From NCBI GenBank assembly GCA_965153285.1, contig OZ229116.1: a DNA stretch of 64,000 bases; one strand, written 5' to 3'. Shown here one piece after another: positions 1 through 64,000 of this stretch; position 1 is the stretch's first letter, and each line of letters begins with the position of its first letter. A program made the translations under genes and the position numbers. The notes below the pieces were generated by a model. That model was not told the origin of the DNA, did no database searches, and saw nothing but the letters and a program-made list of their open reading frames with translations. This stretch comes from Podarcis tiliguerta. Taxonomy: Eukaryota.

Positions 1-942
1 TTCATGTAGGATTGTGATGGGCTCATTATCTTTGCAATTCTGGACTTTCAGCCAAGCACCACCAACTACAGATAACATTTCTTCCATGTTTCTGAGTCTC
101 ACCTTCTCCATAGCCAGAGTCTCTCCGAAATGCCTGTGTTAGATCCTCAAGGATTCCTTTAAATAGCGTGGGAGCCCCAGGTGTTTTAAGAAAGGACTAT
201 CTCAAATGACAACTGCTTTTCATGCGAGAGCCCTGAGAAAACCCTGAGAGGGTTTTCAGATTGTTAATTTTTCAAAAATTAATATAACTAGGCCTGCATC
301 ATTGTCTCATGGCTAACCATGACAGTTGCCTTTTGTGTCCTTTGGGTGACAAAATCACTTGCAATAATAGGATGAGTAATTATGAAAGGAAGCCTGTTTG
401 CCTATTTCCTTGCCAACAGAAAGATTGTTTCCTGCCCTTCCTCATGTCTTGTCAAATCTATCTGGAGCAATGGGACAATTCATTTTCTTCCCCGGGAAAT
501 TACTCCAAAACTGTAACAATCTCAGCATTTACCATACTTTCTGGTGTTCGGTATTTATCTTCTACCGCTGTGCTGAAAAATTCTACATTTTCTTTTTACC
601 TTTCTCCGTCAATTAATGCGAAAAGACATTGCATTAAAAAATGATTCACAGGGAGAGAACATTTCGGTGAAATCCTCCTGGATGGGGTGTGAGGTTTCTG
701 TTGCATCTTACATTCAAGAAGGAAGAGAGATTTTGTGAATGTCCTTTTTTTCATTCTCTCCCTCCCTTTTTTTCAAGTCATCTCCCTCATGGTCTGCAGC
801 CTTCCTGGGTGTGCATGCTTCCTGAAGACCCCATGACATCCTTGGCTGGGCTTTCATGAAAGTGTGGGAAGATGGGGGGGGCTGCTTACCATACTCCCAG
901 GGCATGTCCATACCTGCCTCTCAGGGGATCCTTGCTCATTGC

Positions 943-1323
943 TTGGGATAGAGCTGAAACCTAATTCAGTTTGCATTTAAAGGTAATTTCCAAACCAACA
1001 CACACACCCCCTTCAAAATTTACACTTTTCTGAATTTTGCAAAGCAAAGGAATGCAGTTCTCCAGCCAAGGAATGCATAATAAAATGCATATACTAAAGT
1101 AAGGTGTGCATTGAAATGCATGTATTAGTGAAAACAACATTTGAAATGCATTATATTAAGGGAAATAGCTTTGCAAAAACATGTTTATTAAAGGAAATTA
1201 CAGACAAACTTGCATATATTAGGGATTTTAAAAAAAAAATCTGATGTGAAAGTGTGGAGAACTGAATTTATGGGAAAATGAGAAATGGAGAGAAAACAGC
1301 ATAGACCTATTCACCCATCCCTG
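943..1323. mobile_element. Old non-autonomous hAT-like element (TAGGGATGGG-ended family), copy 1
   Basis: Degenerate TIR (ttgggatag...cccatccctg). Internal sequence is homologous to the copies at 6884, 10914, 28776, 34885 and 59966. Confidence 0.7.
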
Positions 1324-1384
1324 CTGCTGCTGCCTGACTGAATGCCTTTACAGCATTATGGTTGATGCTGGCAACCAAAATGCT

Positions 1385-2256
1385 GCACAAAACAACCCCT
1401 CTGTAGCGGCACATATCCAACTCAATGGTGTAACATTGGAAAATGTCAGTCACTTCTCCTACCTGGGCAGTTATCTTTCCACAAGGGCAGACATTGATGC
1501 CAAAATCCAGCATCAACTGAGCTCTGGGAGTGCAGCTTTCTCCCCCTTGAAGTGCAGAGTGTTTGAGGACCAGGACATTCGAGGGAAATCAAATGCTTGT
1601 TTACAAAGCTATTGTACTACCAACCTTACTGTATGCTTGTGAAATGTGGACCACTTACGAACGCCATTTCTATCTCCTCGAAAGATTCTGTCAACTGTGT
1701 CTCCAAAAAATTCTACACATCACTTGGGAAGGCAGGCAAACTAATGCCACCATACTAGAAGAAGCAAAGATCACCAGTGTCAAAGCAATGATTCTTCAAC
1801 ATCAACTTCTTTGGATTGGTCATGTTGTGCGGATGCCTGATTATCGTCTTCCAAAGCAACTACTCTATTCCAAACTTTAAAATGGTAAGCGGAATGCTGG
1901 TGGTCAACAAAAGAGGTTCAAAGACTCTCAAGGCAAATCTTTTAAAATGTAGTATAAGCACCGACAACTGGGAAACACTGGCCTGTGAGAGCTCTAATTG
2001 GAGAACAGCCTTTACCAAAGGTGTCATGGGCTTTGAAGACACTTGAACGCAGGACGAAAGGGAGAAACATGCTAAGAGGAAGGCATGCTTGGCAAACCCT
2101 GACCATGATCAACTCCCTCCAGGAAACCTATGTCCCCACTGTGGAAGGACGTGTGGCTCCAGAATTGGCCTCCACAGTCACTTAGGGACCCACTGTTAAA
2201 ACCATGTTTATGGAAGACAATCTTACTCGGCTATGAGTGATCACCAAAGAAAGAAG
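1385..2256 (+). mobile_element. 5'-truncated, decayed RTE-clade LINE (RT C-terminus, C2H2 finger, 3' end)
   Basis: Frameshifted translation IQLNGVTLENVSHFSYLGS...VYKAIVLPTLLYACEMW...LLWIGHVVRMPDYRLPKQLLY...CPHCGRTCGSRIGLHSHLGTH is typical of the RTE ORF. Ends in a (gaa)-like tail. Confidence 0.92.
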
Positions 2257-3064
2257 CTTCCAGGGTTGCTGTGAATGTGTCTGTCACTTCTACATCATAT
2301 ATATGTTTTCTGGTTGTAGACATGCATTGGATATGGTGACTATTCCACTGAGATAGCAGGTGGCATATCTTTGGTCTCAAGTGCACTGTAGGTATGGGAT
2401 TGCTCTGCCTATGTAAGAGTTAATTATGCCTCCCAAGCAATAATAAAGGCTGATTTAGATTGGAACCTTGCTTGCTGCATGCGGAGTTGATTAAAAACCC
2501 AACCTTGCACATTGTGACTACAATACAGAAGACTCTGTATACACACGGACTCCATCTGGAGTTTATGGAACAACAAAAACTCCACTCCCACACAGCTGAG
2601 TTTTCATTTCACATAGCAGGCAATGGAAACACCCTCCTGGAACAAAGTTAGCAAGTCAGGATTACATTTTTTAATGCACATCAGCAGGGCAAAATAATTT
2701 CATCCACTATGTATTTCCCTCCACCTCTTTCCATCCCAGATTCCCAAATCTCTTATCACTAGGTTAAATTGAACAGGTGTGTGCAATGAAGGTGTGGTTA
2801 TAAAGATAGGAATGTTGGATAATTTTAATAAACTATTAATAAACTTGTTATCGTTCCTGAGCATTGCCCTCTGGAACAACAGAGAATGACTTTGCAGGTG
2901 ATTTGTTACCTCATTTCAAGACGCATCTGCTGAAATTCCCTTTACAGCAATTAAAGGTGAAATCCCCAAGGCTATGAGGATGCTGCAAATCTATAGCAGG
3001 AGCACAAACAAGTACAGTATATGGTCTTGGCCAGAGGATTCAGACTCCTGAAAACCTCAGATTC

Positions 3065-3066
<2 letters not shown>

Positions 3067-3096
<30 letters not shown>
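3067..3096. repeat. (CT)n microsatellite
   Basis: Direct read. Confidence 0.95.
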
Positions 3097-3099
<3 letters not shown>

Positions 3100-3205
3100 C
3101 AACTGCACAATTGTGAATATTGGTTTGAAACTGACTGAGGAATGTCTGGTGACATCTCAGGTGCCAGAGGTTTCCAATGGCAGGAGTTAGGCTTGCATCC
3201 AATGT

Positions 3206-3564
3206 TGTTGTTGTTTAATCATTTAGTCATGTCCAACTCTTCATGGCCCCATGGACCAGAGCACGCCAGGCACTCCTGTCTTCCACTGCCTCCCGCAGTT
3301 TGGTCAAACTCATGTTGGTAGCTTTGAGAACACTGTCCAACCATCTCATCCTCTGTCGTCCCCTTCTCCTTGTGCCCTCCATGTTTCCCAACATCAGGGT
3401 CTTTCCCAGGGAGTCTTCTCTTCTCATGACGTGGCCAAAGTACTGGAGCCTCAGCTTCAGGATCTGTCCTTCCAGTGAGCACTCAGGGCTGATTTCCTTA
3501 ATAATGGGTAGGTTTGATCTTCTTGCAGTCCATGGAACTCTCAAGAGTCTCCTCCAGCACTATA
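3206..3564 (-). mobile_element. BovB LINE 3' fragment
   Basis: Translation RVPWTARRSN..IKEISPECSLEGQILKLRLQYFGHVMRREDSLGKTLMLG..RRRGRQRMRWLD. (CAA)n tail. ~12-bp TSD tg(c/t)atccaatgt at 3194-3205 and 3565-3576. Confidence 0.96.
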
Positions 3565-3767
3565 TGTATCCAATGTAGCACTATGTAAACATCCCATCAA
3601 CACAAAGATTTACACTTGCCCAACAGAAATACCGCACCCCACTCCTCCACTTGTGTGCACCCCACAACCTCCCCAAATATTCTCTGGAGAGTTGGGGGGA
3701 CCCAGAACATGCATTTGGGGAAAGTCCTGATGTGAAAGCATAAATTCTTGCACTGTTGAGAGAGTTA

Positions 3768-3934
3768 CCGCATTTTTCCATCTATAAGACGCCCCCATGT
3801 ATAAGATGACCCCTATTTTTGGGGACTCATATTTAAGAAAATGAGGGAAGATGTATCTGTGTATAAGACACCCCCTAATTTTTGACATTACTTTTTAGGG
3901 GGGAAAACCTAGTCTTATACATGGAAAAATACGG
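3768..3934. mobile_element. Tc1/mariner (Tc2-like) MITE
   Basis: TIRs ccgcatttttccatctataagac / gtcttatacatggaaaaatacgg, flanked by TA on both sides. Confidence 0.85.
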
Positions 3935-4388
3935 TATTTTGTGCTCTATTGGGTACTATTGGGCCTAAGTCTTCAATGTTTCTTGGTTCTAACCATGACT
4001 ATCAGAAGCAGAATAAATTGTGCAAAATGTGAGGGGGGGAATGCATAATTTATTCAGGTGGGGAAACCCAAAATTCTCCTTTACGGAGACAAACAGTAAT
4101 CCTTTAAATGTTCTTGCCTTCTATTGCAGCTGGTCAGCCTTGACCTTAACGGTGGTTCTCTTGTGTTATACAGTTGAGAATGAGAGCAGAAACAGAGTGC
4201 TATGTCTGTGATCAAGAGTGGCACCTGTGAATTATTGGGTGCAGGTCTGCATTCCTAGTGTGGAGGAGCTGTGGCCCTTCAGACCTCAATTCCCATCAGC
4301 CCCAGCCAGCATGGTCAGGGATGATGGGGTTTGTAGTCTAGCAACACCTGGAAGCTGGCTGCTTTCCCAAGCCGTCTTAAAGAGCATA

Positions 4389-4647
4389 CCGTATTTTTTG
4401 CTCTATAAGACTCACTTTTTCCCTCCTAAAAACTAAGGGGAAATGTGTGTGCGTCTTATGGAGCGAATGCAGGCTGCACAGCTATCCCAGAAGCCAGAAC
4501 AGCAAAAGGGATTGCTGCTTTCACTGCGCAGCGATCCCTCTTGCTGTTCTGGCTTCTGAGATTCAGAATATTTTTTCCCTTGTTTTCCTCCTCCAAAAAC
4601 TAGGCACGTCTTGTGGTCTGGTGCGTCTTATAGAGCGAAAAATATGG
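4389..4647. mobile_element. Tc1/mariner (Tc2-like) MITE
   Basis: TIRs ccgtattttttgctctataagac / gtcttatagagcgaaaaatatgg. TA TSD. Confidence 0.85.
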
Positions 4648-5511
4648 TACATCTCATCAGATTTCCTCAAGAAATCCCCTAATGTCTTACACTCCTCTTG
4701 GATTTAAAAAATGCATTTGGATTTTAGGGAGGTGGGTGTTTCAAGGAAAACTGTCCCTGGTGCTCCATGATTGCTGTTTTGGATCATGGCCTATAAGTCT
4801 ATTTCTGTCCATCTGCCATCCATCCCAATGTATATGCTACACAGCCCAGTATCGTGATTACTACAGCAATGGTTGTGTGTGTATATACTAGCTAATTTTT
4901 TTACTTGGCAGAGTCGTAGATAGCAGAAGCAAGTGCATATGTCCATATTTTACTCTGCAATTATACAACTGGATGAAATATACAAAAGCGCGTTATATTT
5001 AAGTCTTTGTGTGGGGAGGTTAATAGCCAATGCAAATATTATTCTCTGGAAATTCCAGGCAGATTTAAGGGCAAGGCAGGAATTTATGCTCTGAGCATCA
5101 AGTGCTGACTCACTGTTCTTCCGCCACTATGGTTTCCTACACATACACAATGAAAACATGATTAAAAGAACATTGCATATCCTTCTCTGACAGCTGTGAT
5201 ATTGGGACATAAAGCATAAGCAACATCCATGTGGTGGCCCGTATAAATTGCACCAGATTGGGGGGGGGGGGGAATGCTTGTCTGTTGTGATTGCCATATG
5301 GAAAAGTTTGCATTCACCACACTTCTGAATACCCACATCTAAGCAACACTGGCTTAGTGGTAACGTTACACTTCTTCATGTGGTATATTGCAACAGATGG
5401 CTTGCCACATGTAGGGTGTCTAACTCCTGGGGGTGAGGCAGGCCTGCATGCGCTAAGCCAATGCAACCAGCTACAGCATGCGCTTACACATTTCCTGCCG
5501 CCAAGCTAGAC

Positions 5512-5914
5512 TAGGGTTACCAGACTTCCACGGTTTCCGGGGACAGTCCCCGGATTTGCAAATCTGTCCCCGGACAAATTCCTTCCCTGGAATGTCCCCA
5601 GATTTGCAAATCTGTCCCCGGGAAACATGGCAGCGGCAGCCTCAGTAGCCCAGAGCCAACCTGGTAGCACAACACATCATATGGGGACTTCTGGAGAGGA
5701 AAATGGCAGGCGCCACAGCAGCGAGCAGCTCCTGAAGGCAGCCAGAGCCGACTGCGCTCCCAGGCTGGCTCCAGGCTGCTGGCTGCCACTGCCACCACCA
5801 CTGCCAAAGGGGAACTGGGGACATCCAGCAGTACAGATCTCCTGCCCCCTTCCCCCTTTGTTTTGACTGATGGGGGAGGCTTGGGAGTTGCGGGCGGGCA
5901 TTATGGTAACCATA
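5512..5914. mobile_element. Non-autonomous hAT element (TAGGGTTACCA ends, Tip100-like)
   Basis: TIR tagggttacca / tggtaaccata. Perfect 8-bp TSD agctagac (5504-5511, 5915-5922). Subterminal gtcccc(g/a)gatttgcaaatct repeats. Confidence 0.9.
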
Positions 5915-6007
5915 AGCTAGACCATCCATACTTAATATCCTGCAACATAATCCAAGCCACAATCAGAAAGCATTGGGGAAAACCCACGTGCTGATCAGAT
6001 CACAGAG

Positions 6008-6159
6008 CAGTGGCGTAGCGTGGGGGGTGCAGGGAGGGCCGGGCGCAACATCTGGGGGGGCGCTCGCACTTGCAGCTCTCTGAGTGCTAAAATCCACGGG
6101 TTAGGGGGCGCAAATTACTTGCCTTGCCCCGGGTGCTGACAACCCACGCTACGCCACTG
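6008..6159. mobile_element. hAT MITE
   Basis: 17-bp perfect TIR cagtggcgtagcgtggg. Perfect 8-bp TSD tcacagag (6000-6007, 6160-6167). Confidence 0.93.
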
Positions 6160-6883
6160 TCACAGAGAATAGCTGTGAACCACCCTGATATTCTGTGAAC
6201 CACCCTGAGACCCCCAGGTATAGGGCAGAATATAAATTCAATAAAGAATAATAATAATGATGTCCTATACAGCCATTATACCCATTACATGATGAAAGAC
6301 TTAAACGTCTGGAAACCATTTCCCCCATTTTACAGATGGGAAACACTGAGATTAGTCCCAAGAACAATGAATGACTAAGATCACACAAGGACCTCAGACC
6401 AAGCACATGCATGCATCATATTGCGAAGAAATTAAGAATGTAGACAACAGGGGATCCAGAACTCTTGCTATCTTTCTAACACTCTCCCAACTGTCCTCCC
6501 CAAAACATGACCTGGCTATTTCTTCCTGCCACTGGGTTAGCAATGGCTACCATATTACTCTCTACCACCACTGCTCAGGCTCATCCTTGATGCCAGGCTG
6601 GGGCCACACCAGATGGGTTGGCTGATGGCCATGTCAGGCTGAGTCATCTCAGGCAGAAGCCAAGCTGGGCTGGCAGCTGTGGAGACTTATTTGGGTGTAA
6701 GCCCCATTGAACTGTGTGGATCTTACTGTTGCAGGATTCTGCTGTAAGTATTCCCAAAATAAGGGAGAGCTGGCTAGCCAGCCAGGCAGGCAAGAGGATT
6801 ATGAGCTGAGGAGTAAACGTCAGCATTTTGCATAGCAAGTGAATGCCTGCTTGGTGAAAAATGCCCCTTTCCCAGTTGGTTGC

Positions 6884-7186
6884 TAGGAATGGGTGATTCT
6901 GTCGATTTTAGTTTCTAGTTCTTCCAGTTTTACATTCATTTCTCCACATTTCAACATCAGTTTGCTTTTTTAAAAAGTCCTCATCAAAATTCACTTTCCT
7001 TTCTCCTAGCACGCACATTTTTGTTTGAAATTTTCCCAGTATGCACACTTTTGCAAAGCAGTTTTCCCTAACAGAATGCATCGCTGCCGTGGCACCCACC
7101 ATTTTTCCTCTCCAGAAGTCCCCATGTTGCATGTTACTTTCACACATTATGTATTTTTATGCTCACTGTATGCTACCATGCGCATA

Positions 7187-7235
<49 letters not shown>

Positions 7236-7383
7236 TGCTTGCCTGGGAAACTGCATTGCAAAATTTGGAAAAGTGCAAATTTTGAAGAGTGGCAGTTTTT
7301 TGGTTGGTGCATCACTTCAGAAAGCGGAAACTGAGAAGGGGCATCTTTAATTGTGAACCGGATTTAATTCCTCCCCATCCTTA
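6884..7383. mobile_element. hAT-like TAGGGATGGG family, copy 2, with internal (TG)n at ~7188-7233
   Basis: TIR taggaatggg / cccatcctta. 8-bp TSD ttggttgc / gtggttgc. Confidence 0.85.
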
Positions 7384-9436
7384 GTGGTTGCAAGAGGCAA
7401 ATTGTGAATCCCTGGAGGTCACGGATTTCTCCTGCGATTGGCAAAAGTGCTTGCAATCCCGAAATAAGTCATGAGCGGTGTGTATGTGTGTATGAAATTG
7501 CAAGTACACTTGAGCCCTGTGTTAAAGACAGCACCAAATCCATATTGCCCTTTGAAGGTTTATGGAAAGTCAGTGCATGTGCAATTGCGGTGTTGTTTTT
7601 CCTCCAGCACAGGAGTTCCCAGGATAACACAGATGTCATATGCAATTAAATTAATGTTGTGGGCACAGCTGCTTTGTCAAATAAAGTAAGATAAAAGGAA
7701 ACAATTACCTAATTGAAGAGAATATTTTATTTACCTTGTTGGACAACTTACAGCATGTTGACTCATCCAGTGCCAACGGGGTTTTTTCCTCTCCCCCTCC
7801 TTATGTGTAAAGTCAGGTTTTGCTTATACACATGAACTGCTGGGAAGCATTATCTAAAATGATGAAGTGAAGGAAGTGAGGCAGACAAGAACATTTTGCA
7901 AAGAAAACATTGCATGTCCCACCCCCCCTCCCCACTTCTCTTCCTCACCTTCTTCATAGCTTTCGTTTGATTGTTCTCAAGCTATTAAATGGAATTCGGG
8001 AAATTCAAACAGTCTTCTCTACTGTTCAGCTTGAATACCATAAACCATATCGCTTGGTAAAGAAAGCCATACTTCAGGACCCCACAATGAGGTATCTATT
8101 ACCAGGAGCTGGAAGAAAATGTTCTTTTAATTGGCTACATTTATCTTTAATCCCTGTTTTGACAGAAAGTCTAGCATAACCATATATTACAAATACAAGT
8201 CCCTCTCAAACGCTGGTTCATTTTTATGTTTGACAGAGTCATTTAGAAAAAAGAGAGAGAACGTTGACCTTTTTGGAACCTGGAACGGGGGTTTGGGGCG
8301 AAGGAGAGAGAAATATCTGAATGTGATGTCATTGCAAGGGAGAGGTTTTTTTAAAAAAAGACACAACGGTGGCATCTGTGCGCAAAGTACAAAACAATTC
8401 TTAAAATGGCTCCTTGAAAGTGGCAATAAAACACTAATAAGACCTTTGGGCCTTTTGCTGAGGCAGCTGCAAAAATCACGTTAAGTAATTTCTATAACTA
8501 CTACAGTCATTATAAAACTGATTAAAGTTTACCTACATTTAATTCCTAGAGTGTTTGGAATGAGAACTGAGGAGCCAGATGTGTATGGATCTTGCATGAT
8601 GGATATATTCCATCAAGCATAGCTGTTGTCATGGAAACAACAGGATAAACATGATCTTTAGTGTCTTATTTCTTCACAAAACAGTTCATTTATTTGTCGC
8701 TGCCAATCTAAGCAACGTTCACAGGAATATTCCTTTAAAGGTCATTTTCTCCTCACCCAGAACTCAAGTGTTTTGAACTCAGTGCAACATTTTAAGAACA
8801 ATTTAGCTTTATAGCTTGTCTTTAGATTGATGTAACAGCCAGTCTCCCTTCTCCACCTCCGCCTCCACCCAAAAGAGTCCTGCTGGAGCTTGTAATCGTT
8901 CTGTTTCAATCAGATTGGCTTGCTCCTTCCTATCACACCGAAACAATAAACTGCAGTGGAATTTATGTAAATAAATAGAAGAACCGAGGCTCATTTCTCT
9001 CCCTCCTTGACAATGGAATGATGATGGGAAAGATATGGAAGAGAGATGAAAGGGAGAAGATCATTATAAAAGCTGTGCACAAACCATAGACCTCATCAGA
9101 AATTACTGGACCTCTTATATATGGGGGCATGTGTTCATTTTGCCCCAAATAAAAGCGGACATTGTAAACAGTAGCCAACAGTAGCTGCCAATATTTCCAA
9201 AGGGCTATTAGATTATCTGCCATTCAAGGACCTACATTCGACAAGCATGACAACATGGGGTGTGCAGTGCACCACACAGTTCAGAGCAAAATCCACACAG
9301 GTTTAAAGGGCTCATTTAACAGAAGGTGGCTACAGCATTCACTGGATGACATGGTGTTTCTGGGTTCTGAAATGAGTCCTTAAATCAGGCCAGCCATTGA
9401 CTCTCTTTGGCCTCAAAGAGCAACAAAGGTTTCTAG

Positions 9437-10193
9437 ATTCAGGTAGGTAGCCGGGTTGGTCTGACGCGGTCGAAATAAAATTTAAAAAATTAAAAAATTG
9501 TCCAGTAGCACCAGAACAAACCAACAAAGTTTGTTCTGGGTATAAGCTTTTGTGTGCATGCACACTTCCTTCAGATACACTGAAACAGAAGTCACCAGAC
9601 CCTTATATATAGTGGGAGGGTGGGGTGGGTCTGAATAGAGATTTTGGATTTTTGTCTCATTACATATGCTAAAGCTATTTTCGGTCATCTACATACTATC
9701 ACTTGCTTTTCTCTGTAGGACTAATTGCAGTTGTTAAGTGTCGTTAACAGGTTTACCATACCCATTGAGTCAATCACCCATCTCCTACCACCCTTCTGGG
9801 GAAAAACCCCACCCCACCCTCCCACTATATATAAGGGTCTGGTGACTTCTGCTTCAGTGTACAGTGGTACCTCAGGTTACAGACGCTTCAGGTTACATAC
9901 ACTTCAGGTTACATACGCTTCAGGTTACAGACTCCGCTAACCCAGAAATAGTACCTCGGGTTCAGAACTTTGCTTCAGGATGAGAACAAAAATCGCATGG
10001 CGGCGGCACAGCGGCAGTGGGAGGCTCCATTAGCTAAAGTGGTACCTGAGGTTAATAACAGTTTCAGGTTAAGAATGGACCTCCAGAACGAATTAAGTTC
10101 TTAACCCGAGGTACCACTGTATCTGAAGAAGTGTGCATGCACATGAAGGCTTATACCCAGAATATACTTCGTTGGTCTCTAAGGTGCTACTGG
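9437..10193. mobile_element. Penelope-like element remnant with two inverted pLTR ends
   Basis: 14-bp TSD acaaaggtttctag (9423-9436, 10194-10207). Minus-strand pLTR end 9437-~9629. Plus arm begins with ORF end GLNRDFGFLSHYIC* (9628-9672), then TATA (9826-9834), a hammerhead-like motif and the ggtctctaaggtgctac terminus. Confidence 0.9.
9862..10119. mobile_element. Tigger/pogo-like MITE family A, nested in the Penelope pLTR
   Basis: TIR cagtggtacctc(a/g)ggtta. TA TSD. Homologous to 53337, 55848 and 57956. Confidence 0.92.
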
Positions 10194-10913
10194 ACAAAGG
10201 TTTCTAGGTCAGGCTGGAATATTGCAGGGTGACAAGAAGTCTCTGCTGACTCATGAGTCTTAGCTCTCACACATGATTTCTGTCCCTCGTTTTATGGCTG
10301 CCTGTGGCCCAGCAATGGCAAAACATGGGTGAAGAGGGCCAGCACCTTCCATTTCCCCAGCATATAACAGGTTGCCATTTCCAGTTGGAAAAGCACCAGC
10401 ATAATGCCCTCTCTGCAACCCTAACCAAATGAAAAGAGGGGCTTCCATGTCCTGCACCAGCTGAAGCGTCTGGGAAATCACCAAGCAGGGCATGTCACAG
10501 AGCACAGGGCAGATATATATTTTTAAACCATCTGTGCCTGGAAATATATGCAAGGAAATGATGATTTATTTCCATTTTGTGAGCTTTGATTCTGTTGGCA
10601 GGGGTACCCAATGGCAGTGTTAGAAAGGGGCTTGTTCTTGCGATTTGTCATTCGCAGGAATCAAACTAGAGTGAGAATTCTTGCACTCCCCTTACTTTGT
10701 GATTTATACACACACATCAGTCACTTAGACATTATTGCGTGGCACAATAAACCTGCTACTCTCTCTGACATTGACCTCACACAGTGACATCATGCTATGT
10801 TCATATCCCAACATGTTGCAGGAACTCCTAGCTAATACCACTGTTTGAGCCACTGGACTAGAGCAGCAATTCCAGCAGAGCTTTAGGGCATCTTGGACAA
10901 AGTGAACTCTGGC

Positions 10914-11416
10914 TAAGGATGGACAAATCCAGCCATTTCAGTTTCTCATTTTCCTGATCTTAAGTTCAGTCCATGTCATTGTAAAACATTTCGCACCAGA
11001 AAAAGTTGGCATGAAAATTCATATCCATTTTCATACACATTTTCATATATTATTATTAGTTATTAAATTTCTATACCGTCCCTCATTCGAGGATCATGAG
11101 GAGTTTATAATATAGAAACACAAAAAAATACATACTATAGATTTTTAAATTATAAACACACACAAACACACAATTTTGCCTACTATAAACATTACTGCAA
11201 ACAATTTCAGCGTAATAGAATGCATTTTTGTATGTAATTTCCCCTAATATACACATTTTTGTATGCATTCTTTGGTTGGTGAACTGCATGACAAAATTCA
11301 GAGAAGAGAGAATTTAAAAGGAGAATCGTATTTCAATCTGCATATTGGTTCAGGAAGTGCTAATTTAGGGAAGCTCATGACAAAATGCTAACTAATGAAT
11401 TTCTCCTCCATCTGAA
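10914..11416. mobile_element. hAT-like TAGGGATGGG family, copy 3
   Basis: Starts taaggatgga. 8-bp TSD actctggc / actctgga. Confidence 0.82.
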
Positions 11417-11453
11417 ACTCTGGAGATCTGCCACCCACCGGTGTGCCCTAGAG

Positions 11454-11589
11454 CAGTGTTCCCCAACCTTGGGCCTCCAGCTGTTTTTGGACTACAATTC
11501 CCATCATCCTTGACCACTGGTCTTGCTAGCGAGGGATGATGGGAGTTGTAGTCCAAAAACAGCTGGAGGCCCAAGGTTGGGGAACACTG
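11454..11589. mobile_element. Palindromic hAT (Charlie-like) MITE
   Basis: Nearly fully palindromic 136 bp with cagtgttcccc ends. Perfect 8-bp TSD ccctagag. Confidence 0.93.
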
Positions 11590-12052
11590 CCCTAGAGGAC
11601 TTACATTGCAGTGTGAGCAACAATGGGAAGCAGCAGTTATTGTGAACTGCCCTGATATCTACAGATGAAGAGCAGTATACACATTTAATAAATAATAATA
11701 ATAATATTCTGAACTGAGTCAGTCAGCTGGGTCTTGCCACCATTTGATTTTCAAAACAACAATAAACAAACCTATGGTCACGTAAAGCATACTCAATAAA
11801 CACACAAGACATAACCGGCTGTGTTTTTAGATAAATAAGGTATACTATTCATGTATCAAATCATAAATTTCAACGGACGTAACTCATAAAGTTCAACAAA
11901 CAAACAAAGCAGAAGACCCAGTGGATCAGATCATTCTCTAGTCAGTTCATGCATAAGGTCCATCCGTGTAATAGTGTCTATTCCACCTGTCTGTTCATAA
12001 GGTCCAAACAATCCACATGAAAGGTTGTAGCAGTTCCACAGAATCCTTTCAC

Positions 12053-12126
12053 AGAGTCTAAGACAAGGATTTCCAGAATATTGGCCTTGTTTCGCCGTCC
12101 TGGGCTTCATCAGTAGTTAAAGCTCT
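12053..12126 (-). ncRNA. Type I hammerhead ribozyme motif
   Basis: Minus strand reads AGAG-CUUUAA-CUA CUGAUGA A GCC-CAGGAC-GGC GAAA CAAGG...CCUUG UC^U UAG-A-CUCU. Core CUGAUGA, GAAA and GUC are intact. Stem III is 6 bp, stem II 3 bp, and stem I has an internal loop. Confidence 0.8.
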
Positions 12127-12253
12127 AAGCAATACAAATAAATACAATATCGTGATCTCACACCATTATACAGCAAAAATAATATAAAACCATAAATAAC
12201 TGTACATACCATATGTGATATTACAGGACAGTGGATCTTATGGCATAGTAGTA

Positions 12254-12619
12254 CAGTGGTGCCCCGCAAGACGAATGCCTTGCAAGACGGAAAACCCGCT
12301 AGACGAAAGGGTTTTCCATTTTTCAATGCGCTTCACAGGACGAATTTCTCTATGGGCTTGCTTCGCAAGACGAAAATGTCTTGCGATTCTTGCGATTTTT
12401 TTCCGCTCCCCACCCCCTTTTTCTAAGGCACTAAACTGCTAATAGCCTTTTAGCAGCTAATCCGCTAATCCCTTAAGCCTTTAATAGCCGCTAATAGCCG
12501 CTAAACCGCTAATAGTGCTAATCCACTAATCCGCTAATAGGGTTGCTTCGCAAGACGAAAAAACCGCTAGACGAAGAGACTCACGGAACGGATTCTTTTC
12601 GTCTTGCGAGGCACCACTG
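12254..12619. mobile_element. Tigger/pogo-like MITE family B
   Basis: TIR cagtggtgcc(c/t)cgcaagacgaa. TA TSD. Homologous to 32837, 56941 and 61692. Confidence 0.93.
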
Positions 12620-12626
12620 TAGTAGT

Positions 12627-12979
12627 GGTAAAGGTAAAGGTAAAATGACCCCTGACCATTATGTCCAGTCGTGGCTGACTCTGGGGTTGCGGTGCTCATC
12701 TTGCTTTATTGGCCGAGGGAGCCGGCGTACAGCTTCTGGGTCATGTGGCCAGTCTGACTGAGTCGCTTCTGGTGAACCAGAGCAGCACACGGAAGCACCG
12801 TTTACCGTTCCACCGGAGCGGTACCTATTTATCTACTTGCACTTTGACGTGCTTTCTAGGGTGGCAGGAGCAGGGACCGAGCAACGGGAGCACACCCCGT
12901 TGTGGGGATTCGAACCGCCGACCTTCTGATCGGCAAGTCCTAGGCTCTGTGGTTTAACCCACAGCGCCACCTGCGTCCC
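12627..12979 (-). mobile_element. Sauria SINE (Squam1)
   Basis: tRNA-derived head with A box TGGCGCTGTGG and B box GGTTCGAATCC. BovB-like 3' end with (ACCTTT)n tail. TSD ~agtagtagtagtg. Confidence 0.95.
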
Positions 12980-13749
12980 TTCCAGTAGTAGTAGTAGTGA
13001 TTTGATTTTCCGCAATATGATGGGTGAGGGAGGGAACTGAAGGGGCAGCAGGACAGCCATCATCTCTTGGGCCATTCATACGTCCAGCAGCTGCTGAGGA
13101 ATGGCAACACCTGCTCCTCTTGCATGTTTACCTGGCTGGTGGGCATGTCAGCAAGAGCATGATGCCCACGTGTGACATCATCTGCAGACACCAGAGCTTA
13201 CAGCTCTCCTGAAGAGAAGATTCAAAGGAGTCACAGCCAGAACACTGAATCCTACAGAGATCCAGCAGGCAGCTTCTCTGCCCTGTTTAGTGGGTATGTT
13301 GGGCCAACGCAGGATCTTTTAATTACATAAGTAATTATCTTCTCGTGGCCCCACTGGCAGTTCTCTCTTGACATACTGATGTGACTCAGCATGCCCTTGG
13401 GGAATTAATACTCCAGCACATGGCAGCTTGGGAGAGCTGTGATTTCACTTTGGGGTGGTTAATATAGAAAACAATTAACTGCTTTTGCTTTCCAGCGACA
13501 GTAAACTGAATTCCCCCTGACAGCCAGCAGAAATGCCGTAGGCAGAATCAAGTTGATTATTTAAGGTTTAAATGCTTTCTTTGCAACAGTTTAACGTTGC
13601 ATACATTCTGTTAGATCTAAGCTTATAAAGGCAGACTACTGCTGTTTACAAAAGCAATTCTTAAAAAAAACAAAAACCAACCCACAAGTTTCCCTGTGCC
13701 AAAGCATGTAAAGTGCTGAGTCGCTACTACAAAGAATAGAAACAATGGG

Positions 13750-13800
13750 CTCTTCTTCTTCTTCTTCTTCTTCTTCTTCGTCTTCGTCTTCGTCTTCTTC
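13750..13800. repeat. (TCT)n/(TCG) microsatellite
   Basis: Direct read. Explains the poly-Ser in ORF 13745-14158. Confidence 0.95.
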
Positions 13801-14399
13801 CCTGAAGCAATTTAATCTTTTAAGAATGGTTTTCTCCCACTCTCTTCTCCAAATTTGCTATGAATTGAAATTCTCCAGGTGTTCTGTGAGCAATATAAAT
13901 ATTGAGAGAAGTTATTTCCTACCTGTAGTGCCGATGAAATTCTTTATTTTTAAACCAAACATGCTTGCTTTTGAAGAACGAGGCAGCCACTCTCTACTTC
14001 TTCAACAGGATATCAACATGAGCAAGGGAATGAAAACAGAGGTCAAAGCCGTTTCCAGAAAAGGGGGTCCATTTCTCCTGAAACATAAACATTTAATGCT
14101 GAAGGATGTCAAGAAGCTAATAAGAGCTGGTGTGGTCCAGCCAATAGAGTATGTATGAGATTTGGGGTAATTTTTGCCATGGACATTTAAGAGTCATCCC
14201 CCCCCCCGGAACGAATGACCGCTCTTCAAAGTCTCTCTCCTCCCCCCCCCCCCCGGTCAGCAATTTGGATTGTAAATGCAAGAACTTCCAGTACCATTTT
14301 AAGCAACAGTTGTGCCTATGCCCTTGGGGGACTATGTTCAAATCCCTTTTTTGGTGGTGCAAACTGCATTGCATTCGTCAGAAAGTATTTTACAATTCA

Positions 14400-14925
14400 T
14401 ATATATATATTATTAAATTTTCTGTTTTACAATTTAAAATACTCATTTTACATCCTTAAGCTATCAATGCCTCCCCTTCTTCTCTTTCCATGGTACATTT
14501 TACAGATCATAAATCCCTGCATATTTTACAAAAACTGTATCATTCAGTATTCCATGATTGCATTCATCAAAACTTGTTTAGACTGTTGAATTTATCTTAA
14601 TGCTGCCAGCATTTTCAGCTGTATACAATTATTTCCCATATATTCAATAAACGTTTTCCAATCTTCTTCAAATGTATGCTCTTCTTGTTTTTTTTTTATT
14701 CTATGTGTTAAGTCTGCAAGCTGCGCATGTTCTGTCAACTTGACTTGCCATTCTTCTTTGGTTGGGACCTCGCTTGTTTTCCATTTTGGGGCTAACAAAA
14801 CAAAGGCCACAGTAGTAGCATACATAAAGAACCTTTTTTGACACCTGGGAATTTCAGTCTGAATTATCCCCAACAGAAAGCACTCTGGGGTTTTTGGGGA
14901 AAGTACTTTTAACCATTTTTTTTAT
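14400..14925 (-). mobile_element. L1-clade LINE ORF2 C-terminus and 3' UTR fragment
   Basis: Translation ..FMYATTVAFVLLAPKWKTSEVPTKEEWQVKL..FEEDWKTFIEY* resembles the non-mammalian L1 ORF2 end, followed by an AT-rich 3' UTR. Confidence 0.8.
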
Positions 14926-15067
14926 TCATTATGGATCATTGCTCAGTAGTATTTTACTCTTTTACAAGTCTACCGCATATGAAAGAACATTCCCTCCACC
15001 ACTTTGCATCTCCAATTCAAATAAATGCAAAGAAGCCCTGTGGTTTTTTTATTACTATAAACCTAGT

Positions 15068-15260
15068 TCATAAGAAGATAAGGAGAGTCCTGTTGGATCA
15101 GGCCAAAGGCCCTTTTGGTCCAGGATCCTGTACTTACAGTGGCCAACCAGATGCCTATGGAAATCCCACAAGCAGGACATGAGAGCCACAGCATTCTCTT
15201 CTCTTGTGCTCCTCAGAAACTGGTATTTAGATGCATGATGCCTCTGATTCTGGAGTGATT
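15068..15260 (-). mobile_element. CR1-type 3' UTR fragment
   Basis: cataagaagataag tail and ggatcaggccaaaggccc motif, shared with 63150-63420. Confidence 0.65.
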
Positions 15261-17861
15261 TAATCCAACCACCTACTCAAATCATCATGACTGAGAGTGT
15301 TTTTCAGCTTCCTCAAGGTGTGTGTGGGACCTCTATGTCTGCACTACGCATTTAAAACAAGATCAGACCACTTAGAGTCATGGCTTTACCTCAACAAATA
15401 CTAGGGACTGTAGTTAGATGAGGGTGCCGAGCCCTCAGAGGGCTACATTTCCCAGAATTCCCTGGGAAGAGGGATTGATTATTAAACCACTCTGGGAACT
15501 ACAACTCTGTGGAAAGAATAACGGGGGGGGGGGGGTCTGCTGATTTTGTGTGTCTTTTTAAACTCTTGATGTGAATTTGTTTATTTTTCACTCAGCCTGC
15601 TTCACTCACTCACGCCCAGTATCAGATTAAAGGCGGTGAGGGCTGTTCCCCTGCACTGGGTGCCAAGCCAAGGGGGCGCAAAATTGGGAAGATCCATAAT
15701 TGAGAAGATCCATTTGGGGGCACTAAATTTTGGTCTCACACAGAGCTCCATGTTATGAAAGACATATGTGTGCCCATGGTGGGCTGGCAAACCATGTGGT
15801 GCCCCAGGCCCTGAGACTACCGGTGTGTCCAGTAACAGCCATGGCAGAGGTATTGGCACCAGCTTCTGATTTGATCCTGGAATGTCCCTATTTCTCCTGC
15901 CAGTGCTGTCTCTGCCAAGTTTAGGGAGCAGGATAAGCCAGCGCTTGTCTTGAGGTGGGTTATTGTTAATATTGTTATGAGATGAGTTATTGTTAATATT
16001 TCCATTTTACAAAAGGCTGAAGGAGAGCAGCTTGCCTGAGGTAATCTATTCCTCTATTGTGGCCTCTGAAATATTTGAAAGGTGTTTTTTTTTTTTTCAT
16101 TTGAAGACTGTGGTACACAGACTGTACTGGGAAGAATTTGAGGCAGAGAGCAAATTCATTCTCCCCATGGTTACACTCATTTAGCTTCCTGACAGATTTA
16201 ACTGTCAAATTACATAAACTCCCCCCAAAGTCTGTTTAGTTAATTCCTTTTCCAGCAATTTACACTACACAACACATGTGTAGAGGCAGGAATTACACCT
16301 GGAGAATATATGAGAAAATGACTTCTTTTTTTAATAATTGGTCTGCTGAGAAATTTCTTGTGGATGTGTCAGCAGCAATACGAAATATGGCAACATCTGA
16401 TGAAATCCAACATAACGGTCCAATTGCAATCAATGCATTCTTGGGCAAACTGAATTAATTGACCGGGAGAGAATTGTATGATTGCCTCAACCCCCAAATG
16501 CTTCCTTAACGTTTCTTGACCTTGAACCGAAGGGAAAAGTTACGGCGAAGTTTTCAGTTTGTGTTTCTTCGAGGCGAGGGTTTCTGTAACCCAAACATGG
16601 TTTTGGAATGGAAAGCGAAAGAGCTTGCTGATAAATGTTTCAACACCATCCTTTATTAAAACAAGTTATTTCGGTTGTTTACTGTGTGGTTGGGCCATGA
16701 TGAAAAGCAGAGCTTCACCAATACATTTTTGGGCAAATTCTTTACCTTTCTGTTTACAAAAGAAAGTGAAGTACCTCCCCGTGGTCTTTGTCACACAGCA
16801 CTAGCAGCCAACAATGCTCACTGTCAACTGCTTAAGGTTTCACTTCCTAATTAACTTTTCCAGGGAGCATAAGAGCTGTCTAAAAACACAACGTTCTCAC
16901 ATTTAACCTCCTGCCATTCCATTCTATTCATCCGCAGTCACATGACAGAGAGCAGGGACTGGGGGGAAATACCAAAGCCCTGGACTAGGGTCTCTGCAAT
17001 CCAAAGAATAAAAGGTGTAATCTGAGAAGGCTTACTATATGACAAATTGGTCATCTCCTTCATTTAAAGGGCTTTTAAAAGGATGCCATCTTTGCGGTAA
17101 CTGTGCTAACAAAAAATCCACACCAAAGAAACAGAAATATATATGGATGCTGAAATTATGCTGAAAAGGAAACTTTTTTTTTTTTTTTTTTGCTAGATTA
17201 TTAACTCCTTAAAAGATACAGCAAGTTATGAAATGATCTCTCTGACTCCTCTTCATATACATTGCTGAGTCACTATCCTTACAGGCATGTAAGGTAGGGC
17301 AGTAGTAATATTCTCATGCAAATGGAAGGGTCAGTCAGAAAAGGCACCACGCACCATTTATATGTGTATCTCCTCATCCAGCTAGGTTTAAAATTCACCT
17401 ACAAAAGCTTGATCACCTCTGTGTCTTTCTCGGAGCTGTATAAAGGCTTGGGGATCTACAGATATTTTTAAGCGTGTGTTGAAGATTTGAGATCACTCCC
17501 ACTTGAAAAATAAATAATTTTTGAGGCAATCCAGGGCCCTCGACTGGGTGGACCATGGATCATGGTCACAAATGGAGTTGACTGGTGGGGCAATAGCAGT
17601 GCTAGAGAAAGAACCCAAGACTAACCTTGCTATCAGAGACTTCCACAATTTGAATGACAGCCCCCCGTGATCCTGGCAGGAAATGATGTTTCTGACCATG
17701 CTCAGACTGTCATTTTCTGCCCAAATCATGGGAGTTGCATGTCTTGAGATCCCATGGAGCCTGAGGCCTTTAAGTAGTTATTTCTGTTTCCTCCATCTTC
17801 CATGTGGTGTTTGAAGATGGCTATCATATCTCCTCTCAGTCTCCTCTTTCCTGGCCTGGGA

Positions 17862-18050
17862 GGGCAGGGCCTTGACTGACTCAGAAATAGAGTGTCTTGC
17901 ATGCAGAAGGTTCCAGGTTCAGTCCCTGGCATCTCCAGAAAGGGCAAAGAGAAACCCTCTGTCTGAAAACCTGAAGATTCACTGCTAGTCAGTGTAGACA
18001 ATATTGAGCTAGGTGAGCCAATGTATAAGGCTACTCTCTGTGTTCCTATG
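17862..18050 (+). mobile_element. Old tRNA-derived SINE with CR1-type (TTCCTATG) tail
   Basis: ttgcatgcagaaggttccaggttcagtccc B-box region and tgttcctatg tail. Relatives at 27931-28140, 33204-33362, 39247-39422 and 55363-55532. Confidence 0.7.
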
Positions 18051-18283
18051 ACTCCAACTAAAAACACTGTTCAGAGTGTTTAGAGATCATCATGGTGCAA
18101 TATGGTTGAAGGGCTTTTGCTGGGGCAAGATTTCATTTTGGAGAATTATTTTTTTCTCTGTTTATCTGGGTTAAGTTCTTGTATTTTTGTTGTTATTTTT
18201 ATTGTTACAAATTACTACTGGGTTGTTTCATTTTACTGCATATTTGCCAATATGAGAAGTTTACATCAGTTCATTGTATATAT

Positions 18284-19240
18284 CAGTGGTGATGATCCTT
18301 TTAGAGACCAGGTGCCCAAAATGCAACCCAAAACCCACTTATTTATCGCAAAGTGCCAACACGGCAATTTAATCTGAATTCTGAGGTTTTAGTTTAGAAA
18401 AAAACAACTCATACATATTTTGTCTTAAAAGAAAAACACAATAGCAGAGCTTTCATTGATACAACCATCTTTTTATTGAATGGCAAAAGTTTGCATTTGG
18501 CATGCTTTTGAACAGTTAATGTGAAGCCTCAACCTTGTAGCAGCAGGAGAAGGAAGGTAGCTGCTTGGAACTCTTGGTGGCCCACCAAGGCGGCAGTGCA
18601 CCTCTGAGCATGTGCAGAGCACTGTGCCCTCCCCACCCACAGCAGAGGCTCCTCAAGGGAAAACGTGCGCCCTGGGGGTTGTGGCTCCATTTTGCACCCC
18701 TGACACGCCATCTGAGGCTCTTCTACTCGGACACAAGTCCAAGGATCCATGCCTAGCCTCTGAAAACAACGTGAGCACCTACTTGGGGGTAGCATCATGT
18801 ATCCGAATGGGACCAGTGCCCCTTCTGGCCCTTCCCTTTGCGCCTCCCTGGCCACGAGGGCGCCTTCTCAGTCTTGGCATCCCACATGGAGCAGCTGAAC
18901 AAAAGGAGCCCTAAAGGTGCTGCAGCAGACAGGCCAGTTTGGAAATTTCAGCTCTTTACTGTCCTACTCGTGCAGCCAAAGAACTCGGACCAAAGAATAG
19001 CTGCAACCCCCATTTTGGAGAGAGTTGGCGCCTTGGCGGGCATCACATCCCGCTCCTGCCATGCAGTTTCATGCACCGATCCACCGTGCACATGGCGCTC
19101 TGGCTGCCCAAGTTGAGCTGAGGATTTGATGCACCACCCTTGCCTTCTGCCAGCTCCATGCTGGGGTGATGGCACACATGCCCACAGAGAGGACTCTGAG
19201 TGCCCCCTTTGGCACACGTGCCATAGCTTCACCACCACTG
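18284..19240. mobile_element. 957-bp non-autonomous hAT (Charlie-group) element inserted in an L2-like tail
   Basis: TIR cagtggtgatgatcct / agcttcaccaccactg. Perfect 8-bp TSD gtatatat (18276-18283, 19241-19248). Confidence 0.9.
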
Positions 19241-22200
19241 GTATATATGGCTATTTACATTTTGTTGTTTGGTGACTGTTAAATGAATGATGTAAAATAT
19301 TTTGATGCTGTGAACCGCCTTGAGCATGGTTTACTTTGGGAAGGCGATGTACAAACAGATAACAGTGGTGGTGACAGATGTTTATTTAAAGTGGATGTTC
19401 CAATGCTATGGCGACCTGGAAATAAATTGTAAAGTAAAGCCATGTTTGCTGCCAGCACTAACAAAGACATGAGAAAAATAAAATTAAAAAAGGAATCAGA
19501 AATGAATGCTAAATAGTTGTGCGACTTACAGAACCATGTTTGGATTAGTCGGTAACTTCTTGCAAATATAATACCTGCTGCTTTTGTAAACCACTCTGGG
19601 GTTTCTTTTTACAATCGTGCATAGAATACACATTTTATGAGATGAAATGAATAAACACCCCAGCCTTTATTTCCCAGAGTGGTAAAGATGGTCATGGTTT
19701 TTGCCATTAAAAATCCTTAGAAGAGAAGGTAAAAAGTTCAGAACTGGGCATGTCTCCAACGTAGCACACACAGCTGAAAAGAAATTGACACTCCAGGGTG
19801 TTGAATGATGTCCGCTGACTTCTTCCTGCCACCCAGGTCAAACAGAACACCCAGACAGGAATTCCAGCAGGGCTTATCACAATCAGATCTGCTCCAGCTT
19901 AGGAGAGAGAATGTCCACCTTTGCAAGGCAGGGCTCTGCCAGTAGCCAGGATTAGCGCAGAAAGCCATTTGCTGGGAAAGGCAGTTCATTAGTGTTTACT
20001 AACAATCATCCATGATCCCTTTCAACCAGGGAAATGAGGGACAAAAGTGAAATTAGGTCACTCGGATAACAAGAGGGTCTTGCTATTGAAGTTAAATCAC
20101 ATTCTGGAGGGATTTTCTTCCTGTTATTGCTCGAAAAGAGTCGCTCAAGCCTGGTGACATCTAGCTGGCTGCTCCCAACATCAGCACTGGTTTAAAGAAG
20201 AGGCAATGACATTAAGAACTGGCAACCGTTAATCTTCCTGGAGGTTTTCTGGTCCCCTTGCCAGGTCATCTGTAACTGACAGTGACGGTAAAAGAATAAA
20301 TTATGAACAACCCACCATGCATTACATTGCAGGACACAACTGTGTTCTAAGGAAACAGGGGAGAGGAGGGGAAAGAACCCTGTAGGAAACAGGATGAAGG
20401 CATTATTATCTCTGCACAATGTCTTCTTCTGCACTTTGGACAGCTGAAGAGATGAAGCCAAATAACCTGCCCTCAGACGAAGCAGCCTGCTGCAACTCTT
20501 CACGAGTCCCTGCCCTGAGCTTTCTGTTATGGCTTGAAGAGTCTTGTTGGTGTAATGCTGCACTGATTTTTTTATTTTTATTTATTTAAAAGAAGATAGA
20601 ATGCAAAGTTGTGCTCTTTTAACTTGGCGAAATGTGAAAGCAGTTAACTTAGGCTGGGCCGTACAGACCCTATGTATCTCCACTGTGTAAGCATGGTAAA
20701 ATCGTAAGCTCTACTTATTTCCATGGATGAGTTCAGCACAAGCGAGGGATGTCAGAGAATTCTGGTGGGAATGGGAGCAGAAATTCCTGGTGCTCACTTA
20801 TCTGTTCCATGTCTGGACCAGAAATCAGTCCCAAAAAATACAATTGGTATTTGTTATTGTTTTCAGATGGTAAACAGTACAATTAATGAGTCCCCACCCC
20901 CACATGTGAATTATGTTTCCTTGGCATTGAAATGAATGGTGTGGAATAACAGCTGTAATTACATAATTAATTATGTAAAATTCCATCACCATGAATGATG
21001 CCGTTTTTGCCAGAAGCCAGACTGCTGTGGAACGGAAACAGGGCTGCAGGTGACAAATATGGGTTGGAATGGAAATTAATGCCTTCTTACATCCTGAGCA
21101 CATGATAAACTCTTTCCCTGAGTTTAAAGGCTGCCATCCTACACCCATTTATGTGGGAGTGGACTCCATTGACCTCAATGGAACTTACTTCTAAATTGAT
21201 GTGTAGGAGCTTTTAAGTTCCATTGATTAAAAACCAGTGGAGCAGCTTAGCATGTCTTCGTGTCCAAAGGCATCCTTTGCTGTTTGAAAATTTTGCTTAA
21301 ATACACTTCATGTGCTTTGCCAGCTCTGCTTCCATCACAGCAAAGCAATTACCAGTGCTGCATGAAAGCAGCAAGGAACCAGTCCTCTGCACCACCACCA
21401 TCCCAGCTTTTGCCAGTTTATTCCTTGTTCTTTTTGAGATCCTCGTACTGTGAAGTCAGACATGGCAATCTCATTATGCGTCCTAATTTGTGTTCCGTGT
21501 TTGGTGATGCAGAAGTGGCCGTCCTATTGATTGCTTTCATCTACCAAGTGGCCAAAACAAATGGAGGCAAGGGGACTGTTATTGCAACTGATGAGGATGG
21601 CAGCCCAAAAGAAGACCCAACTCTTACAAGGAAACCCCAAGTCTCGCTGCCACCCAGGAAGAGGGGGCCGGTGCAATGACTGCTCCTTCTCCTTAAAGGC
21701 AGTAGGTCAAGGGCCCATGTTGAGCCTGCCTTGGGCAGTGGGACCTTGGAAGCTTCTCAAGGATGCCAACTGCTGGACTTGACAGTTATTGCCCAGAAGA
21801 TTAGTCTAATTACTTGTCCTCTAAAAATTCATTGGTTTTCATTCTTCTCCAGAGAGAATGGAAATTGTAGTCCCCTCCATGCATTTATTTCCAGGAAGCC
21901 TCAAAGACCACATTGCAACAAGCCATTCCGAAGAAGTGTCTGTGGCTTTTGCTAACTCTTGATTATTCCACCATTCTTTTTTGGGATGTAAACTGGAGAA
22001 TTTGTGAGGAAGCCAGGCAATTGGAAGCATTAAGGGGATGGCATTGTGGACAGCTCTAATTATGCCTTTGCTCCCACAAATTGAATTCCATGCCAAAAAA
22101 AGAAAGCCAGTGCTTTTGCATATTTACTGAGATGGTGGTCTCCAGCACAAACCTAGCATTAGCCAATTTCAGAGTCTAGTAATTACTGTGTTTTTAAGAT

Positions 22201-22959
22201 TAGTATTGAATGAAATAAAATTAAGTATGATCCCTCAATATTAATTGTTCAGTAGTGCAATTTGGCATCCTTTAGGAACAGAAAAGCCAAAAAAGAATCA
22301 ATAGTTTTTAAAAATGCAATACAGTAATTAAGCTTCTGCATTTCAGCAAATATTTCCCATTTTGAAAGATGGAACTATTTCTGCATCCTTTTCTTTTTAA
22401 ACTACATTCATGGCGCCTTGTAAAGAGATGACGCATTCCTGATGCATTGATCTCCATCCTTTTGCAACTTGAATAACTGGTTTCTTTCAGGTACCTAACA
22501 TTGGAATGCTCACATCGAGAGCAGAGCTGCTAAGATGCTTCAGCGGATGCAGAACGCAGCTCTGATCTGCTAAACAAAATAGGACTATAAAAACACATGT
22601 GGTCTGCAACAAAATGTTGCAATGTGGACTGTTCCTGTTCAGGCTTCCACTTACAGGATGATCCTTTCCATTATAGCCAGCACACCTGCAGCCTGCTGGT
22701 ACCTCCTTCTTGGGCACAGATGACGCTGTTTTGGCTGCATGCGAATCCATACATGATTCCACACAGGAACGACCACTTGGAGGAGTGCAGAAAGAAGGAA
22801 TGCCACGGTGCACCTGCATCAACACAACTTAACACCTTCATCAGCCCCTAGCTGCAAAGGAACATGCCTCTCTACAGCCACAGCAGGAGCTGTAACTCTG
22901 CTATGGTTTGACTTCACCCCCAAAGGCGCACTCTTCCATTGTCTCCTGACGGATGCCAA

Positions 22960-22996
22960 TCAACCAACCAACCAACCAACCAACCAACCAACCAAC
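22960..22996. repeat. (AACC)n microsatellite
   Basis: Direct read. Confidence 0.95.
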
Positions 22997-25088
22997 GGAG
23001 AAACCACACTTGAAGAACTGACTTTGCTGTTTATATATGTGATGTGATGCGATAGCTGCAGTAGGGAACACTGAATGGGCACTGCGCTTTTAGGGAACAA
23101 CTCTTGGGCTCTGTACACAGTCCCATTTACTCTGCACCCAGTGCAAACTCCCTACATTGGTTTCGGAAGCATCTGATATTAACCATAATCCATATCTATC
23201 CTGTATCAATCCTGCCATTTCTTAAGAGATACTGAGTTATCTGCATCCCCCTGCCCCAAATCAGCTCTGAGCTGAGCTGAGAAAAAGAAGAACCCAGCTG
23301 CACTTTAAGTCAGTAATGCACAAACAGCTTTTGTGTAGGGAGTGCCTCTTACCTGTATGGCCCCATGGCTCCTCTGGAATCCAAGGCGGCCCCTTTGCTG
23401 AAGGAGGCGCTTTGATGCTTGTTAGTACATTAAATGAAGTTCTCTATGACCTGCAGATTTTCTCTGCACAGGCCAGTAGGTTCTGATACACAAAGTTGCG
23501 AACTTTCCATAAATGTTGTTAAGACAAACAGGAATAACCAAGACTAGTTTGTTAAGGGTGCTGGGAATTGTAGCTCTAGGGGGTAAACTACGGTTTCCAT
23601 TATTCTTTTGGGAAGCAATGCTTGTTAACATGCTATGAGTGTGCTTTAAGTGTATGGTTTGGATGTGACAGGATAGATACAGTGAGTTTCTGGAATTCAT
23701 GTGTAGAATATTTTTATAAAATAATGCTTTATTGTTGTTGTAAGCTGCCCACTAAAATTAAAATGTATTTTCAAATGTGCATCAAGTTATGAATTAATGG
23801 GATGCCCAAGAATAAGCAATGTAGGAAAGAAAATGCCTAATGGTAAAATGTCTATTTTAGAAATATTTTTTTGTAAAAGAGACAGAGAGAGACCCACAAA
23901 GCTTTCTTGTGACCACAAACTTGTCATAATTTATAGAAAACAAAGCTCTAAAATTTAATTTTAACAGATTCGGGTTCTGACTGTGCCACACAGAGCACCT
24001 GCCGAACAGGGGAAGGAAAATACATTTTAATGGTTTTAAAAGGAAGGAGTACATTCCATTTTAATACTGAAGTAACAGGAAGAGGAAGAAGCACAAAAAT
24101 AAAATTAATATAATATACCAATATATTTATTGGCAGTGGCAATAACTTGGTGTTACAAGATCATTTCGCAAAGAAAATAAAGTGTATTTTGTGGTTGAAC
24201 AGAAGTGGTTTCTGTTGCATAGCATGCCTAAACACAGAAGCTAAGAGCAAGCAAAATTGCCCTTTTTAGAAGAATCCCTTAGCTCATTGAAAATCCTCAG
24301 CCCTTTTAGCACTCTTACCTCAGGAATGCAGATTACAAGCAGCAAACGGAAAGTAATCCACAAATAGCTTTGGAATTATGTTCAAAAAATTGTCCTTTCA
24401 AATTTTTGGTGTTTTGTTTGTGTTTTAAGCCTCAGAGTCCGGGGAGTGTGCGTTCGGATACAAAATGGCTTAAGAAACACTTTGCAATTGGAACTAAGCA
24501 GTATGAAGGGGGGGAGGCTGCACCCACTAATTTTACAACCATCCATCGGCTTCTTCTAGAATGAAAGCTGGTCACAAAAACGGAGTTCTCTCTGACAGGT
24601 CTGGCCACCTAAGATTAAAAGAAAAGGATGGCCTAATTCCTATAGCAGCGAATGGGTCAGTGCAGGTAGGTCTCCATTGGTCCCTGTCTTCCTAACACTG
24701 CAGGCCACTGCCGATTACTGAGAGCAGTAGGGAACCTGGCATGTGGCAGTGCATGGCTACCCAGCCAATCCCCCCCCCCATGCAGCTGCAACAGAGCTCC
24801 ACCAACCACTACTGACTGATTCAGATGCAACAGCAAAACCACTTCCGAACTCGAGAGGAGGTGGAGTTGCGGGCTTCACGCCCTCTCCACATGCACGGGG
24901 GCTGGCTCTCAGCCTCCACGCTATTGAGGGGATCCCTGGCTGCATCATCCCCTGGCCAGCCAATCAGCTGGCCTAGGGGGGGCGCGGCTTGCGTGATATC
25001 ACCCTGGCGCGGCCAGGGATCTCCCTCTTTTGCCGCCTCAGCTCATTGGGTTTCCCACCCTCCCACCCTTTAGGTTTTCCTTTTGACC

Positions 25089-25191
25089 TTGCTATGCACC
25101 TCGGTTGGTCGCCGTTAAGGGGCCTGGTAGGAATTTTTTCCACTTGGCGAATTGGCACCAGCCACTTGGTTTTTTGCCTACCTCATAGCAA
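25089..25191 (+). ncRNA. ENE-like U-rich internal loop (putative poly(A) triple-helix stability element)
   Basis: GGUAGG-AA-U6-CCA...UGG-U6-G-CCUACC (25126-25182), closed by outer helix UUGCUAUG/CAUAGCAA. Confidence 0.65.
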
Positions 25192-25490
25192 ATCGTCACA
25201 ACTTCCTCGGCATTGGCGGTTAGGCATTGGTAGGGGTATTGTCACCTCCCCCGAATATTGAAGGGTAGTCCGGTAAAGGATTCCGGGGGGCGTGGCCCTG
25301 TCCGAAGCCTATGAAGGTGAGGGCCTAAGGCACGCCCCCGAGCAGTGACCCCGGGGGAGTTCCTAGTTCATGTGGATCAACAGGACTCCCCCTACTGGTC
25401 GTTAACCCTTCCCGGTCTTCAAGCAATTGGGCTGAAGCCGGATAGTCGGTTAGGACCAATGCCTAAGCCAATACCGTTCATTCCTGTAAC

Positions 25491-25550
25491 AATAAAGTTA
25501 TGTCCTTTTTTTGCCCATTAACCTATATATTTGTGTCATGTGTCTTTATT
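25491..25550 (+). terminator. Polyadenylation signal with downstream GU-rich element
   Basis: AATAAA followed ~35 nt later by ttgtgtcatgtgtctttatt. Confidence 0.6.
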
Positions 25551-28500
25551 TCCACAGGGGGGAGGCAAGAACTCACCACGCAAACCATAGTTTTCTGTTA
25601 TGTGTAGAATTCCCATTCATGGGTTGGCTTGGCCCAGTAGATGGGAGTCACTTGGTGGAAAGCTAGAAGGATGGAGCTAAGCTTTGATCTGCTGAGGAAA
25701 CTTAATAATATTTATGTGGTCATCGCTTGGTTCATTAGCAAAGGGATGTGTATTGGCATCTTGTGGAAGACAATTGTTCTCTGGAGGAGATTTAGGTCAT
25801 GTGCAACAATACTCCTTGCATGCCTAGAGATCCTGTGAGGCCTGAGGCCTTTAAGTAGTTATGTCTGTTTCCTATGTATTTATTCCATACTATAATAGTT
25901 TCGTATGTCCAGCTATGCTGAGACAGCACTAGGTGGGGATGGTAACCTTCTAGATAAAGTTCTGTGAGGAGTTCCGTGGTGACTCGCATTGCAGGGAGTT
26001 TCCACTAGTCTTAGACTGCTTATCACACATTAAATTGAACTTCATTTTGGTGGGAATGCATAAATAACCCAAACACCAGATGTGACATAAATACTAGGTG
26101 TGGCTTATGTAGCCCCAAAACTATGTAAGTCCCAAGAACAGGGGTCCATTCATTGTCAGTTAAGAGGTTCTCCAGCAACCAGAAAAGACGTAAGAGAATT
26201 GCAATGCTTTCTAGCTTTCTTTGAGCTATTTAATGAAATATTTAGCATTCACTCCATTTTGTGTTCATTGTGTTCCAAATCCAAAAAGAACATTTGCCCC
26301 TGGGCAAAACAGGTATTTTACATGTGTTTAATGGTTTTTAAGATGTTTTTAATAGTATTGTGTTGTTGTTTTGTTTTAGTAGAACAAAATCATCATAGAA
26401 AACAAGTATGAAATATTTGAAGTTGCATTTGCATGTTGCCGTACACACCAGAGAGGGAAAAGGGTATCTTCTCCCAGTGCACATTTCCTGATTTGTTCCT
26501 TAACTGGTTCCTATCTGACTGTATCCCTGGCTCAGTAAAGTCCTTGTTCCAAGCACAGGGGTTTATCTGACCTCAATGCCTGATTAGTAAAATACTTTTC
26601 CCAGACACAGGAGAACTAAGATTCCAACCCAGGGCACTCCTAAGTAACCAGTGACCTTCACTATAGATGTTACTCCTATAGATAGCAATCGCTTTGATAC
26701 CACAAACAGCTAAATCCCTTTATTACTTTTCTCTTCTTCCATAGAATTTGCAGGATAATTCTAAAATTACATGCTTTAAGGAGCAGAGGAGAAAATACAG
26801 CTGCTGATGCTACTGACTTTTTGAAGAACAGAATCAAAATTAGCAAGGTGTATCTGAATATGGATTCAGTTTAAGAAATCTGTTTTTATAGGCATACAAG
26901 TAAACATTTAAAATTTGATTTTATGCCTTTTTCTACTCTACTCCTCCTTTTGAAGGATAAATTAATGCAATGATACAATAGGAAGGTTTCCTTTTTGGCC
27001 AATGTGAGATTTTTCTACTTAAGGGTATTTAGGACTTGGGAAGAGCAACATAAACCCAGTGTTCTAGTTCACCACACAATGGAAAATATATGCTAGGAAA
27101 ATTAAGGCTGTAGTTCCAATGTCATGATCCACTATGGTTTCCACTGCATATTTACTTGTTTTTCACACCATGGTTCTTCCACATAGGCTTCTGAAGGGGT
27201 TCTAGAAGCCTTGATATTTCAGAAGATGGATGGCTTGTGGTCTCGTTGATGTGGCTCCAAAGAGGTTGCAGTCATTTGTTGCTTTTCCTGAAAACTTAAG
27301 AACCGCAAGCAGCTGGATCATTCTGTATTTGTATCTGGGAAGTACTAAACCACATCCCTGATTTTTATCCAATCCACTTTTACAGTAATTGAAACCCACA
27401 GTAAAAATGTGGTGTTCATTAGAGTCTTGACTGAACCTGCAGTTTTCCACTAATTAAGTGAAACGTGTTCCTTCGCTCTCTCTGTCTCTTAAGCAGCTCT
27501 AGTGTAGAAAAGCTCCAACAACCTTCTTGTCTTCAAAAATGTTTCTTAAAACCAGATACGGACACAAAAACAATGTCATTTGTGGCCTCCATGAGCAGCA
27601 GGAGCCATTTCTGATGCAACCATTATAAGTTTCCTACAGTCAAATCACAAACTATCTGTGTTAGGGCAGGTTCACTGAATGCGATGCAACTCACATCATT
27701 CCTGACGATTGGCCATGCTGGCTGTAGTTGGAGTCCATCCCCATCTGGAAAGCACCACTTCTAAAGGCTATGTTAGGACGTAGGTATAAGCCAAATGACA
27801 TGGAAGCTGCACCAGCCACATAGAAGGCAATGGCAGGACACATAATCTTTTCTCCCCAACTCCTTCTCCTTGGCAGAGGAAACACCGTGTCTCTGTAGGC
27901 AAAGTTGGTGTGTATGTCTCAATACAGCCACAGGAAGATAAGAAGCTGCCATATACTAGGTCAGATTGTTTCACCTATCTAGTCAAGTATTTTCTTCTGG
28001 CAGTGGCCTTTGAGGATCTCTGGCAGTGGCCTTTTGCATTGCTTAGTGCACTATCTAACCCCTTCCTAAGGGAATACACCAGGCATTGACTCTGAGACCT
28101 TCTGTATGCAATGCATGTGCTCAGCCACCAGAGCTGGCTCTGCCATGAGCCCAACTGAGGTGAATCGCTTCAGTGGTAGATTTCAGAGGGATAGTGGATC
28201 GGGGTCCGAGAGCTCACCTGGTTCCACCCTTCCTGACTGGCTACCTGCTTGGTGTTTAGTTGTGTTTTATATTATGTTGGAAGCTGCTCAGAGTGGCTGA
28301 GGCAACCCAGTCAGATGGGTGGGGTATAAACAAACTTTATTATTATTATTATTATTATTATCATCATCATCATTATTTTCTGTGATAAGAAAAGTGATGG
28401 GAAAACACACTGAATAGGGAGGGATAAAACCCACTTGGATGCAGCATCAAACCTCCCTGCAAACAAACCAGAATGGATGCTCATTAAATGGTCAATGTTG

Positions 28501-28775
28501 TCTAAACTTTCCTTATTGTAGCTTATTGATTTATTTTATGCATATTATGGTGAGCATTTTAGGTTGTTTTTACTCTTGCTTTTATATTTGTTCTTAATGT
28601 TAGTTTTCGTAAGCTGTTCTGAGTTTACCTTTTGATGGGCAGGGGGCATGCAAACAAAACAGGATAAATGATTAATAAACAACTTGTCCAGAAGTCCCCA
28701 GTGGGTTGATAATATGGAGCTAGATGGACCAACTATCAACAGACAGCAACTACCCAGAGTTCCAGTCAGCTAGTA

Positions 28776-29181
28776 TAGCGATGGGCAACTCTGTCACTCT
28801 TAGTTTCTCATTTTTCCAATCTAAAGTTCAGATCTCCACATTTACACTTCGGTCTGCAAGTCCACATGAAAATTCACCAGCATTTTCGTGCAAACTTCTA
28901 ATATACACATTTGTGTGCAATTTTGCCTAATGGGCACATTTCTGCAAAACAATTTCCCCCTAACACAATTTTGTCTGCTTTTTTGCAGATGTGTGAATTC
29001 TTATGTGCACATTACTCTGGTATGCGCATCCTTGCACACAATATTTGCCTGGAAGAGTGCACTGCAAAATTCAGAGAAGTGCAGATTGCATAGGATGGCT
29101 GAGTTTTGCTTCTCGTATTGTGTTGGAAAGTGTAGCTTCACCTTTAACTGCAAATTGAATGGAATTTCTCCCCCACTTCTA
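28776..29181. mobile_element. hAT-like TAGGGATGGG family, copy 4
   Basis: tagcgatggg...cccacttcta ends. Internal homology to the other copies. Confidence 0.75.
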
Positions 29182-30723
29182 GTAGTGTTGGTACTGAACT
29201 CCACAAACTTGTCTAGAGACCCATTTTAGAATGCCCTGGCTCTGAGATGGGTAAGATGTAAGAACAGCTCGGGCCTTCTCTGAGGCTTCTTTATCCCTTT
29301 CTATGCCTGGTGACATCAGTGGCCATACAACAGGGCTTTGTGTTAACTGTGCCCCCCTCCAAGAGTGGATCTGAGCCCTCTCCTTCTTGGGTGATTCTTA
29401 GTGTGAGTTGGGAGGCTTATTTAGCACCAAAGCCTTCAGTGTTACCCTAACCATTGGATAGTCCCTCTTGTCTACAGGGATGAGGGATTTCACCTATGAT
29501 TTTCAGGATTTATGTGGACTCTGCAACCCCTTCCAAGGAAATCAGTGCAATGAAGGATGGACTCTAACCCTATACTAGTTCAGTGTGCTATATTGTTGTT
29601 CTTAGTCTGCGACTGGGTTCTGTTTTATGTTTTTCAAAGAAGCATATACATCATCAGGTAATACATTCCATGCCATTCATTTCCCCGCTCAAACGCGGAG
29701 CCTAAAAGCAACCAGAGAGAGAAACACCTTTCAATCCATCATCAGACTTTACTTAAACAAGGCCAAGCACAAGCCTTCACTTGGCATTTCGATGGCACCA
29801 AAACTCTGAGAAAAGTTATATACCTGAGATTTCATATGCAGAATTATGACCTCACTTTTTAAAAAGAATCGTTGGCAATATTTCTGGAACGAATTCAGAA
29901 AACGCCATTTTCTGTAGGAAACACATTTCCAGAAAACTGTTTCCTACATGGAGAAGCACTGAATAAGTGGAATGACAAATGTTCTCCTTCGGAGGAAAAT
30001 AAGGGTGGTGGTTGGGAAAACCTTTTCATCTGAAGTTGTTCATATTGGCAGCACCATGGATTTGTGAAGGTTCCAAATACTCATTCCTGCATCATTTGAG
30101 TTCTTCATTAAAGCCTGATTGGAGTAAAGCCCTCACCCAACAAGCTGATCTGATTCAGCAGTGTTTCAACACGATGTGTCTCACTCAGTGAAGTGAATGC
30201 AGAGCTGTTTTAGAGTCAAGACAACTGGCTTTCTTTCTACCAAACAAGAAGGGCTGGGTTAGCAATATCCATGCTTTGCATCATTTGGAGCAGGTTCACA
30301 GAAGTTGGTGAGACTATTCTTGAGCCAATGATTTGAGGCAAGGATCACCAACTTCCTTGGGCCTGTGGGCGTATTTGCAAAGTAGAGCACCAAGGGCATC
30401 ACACATGTGCCATAATATCACATGCCCAGCAACCATGCGTGTGCGCACATGCAGGCACAATGAAAAGCCTTGGCAGGTGCCAAGGATTGCCTAACGCTGC
30501 CACTGGCTCTTCCTGAAATCACCCAAACACTCTGTCATCCTACTCTGGAACAAAACCACCTGCCTCAAATATAAAGTATTGTTTCTCCTTAGCCTGGTCC
30601 TCCTGTTTCTTTACTTCACAGTCAGGGGCCCAATCAACAAAGCAATTCCTCTTGCAAAAGCTCCCATTCATTTCAGTTGAGCTTCAGTGGAGTTCATGAA
30701 TTCCTCCCAACACACATGCTCAC

Positions 30724-30989
30724 GAAGAAGAAGAAGAAGAAGAAGAAGAAGAGTTTGGATTTGATATCCCGCCTTTCACTCCCTTTAAGGAGTCTAAAAG
30801 CGGCTAACATTCTCCTTTCCCTTCCTCCCCCACAACAAACACTCTGTGAGGTGAGTGGGGCTGAGAGACTTCAAAGAAGTGTGACTGGCCCAAGGTCACC
30901 CAGCAGCTGCATGTGGAGGAGTGGAGACGCGAACCCGGTTCCCCAGATTACAAGACTACCGCTCTCAACCACTACACCACACTGGCTCT
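30724..30989 (-). mobile_element. Squam3-type tRNA/CORE SINE with (CTT)n tail
   Basis: Head agagccagtgtggtgtagtggtt...ggttcgcgtctcc. CORE-like gggtgaccttgggccagtcac. L2-like 3' end. Closely matches 59258-59507. Confidence 0.88.
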
Positions 30990-32836
30990 TAGCGATACTT
31001 CCATCAACACAGTTTTTTAGGAATACACACACAAGCAATTTCCATGTCAAGAATTAAAGCAATGAAAAGACTTATGCCCATATTTACTTACTTATGAATC
31101 AGACATGGGTAAGTCAAGAGACCTGGAAGCACAGAAGCAGGACCATGTTTGACTTGAGAATCACGCCCATGTGTGATTTCCATCACAGTACTTGTGAATA
31201 ACCTTCCACAAGTGGGGGGGAGTGACAACAATAATGGTCTGCCTTGTAACTTATTTATTTCAACAACAACAACCTGTTAGGGGTGGGTTTTTCCTTGATT
31301 ACGTGCTCTGGTCCCCATAAAGGCAGAAATCAGAGAGATTTTTTAATTCAGAGACTCAATAACCTTTTAGATAATAAGGCTGTTAACAGGCTTCTGTAGC
31401 CAAAGGGGCATGAGCTCTGCCTTGGCTAGTAGCCTCTTGGGTCTGTAGATAAAAAGTGGTGTGGAAGGTTACAGAAAGGAACTGAATCAAAAGAGCAGTA
31501 CCTTTCAGCTCCCAAAAACTTTCATATCATCTCCCATTGACCCTCGAAAGCTCTTAACTCCCACTTCCTACTAGAACTTTCCCCTTTCAAGACAATTTAT
31601 GCACTCTGACATAAACTGGTTAATGGGGCCATTCTACCACAAATGTGGAAACAAGTTGATCTTCATTGACCTAATATCTTGTATTAAAGCTTAGTAAGTT
31701 TTCTGTCAGGTCAAAGGATACGTCCATGAAACTCCACGGGTCCTCAACCACAAAATGGCCCTGAGGTAACATTCAGTATTTGATGGATTCTGCTGTGTGT
31801 ACAGTTCATCCACCACAGAACCATTCACTGTACCCGACCGTAATGTTTCTACTCAACAAGCTAATTAAAATTTCCTCTATTATATACAACATTAATGATG
31901 AGGTAATAGTTTATCACATAAATGTCTGACGTTTTTGGCATGAGGGAGCCTGCTCTTTTTGGAGGTTGAAATGACAGAGGTTACATAAATGCCAGTTATT
32001 CATTTTACATCTGTAGAAGATCAACATTAAAATGAGAAACCAATCCGCCAAGTCCTGAGAACTCCGAACAAGAGTAGCTAGCAATCAAGCCCCCATGAAT
32101 ATAAATGAGATGTTTTATGATGACTAAAGCTTACATAAGAAGTTGTTAGTTGAACTGGTCTACTCTTGGGTTTTTTGTTTCTCTGATTATGGGCCACATT
32201 CAATTATTAGTTGTACTGACTTCAAAAAAAGGCTGGTGCCCTTCAACTTAAGTGCTGCCTTCGGTTATGAATTCAATCATGGGAGCGAGTTGCTGAGGCC
32301 ATATTTTATTACCAGTATTTGTGCATCCATGCTGGCTTCATAAAGCTTTACAGGGACAATTCAATGTGTTTATGTTGACCTTTAAATCCAATGTCAAAGG
32401 GTCAGTCTACTCCAATATAATCTTCATAATCATCATAATCTTGCAGCTATCCAGAAGGTAGCTCTATCAATGATAGAGCATCTTATTTGCATTTAGAACA
32501 GCCTGGTCCAACGTTTGGCCTAAGGGCCACTTGTGGCCCTCTAGGCTTCTTCTTTTTTTGGCAGCCTGGAGAAATATTTGACACCCACCACCCCAGCCCT
32601 TACACAGCCTTCCCAAAACTTGGTATGAAAGGCACTGGGCTTTGGGAAGGAGACATGAGGGCTCTGCTCTGACAGGGTCCTAGACTCTTCCTGACTCTTT
32701 CTCAAAGCCTAGTTATCACTTTTCCAGCTTTGGGAAGAAGGTTGGTGGTTTCTAGAACCCTTGTGCCTCCTTCCCAAACACTGCACCTCACTTAGCCAGC
32801 TTTGGGAAGGCAGTGTGAAGACTCCATATTGAAGTA

Positions 32837-33203
32837 CAGTGGTGCCTCGCAAGACGAAAAGAATCCGTTCCGCGGGTCTTTTCGTCTTGCGGTTTTTTCG
32901 TCTTGCGAAGCAAGCCCATTGACGGAGTAGCGCTATTAGCGCTATTGACATTTTAAGGGCTAAAAACAGCTTTTTAACGCTTGGGAGATTAGCGGTTTTG
33001 CTGCTAAAATGCTTTTAGCACCTTAGCGATTCAAAATAAGGGGTTTTGGAGCGGAAAAAAAATTCAAAATTTTTCGTCATTTTTCGTCTTGCGAAGCAAG
33101 CCCATAGGGAAATTCGTCTTGCGAAGCGCCTCTGCAGACGGAAAACCCTTTCGTCTTGCGGGTTTTCCGTCTTGCGAGGCATTCGTCTTGCGGGGCACCA
33201 CTG
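32837..33203. mobile_element. Tigger/pogo-like MITE family B (divergent subfamily)
   Basis: TIR cagtggtgcc(t/c)cgcaagacgaa. TA TSD. Confidence 0.92.
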
Positions 33204-34884
33204 TACATTGATTTAGAAGATCTCAGGTTCAATCCCCAGGTAGGGTTGGGACAGAGAGACACTCACACCATCCGAAACCCTGGCAAACCACTGCCAATTG
33301 GCATTGGTAGTCCTGAGCTGGATGAACCAATGGCCTAACTCTGTGTAAGGCAGCTTCCTATCTGAGAACACCCACTTCCAGTTATGGCCACCTACATTTA
33401 TAACAAAATTATCAGCTTACAGTTATACAGACAATACAAATGCACATAGATGGGTCTTGTCTACAGCCAACCCACAAGTCAAGGGCACCTTTTCTATGGA
33501 GATTTGTGAAACGCCTATGCTTGAGCTTCATTAATAAACATGGTGTGGTTTTATTTGAACTAGGCCTTGATGGCGGGATGAATTATTGCAAATAAATAAA
33601 CATGCAGCAGAGTCCTCTGCATATTTCCTCAGAAACTGTCCAAAAGTAACAATTGGTTAATGTTTTTATTCAGTGCTTTTTTCTGGGAGGGGGGATGCAT
33701 GGCTACGCATACCCCTAAACATTTTTTTTAGAAAAAAAGCACTGATTTTATTAAGACCATGTGACATTTTAGATAGTCCCAATAAAGGTATTGCTGTTAC
33801 TTTTGTTTTTCTCAAGGGCTCATCATGTCTACTTACCTTAACTATATATTTTTTTAATCCACTAAATTCATTTGGCCTTATTCCTATGCAATTGTGCATT
33901 GAATTGCAACCAATTCATTTTAACAATAATAATAAATCTGTATTTGTTACAACTTTATGTTTTCTTCCAGTGCAGTCTATACCTGGCCATGTAGAATTAC
34001 ATGCTATCACGTTCAATGCCCTTTACACTCCAGTAAGTGCATTTCAGAGTGCAGCCTAATGCAATGCCTTTGCATCCTCTACTTCAGTATCGTGTCCTGT
34101 TATTCATATCCAAAGAGCTGCTGCTGACAGTTCATTCTGAACACTTTTCAAAAACAGCCAAACAATAACAGCACAGGTCTAATCCTTCATTGCTTCTGAT
34201 ATTAAGCCAACCCTGGCGATGCCATCTCAGTTTTGGTCCTATTAACACTGAGTGAATAGGAGAGTTTGCTATGGAGACGGGTTAAAAATGTAACCATAAA
34301 TAGAAGAGCCAATCTTTCAATAATATCAGTTTAAGAAAACAAGAGGTGACTGACTGTTGCACTGTTGTAATGAAATTACCCATGTATGGCAGTTTCGGTG
34401 AGGTTTTGTTTGTTTTTCCATGGGATCTGAGGGCATCATGCACACAGACTTTACCCGAGGAATGTATCTGAATGAATGATTTCATTTGTTCCTTCTTAAA
34501 AATGGATAAAGTCATTGCCTTCTGCTTAGTGTACCAAACAGCTTAAAAGCAAAGTGACGGTTGTTTTCCTATTAACACTAAATGGTCATTAACCCAAAGA
34601 TCAAACGGAGGTGAGTCAAGTAGCCCCTCGTTCCTCAGAGACTCTCTCCCGATGCTTATCCCAAAAGGATTAGAGACCGGCCCTAATGCCTGGCCAGAGA
34701 GCAGTGGAGCTGAAGCGAGAGGATGGAGCCACTGCTTCATTCAGAGCTCGCCAAGGCCAGGGCAGAATGTGGGAGACAGGGGGTTTTTGACCCTTCGCTT
34801 TTGCTGCACCAGCTCCAGGATGGCACAGCAAAGAGGCCCAGAGTGAGCTCCTCTCCTGCTACTGCAACAGTTTATGTGATTACG

Positions 34885-35580
34885 GAAGGCGAGGGGGATT
34901 CAGTTTAGTTTGCATTTAAAGGCAAGCCTACCTAAGCAGTTTCCGAAGCAGTCATGTGAACCAAAGCACAGCCATCCTTCGGAATTCACATTTCTCCGAG
35001 TTTTGTAATGCGGTTCTCCGGCAACCTAAAGTGTACCAGTTTGTTATCTTTAACTTTTGATAGTTTTCTATTAATATTACTTTTATGTATGTGTCAAACT
35101 CTGAAGATTTATATTTGGAATAAAAGAAGATACATACAGGGAGAAGATGGACAGAAGAAGAAGGGATTTGTGTCGGAGATAGGTTAGAGTGGTTTTCCTC
35201 AGGATGAGAGGCTGAGAAAGGTGGAGGCTATCTCAGGTGAGAGCTGGGGAAACTCATATCTCAGTATGTGAATTGAGGATTAAGATAAAAGGCTGATAGG
35301 GGGCTATATATGTATAATCTCTCCTCTTTCTCTTTCTCTTTCTCTCTCTCCTTTTTTATTTTATTTTTCCTCTTTACTCTTTGGATTGTCTGTTCATATT
35401 AGATCTGTTTGGTTTGGTTTTTTAGTGTATTATATGTTGAAAATGTTTAATAAAACTGAAGGGGGGAAGGAAAAAATAGCTAGCTAGCTAGCTAGCTAGC
35501 TAACTAACTAACTAACTAACATGTATCAAAACACATATACTTGGGTAAAGTGTGTTCATAAATGCATCTATTAGTGGGAC
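34885..35580. mobile_element. Partial hAT-like TAGGGATGGG copy interrupted by a LINE (L1-like) 3' UTR at ~35039-35515
   Basis: The hAT sequence resumes after the insert. The insert ends with aataaa, an A-rich run and (TAGC)n(TAAC)n. Degenerate TSD acctaaagtgtacca / actaacatgtatca. Confidence 0.6.
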
Positions 35581-35816
35581 ATTTGCAAGCACAGGTAGTT
35601 TAACAGGTAATGTCTATAAACCATGCCATCTATTATGGCAGCATACACCAGCCTCCCTGGAATGAAGCATCAGTCAGCATTTCCATTACAATGACTTATT
35701 CCGAAAGCTTAAAATTAGACTGTAAAAAATATCTGCTCCAACATGATCTTGCCATCTTGTGAATACTGGCGTATCACCTAGCTCTTTGCAATCACAAAAA
35801 CTACAACAAAAATAAT

Positions 35817-35902
35817 CTGAAGAAGTGTGCATGCACACGAAAGCTTGTACCCAGAACAAACTTAGTTGGTCTCTAAGGTGAAAGTGGACAATTTTTTTAT
35901 TT
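35817..35902 (+). mobile_element. 86-bp Penelope pLTR 3' end with minimal hammerhead core
   Basis: CTGAAGA A GTGTG CATG CACAC GAAA GCTT. Perfect 13-bp TSD caacaaaaataat (35804-35816, 35903-35915). Homologous to the ends of the 9437-10193 element. Confidence 0.9.
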
Positions 35903-36593
35903 CAACAAAAATAATGTTCACAATCAAATTTTGTGGAAAAGTGAAACTGTCCAATCTTCCAGATTAAAACATTTCATATGTGAATAAACTTGAGAATTCC
36001 CTCCCCTACCACACACAATATTCCTGCCCACTATTGAGAGCGTTGCTTCTGTGCAGTACGTATGTCCCTGGTAGTTGACCTTGCAAAACAATGATAGCAT
36101 TGAACTGATGACAAAAATTATTTATATAGCAGTGGATGAGGAGTGAGGTTTTGATTACATTGAGGTCAGTGGCAGAGAGCCAACCACCAGGATGGCTTTT
36201 CAGACTTCAGCCACATGCACAGCCTCATGTGAGACAGTCACTGTCTCCTGTGTTTGGGATTCTCATAACCACAGAGACAAACTAAACATGCCATTAATTG
36301 TGTGGATGCAATTAACATACACTGACAAGAGAATCCTGCACTTGGAAACAAGCCTCACTGTGTTCAATGAGACTTACTCACTTGTAAGTATAACCTAAGT
36401 CTGAAATCCTATACCCACTTACCTGAAAGTAAGTCCCATTGAACTAAATGATGATATTTTTTTAAGTAGACATATTGTCTTGTGGCTACACTCATTCGTG
36501 AAAAAGTCTATGGGAGTAAACCCAGAGGAAAAATCTGTACCCACTGCCTTGCAGGATAAATTGCAGCAGAAGGCTAAGGAGTAAACCATACAC

Positions 36594-36726
36594 CAGGCAT
36601 CCCCAAACTCGGCCCTCCAGATGTTTTGGAACAACTCCCATCATCCCTAGCTAACAGGACCAGTGGTCAGGGATGATGGAAATTGTAGTCCCAAAACATC
36701 TGGAGGGCAGAGTTTGGGGATGCCTG
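36594..36726. mobile_element. Palindromic hAT MITE
   Basis: caggcatccccaaactc TIR. 8-bp TSD ccatacac / ccctacac. Older relatives at ~4255, 44680, 48160, 53598, 54990 and 57795. Confidence 0.9.
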
Positions 36727-37985
36727 CCCTACACAAATCCAGGGTCCCTTATATATAGTTTTGTACATTTCTCATTTCTGCCTATTTCTAGGCATAGGAT
36801 AATCATGAAATTCACCAGTTAAAACTTCCCCAGCTACCAGTGATTAAAAGCTCCAGATAACAAGGCAGAGGGTACTTTAGTTTTATCATAATCAAATTTC
36901 AAGAGGGGAACAGTACAACCACAATGTAGTTTTTTTAAAAAAATCCTATTCTTCTTAGTCAATGAACCATGTAATTTTGGAATACTGGATATCCTTTTAA
37001 ATAAATCACATTTGGCAAGCCCATTCCTGCAACTTCAGTGTTTTGCAAGAACAAGAGTCCAAGCTCAATAATCATGCTACTACTGAAGGACCTAGATTTG
37101 GTGCAACTGATACATGAATCACATATGGAGATGGAATGAACCATCAGATAAGACCCATAGCAGTTGTTGTCTTCTTGTTTCAAAGAACAACCTCGGTAAG
37201 GATGGGGCAAGGCATCCATAGCACCTTGGACAGCACCATGCAGAGTTCAGGCTGGAGACTCCATAAGCGCAGGGTGCAAATGTTGCTTCAGCAACAGTCT
37301 AAGCCTTAAATAGGAAGTTCAACTCTATCTCAGCTGCTAGTTGCACCTTTGGTAAGATAAGCCTCTTCATGGGTTCCAACATGCTTTAGCAATTGTTGGC
37401 TTTTCCAGAGCAGGAGAGACTGTGGAGTCACTAAGGCTTCTGAACTAGAGTTCTCAGAGTCAGAGGAGGGCAACACAACATCTTCAGGATGCAGAGACAC
37501 AGGCACATTGGGCTCCTGTTGTGCAATAGCTTGAGGGCAATTCTTTCTTCTACTTCTCCTGACAGGGACTGGTCAGATGTGGAAGAGTAGTGGAGAACAC
37601 CTGGCCAGGAATCCTCGAGGCAAAGTGTAGGAGAGGAAAGTTTGGACCCAGGTTTGTGGTGGTGGGAAACAAGACACACCCCAGGAAAAGAGAAGAACTG
37701 GGAAATATTGAAGGATGGGGAACAGGAGCAAGCTGCTTGATGCACCAGTCCCTTGGCAGTCACCCTAGGCAAAGGGAGGGATCTGACAAATAGAAAACAA
37801 ACTAGAGGTGGGAGGGGCACTCTGGGCACCACATCCTGGATCTCTGTGTTTGTTTTTATGCTAACAAAGAAGCTATTAGCTGAAGTGAGCTGTGTGCCTC
37901 ATTTCTCTCTGCTCTTTGCCAAGTGTGCTTGTTGTCCGCTCCCCCTCCTGAAGAAACGAGTCTTGAGTCCAAATGGCAGCTGTTT

Positions 37986-37989
<4 letters not shown>

Positions 37990-38024
<35 letters not shown>

Positions 38025-38408
38025 TTATTATTTGTACCCCGCCCATCTGGCTGGGCCACTCTGGGCGGCTTCCATAGAAACCAAAAATACACTAAAATGT
38101 CACACATTAAAAACTTCCCTGAACAGGGCTGCCTTAAGATGTCTTCTGAATGTCAGGTAGTTGTTTATCGCTTTGACATCTGATGGGAGGGCATTCCACA
38201 GGGCGGGCGCCACTACCGAGAAGGCCCTCTGCCTGGTTCCCTGTAGCTTTGCTTCTCGCAATGAGGGAACCGCCAGAAGGCCCTCGGTGCTGGACCTCAG
38301 CGTCCGGGCAGAACGATGGGGGTGGAGACGCTCCTTCAGGTATACTGGGCCGAGGCCGTTTAGGGCTTTAAAGGTCAACACCAGCACTTTGAATTGTGCT
38401 CGGAAACG
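37990..38408 (-). mobile_element. L2 LINE 3' fragment, relatively young
   Basis: LVLTFKALNGLGPVYLKERL..RTLRSS..RAFSVVAPALWNALP..FRRHLKAALFREVF* is the L2 ORF2 end. (TTA)n tail. Confidence 0.95.
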
Positions 38409-38853
38409 TTAAGCACTTGCTCTTGGACTTCTTTTGCAGTTGCTACCCAGTTAGTGTTCATTTTTTTTCTGGGGGAAAAAGCTGTCCTGCTCAACCTGAA
38501 GAGTGGTTCTGATAGGTGTCAGGCTCCCTGTACTAGTGGTCTGCTGGAATGTGTAGGTTGCTTTATTTTTTGTTTGTCTTCAACTTTTTGTGTTTGTGGA
38601 GACTGCCAAAGCCGTCTTCTCTGTTTTCTGCCTGTTCTTACGTGTTTCTGTGTGAATCAATGTGGATCTTTTTTGCCAGCTGCTCTGGTCCTGTGTTGGT
38701 TTGCTCAGAAAATAGACTGAGTGGGGACAGGAAATAGTAGCATACTCCTCGACTCTGAACATTTCCTGCCTTGGATGCTAGGTGATAATATCAGCCCATG
38801 TGATGGCCTGACATTCATGGTAAACATGTAGCCAGACCCTGACCTAGAATGTA

Positions 38854-39209
38854 AGGTAAAGGTACCCCTGCCCGTACGTGCCAGTCTTGCCAGACTCTAG
38901 GGTTGTGCGCTCATCTCACTCTATAGGCCGGGATCCAGCGCTGTCCGCAGACACTTCCGGGTCACGTGGCCAGCGTGACAAGCTGCATCTGGCGAGCCAG
39001 TGCAGCACACGGAACGCTGTTTACCTTCCCGCTGGTAAGTGGTCCCTATTTATCTACTTGCACCCGGGGGTGCTTTCGAACTGCTAGGTTGGCAGGCGCT
39101 GGGACCGAACGACAGGAGCGCACCCCGCCGCGGGGATTCGAACCGCCGACCATGCGATCAGCAAGTCCTAGGCGCTGAGGTTTTACCCACAGCGCCACCC
39201 ACATCCCAC
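38854..39209 (-). mobile_element. Sauria SINE (distinct subfamily)
   Basis: A/B boxes and ACCTTT tail. Perfect 13-bp TSD gacctagaatgta (38841-38853, 39210-39222). Confidence 0.95.
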
Positions 39210-39246
39210 GACCTAGAATGTAGACACTGTCAAACAGAGCCTTTCA

Positions 39247-39422
39247 GGAGGCCCGTAGCTGAGTGGTAGAGTATCTGCTTTGCATGCAGAAGTTCTTGGA
39301 TTCAATAACCACATCTCTAGGCAGGGCTGAGGGAAACCTCTTGTCTGAAACCCTACAGCTAATACTGAGATAGATGGACCAATAGTCTGACTCAGTATAA
39401 GGCAGCTTCTCATGTTCATATG
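39247..39422 (+). mobile_element. tRNA-derived SINE with CR1-type tail
   Basis: gtagctgagtggtagag..ttgcatgcagaag head and gaccaatagtctgactcagtataaggcagctt tail. Confidence 0.8.
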
Positions 39423-39708
39423 TTTCACTCAGTAGCACGTTCTAAGAAACAAGTACTAGAAGCAACGCCAAGCACCTAGGAGAGCTCCCAGTGAAGATCA
39501 ACGTTGATCAAAGTTCAACCAAGCTTTGTCGGTTCTCCTGACCACACAATCCTTGTCTGGGGTCTGAGTCAGAAGATTTGCCAAAAATAGGCTCCACGGC
39601 TCAAGTCACAACAACAGCAAGACTTTCAGCAGCAGAGTTGGGCAAGCATGAAGACTGAGTTGAAGTAGCTGCATCCCACTGTGTTATAGATTAAGGCTAT
39701 ATCAAGAC

Positions 39709-39797
39709 TGCAATCCTAGAAACATTTACCAGTAAGTAAATCTCATTACTCTCAGTGGAACTTACATCTGAGTAGACATGTATGGGATGGCACTGTA
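39709..39797. repeat. Old short palindromic dispersed repeat (caatcct...agtaag...cttac...ggat(t/g)g)
   Basis: Relatives at ~6680, 21120, 36330-36450, 53190-53336 and 55220. Confidence 0.55.
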
Positions 39798-42700
39798 AGT
39801 AAGACACTTTCAAGTTGTAACTGTTTGATCCAAAGAGTAATTCAGTTTACATAAGAGGGCCATTCACCATGAGAAGATATGACATCATTACCTTCAAGTT
39901 GAAGTTCTCATGCAATCTTATCCAGGTGGACTTAGCTTCTTAATCCTCTTTTCAATTGTTTTTCTTTATCTAAACCAGGTGTTCAGACTTCGTCTCAGAA
40001 ACCTCCCGAAGTCAATGGGAAAAACTGTTAGAGTTGAAGAGTAGGGCAATTCAGCAATGCTGATTTTACTAATTTTAAGCAGACCAGGGAAGAAATCGGG
40101 GAGGAGGTCCTCGGAGATGTATTGGATGCTTTATGAACCATGTTAGAGGGAGCTAAGGAAGCAAACACACACACCTAAAACTAATAATTCCTTGAAACAT
40201 GGAGATTGTCCCATTGGCCTCTAACAAGAATATGCACATGCAAGCTCTGAGACTTGCAGTTCTTCTGACCCAATCCACTCAAAGAAGGAAGTCTCAGAAA
40301 TAGGAAGGAATGCGGAAGAATATATGCCTTCCCCAGCACCTGCCTGCCTGAAATTCTTTAATGAAATATGTTCCACATTCTGTCATCTATTGTTATAAAA
40401 GAAGTGTACTCAAGCCAGCCCTACCATTAGGGGAGAGTGAAACAGCCACATCAGCAATTTTGGGTATTGTGAAAGGGCAGTTATTTAATTTGTTGCTGGG
40501 TTTTTTACTGACAAGAACAGGGAGAGACCTCAGGTGCCAAAATAACAAACTAATCTTGGGTCCTATGTGCCATGATGGGAGATGGAAAATGTCTTTGACC
40601 AGTCCTGAGCATGGGAATTTGAAGAAATGTGACCATTTTGGGTTCGGATTGTGGGGTTACATTGCCAGGAACTCCAGGGCTTAAATTAGGAGCCACATGG
40701 TCTGTTGTCTGGGCCTACTTTTGGTGAGCTTTCAGTGACACTACATCTGCCCGGTAATTGCTACCCCATATTGCTGCTTGCAGAGTGTTGCTATTTTGCA
40801 AAGCGATTCAGTTGCACAGTGGTAAATTCAGGTTGCAAAATTAAAGTGGATTTGGTGCTGATGTTCAACAAATCTTCTTCAAAGCAAAACAAAAAACTTT
40901 TTGAGGTAAGGAAAGCGATAGATAAATGCTGTGAAAAGTGTAGGATGACAACATCATATAATCTCCCCACAAACAAATCAGAATGAACGATCGATAAACA
41001 TTCGACATTGTGTAACCTCCCCTAAACTTTTGTGCAAACAAATCTGGATGAATGTTCAGTGAACAGGTCATCTACAAGCAGCTGGGAAGGTTGGAGGGAC
41101 GGAATTTGTGCTACTTGGCAGAATGAGAGACCTATAAACTGAAGGCATAGAAGAGCATCCTTCAGTTTCTTCTTTGCCCAAATATCACACAAAATAATGC
41201 CATACTTCTGAAATAATCTGGTTTACACCAATTGCTGTCACTGGAATCCTGAAAATCACCCCTAGCTTGGAGTCTCCCACGTGACAGCCCAGAACCTTAT
41301 ATCCCAGCAACTGAGAATGGCCCTTGAGTGTATCATTCCTTTTATAATAACTTGGCCAGAGCTGAGGAATGAGTCGAAATAAATCCAGTGTTATTGCAAC
41401 TTAATGCACAAAGCCTTCTTTAAGGGGCTGTGTCAATATGAATAAATTTAGACTCTTTGGGGTATAGATATAAAGCTGTTCAGTATCCATAAATTAAGCC
41501 TCTACAGTAAAAGCAATGTGTTGTAGTAGAAAATGACATGGAGCCATATTCGGGATTGCCGAAATTAATTCATGCTGTCCGTCCCAAGACCTGCCAGGGA
41601 GGCTGTAATTCAGCTGACAGTGTTCTCAACAGATGTTGCCTGACTGTCAGAATAATAAAACAAGATATCTGGGTTTAGCTCCAATAGAGATGTGAAATGG
41701 AAATAAATATTAAGCATTTTGCCATCTGTTACATCGCTGAGTCACTGGAGAATATCATCCCCAAAATGCACATACTTGTAGATTAATTGGTCTAGAATTG
41801 TCTGGCAGCTCCAAGATTAAAATATTCTGCAACTCAGTCATTCCACTGAGTTATAAAAGATGTATGGAGATTGGTATCAGGAGTAACATTAGATGTAAGG
41901 GCAAAAAAAAGTCTGGTCAGGAATGCTTGCATCTTTTTCTCGTGCGTCAATTATGAGAGCCATTCCAATCCTGAAATTAGTACCGTATTTAACCACCAGC
42001 AATCCTGAGAGTATTTTACACCTTTGGCCTAATCTGGATAAACTCTTAGGACAGAATGTCAATGCAACTCAAAAGAGTGCCCTTCCATCTGTATTACAAT
42101 GTGGGTGAAAATATTTGGAAAACTGTCTCCTTCCCTACCTGCAGACCATCTCAGATGTTGAGATCAGCAGAGGGCATCCTCTTGGCCATTCCCCTGGGTA
42201 GGGGAATTTAATAGCTGAGTAGCTATTAAACACCTGCATATTAGATGTGAATACGTCTAATTTGCATCTGGTCTGACCCTTACTAGTTTTCCAATTCGAT
42301 TCCTCAAGGCAAGCATTCTTACGATGGAGATTTCAACATGTTTACTGTTGTTTTTAAGCTGTTCACAAAAAGACGTGGAAGTTAAGCAGAGCGCCTGTTT
42401 GGAGGCTAAATGAAATCCCAAATAATTATTTCTTGGGTTAATTTTTCCGCCTACAGAAAGCTGGTGCCAACTTAAATGTACTGATATTTACGTTATCTTC
42501 TTTCTTATTTCAGTGAAAGTGTGAGAAGAGAGCAGCAGTTAACGCAGAGCAAGTGCATATGTCCCCGACAGCTGACTCCAAGCCAGAACAACCTTGCGGT
42601 GATGAAAAGCCATCCCGTTGACATTAAAAAAAACACCATGTGGAGCAACCCTACACATATGGCGCGGAGCCCAAGAATGAAAACCGAGGAGATCTGGATT

Positions 42701-43359
42701 GTTTGCTTTGCTTCACTGGCGAAATGGTCGTTTGTTTTCCAAGTACTCCCTCAGCTTGTATCTTTAACAGCCATTACTCTACTGTGTTAGCACACCACTA
42801 AGATCCTTGCATTTCCCTTAAATTGCTTGGGAGGGCTGCTGGAATTCATTAAAAGGCCGAAAAGAGAGGAGAAACCAGAGCATCAATTCACCACAGAGCT
42901 GTGCAGAACAAAAAAACAACCCAGTTGATGTAAGCTGTTTAGACATGTGTTACTGTACGCAGGGCTGTGGTCTGTTGCCCTGATCCAGGGAGTCATATAT
43001 TTGTTACATATTTATTACATTTATAGCCCACCTGTTCCTACAAGGTGCTTAGGACAGCCTACATTCTTTGTATTTATCAGGATCTATACAGGATATTGTT
43101 TTTAAAAATATCAGCTGCTTATGGCCAAAAGACATAGAGAGAGAGGGAGAATTTATTCACTTCCTTTCACTTACGAATTGCTTTCTATGAAACATTTCAA
43201 AGCAATTCAACCATTTAAAAATCAACAGAAGCATATATAAGCCAATTTCATAAATTAAAAAAATTAAAGCAAATTTACATTTTTTAAAAAGTATTTTTTA
43301 AAAATCCAATCCAATCCAAATATGGGCTGGGATAAAAACCTCCAGTTAAAAGGGAGTTA

Positions 43360-43556
43360 CACTCATTCCTGGGTTTTTGAACAGCTTAGTTCTCGAACAT
43401 TTTGGCTCCTGAACACTGCAAACCCGGAAGTGACTGTTCCAGTTTGCGAATTAGAGTTTCCTGCAGCCATTCAGAAGCCACGCTTTGGTTTCCGAACGTT
43501 TTGGAAGTCGAACGGACTTCCAGAACAGATTCCGTTCGACTTCCAACATATGACTG
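43360..43556. mobile_element. Tigger/pogo-like MITE family C
   Basis: TA-flanked cactcatt... / ...atatgactg ends. Subterminal palindrome ttggaagtcgaacgga...tccgttcgacttccaa. Confidence 0.75.
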
Positions 43557-44324
43557 TATTAAAGACAACACGTCTGAGAATATATATATATGAGAGGAAA
43601 CTTCCAAGAAGAGGCACCACCGCACTAAAGGCCCAGTTGCAACACCATACAAAACACACTTCATATTTATTTGTTAATTTCTATGCCACTCTTCATATGA
43701 GGATCACAGGGCAATTTACTTCATGATAAGATGGTATCTGCAGGTGGCCATCTCCTCCCTGTTCCCTACCAATTTTATCCTCACAACTTAGGTTGGCCAG
43801 TGATGCACTGCCAGAAAAGGGGGCACACACCACCTAAAGAAAGAATGAAAGAGGTCAGCAATTTCATAAAATTCCCATTGAAGCTTAAAAATAATTCCTA
43901 TAATTTAATTAACACTTAAATTATTTTGCACCCCACACCAGATGGCTCAAACCACTTCTTGTTCAATTAATTTACAAAGTTAATTTACCTCACAGATGAT
44001 CCAGATCCTGCTCCAAAATCCATTTCCCTTCAACAAACTACCTCTATTCAATTATGCAGAGGCAGCCATTTCTTTTCCCACACAATGTCCAACAGCATCA
44101 CTGCCTTTTCCAGGGGTCGGGCATTGAGGTTTCAATTTAAGCAGCATTACTTCGGCAGCAAGAGCTCAGCTGCCACCTTGCATTCAGTAAAGAAGAGAGA
44201 ATTTAAGATTTATCAACCATTGTCTCAATCAGGATGTCGAATACTGGACATAGAGAAAACGGGCATCTTCCTAGGAATCCCTTTAAATTGGGAAAAGAAG
44301 GCACTTGGTCACCATATATCCACC

Positions 44325-44460
44325 TTGTGAGGTCGGTTAGACTGAGAAATAGCAGGTGGCCCAAGCTTACCCAATGATCTTCACAGCTGAGTAGGAATTT
44401 GAACAGGTGTCTTACCAGACCTCATCTGAGATTCTAACCACTACACCACAGAGACTCCCG
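44325..44460 (-). mobile_element. Old CORE-SINE (MIR/Squam3A-like) fragment
   Basis: gtgaggt..ctgaga..ggcccaag..tttgaac..ctaaccactacacca pattern. Confidence 0.65.
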
Positions 44461-47400
44461 TGTGAACGTGTAGCTGTGACAAAGATGAGGGGAGCTGTAA
44501 TTCTTTGTTTTCCCCATTCCTGGTATATATGATTCTGAAGAAGCAAAGGCCCACCACCACTTTGCCACTTAGGGGGACCTTTGAGGAAAAGCCTCCTTCT
44601 CAACTTGATGGCCTCATGCCATATGAGATCCATAGCATCTGAGAAGTTCTTACTGATAGGCGATGCCCACATTATTACAGAACAGCCTTCCCCAAGCTGG
44701 TGCCTTCCAGATGTTTTGGATTGCAAACTCCCATCAACTTCAGCCAGCATGGCAAGTGGACCAAAACATCAGGAGGACAGGGAAGGCTGTGAGAGAGTTA
44801 GAGCATCCTTGAGCATCCTTGGTAGCTCTGGGGGCCCTAAACAGTGTCTGCAGTACAGAGCCAACCCTCACAATCAAGGCATGGTCTCTCCCTTCGAAAT
44901 GACATCATGTGAAAATCACTCTCCAAAAATACTGCCTGGCTTATTTATCATCTTGAGTGTAAAAATTATCCTTTGCTAAAACACAATTACCTGGGAAATG
45001 GAACGAAAAAGAGATGGCTGTGACCTGTACTAAGCAACATATGAGATTTAACTTTAAAGTTGTTGTTTTTTTCAAAAAAAAAAAAAAAAAGATCAGTGCG
45101 GTAATGCTGTGAGAAAACATTGAAAATGCTGCAATCAGTTTTAGAAATTTGATATGCAAAAAAGATGAACTTCATACTGGGCACAAGTGACTCCCATGAT
45201 ATCCCTATACACGTAAAGTGAAATAATTAGACCTTGGATGAAAAATGTTGACAGTACAAAGAAAGAGCATGATCTAATATCAGAACAAAGTTAACAGATG
45301 TCATTAAGGGAGATGATTAGCTGATGACGGAAGGTCACACCCAGTTTACTTCTCACAGTTGAAAGATCAAAGTTATTCGTTCACTTGGAGAAAGGGGCTG
45401 AAACAGTTACTCTAGGAAAATCCTTTCACAGAACATTAAGCCTCCTCTCTGTCTTGTGTTTCTAAAATATAAATTGTCAGGGAAAAGGCTATACAATGCT
45501 CTGTAAAACAAGTGGGGGGCGGGAATACCCAGGATAATTATCTAATTGGAAAAAAATCTAACAATTATCAATGAAATACAGTACATGAGAAATGCTGGCA
45601 AATTATTTGAAGTACCCATATATTTGTGTATTTGTGGCTCTGTGGGTATACAGGTTTTTACACTTTTACCTGTATTAGAAGTGATGCTACAGGAATTATT
45701 CAAACCTGGTATAAACCATAGATGACACCTTCAGAGTCAATGGACTAAGTCAATGAACTGCTTAAGCTATTCATACCTTAGCATGACACAAACCATAGGT
45801 CAGACACAACCACTAACTTGGAACAGAAATTCCCAGTGAACAGAAATGAACAGTTGTGGGATGTGTTTTTTATGCATAGAATATCTTCTCAGCTAAAAAG
45901 CATGGCTAATTTGCACCATAAACACATATTTTTTGTGAAATGGTTACCATTCTTAAAATGTGCATGCTCCTCTAAAATATTCTGTAAAAAGCCAACAAGA
46001 CTGAACCCTATGGTTATCTAGTTAAGTCACATTCAGGGGCAAGCGCAAAAAATTGTATATCTTGAGGCAGAGGCAGCAGCCATCACACACACCTTCTCTC
46101 CCCACACTACCACCCACACTCACTTTTTGTTTTTCTGCCGCTAATGCAATGGCAGCATGAGTTGTCTCTCCATCTCCATCTCCCCCACCTCTTCCTTGCT
46201 CTGGACCACCTCATCAAGAATGCCTCAAGTTGAGAAAGAACCCCCTTCCTCAGAACAAAGCTCGAGCAGGCAATACACTGCTTAGCCACCCTTTAACTAT
46301 TTTAGGGTAAGAAACATCAAGAAGCAAACTCTGCTCTTTGAAATTACAACGCTAATGGATTTTGGAGTTTTAGTTGGCCTAATAAAGGCACTGCCCTAAT
46401 AGGGATTATGCAGGAAAGTGAATAGCTTTTACTTTTCCCACAGAAAGCTACTGCACCAATTTGTCTGCAGTTTGGTAGACTTAATCTACTCTGAAGGAGC
46501 TTCTGTGCCTGTAAATTTGATCCACTTTGGCCAAATGGGGGAAAGTTCTAGCTGTTTTTAATTTCCCTGTTACAGAGAATAGGAAACACTGCTTTATTTT
46601 ATACAGAGTAGCACAAAAAATGACTTGTGGATCCACAGAGAATGGAGCAGCTTAGAAACCAATCAGCATTTTAGAAATGCTCAGGTACAGATACAAGGGC
46701 AAATCTGGGGTACAAACTCCTGTTGAATGCAAATCCTACTACTATTAAACAAAGGAAATAAATATAAAGCCTATCTCAACTTTATAGGCTTCTTAGCACC
46801 CATAAATATTGAATTGAATGCAAAGTCACTTTTCCATGAGCACCCTTGCCTCTCTTGTATGTAGAAGAGCCTTCTTCTGTCTTGGCACAAGAACCTTGCG
46901 TAAGAAAAAACTAAAACACAGAGGTATGTTCTTCCATATCTGCAAGGCATTGTACCATTGCTTGCCCAACGTGTGTGCTAGCCACAATGCACTACTAAAA
47001 TCCCTTCCAGAACATCCAACAAGACCTTCCACTTGCTCTTGCATGGCAGTTCATGGAACGGTACCACGGCCAGAATTTCTTCTACTAGGACACCTCTGGA
47101 TCCCTCCAGCTCAATTACTCCTACAAAACTGCATTCATTCATGGTCTGGGGAGCGTGCCTTTTTAAAACTAAGCTAATAACAATGATCATTACTGGTGAT
47201 CTCTACTTGACAAAAATGCTTTTAACATTCCAAAAATGCATATTTCCTTAATGATTGGGAAAAAAAACCCAAGGTTCTGTACATAAATCAATGTTTGCTG
47301 AGAAATGACATTTCAAAACATAATCCGATACTTTAAATAAAGTTCCATGTGAAGTTCTCATTTGGAACAGATAAGCTTCAGGGACAATTTGTTTGCCCTG

Positions 47401-49002
47401 TACTCAATAAAATATCTGAGAGAGCTGCAACAGTTCAGCTATTACATAAAATCACTTGCCAGCTGAAATTGCTGTTTGGATGAGGACTTTAAAGGACGCT
47501 TTCAAAAGGAGAAATGTTATGCTAACCACAGCCCGATGTGAGTGAAAGAATTTGTACCTCGCCAAGCCTGCTGTGGGATGAGAATCAATATGCTGGTGGC
47601 CTGCCAGAGAAGGGGAGCTGTGGTTTGTTGCTTTCTCATGTAGCACAGCTATCAGAATCTTTCATCACAGAAGCCCACAATGGATTATCAAAACTATTCA
47701 CAGTACAATCTTCAGGAATTTTTCAGGAAAAGTATGGGGACCAGGGAACGAAGCTCACACATATGAAAAAGAAAGAAGGAAAGGGCTTAACCTTTGTCCT
47801 CAGGGTGATAAACGGCAATCACATGGCTGGAGATCAGCCTAACCTTTTCCGAACATGTGATGCAGATGACAATCACTTTAGTATCAACTTTTAAAGGGTG
47901 GTGTTTGGCTTTCCAGATTCTTAGCTATATTGTCTGGATTTTGTTTTCAGAAGAGACATGTGAAAGATGCATTATTTATCATCTATCTATCCTCTATCTA
48001 TCCACTTATATATGTTATTTGCTTAGAAGCTGCAAGCATACGCACATGCACCCAATAAGAGTATTTGCATTCAGATCATCAATACCACTTGCCAAATGCT
48101 GCCTTTAAAAGCTTGTGTATCGAAGAAGTTGCTTTTACAGCAATAAAGGACCAGCTAAATCAGGAATGTGGAACCTGTTGCTCTCCAAATGTTGTTTGTC
48201 TACAGCACCCAGTATCTCTGACCATTGACCATGCTGGTGGGGGCTGATGGGAATTCAAAAACACCTGGAAAGACTGAAGGAGATACAGAGAGAGAGAGAG
48301 AATTGTTAAAAGGGGTGGTAAATTGCTTTATTTGCTGGGGGGGGGATCCATTACTGCATGGATTAACACTATAGTGTAACCTAAAACTTAAGAAAGTTGA
48401 TTGAAAACACAAAAGAGGGAAATAAAATCAATAAATCACTCATTTAAAGTAAGCATTTTTTTAATAAAAAGTATGTTGCATTCAGAATGCCTTTGCTTTT
48501 GTATTTATAAAGCTACGACTATTAAGTATTGCTGCCTTAACCACACAAAGATACATCATGTAATGGAGAGCTATATAGATTTAAGAGACAGGATAAGAAA
48601 CATAACAATGGCTGTTAATAGCTACCATCATCACCTCAATAAAACGGAGTTCAATGGAATATACATTTCAGCAAATCTGATCTGATGGTAATTCCAAAAA
48701 AAGACAGCAAAGAGAGTGGTTAGCATAACAAAAATAAATCATCATTTCTCCAGGATTCAAAATACTGTCATTAATGCTGCTGGTGGTGGTGTTGTTGGGG
48801 GCATTATTAATCAAGACTGTATGAAAATTGACTGGTTCACTTAGTAAGCAAATGAGCACGATGTTGCTGAGCTCGGTACCAAGCTTGATTATTGAGAAAT
48901 TCTCCACCATCTTTTCTTTCTGAGGCAGAAAGAAAAACTCTTCTCTGTTCACTTTCCCCAAGCTATGCAGAATTCTATGCATCTCTACCATATCTCCTCT
49001 TA

Positions 49003-49266
49003 CTGTATTGGCCTGAATATAAGCTGCACCTGAATATAAGCCACAACTTTAAAATTTGGGGGGAGGGAGGCAATACCCGAATATAAGCTGCTCCCCTAAA
49101 AGTCCACAGACACTCACACCCGCTCCGTTTTACCGTATGTCTGTTTCAGCAGCGATATCGTTTAAGCCAATTTTTGTAAGGTCACAAATTTAAGCCGCAC
49201 TTTTAACTTTTCACGGTCGGAATTTGGAAGAAGAAAAAAGTGAGGCTTATATTCAGGCCAATACGG
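49003..49266. mobile_element. Tc2-like MITE nested in CR1
   Basis: TIR c(t/c)gtattggcctgaatataagc. TA TSD. Confidence 0.88.
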
Positions 49267-49378
49267 TACTTGCCTTTTCTCTGAACCTTGGCTGGATCTA
49301 GACACATAAAAAAAGTTTCAGGAGAACGTGTTGTAAACTTCATAAGGGGAAATCACATTGGCAAAAGACGGGACTCCA

Positions 49379-49396
49379 CAGCGCCATCTGGTGTCA
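49379..49396 (-). promoter_or_regulatory. Candidate CTCF motif inside a ~160-bp insert (49290-49449)
   Basis: Minus strand TGACACCAGATGGCGCTG resembles the CTCF core CCACCAG(A/G)(T/G)GGCGC. Confidence 0.45.
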
Positions 49397-50260
49397 CACT
49401 GTTTAAATGCACATAAAGCGCTTTTTCTTTACTAATGTAGCTGAGTCCCTTGTCATCCTTCCTCATAGGGGAGTTTCTCCATCCCCTTGGTCATTTTGGT
49501 TGCCCTGTTCTGGATCTTTTCCAGCTCTACAACATTCCCTTTCAAGTGATGCAACCAGAATTGTTCACAGCATTCCAGGTGTGGTGAAACCACAGGTGTG
49601 TATAATAATGGCACTGCAGTAGTGGCAGTTTTATTTTCTCTTCCTTTCCTAATCATCCTTAACATGGAGCATCCCAGTTTCCATCCCCAGCTTTCCCAAT
49701 AAAGCTGGGATCAAGGGTGCCAACCTGAATAAAATATTGGGGGTGGGGGGCAGGTAAGCCCCACCCTGTATAATTGATCACATGACACAGTGCACACACA
49801 TCATCATACAGTGATGGAAAAATGTAGAATTAATATTGGCCCCTACTTGAATGATGTTAGCACTGTCAGCTTGTGGAGTTCCCTTTTGCCAATAAAAGTA
49901 GAGGGGATTGTCCAACTAGCCATTTGCTACTATGGGCAGGTTTTCGAAAGTGGCCTATTTAGTGTTGTAGACACGCCTCCTGAAAAGAGTTGTCCAATTT
50001 ATAAACAGAACAGGCCTTGTTCGTACATGTCTGCTGCTGTAGCGTTGGATATACACACATACTAAGAGCGCAATTCCATGTGGTTGTGGTGTAAGAGTGA
50101 ATAACAGATCAATGTTGTGATCATCACATGGGTCTACCCATCCAATGGGCAATGTGGCCCCGGTCACATAGATCTTTTCCACCCAATCACCGTCTTCCCT
50201 CTAAACTGGACAGCAATTAGATGAGGGAGATCCATGCAGATTGCCCGACTCATACAGTTG

Positions 50261-50265
<5 letters not shown>

Positions 50266-50298
<33 letters not shown>
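50266..50298. repeat. (CA)n microsatellite
   Basis: Direct read. Others at ~53113-53145 and ~56174-56195. Confidence 0.95.
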
Positions 50299-50299
<1 letters not shown>

Positions 50300-51068
50300 A
50301 GCATCAAGAATTGTTTCCCATATCACTGGGTGTGAAGGGGCCTATTGCCTCTGGGTCAAGGTGCTGATGTGATGGAAGTTTTCATTATTCCATAATTTGC
50401 TGCTCTGATTCTGAACCCAGCATTTTCCCTTTATGACACAGGATAAAAATGTTATCAGCCTATAAATTACCTAAAAATGAAACGAGCTTTAATGCCTCAG
50501 ACCCACACAAAAACAATATGAAAATATTGCAAGGGGTGTAATTTTAAACCCTCAAAAGCAGGAGATTTTAAAATTAAGCAAGGAATTCCAGCCTGGCGTT
50601 CGGACCTATGAACGTACCGTCTTTTGCATTTCAAGTCACTCTGTTCTATCACGTAAATGCGCTTTGATGATATTTGCAAAACACATAGTGGTAACTCTGG
50701 CTTATTTCATTCCCATCAAGAGGTTTCACCACGGTAATATGAGGCTGAGCCATAAACCATCATTTCCAGAGACATCATCACTGGCCAATGCTGAAACGTT
50801 AAACTGATTGTTTTCCCTTTCTTTCAATAAAGAAAGTGCTTCTCAAGCCTGAGACATTAAGAGCACGTTTGTTTCACAATAAGGGAGTGGAGGGTTTTTC
50901 ACGCAATACTCAGAAATCATCGTTCGCCAACTTAGTGCCCTCCAGAAGTTTTGGACTCCCTTCAGCCAACTCATTGAGGGAAGGAGCCCAGACCCTATTT
51001 TCCAGGGAAGTTCCTGATATAGAGGTCGTCCCGGTTTCTGATTTGATCCTGGAATGTCCCACTTTTCC

Positions 51069-51509
51069 TTGTTGTTGTTGTCGTTTAGTCGTGTCCGACT
51101 CTCCGTGACCCCATGGACCAGAGCACGCCAGGCACTTCTGTCTTCCACTCAAACTGATGCTGGGAGCTTCGAGAACACTGTCCAACCATCTTGCCCTCTG
51201 TTGTCCCCTTCTCCTTGCGCCCTCCATCTTTCCCAACATCAGGGTCTTTTCCAGGGAGTCTTCTCTTCTCATGAGGTGGCCAAAGTATTGGAGCCTCAGC
51301 TTCACGATCTGTCCTTCCAGTGAGCATTCAGGGCTGATTTCCTTCAGAATGGAGAGGTTTGATCTTCTTGCAGTCCATGGGACTTTCAAGAGTCTCCTCC
51401 AGCACCAGAATTCAAAAGCATCAATTCTTCGGCGATCAGCCTTCTTTATGGTCCAGCTCTCACTTCCATATATCACTACTGGGAAAACCATAGTTTTTAC
51501 TATACGGAC
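51069..51509 (-). mobile_element. BovB LINE 3' fragment
   Basis: MVFPVVIYGSESWTIKKADRRRIDAFEFWCWRRLLKVPWTARRSNLSILKEISPECSLEG...; (CAA)n tail; small internal deletion. Confidence 0.96.
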
Positions 51510-52685
51510 TAACCAATCTGCTTCCTTTCCCAGCCATTCTCAGACTTTGAGCATCTGGATAAAGTTGATACACCAGTCAGGCTCAATTTCTGTTCTGTCG
51601 TAAACAGGACATTATGTATGCTGCTTGCACATTTTCTACCTCTTTTTGGCAGCCCCTTTTATGAAGAGTCAGGTTCTTCATTTTCCTAGTTGATGTTCAG
51701 ACCATGATGCTTTCTCTTTATTTTTAAACGCCTTTATTTATGGCGTTTATCCATGGGAATTAAGATTTGACACCATACCGTACGAAAGGGAGCACCTAGA
51801 TTGCTTAGCTTCCTGCTCCCTTAGATGGATCTTCATGCCCAAATCAACCTAGGAGAGGGGAGAGGAATCCTTTTCAGCCCTGGGACAACACTGAAAGGGA
51901 ACGAGAATTTTGCTGTGGCCACACACCAATGACGATGCAAAAGTGAGAGTCACAACAAATGTAAATTTTGCCTTTGTAGGCTAGTTTCTTCACAGACTCT
52001 CACCCTCGTCACTATCTTCCGCAGAGGTGAAAACACTCAGGATGCATAGCAAGGTCAGTGGGGTGCCTGGCCTGGGGAGATGGGCGAGTGGCCCACAGAG
52101 AGTTGCAAGGCCACATTTGGCACCCAGGCCAGATGTTCCCTAACCTAGGAGAACTTAGAACGCAGACAGGGGCAGATACATGTGGCTCAGGCCCTAACAA
52201 AGTCCTTTTCGATACCCCTTGTTTGTTTCAAGCTTTCAGAGACACAGACTCCAGGTTTGCTTTTGTGCACCATGTAGCTAAACATCGGGTGGTGGCAGCT
52301 GAAGTTAAAATAGCTCCTGCTATCTTATGGGCTTGGACCGACCAAGAGAACTGGTTTTGAGGCTACGATGGCAAGAGACCTCCACATAAGCAAAAGCAGT
52401 TTGTTTAGCACCTACTATTGCGTTACTGCTTCTCGGGATACATAATGTTGGCTCATTTCTATAAACTTCACCACGGATTAAAATAGACATGAACTGTGTT
52501 CTAACAGTTCTCTGCTTTTTCTTTTGAAATGTCCTTTAAGCTAAAAGCAGGATCGTTTTAGTAGTTAAAAGGAATGTTGAAAATGGACCACGGTGAGCAA
52601 TTAAAAATGCTGTTTTGAGCCCTGGTTTTCATTAGCTATATCCATGTGACCTTTCGTACTGATTAAGGGCTGCCCATAAACTTAC

Positions 52686-52818
52686 TGAGGAGGGGCTATG
52701 GTATCCTGAAGGCGCCACAGCCGTGTGGAACTCACGGTCTCCATGGCTTTGCGGCGGCCTGACTACCCTTTCTCCTCCTCTGGCTGCTCTTTTACAAGTT
52801 GAGAAGTTTGGTTCAGAT
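52686..52818 (-). other. Candidate exon containing a Kozak ATG
   Basis: Acceptor ttttgtgtgcag|, donor |gtaagt, gccATGG at 52744. Protein not recognised. Confidence 0.25.
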
Positions 52819-53111
52819 CTGCACACAAAAACTGGGATGCTTATGCAAACAACTTGGACTTACAAAATGGGAGATGGAAATCTCATGTTAAAAAACGATT
52901 TATTGGAAGATTTCTAATACTTCCTGCTTCTGTTTGGCCTGGAAGTGCCACAAGAACAATATTTCTTGTGGTGTTTGCAAATTCCAAACCTGGATGGAAC
53001 AAAAAAAGAAGTTGCGTACACTAATGGAAACTAAATTTTGGAACAACGCAGTTTGGGGGGCTCCACAAAATGTTTGTTCTGCATCCAGTCCAATCTGAGT
53101 CGATGGTGAAG

Positions 53112-53147
<36 letters not shown>

Positions 53148-53336
53148 TGACTCTTTTCTCAAAGAATGTAACCATTAACCATTCAAAGTGCAATCCTACA
53201 CATGTCTACCCAGATGTTTACCAACTAACAGCACAATACAAACCCTGTCTATCCAGAGGTAAGTCTGACTGAATTCAGTCAGTTAGGATTGCAGTTAGGC
53301 TGAGTTCCATGGGATTCACTTCCAGGTAAGTCAGTA

Positions 53337-53578
53337 CAGTGGTACCTTGGGTTACATACGCTTCAGGTTATATACGCTTCAGGTTACAGAGTCCGCTAAC
53401 CCAGAAATAGTGCTTCAGGTTAAGAACTTTGCTTCAGGATGAGAACAGAAATTGTGCTCCGGCGGTACGGCGGCAGCAGGAGGCCCCATTAGCTAAAGTG
53501 GTGCTTCAGGTTAAGAAGAGTTTCAGGTTAAGTACGAACCTCCGGAACAAATTAAGTACTTAACCTGAGGTACCACTG
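53337..53578. mobile_element. Tigger/pogo-like MITE family A
   Basis: cagtggtacct TIRs. TA TSD. Confidence 0.92.
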
Positions 53579-55362
53579 TATAAGATTCTATAGTTCAGCA
53601 GGCATGAACAATCTTTGACCCTCCAAATGATGCTGAACTACAGCTCCCATCATCCCTGATCATTGACCCTGCTGGCTGGGACGTATGGGAGTTGGAGTCC
53701 AACAGCATACAGTTGGCCACAGAGGTTCCCCACCCCTGACATAATGTCCTTCTGTGCATACTTCAATGAATGGGAGTAACACAAAACCTTAGCTGTGCCC
53801 TTGAGCAAGTCCCACACATTTCAGTGAGCATTGTACTGGAGACATTCCTGATGGATTGCACCCAGAGATTCCAGGCTGCAGCTAAAATCTAACAGAGTAC
53901 ATATTTAACATAAACTTACAATGAGGGGGTATAAATAAAATACAACACAACAAACTGGGAGCAATTATTTTGAGAATTTACTGCTTTTAATCCCCAAACA
54001 ATACTTAGAAGCCAACAAAACGAATAGGGAAGGTTTAGAAGAGAAAATGAAAGGTCAATTATAGGGGTGAAAAGTTCTTCTGAAAAGGTTGTTTTTATTA
54101 ATTTTTAGGTTTAAGATGACTAGGAATGCAGCATAATGAAGAAATCATTGGGATCGTAAAAACGTTTTCCCCCTCATGGGAGATTTTTCATGGGGTTCAT
54201 TTTTCTGCTGTCAAAAATGGGAGAGGCAAAAAAGAAAAGAAAAGGAATTATGCGTGTTTTGGATTTAAATAGAAATAGTTCTCCACATTTTGCCTATCTT
54301 CTTTTCCTGCCTTAAAAAACAAGGAAGCACAAATAAATATCCATTTCAAATTGTCCTTTATTTACACATATATTATCATCATCTTCTTCATCATTGTCGT
54401 CATCATTTACTAAGGATAGGACAAGTATTAAAAAACACAGACATATAAATAAATAAACCATGCCCATACCCCAAAGTGGCAACCCATTTTTTGTCATTTG
54501 TGGGACCCAACTCAGCTGATCCAGAAAACCTCCTTACCTTTTTGAAAAGGGTACTAGTAGCAGAGGACAAGAGAGCCTACAAAAACCACCTGAGGCCTGG
54601 ACAATATCCCTGGCGAATATTCACAAATCACCTCAAGGTTCTCTGAGTATTCTACCAGGAATGTTTGTGGAAGTCTCATAGTTTTTGAGGCCACCAGGGA
54701 GTTGTTCTCTCACATCCATTATTCAATGGAGTACCCTTCCCAACCAGCATTGATAATGGGCTTGGATGATGGGAGTTGTAGTCTAACAATATCGGGGGGG
54801 GGCACCATCTTAGGGAAGGCTGCTATAGAGAGAATGGCTTACATGACTCCAGAAAAATATAACTTTACATAAGGGTGGTGATACTTCTAATGCTCTTCTG
54901 AATTTCTTCCTGGATTTTGGAGTTCTGAGCTACCTGGTTTTGGTTGCTTCTGTGTTAGATTTAGTGTCCAGACACACTGCTTTCCTCATCCAAGGGTGAG
55001 GAACCTGTGGACCTCCAGGTACTGTTGGACTCCAACTCCCATCAGCCCCAACCAGTAAGGTTGACAATCAGGGAGGAAGAGAGCTGTAGTCTAGTAACAT
55101 TTGGAGGCCCAAAGGTTCCTTAATCAGTTGCAAACTACATAAGTAGTCCTCAGTGAAAACTGGTGGTTCCACATAGTGCTTAATATAATGATATAGCCCT
55201 TATTTTTAAAAAAATCCTAGCAATTCCCATTCACATGGGCAAGATTGTGTTTTTACTCAGAAGTCCCATTAGATTTATTCCCTAGAAAACGAGCTTAGGG
55301 CTGCAGCCTTCAGTTGGTGGATATATCCCTACTTCCCACAGAAGTGTCCAGGGCTGACTCCC

Positions 55363-55532
55363 AAGAACATAGGAAGCTGGCTTATACCAAGTCAGACCAT
55401 TGGTCCATCTATCTCAGTAATGTCTACACTGACTGGCAGCAGCTCTCCAAGATTTCAGCCGGAGATGCCAAGGACTGGATCTGGGGCCTTCTGCATGAAT
55501 AGCAGATGCACAAATCACTGAACTATGGCTCT
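55363..55532 (-). mobile_element. tRNA-derived SINE with CR1-type tail (internally deleted)
   Basis: gaacataggaagctg..cttatacc..gtcagaccattggtccatcta motif. Confidence 0.75.
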
Positions 55533-55847
55533 TTGCTTCTATTCACCTAGCACTGTACTGCCCTCCCCAATTTGCAATGCTATATATTGTGCCCAGAGAA
55601 AGAAGGTTGGGTGGGGGCATGAGAAGAGGGCTGCTTCTGCTGCACTGTTTCCATGAACACCCATGCGCCTACAATAAGAGAGAGGTGGGAATTCTTGTGC
55701 GCTTATGCCAAACTGTGTTGATGCCAAGTCTTTTTAAAATTGCATCTTCCTGCATCACCTGTTGTTAAATGTGGACAGGGGGAATTAAAACATGATCTAG
55801 AACATGTATTCCGCCCCCGCCCCCCCCCCAAAAAATGTTCACCTGTA

Positions 55848-56089
55848 CAGTGGTACCTTAGGTTAAGTACTTAATTCGTTCCGGAGGTCTGTACTTAACC
55901 TGAAACTGTTCTTAACCTGAAGCACCAGTTTAGCTAATGGGGCCTCCTGCTGCTGCCGCGCCGCCAGAGCACGATTTCTGTTCTCATTCTGAAGCAAAGT
56001 TCTTAACCTGAAGCACTATTTCTGTGTTAGCGGAGTCTGTAACCTGAAGCGCATGTAACCTGAAGCATACGTAACTCAAGGTACCACTG
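55848..56089. mobile_element. Tigger/pogo-like MITE family A
   Basis: cagtggtacct TIRs. TA TSD. Opposite orientation to 53337. Confidence 0.92.
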
Positions 56090-56940
56090 TATACACTTGA
56101 AAGTGATTATTTTGTTGTGCACAAGCTACCACAGCATAAAACAGAATGGAAAAGGGTGGCCTTTGAATGAACAACACACACACACACACACACACAGCAT
56201 GTGCTTGCTGAGAGAGCTGCAAATTCTCTCTCACTTTCTGGTTCCAACCTTGCTCTTTGGTCCATTACCACATCCCCCCTTGAACTCAAATGAACTTCCA
56301 CAGCGAATGACGCCAAATGGGCAGTCAAAGGATTCTGTGGCTACGGCCGTACATTTGTCCAAGCTCTTGCCTTTGAATGCCCAATACTCCTTTTTCTTTT
56401 GCTTGTCACTGAAACCATCTTAACTTTTAGGGACGCTTAGACGGTAGACATATGTAATAAAATCCTGACAGGTTTTTTTTAAAAAAATGAAAAGCAACCT
56501 TGGAAGGCTGCAAGTTTGAATGCAGTGGGGAGCATGAGGAGCTTAATCCATTCCCCACAACCCTTTAGCCCCTGGCTCAGAATTACCTCTTCCCCACATT
56601 GCTTGCCATCTCTCTATGGGGTCCTAGAGTCATTGGCTTGGGCGAGGGCATACTGCCATTCCCCTGCTTTTGCTGGAAGGAGAGCGCTGATAGCAACTAG
56701 GCCCTTTGAAAGCATGAATCCAGGCGCCCCCATTTCTGCTGCCAAATTTGTCTACCAGTTCTAGAAGAAAGCCTGTAGCAGATTGATTTAAAGGGGGGCA
56801 GAGAATCAGGGAACTTGCGTAGTGGCAGTGTTAGAAACTCAGATATATATGGTAGGCGCCAAGCGGTTCCTCAAACCAGGGTTACAGTCACAAAAACAGA
56901 ATGCCTAGTTGCCATTTTTAGGCCAGACAGCTCGGAATTA

Positions 56941-57308
56941 CAGTGGTGCCTCGCAAGACGAAAAGTATCCGTTCTGTGAGTCTCTTTGTCTAGCGGTTTT
57001 TTCGTCTTGAAAGCAAGCCCATTAGCGGATTAGCGGATTAGCGCGATTAGCGGTTTAGCGGCTATTAGCGGCTATTAAAGGCTATTAAAGGCTATTAAAG
57101 GCTTAAGGGATTAGCGGATTAGCTGCTAAAAGGCTATTAGCAGTTTAGTGCCTTAGAAAAAGGGGGTGGGGAGCGGAAAAAAAACCCCAGGAATCGCAAG
57201 ACATTTTCGTCTTGCGAAGCAAGCCCATAGCAAATTCATCCTGCGAAGCACCTCCAAAACGGAAAACCCTTTCGTCTAGCGGGTTTTCCGTCTTGCGAGG
57301 CACCACTG
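56941..57308. mobile_element. Tigger/pogo-like MITE family B
   Basis: cagtggtgcctcgcaagacg TIRs. TA TSD. Confidence 0.92.
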
Positions 57309-57955
57309 TAGTACTTTTCAATACGACTTTTTGGTTCCTGAAATTCATTCTGACAGTGCAGATAAAATATAATTGATGGGATTATACAGGATGTGTTGCT
57401 AGTGTGTGAAAACAGTCAAGAGCCAAGGTTCCCCAGGCATGCACCTCCAGATGGTGGAGAGGTCAGGCATCATCCTGGCTCCCAGGCATCTTCACTTGGT
57501 TGCAAGTGGCCAGTACCCAGTTGCAAAATGCGCCTGGCGAATTTTGAATGCTGAGCAAAATTCCCCAACCTTTTTGGCTCCACTAGCATATTTGCAAACC
57601 AGAGAAACTGTTGTGGCCACCAGACACGTACAACAACCTATGTTACCGACCCTCTATAATGGTCAAGGTGCTCCTAATGCTCTCCTTTTCCAAATTCCTC
57701 CTTGGATTGTACCATTCTCTGAGCTACCTATTCTCAGCTGCTTCCAGACTGGAACCATATCGGACTGCAGTGGCATTGCTTTCCCTTAATCTGGAGGTGG
57801 GGAACCTGTGGTTTTCCAGATGCAGTGACAGCATCAGCCCCAGCCAGCATGGCCAATGGTCAGCAATGAGTGGAATAGTAGCTCAACAGCATGCCGATTC
57901 CCCTGTGACAGCTCTTGTCCTAATTTCCTAAAACCATGAAATTGACCGTCATCTA

Positions 57956-58170
57956 CAGTGGTACCTCGGGTTAAGAACTTAATTCATTCTGGAGGTCCGT
58001 TCTTAACCTGAAACTGTTCTTAACCTGAGGTACCACTTTAGCTAATGGGGACTCCTGCTGCCACCACACGATTTCTGTTCTCATCCTGCAGCAAAGTTCT
58101 TAACCTGAGGTACTATTTCTGGGTTAGCGGAGTCTGTAACCTGAAGCGTCTGTGACCCGAGGTACCACTG
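57956..58170. mobile_element. Tigger/pogo-like MITE family A (short variant)
   Basis: cagtggtacctcgggt TIRs. TA TSD. Confidence 0.92.
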
Positions 58171-59173
58171 TATTTACTTGTTCCATCTGATAACGTTCAC
58201 AACTATATTGGCTGGTATGGGAGTACAGAAATCAGCTTTAATTAAGAATTAGGAAGAGAGCTTTCCCAAGAGCCTGCAAGTGAGACTCCCTGCTTGCTCC
58301 CTCCATTGCCTTTGCACAGCCTGCAAGCAAGCCACCTTCGCTGGATCACAGCCTGTCCCCCTGCGACGGCAGAAATTTGATCTCGCTGCTATAGGCAGAA
58401 ATGTTCATCTGTGCAGCAAGACAAGAGGTCCTCCTGACAACCCAATTAGTTGATGGGATCAGGCAGCCCGAATTTGAAGAAACCTCCGCAAATGTTTTTG
58501 GCTCCTTGGGTTGTTGTTTTTTCTTTGGCTCTGAATCACTCACTAGTTCTTAAAAAGAGAAGGATAAGTCTATGTTCTCTCTCGGGTCTTACATACCGTA
58601 TTTTGTATCAACTTACTTTCTCATCCCTACCAACCACAGTGGAGAAAAGTAGCTTCATTTAATTGGAGACATACTCTTTGCTCATTAGCCAAATGTCCTG
58701 GTAAATATAGGCCTACCAGAAAGACTGAACCAATTATTAATATTTTAAAGAGAAATCCTGGCTTGCTGCTAGCAACTGAAATGCAAGCCAAGCGCTGAAG
58801 GTGACTCTATACATATGGGGAGAGAGACACATGTAAAATAATATAAGGTTACTGGGACTGCTAGAAAGCCAGGCCAAAGTATTGTCATTGCTCTGGCTCT
58901 CTAATGCTGGAAACGGACAAAGAAGCCAAGACTAGGCACACCACTCCAGCCTTCACCCACTTTGCTTTCCTCTTGTCTGCCTCTCAGGTTTGCTCAGTGC
59001 AAAACAGCCCACTGGATCTCAGTCCACTCTAGTCTGCTCCTTCGCCATGCAAAGGTTTGTTGACCCCCAGCTCAGGGACAGGGAACGTTTTTCAGCTCAT
59101 GGGCTGCATTCCTTCGTAAGCCGTCTTCCATAGGGCACATGCCAGTGGTGCATGGGCCACAACCAAAAGTGGG

Positions 59174-59616
59174 ATAGAATCATAGAATTGCAGAGTTAGA
59201 AGAGACCCAGAGGGTCATCTCGTCCAACCGCCTGCAATGCAGGAATCTCAACTAAAGAGCCAGTGTGGTGTAATGGTTAAAAGCGGTAGTCTCGTAATCT
59301 GGTGAACCAGGTTCGCATCTCCGCTCCTCCACATGCAGCTGCTGGGTGACCTTGGGCCAGTCACACTTCTTTGAAGTCTCTCAGCCTCACTCACCTCACA
59401 GAGTGTTTGTTGTGGGGGAGGAAGGGAAAGGAGATTGTTAGCCACTTTGAGACTCCTTCGGGTAGTGATAAAGCGGGATATCAAATCCAAACACTTCCTC
59501 TTCTCTTCTAAAGCATCTATGACAGGCGGTCATCCAAGCTCTGCTTGAAAATCTCCAATGAAGGAAAGTCCACAACCTCCAGAGGGAATCTATTCCATTG
59601 TTGGACAGCTCTTACT
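59174..59616 (-). mobile_element. CR1 3' end interrupted by a Squam3-type SINE
   Basis: atagaatcatagaat is the (ATTCTATG)n CR1 tail. The CR1 sequence resumes after the SINE. Confidence 0.85.
59258..59507 (+). mobile_element. Squam3-type SINE
   Basis: Homologous to 30724-30989. TSD ctaaag (59252-59257, 59508-59513). Confidence 0.88.
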
Positions 59617-59965
59617 TTTGTTGTTGCTGCTGATATTGTTATTTGCAAAAAGACTCTAGGAGACTTACAATTTAACGTAGGTAAACAGAATGCAATTTAC
59701 AGCAAACTCAAAAATACCTAACTCTAAAAGAGTATTTGTTTATTAAGTTTATGTTCAATAAATGTTTCTCTTACCTGTGCACAATAGGCAGTGTTCCACC
59801 CATGCAAAAGTCAGAGATTTCTACACACAACACACAAACATAGCAATCTTCTATCCAGGCAAGCAAGAGGCATTATCTCAGTACAATCAGGTCCAGCCAC
59901 CAGGCATCTTGGTATTCATTTGGTATGGTGCCAAACAAGTAAGAAGTGGAAGAAGTAGGTAGTAT

Positions 59966-60377
59966 GAGGGATGGGGGACAAATTTGTTTCAGTTCACATT
60001 TAAAAGTGAGCCTAGCTGATCTGCACATTCTGAAAAAAAAATGTGCAAACTAAAACACAGCCATTCTTCAAAATTCATACTTCTCTGAATTTTGCAATGC
60101 CAAGTCTTGCATATTTTTGTAACATGTATATAAAAATATGTGTACTCAGAGAAATTACATTTGAACACTTGTTATATTACAAATGTTGCAAACATGTGGA
60201 TCTAAGACAAATCTGCAATCAAACCTGTGTATACCAGTTGCAATTTGTGCTAAAACATTGGTAAATTTTCATTAGGTCTTTTTTTAATTTATTTTTTAAG
60301 GCAAAGTGATGTGGAAATGTGGAGAACTGAAGACTGGAAAAGTGAGAAGCTTAAATTGGCAGGTTTGTTCTTCCCTT
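59966..60377. mobile_element. hAT-like TAGGGATGGG family, copy 6
   Basis: gagggatggg...ttcttccctt ends. TSD ggtagtat / ggtagcac. Confidence 0.78.
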
Positions 60378-61318
60378 GGTAGCACAACTTCCAACCTGGT
60401 CAGACCTTCCACCAAATGGCTGAGTTGTAATGGCTTGTTTCAAGGGGAGACTTCTGTAGCATACACATAAACAAGGCTTGACAGCACAGCTTGCTTGTTG
60501 TTCTGTGTGACCAAAAGCTATTTACCATTAGCTAAGACTGGAGAGAGAGTGGAAAATCCACTCAGAAAAACATGACCCTCGTAAAGTGGCAAGTTGATCA
60601 GCATCTAAAAGTCTCTTTCTTCCAAAACACCCATAGCCAGGATATGCAACAATTATATTCTGGTTTACTCAGTTGAAATCCATTGTACTCATAAAATTCA
60701 AGGTTGTAACCACATTTGTTTTTATCACTGAGAAGCTATTATTAAATATTTAGGGAGGGGAAGTGTTTTTGTTTCTCCCCGCTCATGGGAACACCCAAGA
60801 GCATCTTTTTTTCATAACTTTAAATCTTGATTAGTGCCCAAAGCCAACAAAACCACTAATCCCACTATTGAAAGGAAATTGGACATCATAAAGAGGGCTT
60901 GCTATGTATTGGAGATGGATGATGAATTACTACTTCCATCCTGCAGACTCTTAGTGGCTTTTTTATGCCAAAATAAGAACATTAGGGGTTTGATGGAAAA
61001 ATCAGGTGTGGTTTTGGTTTTTCAAAACCTCATACTTTTGAGGCTTGGCTTTGCCGGTGCCAAGCCAGGGCTGTTTTGGATGTAAGTTTCATTTTCTTTC
61101 ACATCCTTAAAAATAAAAATCAGAATAAGGATGAGGATGGTGAAGATGAGGACTGCCAGCTTTCTTTCTGGCAGGGCTTCTTTGAACAGCTGAGCTTCAG
61201 GTAGAAATTAAAAGCCTAAGCTGTGTGAAAAAAGAGACAAGCAATTGTGTGGCAGAGAGAGAAACATCTTGGGGACGTCTGCTGGAGCGCCTGAGTTCCG
61301 AGTCATAAACATGATTGT

Positions 61319-61676
61319 GTAAGGTAAAGGTAAAGGGACCCCTGACCATTAGGTCCAGTCGTGACAGACTCTGGGGTTGTGGCGCTCATCTCGCTTTATT
61401 GGCCGAGGGAGCCAGCGTACAGCTTCCGGGTCATGTGGCCAGCATGACTAAGCAGCTTCTGGCGAACCAGAGCAGCGCACGGAAACGCCGTTTACCTTCC
61501 CACCAGAGCGGTACCTATTTATCTACTTGCACTTTGACATGCTTTTGAACTGCTAGGTTGGCAGGAGCAGGGACCGAGCAACAGGAGCTCACCCCATCAC
61601 GGGGATTTGAACCATCAACCTTCTGATTGGCAAGTCCTAGGCTCTGTGGTTTAACCCACAGGGCCACCCGTGTCCC
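61319..61676 (-). mobile_element. Sauria SINE
   Basis: Near-identical to 12627-12979. (ACCTTT)n tail. Confidence 0.95.
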
Positions 61677-61691
61677 TTAGAAGCTGACTTA

Positions 61692-62048
61692 CAGTGGTGC
61701 CCCGCAAGACAAATGCCTCGCAAGATGGAAAACCCGCTAGACGAAAGGGTTTTCCATTTTGGAGGTGCTTCGCAGGACGAATTTCTCTATGGGCTTGCTT
61801 CACTAGACGAAAATGTCTTGCGATTCCTGGGGGGGGGATTTCGCTCCCCACCCCCCTTTTCTAAGGCACTAAGCTGCTAATAGCCTTTTAGCAGCTAATC
61901 CGCTAATCCCTTAAACCTTTAATAGCCGCTAATAGCACTAATAGCGCTAATCCGCTAATCCGCTAATGGGCTTGCTTCGCAAGACGAAAAAACCGCTAGA
62001 CGAAGAGACTCACGGAACGGATTCTTTTCGTCTTGCGAGGCACCACTG
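61692..62048. mobile_element. Tigger/pogo-like MITE family B
   Basis: Very similar to 12254-12619. TA TSD. Confidence 0.93.
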
Positions 62049-62275
62049 TATATTGAATTGGACCATTAAGCCATAACTGGCAGTGACTCTCCTGGACTTC
62101 AAACACAGTTCTCTCCCAGCCCTACCTGGAAGTGCCAGGGACTAAACCAGACAGCTTTTGTATGCAAGAAAGAGGCTCTACCACTGAGCCATGGTCCCTT
62201 GCCTAGGACCTGAGTGCAAGAGCATTCTCCTGAGTGCCATTTCCAGCAACAGGCATGGTCCCTCCAACACTGGAA

Positions 62276-62658
62276 GTAAAGGTAAAAAAGGTAGAGGACC
62301 CCTGGATGGTTAAGTCCAGTCAAAGGCGACTATGGGGTTGCAGGGCTCATCTCGCTTTCAGGCCGAGAAAGCCAGCATTTGTCCACAGACAGCTTTCCAG
62401 GTCATGTAGCCAGCATGACTAAACTGCTTCTGGCGCAGCAGAACATCATGATGGAAACTAGAGCGCATGGAAACGCCATTTACCTTCCCACTGCAGCAAT
62501 AACTATTTATCTACTTGCACTGGCGTGCTTTCGAACTGCTAGGTTGGCAGGAGCTGGGACCGAGCAACAGGAGCTCACCCCATTGAGGGGATTTGAACCA
62601 CTGACCTTCTGATCGGCAAGCCCAAGAGGCTCTGTGGTTTAGACCACACTGCCACCCA
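62276..62658 (-). mobile_element. Sauria SINE (older subfamily)
   Basis: Same architecture as the other copies but more diverged. Confidence 0.9.
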
Positions 62659-63149
62659 TAGCCATCATGGTTAGTAGCCATTGGGAATCTTATCCTCCAT
62701 GACCAGCTCCTGCACTTCAAAATTTACTACTGGGCACAAAATAACTTAAGTGTATTTCGGTTCTTGACAAGAAATGGTGCCTGTTCAGAAACAGGAAGCA
62801 ACCACTTTATGTTGCCCTCCAGCTGCAGGCCACGCTTTCCAGTCACTTGGCCACAGGTGGAGGGGGAAGGAAAAGTAGGTAAGAGAGCCAACAGAATGAG
62901 TTGCATGCAGCAGCTGCAGCCTATTTCACTACCTCAAACATTTAAAGGCACAAGGACCCTGTATTCCTAGGAGACCTAGAGACTGTAGCAATAGCAGAGA
63001 AAAAATTGATGGGCAGACCATTTTAGTGCAGAAGTGATGTAGCACAGACATGCTCAATTATCTGATAAACAGCTCGTTACTGGAGCTTGTTTTGTTATGT
63101 ACATAGAGAAGGACATCTAGTGGAGAAAAGATAGACTATGGGATTTGCT

Positions 63150-63420
63150 CCATAAATGTAATGATGGACACCAACTTGGACGGCTTTATTAAAAGAGAAT
63201 TGGACCAATTCATGGAGGATAAGGCTATCAATGACAACAAGCCATGATGACTATGTTCTTTCTCCAGTGCTGGAGGTGGTGTGCCTCTCAATACCTGCTG
63301 CTAGATATCACTAGCAGGGAGAGTGCTTCTGTGTTTATGTCCTGCTTGCCAGCTTTCCATAGGTTTCTGGTTGGCCACTGTGCAAGCAAGATGCTGGACT
63401 AGATGGCACTTTGCTGTTAT
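63150..63420 (+). mobile_element. CR1 ORF end and 3' UTR fragment
   Basis: caccaacttggacggcttt..aaaagagaattggaccaattcatggaggataaggctatcaatg..tggactagatgg. Confidence 0.75.
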
Positions 63421-64000
63421 TTTGCTCCCGGCAACTGGTTTCACAATAAGTATTTCCCTTTGCTTTCTTGGCATGAGTCTGGCTCACAGGATAATGTTTA
63501 AAAGGAAAGACATTCAAGCATAATAAAATGAAGTTCCACGATCCCAATCATTATAGGAGCTGAAGTTACTGCTGCTTGTTTTGATGGGTGGTATTGCAAG
63601 AAGAATTGTGGCCAAGAGAGGCATTGCTGGCTACACTTTCACATCTGTTTGTAAACATATGCAGACTTCTCTGGACAGGTGTGCTGCCAGAGGCCTTCCT
63701 TCCCAGGTGCAAGGATAAGCAACAGTTTCCAGGGACCAGTCAAATAATGGTGCCTGAGGCTACCCTTTGAGTTAATCTGGCATTGCTTCACATTGATCTT
63801 GCTGAAGTCTTCCAAATGTTGATTACATGGGAACTCCTAACTACATAGGTTCTTTGGAAACTCATGTCAACACAACAGGAGATCCACCTTGACATCCTGT
63901 TGCTCTGGGGCAGGGTGCGGAGCCTGCAGTCCTCCAGGTGTTGTTAGACTGCAACTCCCATGAGCTCCAGGTTATGGAAGATAGGATTTACAAGCCATCA

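Follow-up and report, generated by a model that had tools for sequence, protein, structure and literature searches.

A type I hammerhead motif in a non-coding retroposon family of lacertid lizards

Results

A hammerhead motif carried by a repeat family

Our analyses point to a ribozyme-like motif of retroelement origin on the minus strand of a 64,000-nucleotide stretch of Podarcis tiliguerta DNA (contig OZ229116.1 of assembly GCA_965153285.1), of which the whole length is called the window in the following. We consider it likely that this motif, at 12053..12126, descends from a real retroelement hammerhead. That it was inherited from the master copy of a non-coding lacertid retroposon family of about 515 bp, for which descent from Penelope-like elements (PLEs), or mobilisation by them, is most likely, seems to us moderately probable. 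The hammerhead motif has the orientation of the sense strand of this retroelement family, which occurs in lacertid lizards. In the window, the copy is an old, dead insertion, and the motif is probably a relic or a weak retroelement hammerhead.

Anatomy of the motif

The motif is made up of the following parts, numbered as in hammerhead cores in general:

12053..12126, minus strand: whole hammerhead-shaped motif of type I, 19 of 19 proposed pairs standard
12113-12107, minus strand: core box C3-A9, CUGAUGA, as read from the sequence
12106, minus strand: extra unpaired A between A9 and G10.1
12105-12094, minus strand: helix II, GCC/GGC, 3 bp, with the 6-nt loop CAGGAC
12093-12090, minus strand: core box G12 A13 A14 plus A15.1 (GAAA)
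12090-12063, minus strand: helix III hairpin, 6 bp ACAAGG/CCUUGU, including A15.1-U16.1
12062, minus strand: cleavage-site base C17
12062/12061, minus strand: predicted scissile bond, 3' of C17 (12062) and 5' of U1.1 (12061), from the core numbering
within 12126-12053, minus strand: proximal helix I, A-U, a bulged U, then U-A and C-G
within 12126-12053, minus strand: internal loop of helix I, CUUUAA / A
within 12126-12053, minus strand: distal helix I, AGAG/CUCU

The topology is that of type I, with helix I open and loops closing helices II and III. Read along the minus strand from 12126 to 12053, the 5' part is AGAG CUUUAA CUA / CUGAUGA / A / GCC CAGGAC GGC / GAAA and the 3' part CAAGG CCA AUAUUC UGG AAAU CCUUG U C / U UAG A CUCU. 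Beyond its outer 6 bp, helix III continues with a 4-nt bulge (AAAU), a further 3 bp (CCA/UGG) and the loop AUAUUC. The motif agrees with the generic definition of a hammerhead core in C3-A9, G12-A14, the pair A12090-U12063 (A15.1-U16.1) and a C at H17; all 11 of the 11 invariant core bases are present, with the three helices in register. The motif departs from the textbook core in two ways, namely the extra A at 12106 and the bulged U beside the 1.1-2.1 pair. All elements listed in the original prediction were found at their minus-strand coordinates, with the cut predicted between 12062 and 12061. The window is free of N runs.

The host element and its insertion

The motif lies in a copy of a non-coding retroposon of about 515 bp, in sense orientation (minus strand), at a distance of roughly 190 nt from the 5' end of the element and of 310 nt from the 3' end. 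The insertion has the following features:

11753..12253, minus strand: element body of 501 nt with the 3' end at 11753, carrying the hammerhead
12984..12999, minus strand: 5' start of the element, C + (ACT)5, directly inside the upstream target-site duplication
12620-12626, minus strand: seven further ACT-repeat bases (ACTACTA), between the nested SINE and MITE
13000..13010: upstream copy of the target-site duplication, plus-strand ATTTGATTTTC, exact 11-bp direct repeat
11742..11752: downstream copy of the target-site duplication, plus-strand ATTTGATTTTC, abutting the family terminus of independent copies
12254..12619: nested MITE with terminal inverted repeats beginning CAGTGGTGCC and TA flanks, a later insertion outside the ribozyme element
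12627..12983, minus strand: nested SINE with the look of a tRNA-derived element and an (ACCTTT)n tail, a later insertion outside the ribozyme element

Two nested insertions hence separate the 5' start of the element from its body, and the order on the minus strand between the duplications is C(ACT)5, SINE, ACTACTA, MITE and 501 nt of unique sequence. Both younger elements that interrupt the copy are nested in its 5' (ACT)n. The MITE has 27-nt inverted arms that are 93% complementary, and further copies of it, 82-90% identical, are found in the window at 61690-62050, 56939-57302 and 32835-33206. Copies of the SINE lie at 61321-61678, 38853-39207 and 62276-62656 (72-87% identical); ARAGORN made zero tRNA calls on the nested SINE at 12627..12983. 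Another copy of the ribozyme-bearing element was found in the window neither by blastn (word sizes 11 and 7) nor by nhmmer. The insertion is old and departs from the family majority at 22 or more of its 508 positions. When contigs from metagenomes (scanned twice) and viruses, as well as prokaryote genomes, were searched for the exact pattern, zero matches resulted, in collections that hold no lizard genomes and thus do not bear on the rarity of the motif.

The repeat family in lacertid lizards

About half of the words sampled from the stretch 11742-12249 occur in sequencing runs labelled with seven organisms. Family members were gathered at an identity of at least 80% from four runs (1,085 records), namely a DNA run (X1), two transcriptome-like assemblies from two species (X15 and X19) and a run of raw RNA reads under another species label (X23). 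In X1, 774 contigs match the element at this identity, with a summed depth of 4,500-14,000 over most of the element versus 9-21 per individual contig. The copy number at 80% identity or above is about 300-900, a rough figure taken from the unitig depths of X1.

Many contigs stop matching at 11752-11765, where they enter unrelated and mutually different flanks; the 3' terminus at 11753 is therefore common to independent insertions. On the 5' side, the depth in X1 drops 5-10 fold beyond 12116, a pattern expected from 5' attrition, provided that the hammerhead's own strand (minus) is the sense one. Paralogues further contain opposite-strand junctions of three kinds (11852/12249, 11961/12163 and 12082/12249) and internal deletions that extend from 12117-12124 to 12210.

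For the hammerhead core, the sequence in the window is also that of the family majority. Within the motif, 12075 is the sole position among the listed variants that departs from this majority: a plus-strand A>G accounts for 73% of the X1 depth, i.e., the majority has a C at this U, making a CpG. The U is specific to the copy in the window and adds the innermost A-U pair to helix III. The other listed variants in the motif are CpG transitions at 12074, 12094 and 12097 and a non-CpG change of C3 to U at 12113, which marks one abundant contig lineage in X15 and X19. The CpG sites at 12094 and 12097 have decayed in 16-45% of the family depth in X1, and among the listed family rows there is no majority variant in the GAAA box (12093-12090). 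One subfamily diverges upstream of 12116, with the 5' strand of helix I reading GAG CCUGUU CUA versus AGAG CUUUAA CUA; it keeps the distal GAG of helix I, with the loop changed.

Expectation by chance

The ancestor of the repeat family might simply have happened to hold the core strings together with short complementary stretches, in an RNA that never self-cleaved. We hold such a chance look-alike to be unlikely, and weighed it with a lax descriptor of our own. This allowed 0-1 extra base after A9, at least 3 bp in helix II, at least 4 bp in helix III starting with A-U, any H17 other than G, and at least 3 bp in helix I with one bulge. On both strands of the window, 12053..12126 was its sole match. 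Random sequence yielded 11 cores in 40 Mb under a first-order Markov model (0.28 per Mb per strand) and 89 cores in 1 Gb of i.i.d. sequence (0.089 per Mb per strand), of which the latter figure fell to 11 cores (0.011 per Mb per strand) with helix III set to at least 6 bp. The chance expectation at the quality of the candidate amounts to about 0.001-0.005 per window and to dozens per lizard-sized genome, because of which the single locus is unusual and not decisive. Such rates leave room for a look-alike, as does our rough estimate of 0.05-0.2 chance matches within repeat-family consensuses (about 2 Mb of consensus). Likewise in its favor, the listed family rows are without extra conservation of the motif, variant positions numbering 5 of 74 inside versus 35 of 434 outside (40 of 171 variant rows listed).

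What adds decisively to the single locus is the repeat family, in which the motif forms the majority sequence; it is therefore not a lone chance motif. Chance would moreover have had to bring the 11 invariant core bases, A15.1-U16.1, the C at H17 and three helices all into register, and this on a retroposon's sense strand, about as far from the 3' end as in PLEs, and with the unpaired base that is typical of PLEs. Against a look-alike also stands the subfamily that diverges upstream of 12116, in which the distal GAG/CUC of helix I is kept while in the neighboring loop 4 of the 5 positions that follow the first base are different.

The bare string pattern CUGAUGA-N-GAAA-N-GUC occurs 2 times in the window as compared with 0.5 expected, which alone means little. 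The second such string, at 29611-29657, fails the helix descriptor and was rejected. A search of the window with a minimal hammerhead pattern gave no match.

Covariance models and folding

In an Rfam scan of the whole window at gathering thresholds, zero families reached threshold. Under permissive filters, at E<=10 and on sequences of 301 nt and 91 nt, the hammerhead types I, II and III, HH9 and HH10 were not among the matches listed, of which the weakest scored about 11 bits. This includes the Rfam type I model, by which the original prediction had proposed to check the motif. At the gathering threshold, the motif falls outside RF00163, RF02275, RF02277 and the type II and III models. Two other matches at E<=10, a mir-322-like hairpin (18 bits) and a viral pseudoknot (11 bits), were both judged noise.

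The 74-nt RNA has an MFE of -16.3 kcal/mol (z = -1.0) versus -5.7 kcal/mol for the hammerhead structure, and in its ensemble the three proximal pairs of helix I have probabilities of at most 0.2%, helix II of 2% and helix III of about 6%. For the family-majority form, with C for U at 12075, the values are -4.5 kcal/mol for the hammerhead versus -13.4 kcal/mol for the MFE. In a competing 6-bp hairpin, GCUUUA, taken from helix I (5' strand) and its internal loop, pairs with UGAAGC, which comprises N7, G8, A9, the extra A, G10.1 and C10.2. A second competing helix pairs CCAGGA of loop II with UUCUGG of inner helix III. Of the three helices that can be drawn, only helix III is stable. Its hairpin alone folds with -7.0 kcal/mol (z = -2.2; 7 of 200 shuffles fold as well) and appears in the MFE of 181-nt and 300-nt contexts; in agreement with the stable stem III first proposed, it is closed in cis. 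The helix II hairpin alone has -2.4 kcal/mol, and helix I consists of three pairs with a bulge.

Nearest-neighbor energies ignore tertiary contacts, and the folding result therefore leaves activity possible, yet contradicts the description of the motif as near-canonical, with which its helices I and II of 3 bp each, the missing Rfam matches and a hammerhead fold 10.6 kcal/mol above the MFE do not go together. The same energy gap, the pair probabilities of at most 2% in helices I and II and the absence of Rfam hammerhead matches also speak for a chance look-alike. A 3-bp Watson-Crick contact between loops I and II (CUU or CCU with AGG) was discarded as evidence, because by our estimate about 0.8 such contacts are expected by chance for two 6-nt loops.

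RNA evidence at the predicted cut

Among the RNA reads of X23, 190 family reads from both strands cross 12061/12062 without a dip, and these show no excess of read starts or ends anywhere, including 12061/12062. None of the 190 is at least 99% identical to the 12053..12126 locus. Long contigs traverse the site uncut in X15 (1,563 nt) and X19 (1,790 nt), both of which carry the C3 to U change. The Anolis Poseidon hammerhead cleaves in vitro with protein and leaves no RNA-seq read ends (PMC11167929). The lack of read ends at 12061/12062 is hence weak evidence, because an active hammerhead likewise leaves none. One X19 contig turns to unrelated sequence exactly at 12061, as a copy of a cleaved RNA would; with about 160 loose ends in all, this one instance was not counted.

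Taken to its full extent, the original prediction had the motif act as an efficient monomeric type I hammerhead with contact between loops I and II, so that the copy would cut any minus-strand transcript crossing it. Its core is intact at 12053..12126, helix III is stable in cis, the internal loop of helix I faces the 6-nt loop II, and CpG decay at 12075 has added an inner A-U pair to helix III, all of which would favor such activity. It is opposed by helices I and II of 3 bp each, by the two competing helices, of which the first sequesters G8, A9 and G10.1 and the second ties up loop II with inner helix III, by an MFE of -16.3 versus -5.7 kcal/mol, by the absence of hammerhead covariance models among the matches listed at E<=10, and by family RNA reads in X23 that pass the site without a dip or end pile, a run without reads at least 99% identical to the locus. 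Cleavage as a monomer in the manner of fast type I hammerheads does not hold up against these results. We rate efficient monomeric cleavage by this copy as very improbable, and even detectable protein-free self-cleavage would be doubtful.

Penelope-like context and search for a protein link

PLE insertions include truncated, tandem or inverted copies (PMC4209133; PMC8557442); they are 5'-truncated, often have an inverted copy and a short tail, and favor microsatellites (PMC8557442). In Poseidon of Anolis, the hammerhead lies at the pLTR-ORF junction, with the ORF beginning at helix II, and upstream of an internal start of reverse transcription; a minimal template has to include the ORF's first 172 nt, and insertions end a few hundred nucleotides downstream of the hammerhead (PMC11167929). 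The Poseidon ribozyme works with protein assistance, and insertion in vitro can proceed without the ribozyme (PMC11167929). By analogy, the architecture of the lizard family fits a PLE-like one, with a sense-strand ribozyme about 310 nt from a fixed 3' end, a microsatellite 5' end, inverted junctions and the extra A. SINEs mobilised by LINEs would equally show target-site duplications, 5' truncation and inversions.

One open reading frame spans part of the element, whereas the other reading frames are closed:

11931-12110, minus strand: 59-aa ORF opened by the AUG of CUGAUGA

This ORF had zero matches in Pfam and no relatives in a word search that is length-limited and blind to full-length PLE proteins. 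A phmmer search against 1.84 billion proteins returned three TPR-like or other repeat proteins with 4-6 matched stretches each, which we rejected as repeat or composition artefacts and not homology. Pfam searches with ten large ORFs of the window and two ORFs overlapping the element were all blank, and no RT or GIY-YIG coding sequence lies in or beside the copy at 11753..12253. As the protein link was sought and not found, we infer derivation from or mobilisation by PLEs from the architecture.

Discussion

A ribozyme inherited from the master copy of a lacertid retroposon family would have acted in the transcript of the source element, where it might have trimmed or marked the RNA near the 3' region of the template, as proposed for PLE hammerheads. 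Helix III would close in cis and so replace dimerisation. Cleavage, if any, was probably slow, because helices I and II have 3 bp each and the competing fold is much more stable, and it probably needed help, just as the Poseidon hammerhead of Anolis is assisted by protein. Host transcripts that run across this old and interrupted copy, with its disfavored fold, are unlikely to be affected; efficient cutting of them by the copy at 12053..12126 would be unlikely.

We may speculate further that lacertid lizards carry an undescribed, non-autonomous PLE offshoot, in which helix III closing in cis replaces dimers, the very short helices I and II are held by a new loop-loop or protein contact, and the RNA has its 5' end at 12061. 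We regard this more specific proposal as distinctly unlikely; if true, it would provide a vertebrate retroelement hammerhead able to act as a single unit.

An animal retrozyme can hardly account for the family, i.e., a non-autonomous element of which the transcripts are cut at two hammerheads and circularised, and which spreads via small circular RNAs: a type I hammerhead within a small non-coding repeat and family members in the transcriptome-like assemblies of two species (X15, X19) would suit it, but there is a single hammerhead per element with no tandem copy in the window, the joints listed for the 1,085 records include no head-to-tail or back-going ones, and the copies have one fixed linear 3' terminus instead of permuted ends. 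Metazoan retrozymes are tandem repeats of 170-400 nt with a hammerhead in each, yielding circular RNAs (PMC7229834), and we have rejected this class for the lizard element, given its single hammerhead, its lack of tandem or back-joined forms and its fixed linear ends.

With the motif as a probable relic or weak form of a retroelement hammerhead, its interest depends on whether the family form is active. An active motif would be a vertebrate example with a helix III closed in cis and unusually short helices I and II. It would let monomeric and dimeric control of cleavage be compared, would serve to examine whether the template RNA is defined by the ribozyme, and would offer a small natural scaffold. 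An inactive one would show how a descriptor-level hammerhead within a repeat can mislead.

Hammerheads on animal retroelements are well known. The closest comparison is with the minimal hammerheads of metazoan PLEs, which belong to type I and, being devoid of helix III, work as dimers; their helix II is large and begins on its 5' side with an unpaired base, whereas their helix I is short (Cervera and de la Pena 2014, PMC4209133). With these and with the Anolis Poseidon hammerhead PAc (Frangieh et al. 2024, PMC11167929), the lizard motif shares the type I topology, the CUGANGA and GAAA core, and the unpaired base between A9 and helix II. Like them, it sits in sense orientation on a dispersed retroelement with 5'-truncated copies that are often joined to inverted ones, and it lies a few hundred nucleotides upstream of the 3' end of the insertion. 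In contrast, helix III of the lizard motif is a stable hairpin in cis (6+3 bp, 28 nt) instead of being absent or a palindrome of 1-2 bp, helix II has 3 bp instead of 6-8 bp, and helix I has 3 bp followed by an internal loop. Minimal PLE hammerheads are located in the pLTR of elements encoding RT and a GIY-YIG endonuclease, an arrangement that was not recovered for the lizard family. With regard to a minimal palindromic helix III and a helix II of 6-8 bp, the motif thus falls outside the strict class of PLE minimal hammerheads. The distinction that had originally been drawn from Penelope hammerheads stands for the stable helix III, whereas the extra base after A9 is exactly their feature.

Among PLEs of fungi and protists, the hammerheads are built with a large helix III, and that of Serpula is active as a single motif (PMC4209133). 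They are comparable to the lizard motif in their type I topology, in the large helix III and in that a canonical loop-loop contact cannot be recognised (PMC4209133). Their hosts, however, are telomere-associated, endonuclease-deficient PLEs of non-animals without any sequence relationship to the lizard element, in which helices I and II are also shorter. Canonical metazoan type I hammerheads feature a helix I of about 6 bp, a helix II of about 4 bp, conserved interacting loops, and a helix III of 1-2 bp with a small palindromic loop (PMC4209133). The lizard motif differs from this type in all three helices, with 3 bp and a bulged U in helix I, 3 bp in helix II and 6+3 bp in helix III.

Schistosoma Sm-alpha, the satellite or retrozyme repeats of newt and axolotl, and the intronic HH9 and HH10 of amniotes resemble the motif in type I topology, core and a context of animal repeats or retroelements. 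They have a short helix III, unlike the lizard motif, and many occur in tandem arrays that give circular RNAs; the covariance models for this group (RF00163, RF02275, RF02277) do not match the lizard sequence. The extra unpaired A has a counterpart at the same core position of the CChMVd (+) hammerhead, a natural and active ribozyme that is said, in work by De la Pena and Flores from 2001 that PMC4209133 cites, to tolerate an extra A between A9 and G10.1. Unlike the lizard motif, CChMVd (+) comes from a viroid and is of type III; its helices are well formed, and its tertiary contact is defined. Among the known systems, the lizard motif would best be classed as a variant of the type I hammerheads borne by retroelements, with a PLE-like extra base, a helix III closed in cis and minimal helices I and II.

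Paralogues in transcriptome-like assemblies

In the assemblies of X15 and X19, two transcriptome-like sequencing runs with two species labels, one copy of the retroposon family is abundant and matches window positions 11817-12249. Its contigs have lengths of 1,563 nt and 1,790 nt and depths of 53 and 122, respectively. This paralogue carries a change to U at C3, the first base of the CUGAUGA core box of the hammerhead. It also has one additional A following 12059, and its sequence inverts at the junction 11852/12249. It looks like an expressed fold-back copy in which the core is disabled. A further X19 contig of 535 nt matches the retroposon at 11951-12061 only, i.e., downstream from 12061, and its upstream part is unrelated. 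In this single contig (n = 1), the break coincides exactly with the predicted hammerhead cleavage site, although a 5' truncation that fell there by chance could also account for it.

Repeats in and near the retroposon

Three further repeat types recur in the window:

Palindromic (fold-back) repeat: 11448-11595; 36600-36731; 55002-55117; 53620-53702
MITE (82-90% identity): 12254-12619; 61690-62050; 56939-57302; 32835-33206
SINE: 12627-12983; 61321-61678; 38853-39207; 62276-62656

The near-perfect palindromic repeat at 11448-11595 (~148 bp, 84% match to its own reverse complement) sits just 3' of the flank of the retroposon, and several further copies lie within the window. The MITE family, with a length of ~370 bp and four copies in the 64 kb, is bounded by 27-nt terminal inverted repeats that start with CAGTGGTGCC and are flanked by TA, while its interior contains short repeats of the GCTAAT type. 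From its sequence, the SINE with its (ACCTTT)n tail reads as tRNA-derived. SINE and MITE adjoin again at ~61.3-62.05 kb, there in reversed order compared with the 12-kb locus, and this recurring adjacency may reflect a common target preference or coincidence.

Features around the hammerhead

Within the retroposon, the following features lie in or downstream of the hammerhead:

11931-12110, minus strand: ORF of 59 codons, opened by the AUG of the CUGAUGA box
12008-12054, minus strand: predicted stable hairpin (-11.9 kcal/mol, z = -2.2), directly 3' of the hammerhead
11952-11962 and 11996-12006: direct repeat of 11 nt with identical copies (CATAAGGTCCA on the plus strand), spacing 44 nt

The hairpin overlaps 12031-12081, one of three depth peaks of the family, which we take to mark well-conserved 31-mers. 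Its mir-322-like Rfam match is below threshold (18 bits, E = 0.45). For the ORF, homologue searches including phmmer found none; three phmmer matches were rejected as repeat-protein artefacts.

In Anolis Poseidon, a Penelope-like element with a protein-assisted hammerhead (PMC11167929), an ORF likewise begins inside the hammerhead, a layout echoed by the 59-codon ORF of the retroposon. By analogy with this element, the hairpin could belong to a region that binds protein or in which reverse transcription starts.

Follow-up and report, generated by a model that had tools for sequence, protein, structure and literature searches.

Does a stem-loop with two facing U tracts in a lizard genome serve as a clamp on the poly(A) tail of a transposable element (TE)? 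ENE clamps occur in RNAs of herpesviruses and other viruses, in MALAT1 and MEN-beta, and in transposons, mainly those of plants and fungi. The class is defined by a stem-loop whose U-rich internal loop lies next to G-C pairs that take A-minor contacts, and reviews count more than 200 predicted ENEs, in the lncRNAs of dsDNA viruses, in dicistrovirus genomes, in MALAT1 and MEN-beta, in plant and fungal TEs (in and beside their LTRs), in TEs of slime mould and in stickleback retroviruses (PMC7583470; PMC13541005). A first-pass annotation of a 64,000-nt stretch of Podarcis tiliguerta contig OZ229116.1 (the window) placed an ENE-like motif at 25089–25191, and all of its letters and coordinates match the window sequence (Table 1). 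From its layout, predicted fold and family context, we regard this segment, tentatively, as a plausible PAN-type, poly(A)-tail-binding ENE, working or formerly working, in an LTR-like retroelement.

Table 1. Coordinates of the ENE-like domain, its host repeat and the predicted structures around the poly(A) signal, numbered along the window.
Feature	Position	Strand	Details
High-copy, GC-rich, LTR-like repeat, one copy	24835 to ~25560, about 720–750 bp	+	Contig depth profile
Variable 5' part, U3-like	24835–25075	+	Depth 10–50x below 3' part; CCAAT at 24960
Outer helix	25089–96 with 25184–91	+	TTGCTATG with CATAGCAA; 8/8 complementary
Outer helix, 5' arm	25089–25096	+	UUGCUAUG; pairs with 25184–25191
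Weak side hairpins inside domain	25098–25124	+	Constrained fold; pairs with apical region when unconstrained
Lower stem	25126–31 with 25177–82	+	GGTAGG/GGUAGG with CCTACC/CCUACC; six Watson-Crick pairs
Spacer of lower side	25132–33 opposite 25176	+	AA opposite single G; letters read in window
5' U tract	25134–39	+	U6, letters read; U5 in about 33–48% of family sequence
Upper stem-loop	25140–25169	+	CCA/UGG closure, CU/CU 2x2 mismatch, UGGC/GCCA, 12-nt apical loop
Upper closure	25140–42 with 25167–69	+	CCA with TGG; letters read in window
Second upper stem	25145–48 with 25161–64	+	TGGC with GCCA; 2x2 CU/CU mismatch between it and CCA/TGG
3' U tract	25170–75	+	U6, letters read; U5 in about 8–13% of family sequence
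Outer helix, 3' arm	25184–25191	+	CAUAGCAA; pairs with 25089–25096
Long-range helix, 5' arm	25208–25231	+	Pairs with 25455–25476; closes multi-helix domain of ~225 nt
Long-range helix, 3' arm	25455–25476	+	Pairs with 25208–25231
Small hairpin	25486–25501	+	Predicted fold; AAUAAA (25491–96) in loop
T7 and GT-rich stretch, U5-like end	25506–25556	+	Downstream-element look-alike past poly(A) signal

All of the pairs proposed for the ENE-like structure (21/21) are Watson-Crick. The two U6 tracts face each other on the same strand between complementary arms, and the family majority has U5–6 on the 5' side and U6 on the 3' side. At the upper end of the U loop C25140-G25169 and C25141-G25168 directly adjoin the tracts, and at the lower end the first G-C pair, G25131-C25177, is set off from them by AA (5') and G (3'). 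The upper stem-loop carries CCACTTGG twice, as a direct repeat. Ahead of the poly(A) signal the repeat has only two T runs of at least 5; since together they make up just one loop, a double ENE is excluded. An Sm site at AAUUUUUUCC was likewise rejected: the Sm consensus RAU4-6GR requires a G after the U run, and there is none.

How readily would such an arrangement arise by chance? The descriptor that we used asks for two T runs of at least 5, 10–70 nt apart, with a 3-bp closure above that has at least two G-C pairs and, 0–2 nt below the U loop, a stem of at least 5 bp with at least three G-C pairs. Both strands together offer 74 T-run pairs in the window, and one of them fits, the 25089–25191 site itself; dinucleotide shuffles (n = 200) gave a mean of 0.015 matches per window. 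The descriptor was composed after the motif had been seen. The ENE-like arrangement exceeds chance. Across the whole 1.5-Gb genome about 350 chance matches are expected at the shuffle rate, and with hundreds of them per genome a single instance is not decisive. These numbers bear on a reading that we consider unlikely, in which the motif has no RNA function and arises as a by-product from inverted and direct repeats in the TE, kept by descent from a few sources; the estimate covers jointly the doubled CCACTTGG, the inversion of a hairpin loop and palindromic arms. One of the ~350 chance matches, if it lay in a source element, would be copied thousands of times. Against this, the UGGC/GCCA stem and the perfect 8-bp outer helix, both of them extra to the descriptor, make chance much less likely, and a palindrome does not explain the T runs, which are on one and the same strand.

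The retroelement setting that had been proposed for the motif also has support: it lies in a high-copy repeat of a lizard genome, with thousands of matching contigs in three related species. We compared 24400–25800 with Logan contigs of three related lizard species and of a further run, X20, which is guessed to be RNA, consists of contigs only and also covers the unique flank at low depth. Up to ~24835 and from ~25575 the sequence is single copy (depth about 10–17); in between, each DNA run contributes about 3,700–4,900 contigs that match 24835–25560 at ≥80% identity. Over 24835–25057 summed depth is about 2,000–4,000; it rises steeply over 25071–25134 to a peak of ~90,000–100,000 over the ENE-like segment, a peak that contig overlap at branch points may inflate and that private changes of the window copy beside the motif (loose ends at 25204 and 25231) may exaggerate. 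It then stays at 20,000–40,000 as far as ~25480 and at 6,000–14,000 as far as ~25560. Within the last stretch it is ~9,000–14,000 in 25506–25556 and falls to ~1,200 at 25568, with single copy beyond, and the right end of the repeat is probably ...TTTCCACA at 25556. Summed depth is not copy number, and we read the profile only as a family of thousands of copies in which the motif appears to be among the best-shared parts.

In other copies the low-depth 5' part is joined to the 3' part via joints with replaced letters, which points to one element with a variable 5' region. The repeat has a GC content of 0.51–0.63 and a CpG observed/expected ratio of 0.54–0.60, as compared to 0.19–0.27 in the flanks. 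Of the putative promoter that the first-pass annotation placed upstream, sequence inspection showed a CCAAT at 24960 and no TATA. Its parts follow the order U3-R-U5, with a variable 5' part, a part that holds the conserved poly(A) signal and a short conserved tail. About 45–60 nt of family sequence extend past the expected cleavage site, and a CA dinucleotide stands at 25555–56. The depth profile fits a U3-R-U5 layout without proving it. A search for TG..CA ends with a 4–6-bp target-site duplication gave no boundary pair (6-bp matches were within chance expectation), and no second copy was found in the window by repeat search, by blastn at word size 7 or with two 17-mers at up to 3 mismatches. 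For both reasons, "LTR-like" is a designation that we infer. On the same footing we provisionally assign 25089–25191 to the 5' portion of the R-like region, a structured part that the family conserves, in an LTR-like retroelement. The window copy is an old, immobile insertion, and any function belongs to the source elements of the family.

Other kinds of element were considered for the repeat. An L1-type retrocopy was rejected: no A tail follows the poly(A) signal, and the family sequence runs on for 45–60 nt. A Pol III SINE in + orientation is unlikely given the two T6 runs, which would terminate Pol III. A sigma-70 promoter and terminator scan came back empty and is irrelevant to a eukaryote. 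No open reading frame (ORF) of notable length lies near the motif, and a protein search found no homologues of the 90-aa ORF over it; among protein representatives there was one weak match, P0121 (repetitive, 406 aa, E 1e-4), which we took as chance. A degenerate pattern of the core gave 0 matches in metagenome and viral contig collections. Elsewhere in the window, the only long ORF (50910–51491, − strand) encodes a fragment of a BovB-type LINE reverse transcriptase, whose best named relatives are in Podarcis muralis, P. lilfordi and Zootoca vivipara, which marks the host as a lacertid lizard. A GGAAGG...CCTTCC variant of the lower stem, put forward in the first-pass annotation, may occur in some reptile or amphibian LINEs.

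The first-pass annotation had staked its reading on conservation among copies of the U tracts and flanking stems. Both are family-majority sequence, with tracts of U5–U6. Among the differences listed, 25089–25191 departs from the majority at 25097 (majority G) and 25149 (majority A), and over 25105–25198 the only one is that at 25149, in the apical loop; these are the best-supported differences, with 202 further ones behind them, and minority variants inside the motif may exist. The family data consist of majority letters and three partial variants, and the effects of changes were judged position by position, by reasoning. With G at 25097, opposite U25183, the outer helix would gain a G.U pair, and the variant A25185 to G keeps the outer helix solely as U.G on the + strand. 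Both G25097 and G25185 would thus give G.U pairs on the + strand and C.A mismatches on the − strand. A subfamily seen in loose-end consensuses has CCAT for CCAC in both copies and has the apical GGC-ACCA-GCC swapped for its exact reverse complement, GGC-TGGT-GCC. This inverted-loop subfamily retains CCA/UGG, UGGC/GCCA (with a gain of A25149-U25160), U5 and CCUACC, and the CCUACC at 25177–82 is unaltered in all three variant 3' halves seen. The inversion would destroy ACCAGCC, the 3' arm of a helix that competes with the ENE form (25103–09 with 25157–63), if the unseen 5' arm is unaltered. The variants hint at a preference for the + strand and for the ENE form, which is not a covariation test. 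Copies of one TE family share sequence by common descent, and such conservation is by itself no evidence of selection.

Which fold does the RNA prefer? The unconstrained minimum-energy fold of the 103-nt domain has −37.5 kcal/mol (z −2.75). It retains the outer helix, and the side region pairs with the apical region and GGAA pairs with UUCC; a second competing helix (25111–14 with 25153–56) adds to the one named above. Each U tract is displayed in a hairpin loop. With the ENE pairs imposed and the rest left free, the fold has −33.7 kcal/mol, which is 3.8 kcal/mol above the preferred fold of the naked RNA, and the ENE pairs have a probability of ~0.002 in the naked-RNA ensemble. Once the twelve U are barred from pairing, no fold has a lower energy than the ENE structure (−33.8 kcal/mol). 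Even the alternative fold leaves 4–5 U per tract unpaired with a probability of at least 0.99 (1.0 for U25134–37, at least 0.99 for U25171–75), so that a tail could nucleate on the U tracts. The outer helix is present in every predicted fold and has a pair probability of 0.93 in the 431-nt RNA. On these calculations the energetics are compatible with a switch of fold induced by the tail, and the energetic case is less strong than where an ENE is predicted to take its clamp form outright.

That the ENE form differs from the predicted fold also speaks for the by-product reading, as does a comparison of strands. Over 25085–25515 the + strand folds at −173.5 kcal/mol (z −4.4) and the − strand at −174 kcal/mol (z −5.4). 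Folding of the − strand is thus at least equal to that of the + strand, as expected of inverted repeats at the DNA level, and inverted repetition that favours neither strand accounts for much of the structure signal. On the other side, the variants that make G.U pairs favour the + strand, and the orientation of the motif, its placement relative to a conserved AATAAA and the long-range helix fit a functional reading.

The poly(A) signal reported downstream on the same strand is present at 25491–96, 300 nt past 25191 (the first-pass annotation gave ~310). This AATAAA is in sense orientation downstream of the hairpin, is followed by a T/GT-rich stretch and is retained in another copy, the X20 variant at 25486. 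The majority G at 25500 and 25503 would, by reasoning, lengthen the AAUAAA hairpin on the + strand only (through G.U and C-G pairs). Between the ENE-like domain and the signal, the long-range helix of this copy has 3+6+12 Watson-Crick bp (25208–10, 25212–17 and 25220–31 with 25455–76), and an inverted-repeat check found complementary segments of 12/12 and 8/8. Further downstream, 25544–58 is 80% complementary to 25483–97.

These structures also accord with a reading in which the R-like region holds a genuine selected RNA or replication-intermediate structure that has another job, which we regard as possible yet rather doubtful. That estimate takes together the candidate jobs (packaging or dimerisation, control of the 5' versus the 3' poly(A) site, nuclear export, and binding of proteins to U-rich RNA) and the view that the two facing U tracts serve as spacer loops or as loops that bind protein, with no poly(A) clamp. 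The whole of 25085–25515 is unusually structured (z −4.4), with several perfect helices, and the ENE-like hairpin would be one module among them. A hairpin loop holds the poly(A) signal, and this signal has a complement in the U5-like end, an arrangement that recalls poly(A) regulation in retroviruses; the hairpin loops of the unconstrained fold are an equally good display of the U tracts for a protein; the lower G-C pairs are set apart from the U loop; and Rfam gave no ENE match. It is the loop itself that tells against another job, since facing pure U5–6 tracts closed by G-C pairs are exactly the ENE signature, and we know of no retroelement packaging, export or poly(A)-control element with two such facing tracts closed by G-C. 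The inverted-loop subfamily, too, would lose the main competing helix (again if its 5' arm is unaltered) and keeps the ENE stems.

The clamp is the reading toward which we lean, with reserve: a lacertid LTR-type family may carry a working single-domain ENE, to which a long-range helix delivers the tail. In this model the + strand RNA would fold as a single-domain, PAN-type ENE with facing U5–6 tracts in an internal loop, closed by C-G pairs above and by a 6-bp G-C-rich stem below, and the 8-bp outer helix would lock the domain. Transcripts would be polyadenylated about 15–25 nt past the AAUAAA at 25491. The 21-bp long-range helix would fold away 225 nt and bring the tail near the ENE domain, so that the start of the tail, ~320 nt away in primary sequence, would be separated from it by ~55 unpaired or hairpin nt plus one helix. 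The tail would be placed between both U tracts as U.A-U triples, and its binding would draw the RNA out of the alternative fold, which is slightly the more stable, into the clamp form. Such a clamp would slow deadenylation and raise the amount of retroelement RNA. If the ENE does lie in R, both ends of the genomic RNA would carry it.

How does the motif compare with known systems? The first-pass annotation saw in it the architecture of the KSHV PAN and MALAT1 ENEs. The PAN half of this comparison stands, in an overall single-domain layout, and the MALAT1 half does not, since the parts that define MALAT1 are absent. By architecture the nearest kin appears to be the single-domain, tail-binding PAN type. 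Like the KSHV PAN ENE, the lizard motif consists of a single stem-loop whose U-rich internal loop has ~5–6 U per strand and closing G-C pairs, and it lies upstream of a conventional AAUAAA-directed tail, which would be added post-transcriptionally and is not encoded. Unlike the PAN ENE, it has an AA/G spacer between the loop and the lower stem, it shows no sequence or covariance-model similarity to PAN, and its distance from the tail is ~320 nt in primary sequence (shortened by the long-range helix) as compared to ~100 in PAN. PAN is a herpesvirus lncRNA, whereas the lizard motif is carried by a genomic repeat and its function is predicted only. A search of Rfam 15 at E up to 10, with 4.5 kb and with 141 nt alone, returned no ENE-type match, a result whose weight depends on whether that release holds ENE models. 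The same search returned mir-640 and snoRNA look-alikes near the motif, far below the Rfam thresholds.

Similar in carrier are the ENEs of plant and fungal TEs (the rice TWIFB1 dENE, Arabidopsis Evade/Copia93; Tycowski et al. 2016), which are likewise TE-borne and which, as is predicted for the lizard motif, lie in sense orientation close to the 3' end, inside an LTR or beside one; for them, too, an anti-deadenylation role is proposed. Most plant TE ENEs are double-domain, with two U-rich loops, whereas the lizard repeat has one U-tract pair, no sign of the adenosine triad or 3'-end pocket of the dENE, and a reptile as host. In the Arabidopsis Evade ENE the U tracts and the immediately adjacent G-C pairs are essential for the triplex, and the element protects RNA from CCR4a and raises retrotransposon mobility by blocking deadenylation (PMC12501189). 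The G-C pairs of Evade directly adjoin its U tracts; the lizard motif, in contrast, has a spacer on the lower side.

The first-pass annotation had further proposed a vertebrate TE-borne module. The host repeat is indeed that of a lizard, but there is a vertebrate precedent, as stickleback retroviruses are listed as ENE carriers, after Tycowski et al. 2016, in a review (PMC7583470). As far as this listing goes, they share with the lizard motif a vertebrate host, an LTR-type carrier and a predicted poly(A)-tail clamp, and differ from it in host class; the lizard family moreover consists of thousands of short LTR-like copies. No report of an ENE in a reptile TE was found in the literature searched, a scope outside which the primary surveys lie (Tycowski 2012, 2016; Zhang 2017).

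Lizards have been linked to triple helices of another kind, since dozens of MALAT1-like triple-helix/mascRNA loci are reported from anole lizards (Zhang et al. 2017, as cited in PMC10869381). This report is what speaks for a MALAT1-like triple-helix locus at the motif, that is, an ENE with an encoded A-rich tract and a tRNA-like element cut by RNase P. The likeness extends to a U-rich internal loop in a stem-loop and to a triple helix as protector of the 3' end, in MALAT1 and MEN-beta as in the anole loci. It ends there: 24835–25590 holds no A run of at least 5, no tRNA-like structure is present, Rfam gave no mascRNA/menRNA or MALAT1 match, and the U tracts are pure, without the C or G that interrupts those of MALAT1. 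A MALAT1-like reading is thus refuted at this locus by the lack of an A-rich tract, a tRNA-like element and an Rfam match; we hold it to be extremely improbable and do not count the lizard repeat as a member of the class.

Should the motif prove to be no ENE, the LTR-like repeat of this lizard would nonetheless have in 25089–25191 a structured module that is well defined. If it is one, it would be the first ENE of a reptile TE, and among vertebrates only the stickleback retroviruses would precede it. Were the clamp validated, it would make this RNA-stability trick one that vertebrate TEs share beyond one fish retrovirus, and it would suggest that long-range folding can replace closeness to the tail. 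The thousands of diverged copies would then be a natural set from which the sequence rules of the clamp could be read, including its tolerance of a spacer beside the A-minor stem.

In the ENE-like hairpin, the segment of the high-copy LTR-like repeat with facing U tracts, the apical GGC-ACCA-GCC is replaced in one subfamily by its exact reverse complement, GGC-TGGT-GCC, as seen in contig loose ends at 25156 and 25171. These loose ends carry CCATTTGG in place of CCACTTGG at both repeats. The change is an inversion of the hairpin loop in which the stem is retained. Downstream of the hairpin, RNA folding places a perfect helix of 12+6+3 bp that closes a multi-helix domain of ~225 nt. The fold z-scores of this domain are −4.4 on the + strand and −5.4 on the − strand, indicating strong structure on both strands.

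Positions of the features in the window
Feature	Position	Strand
Direct repeat, first copy	25019-25034	
Apical GGC-ACCA-GCC of ENE-like hairpin	25154-25163	
Long-range domain	25208-25476	
Segment holding the poly(A) signal	25483-25497	
Direct repeat, second copy	25500-25515	
U5-like repeat end, complementary segment	25544-25558	
193-aa ORF	50910-51491	−
SINE-like repeats	12250-12980, 32830-33210, 56930-57300, 61690-62660	both orientations

Elsewhere in the window, a 193-aa ORF is the C-terminal portion of a BovB/RTE-type LINE reverse transcriptase. A Pfam search of the ORF gave no match. A protein homology search returned thousands of homologues, the best named being from Podarcis and Zootoca, which identifies the host as a lacertid lizard. 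A repeat search of the window also found several copies of SINE-like repeats, which begin with ACAGTGGTGCC(T/C)CGCAAGACGAA and have no relation to the ENE-like finding.

A 16-nt direct repeat (ATCTCCCTCTTTTGCC and ATGTCCTTTTTTTGCC, 81% identical, 481 nt spacing) has one copy immediately 5′ of the abundant portion of the LTR-like repeat and the other immediately 3′ of the poly(A) signal. By inverted-repeat comparison, the segment holding the signal is 80% complementary to the U5-like end of the repeat. Base complementarity of this kind could mask AAUAAA in RNA containing the U5-like end, whereas masking would be impossible in RNA cut at ~25515. Such end-dependent masking of AAUAAA in this lizard repeat would resemble poly(A) site selection in retroviruses, where either the 5′ or the 3′ site is used.
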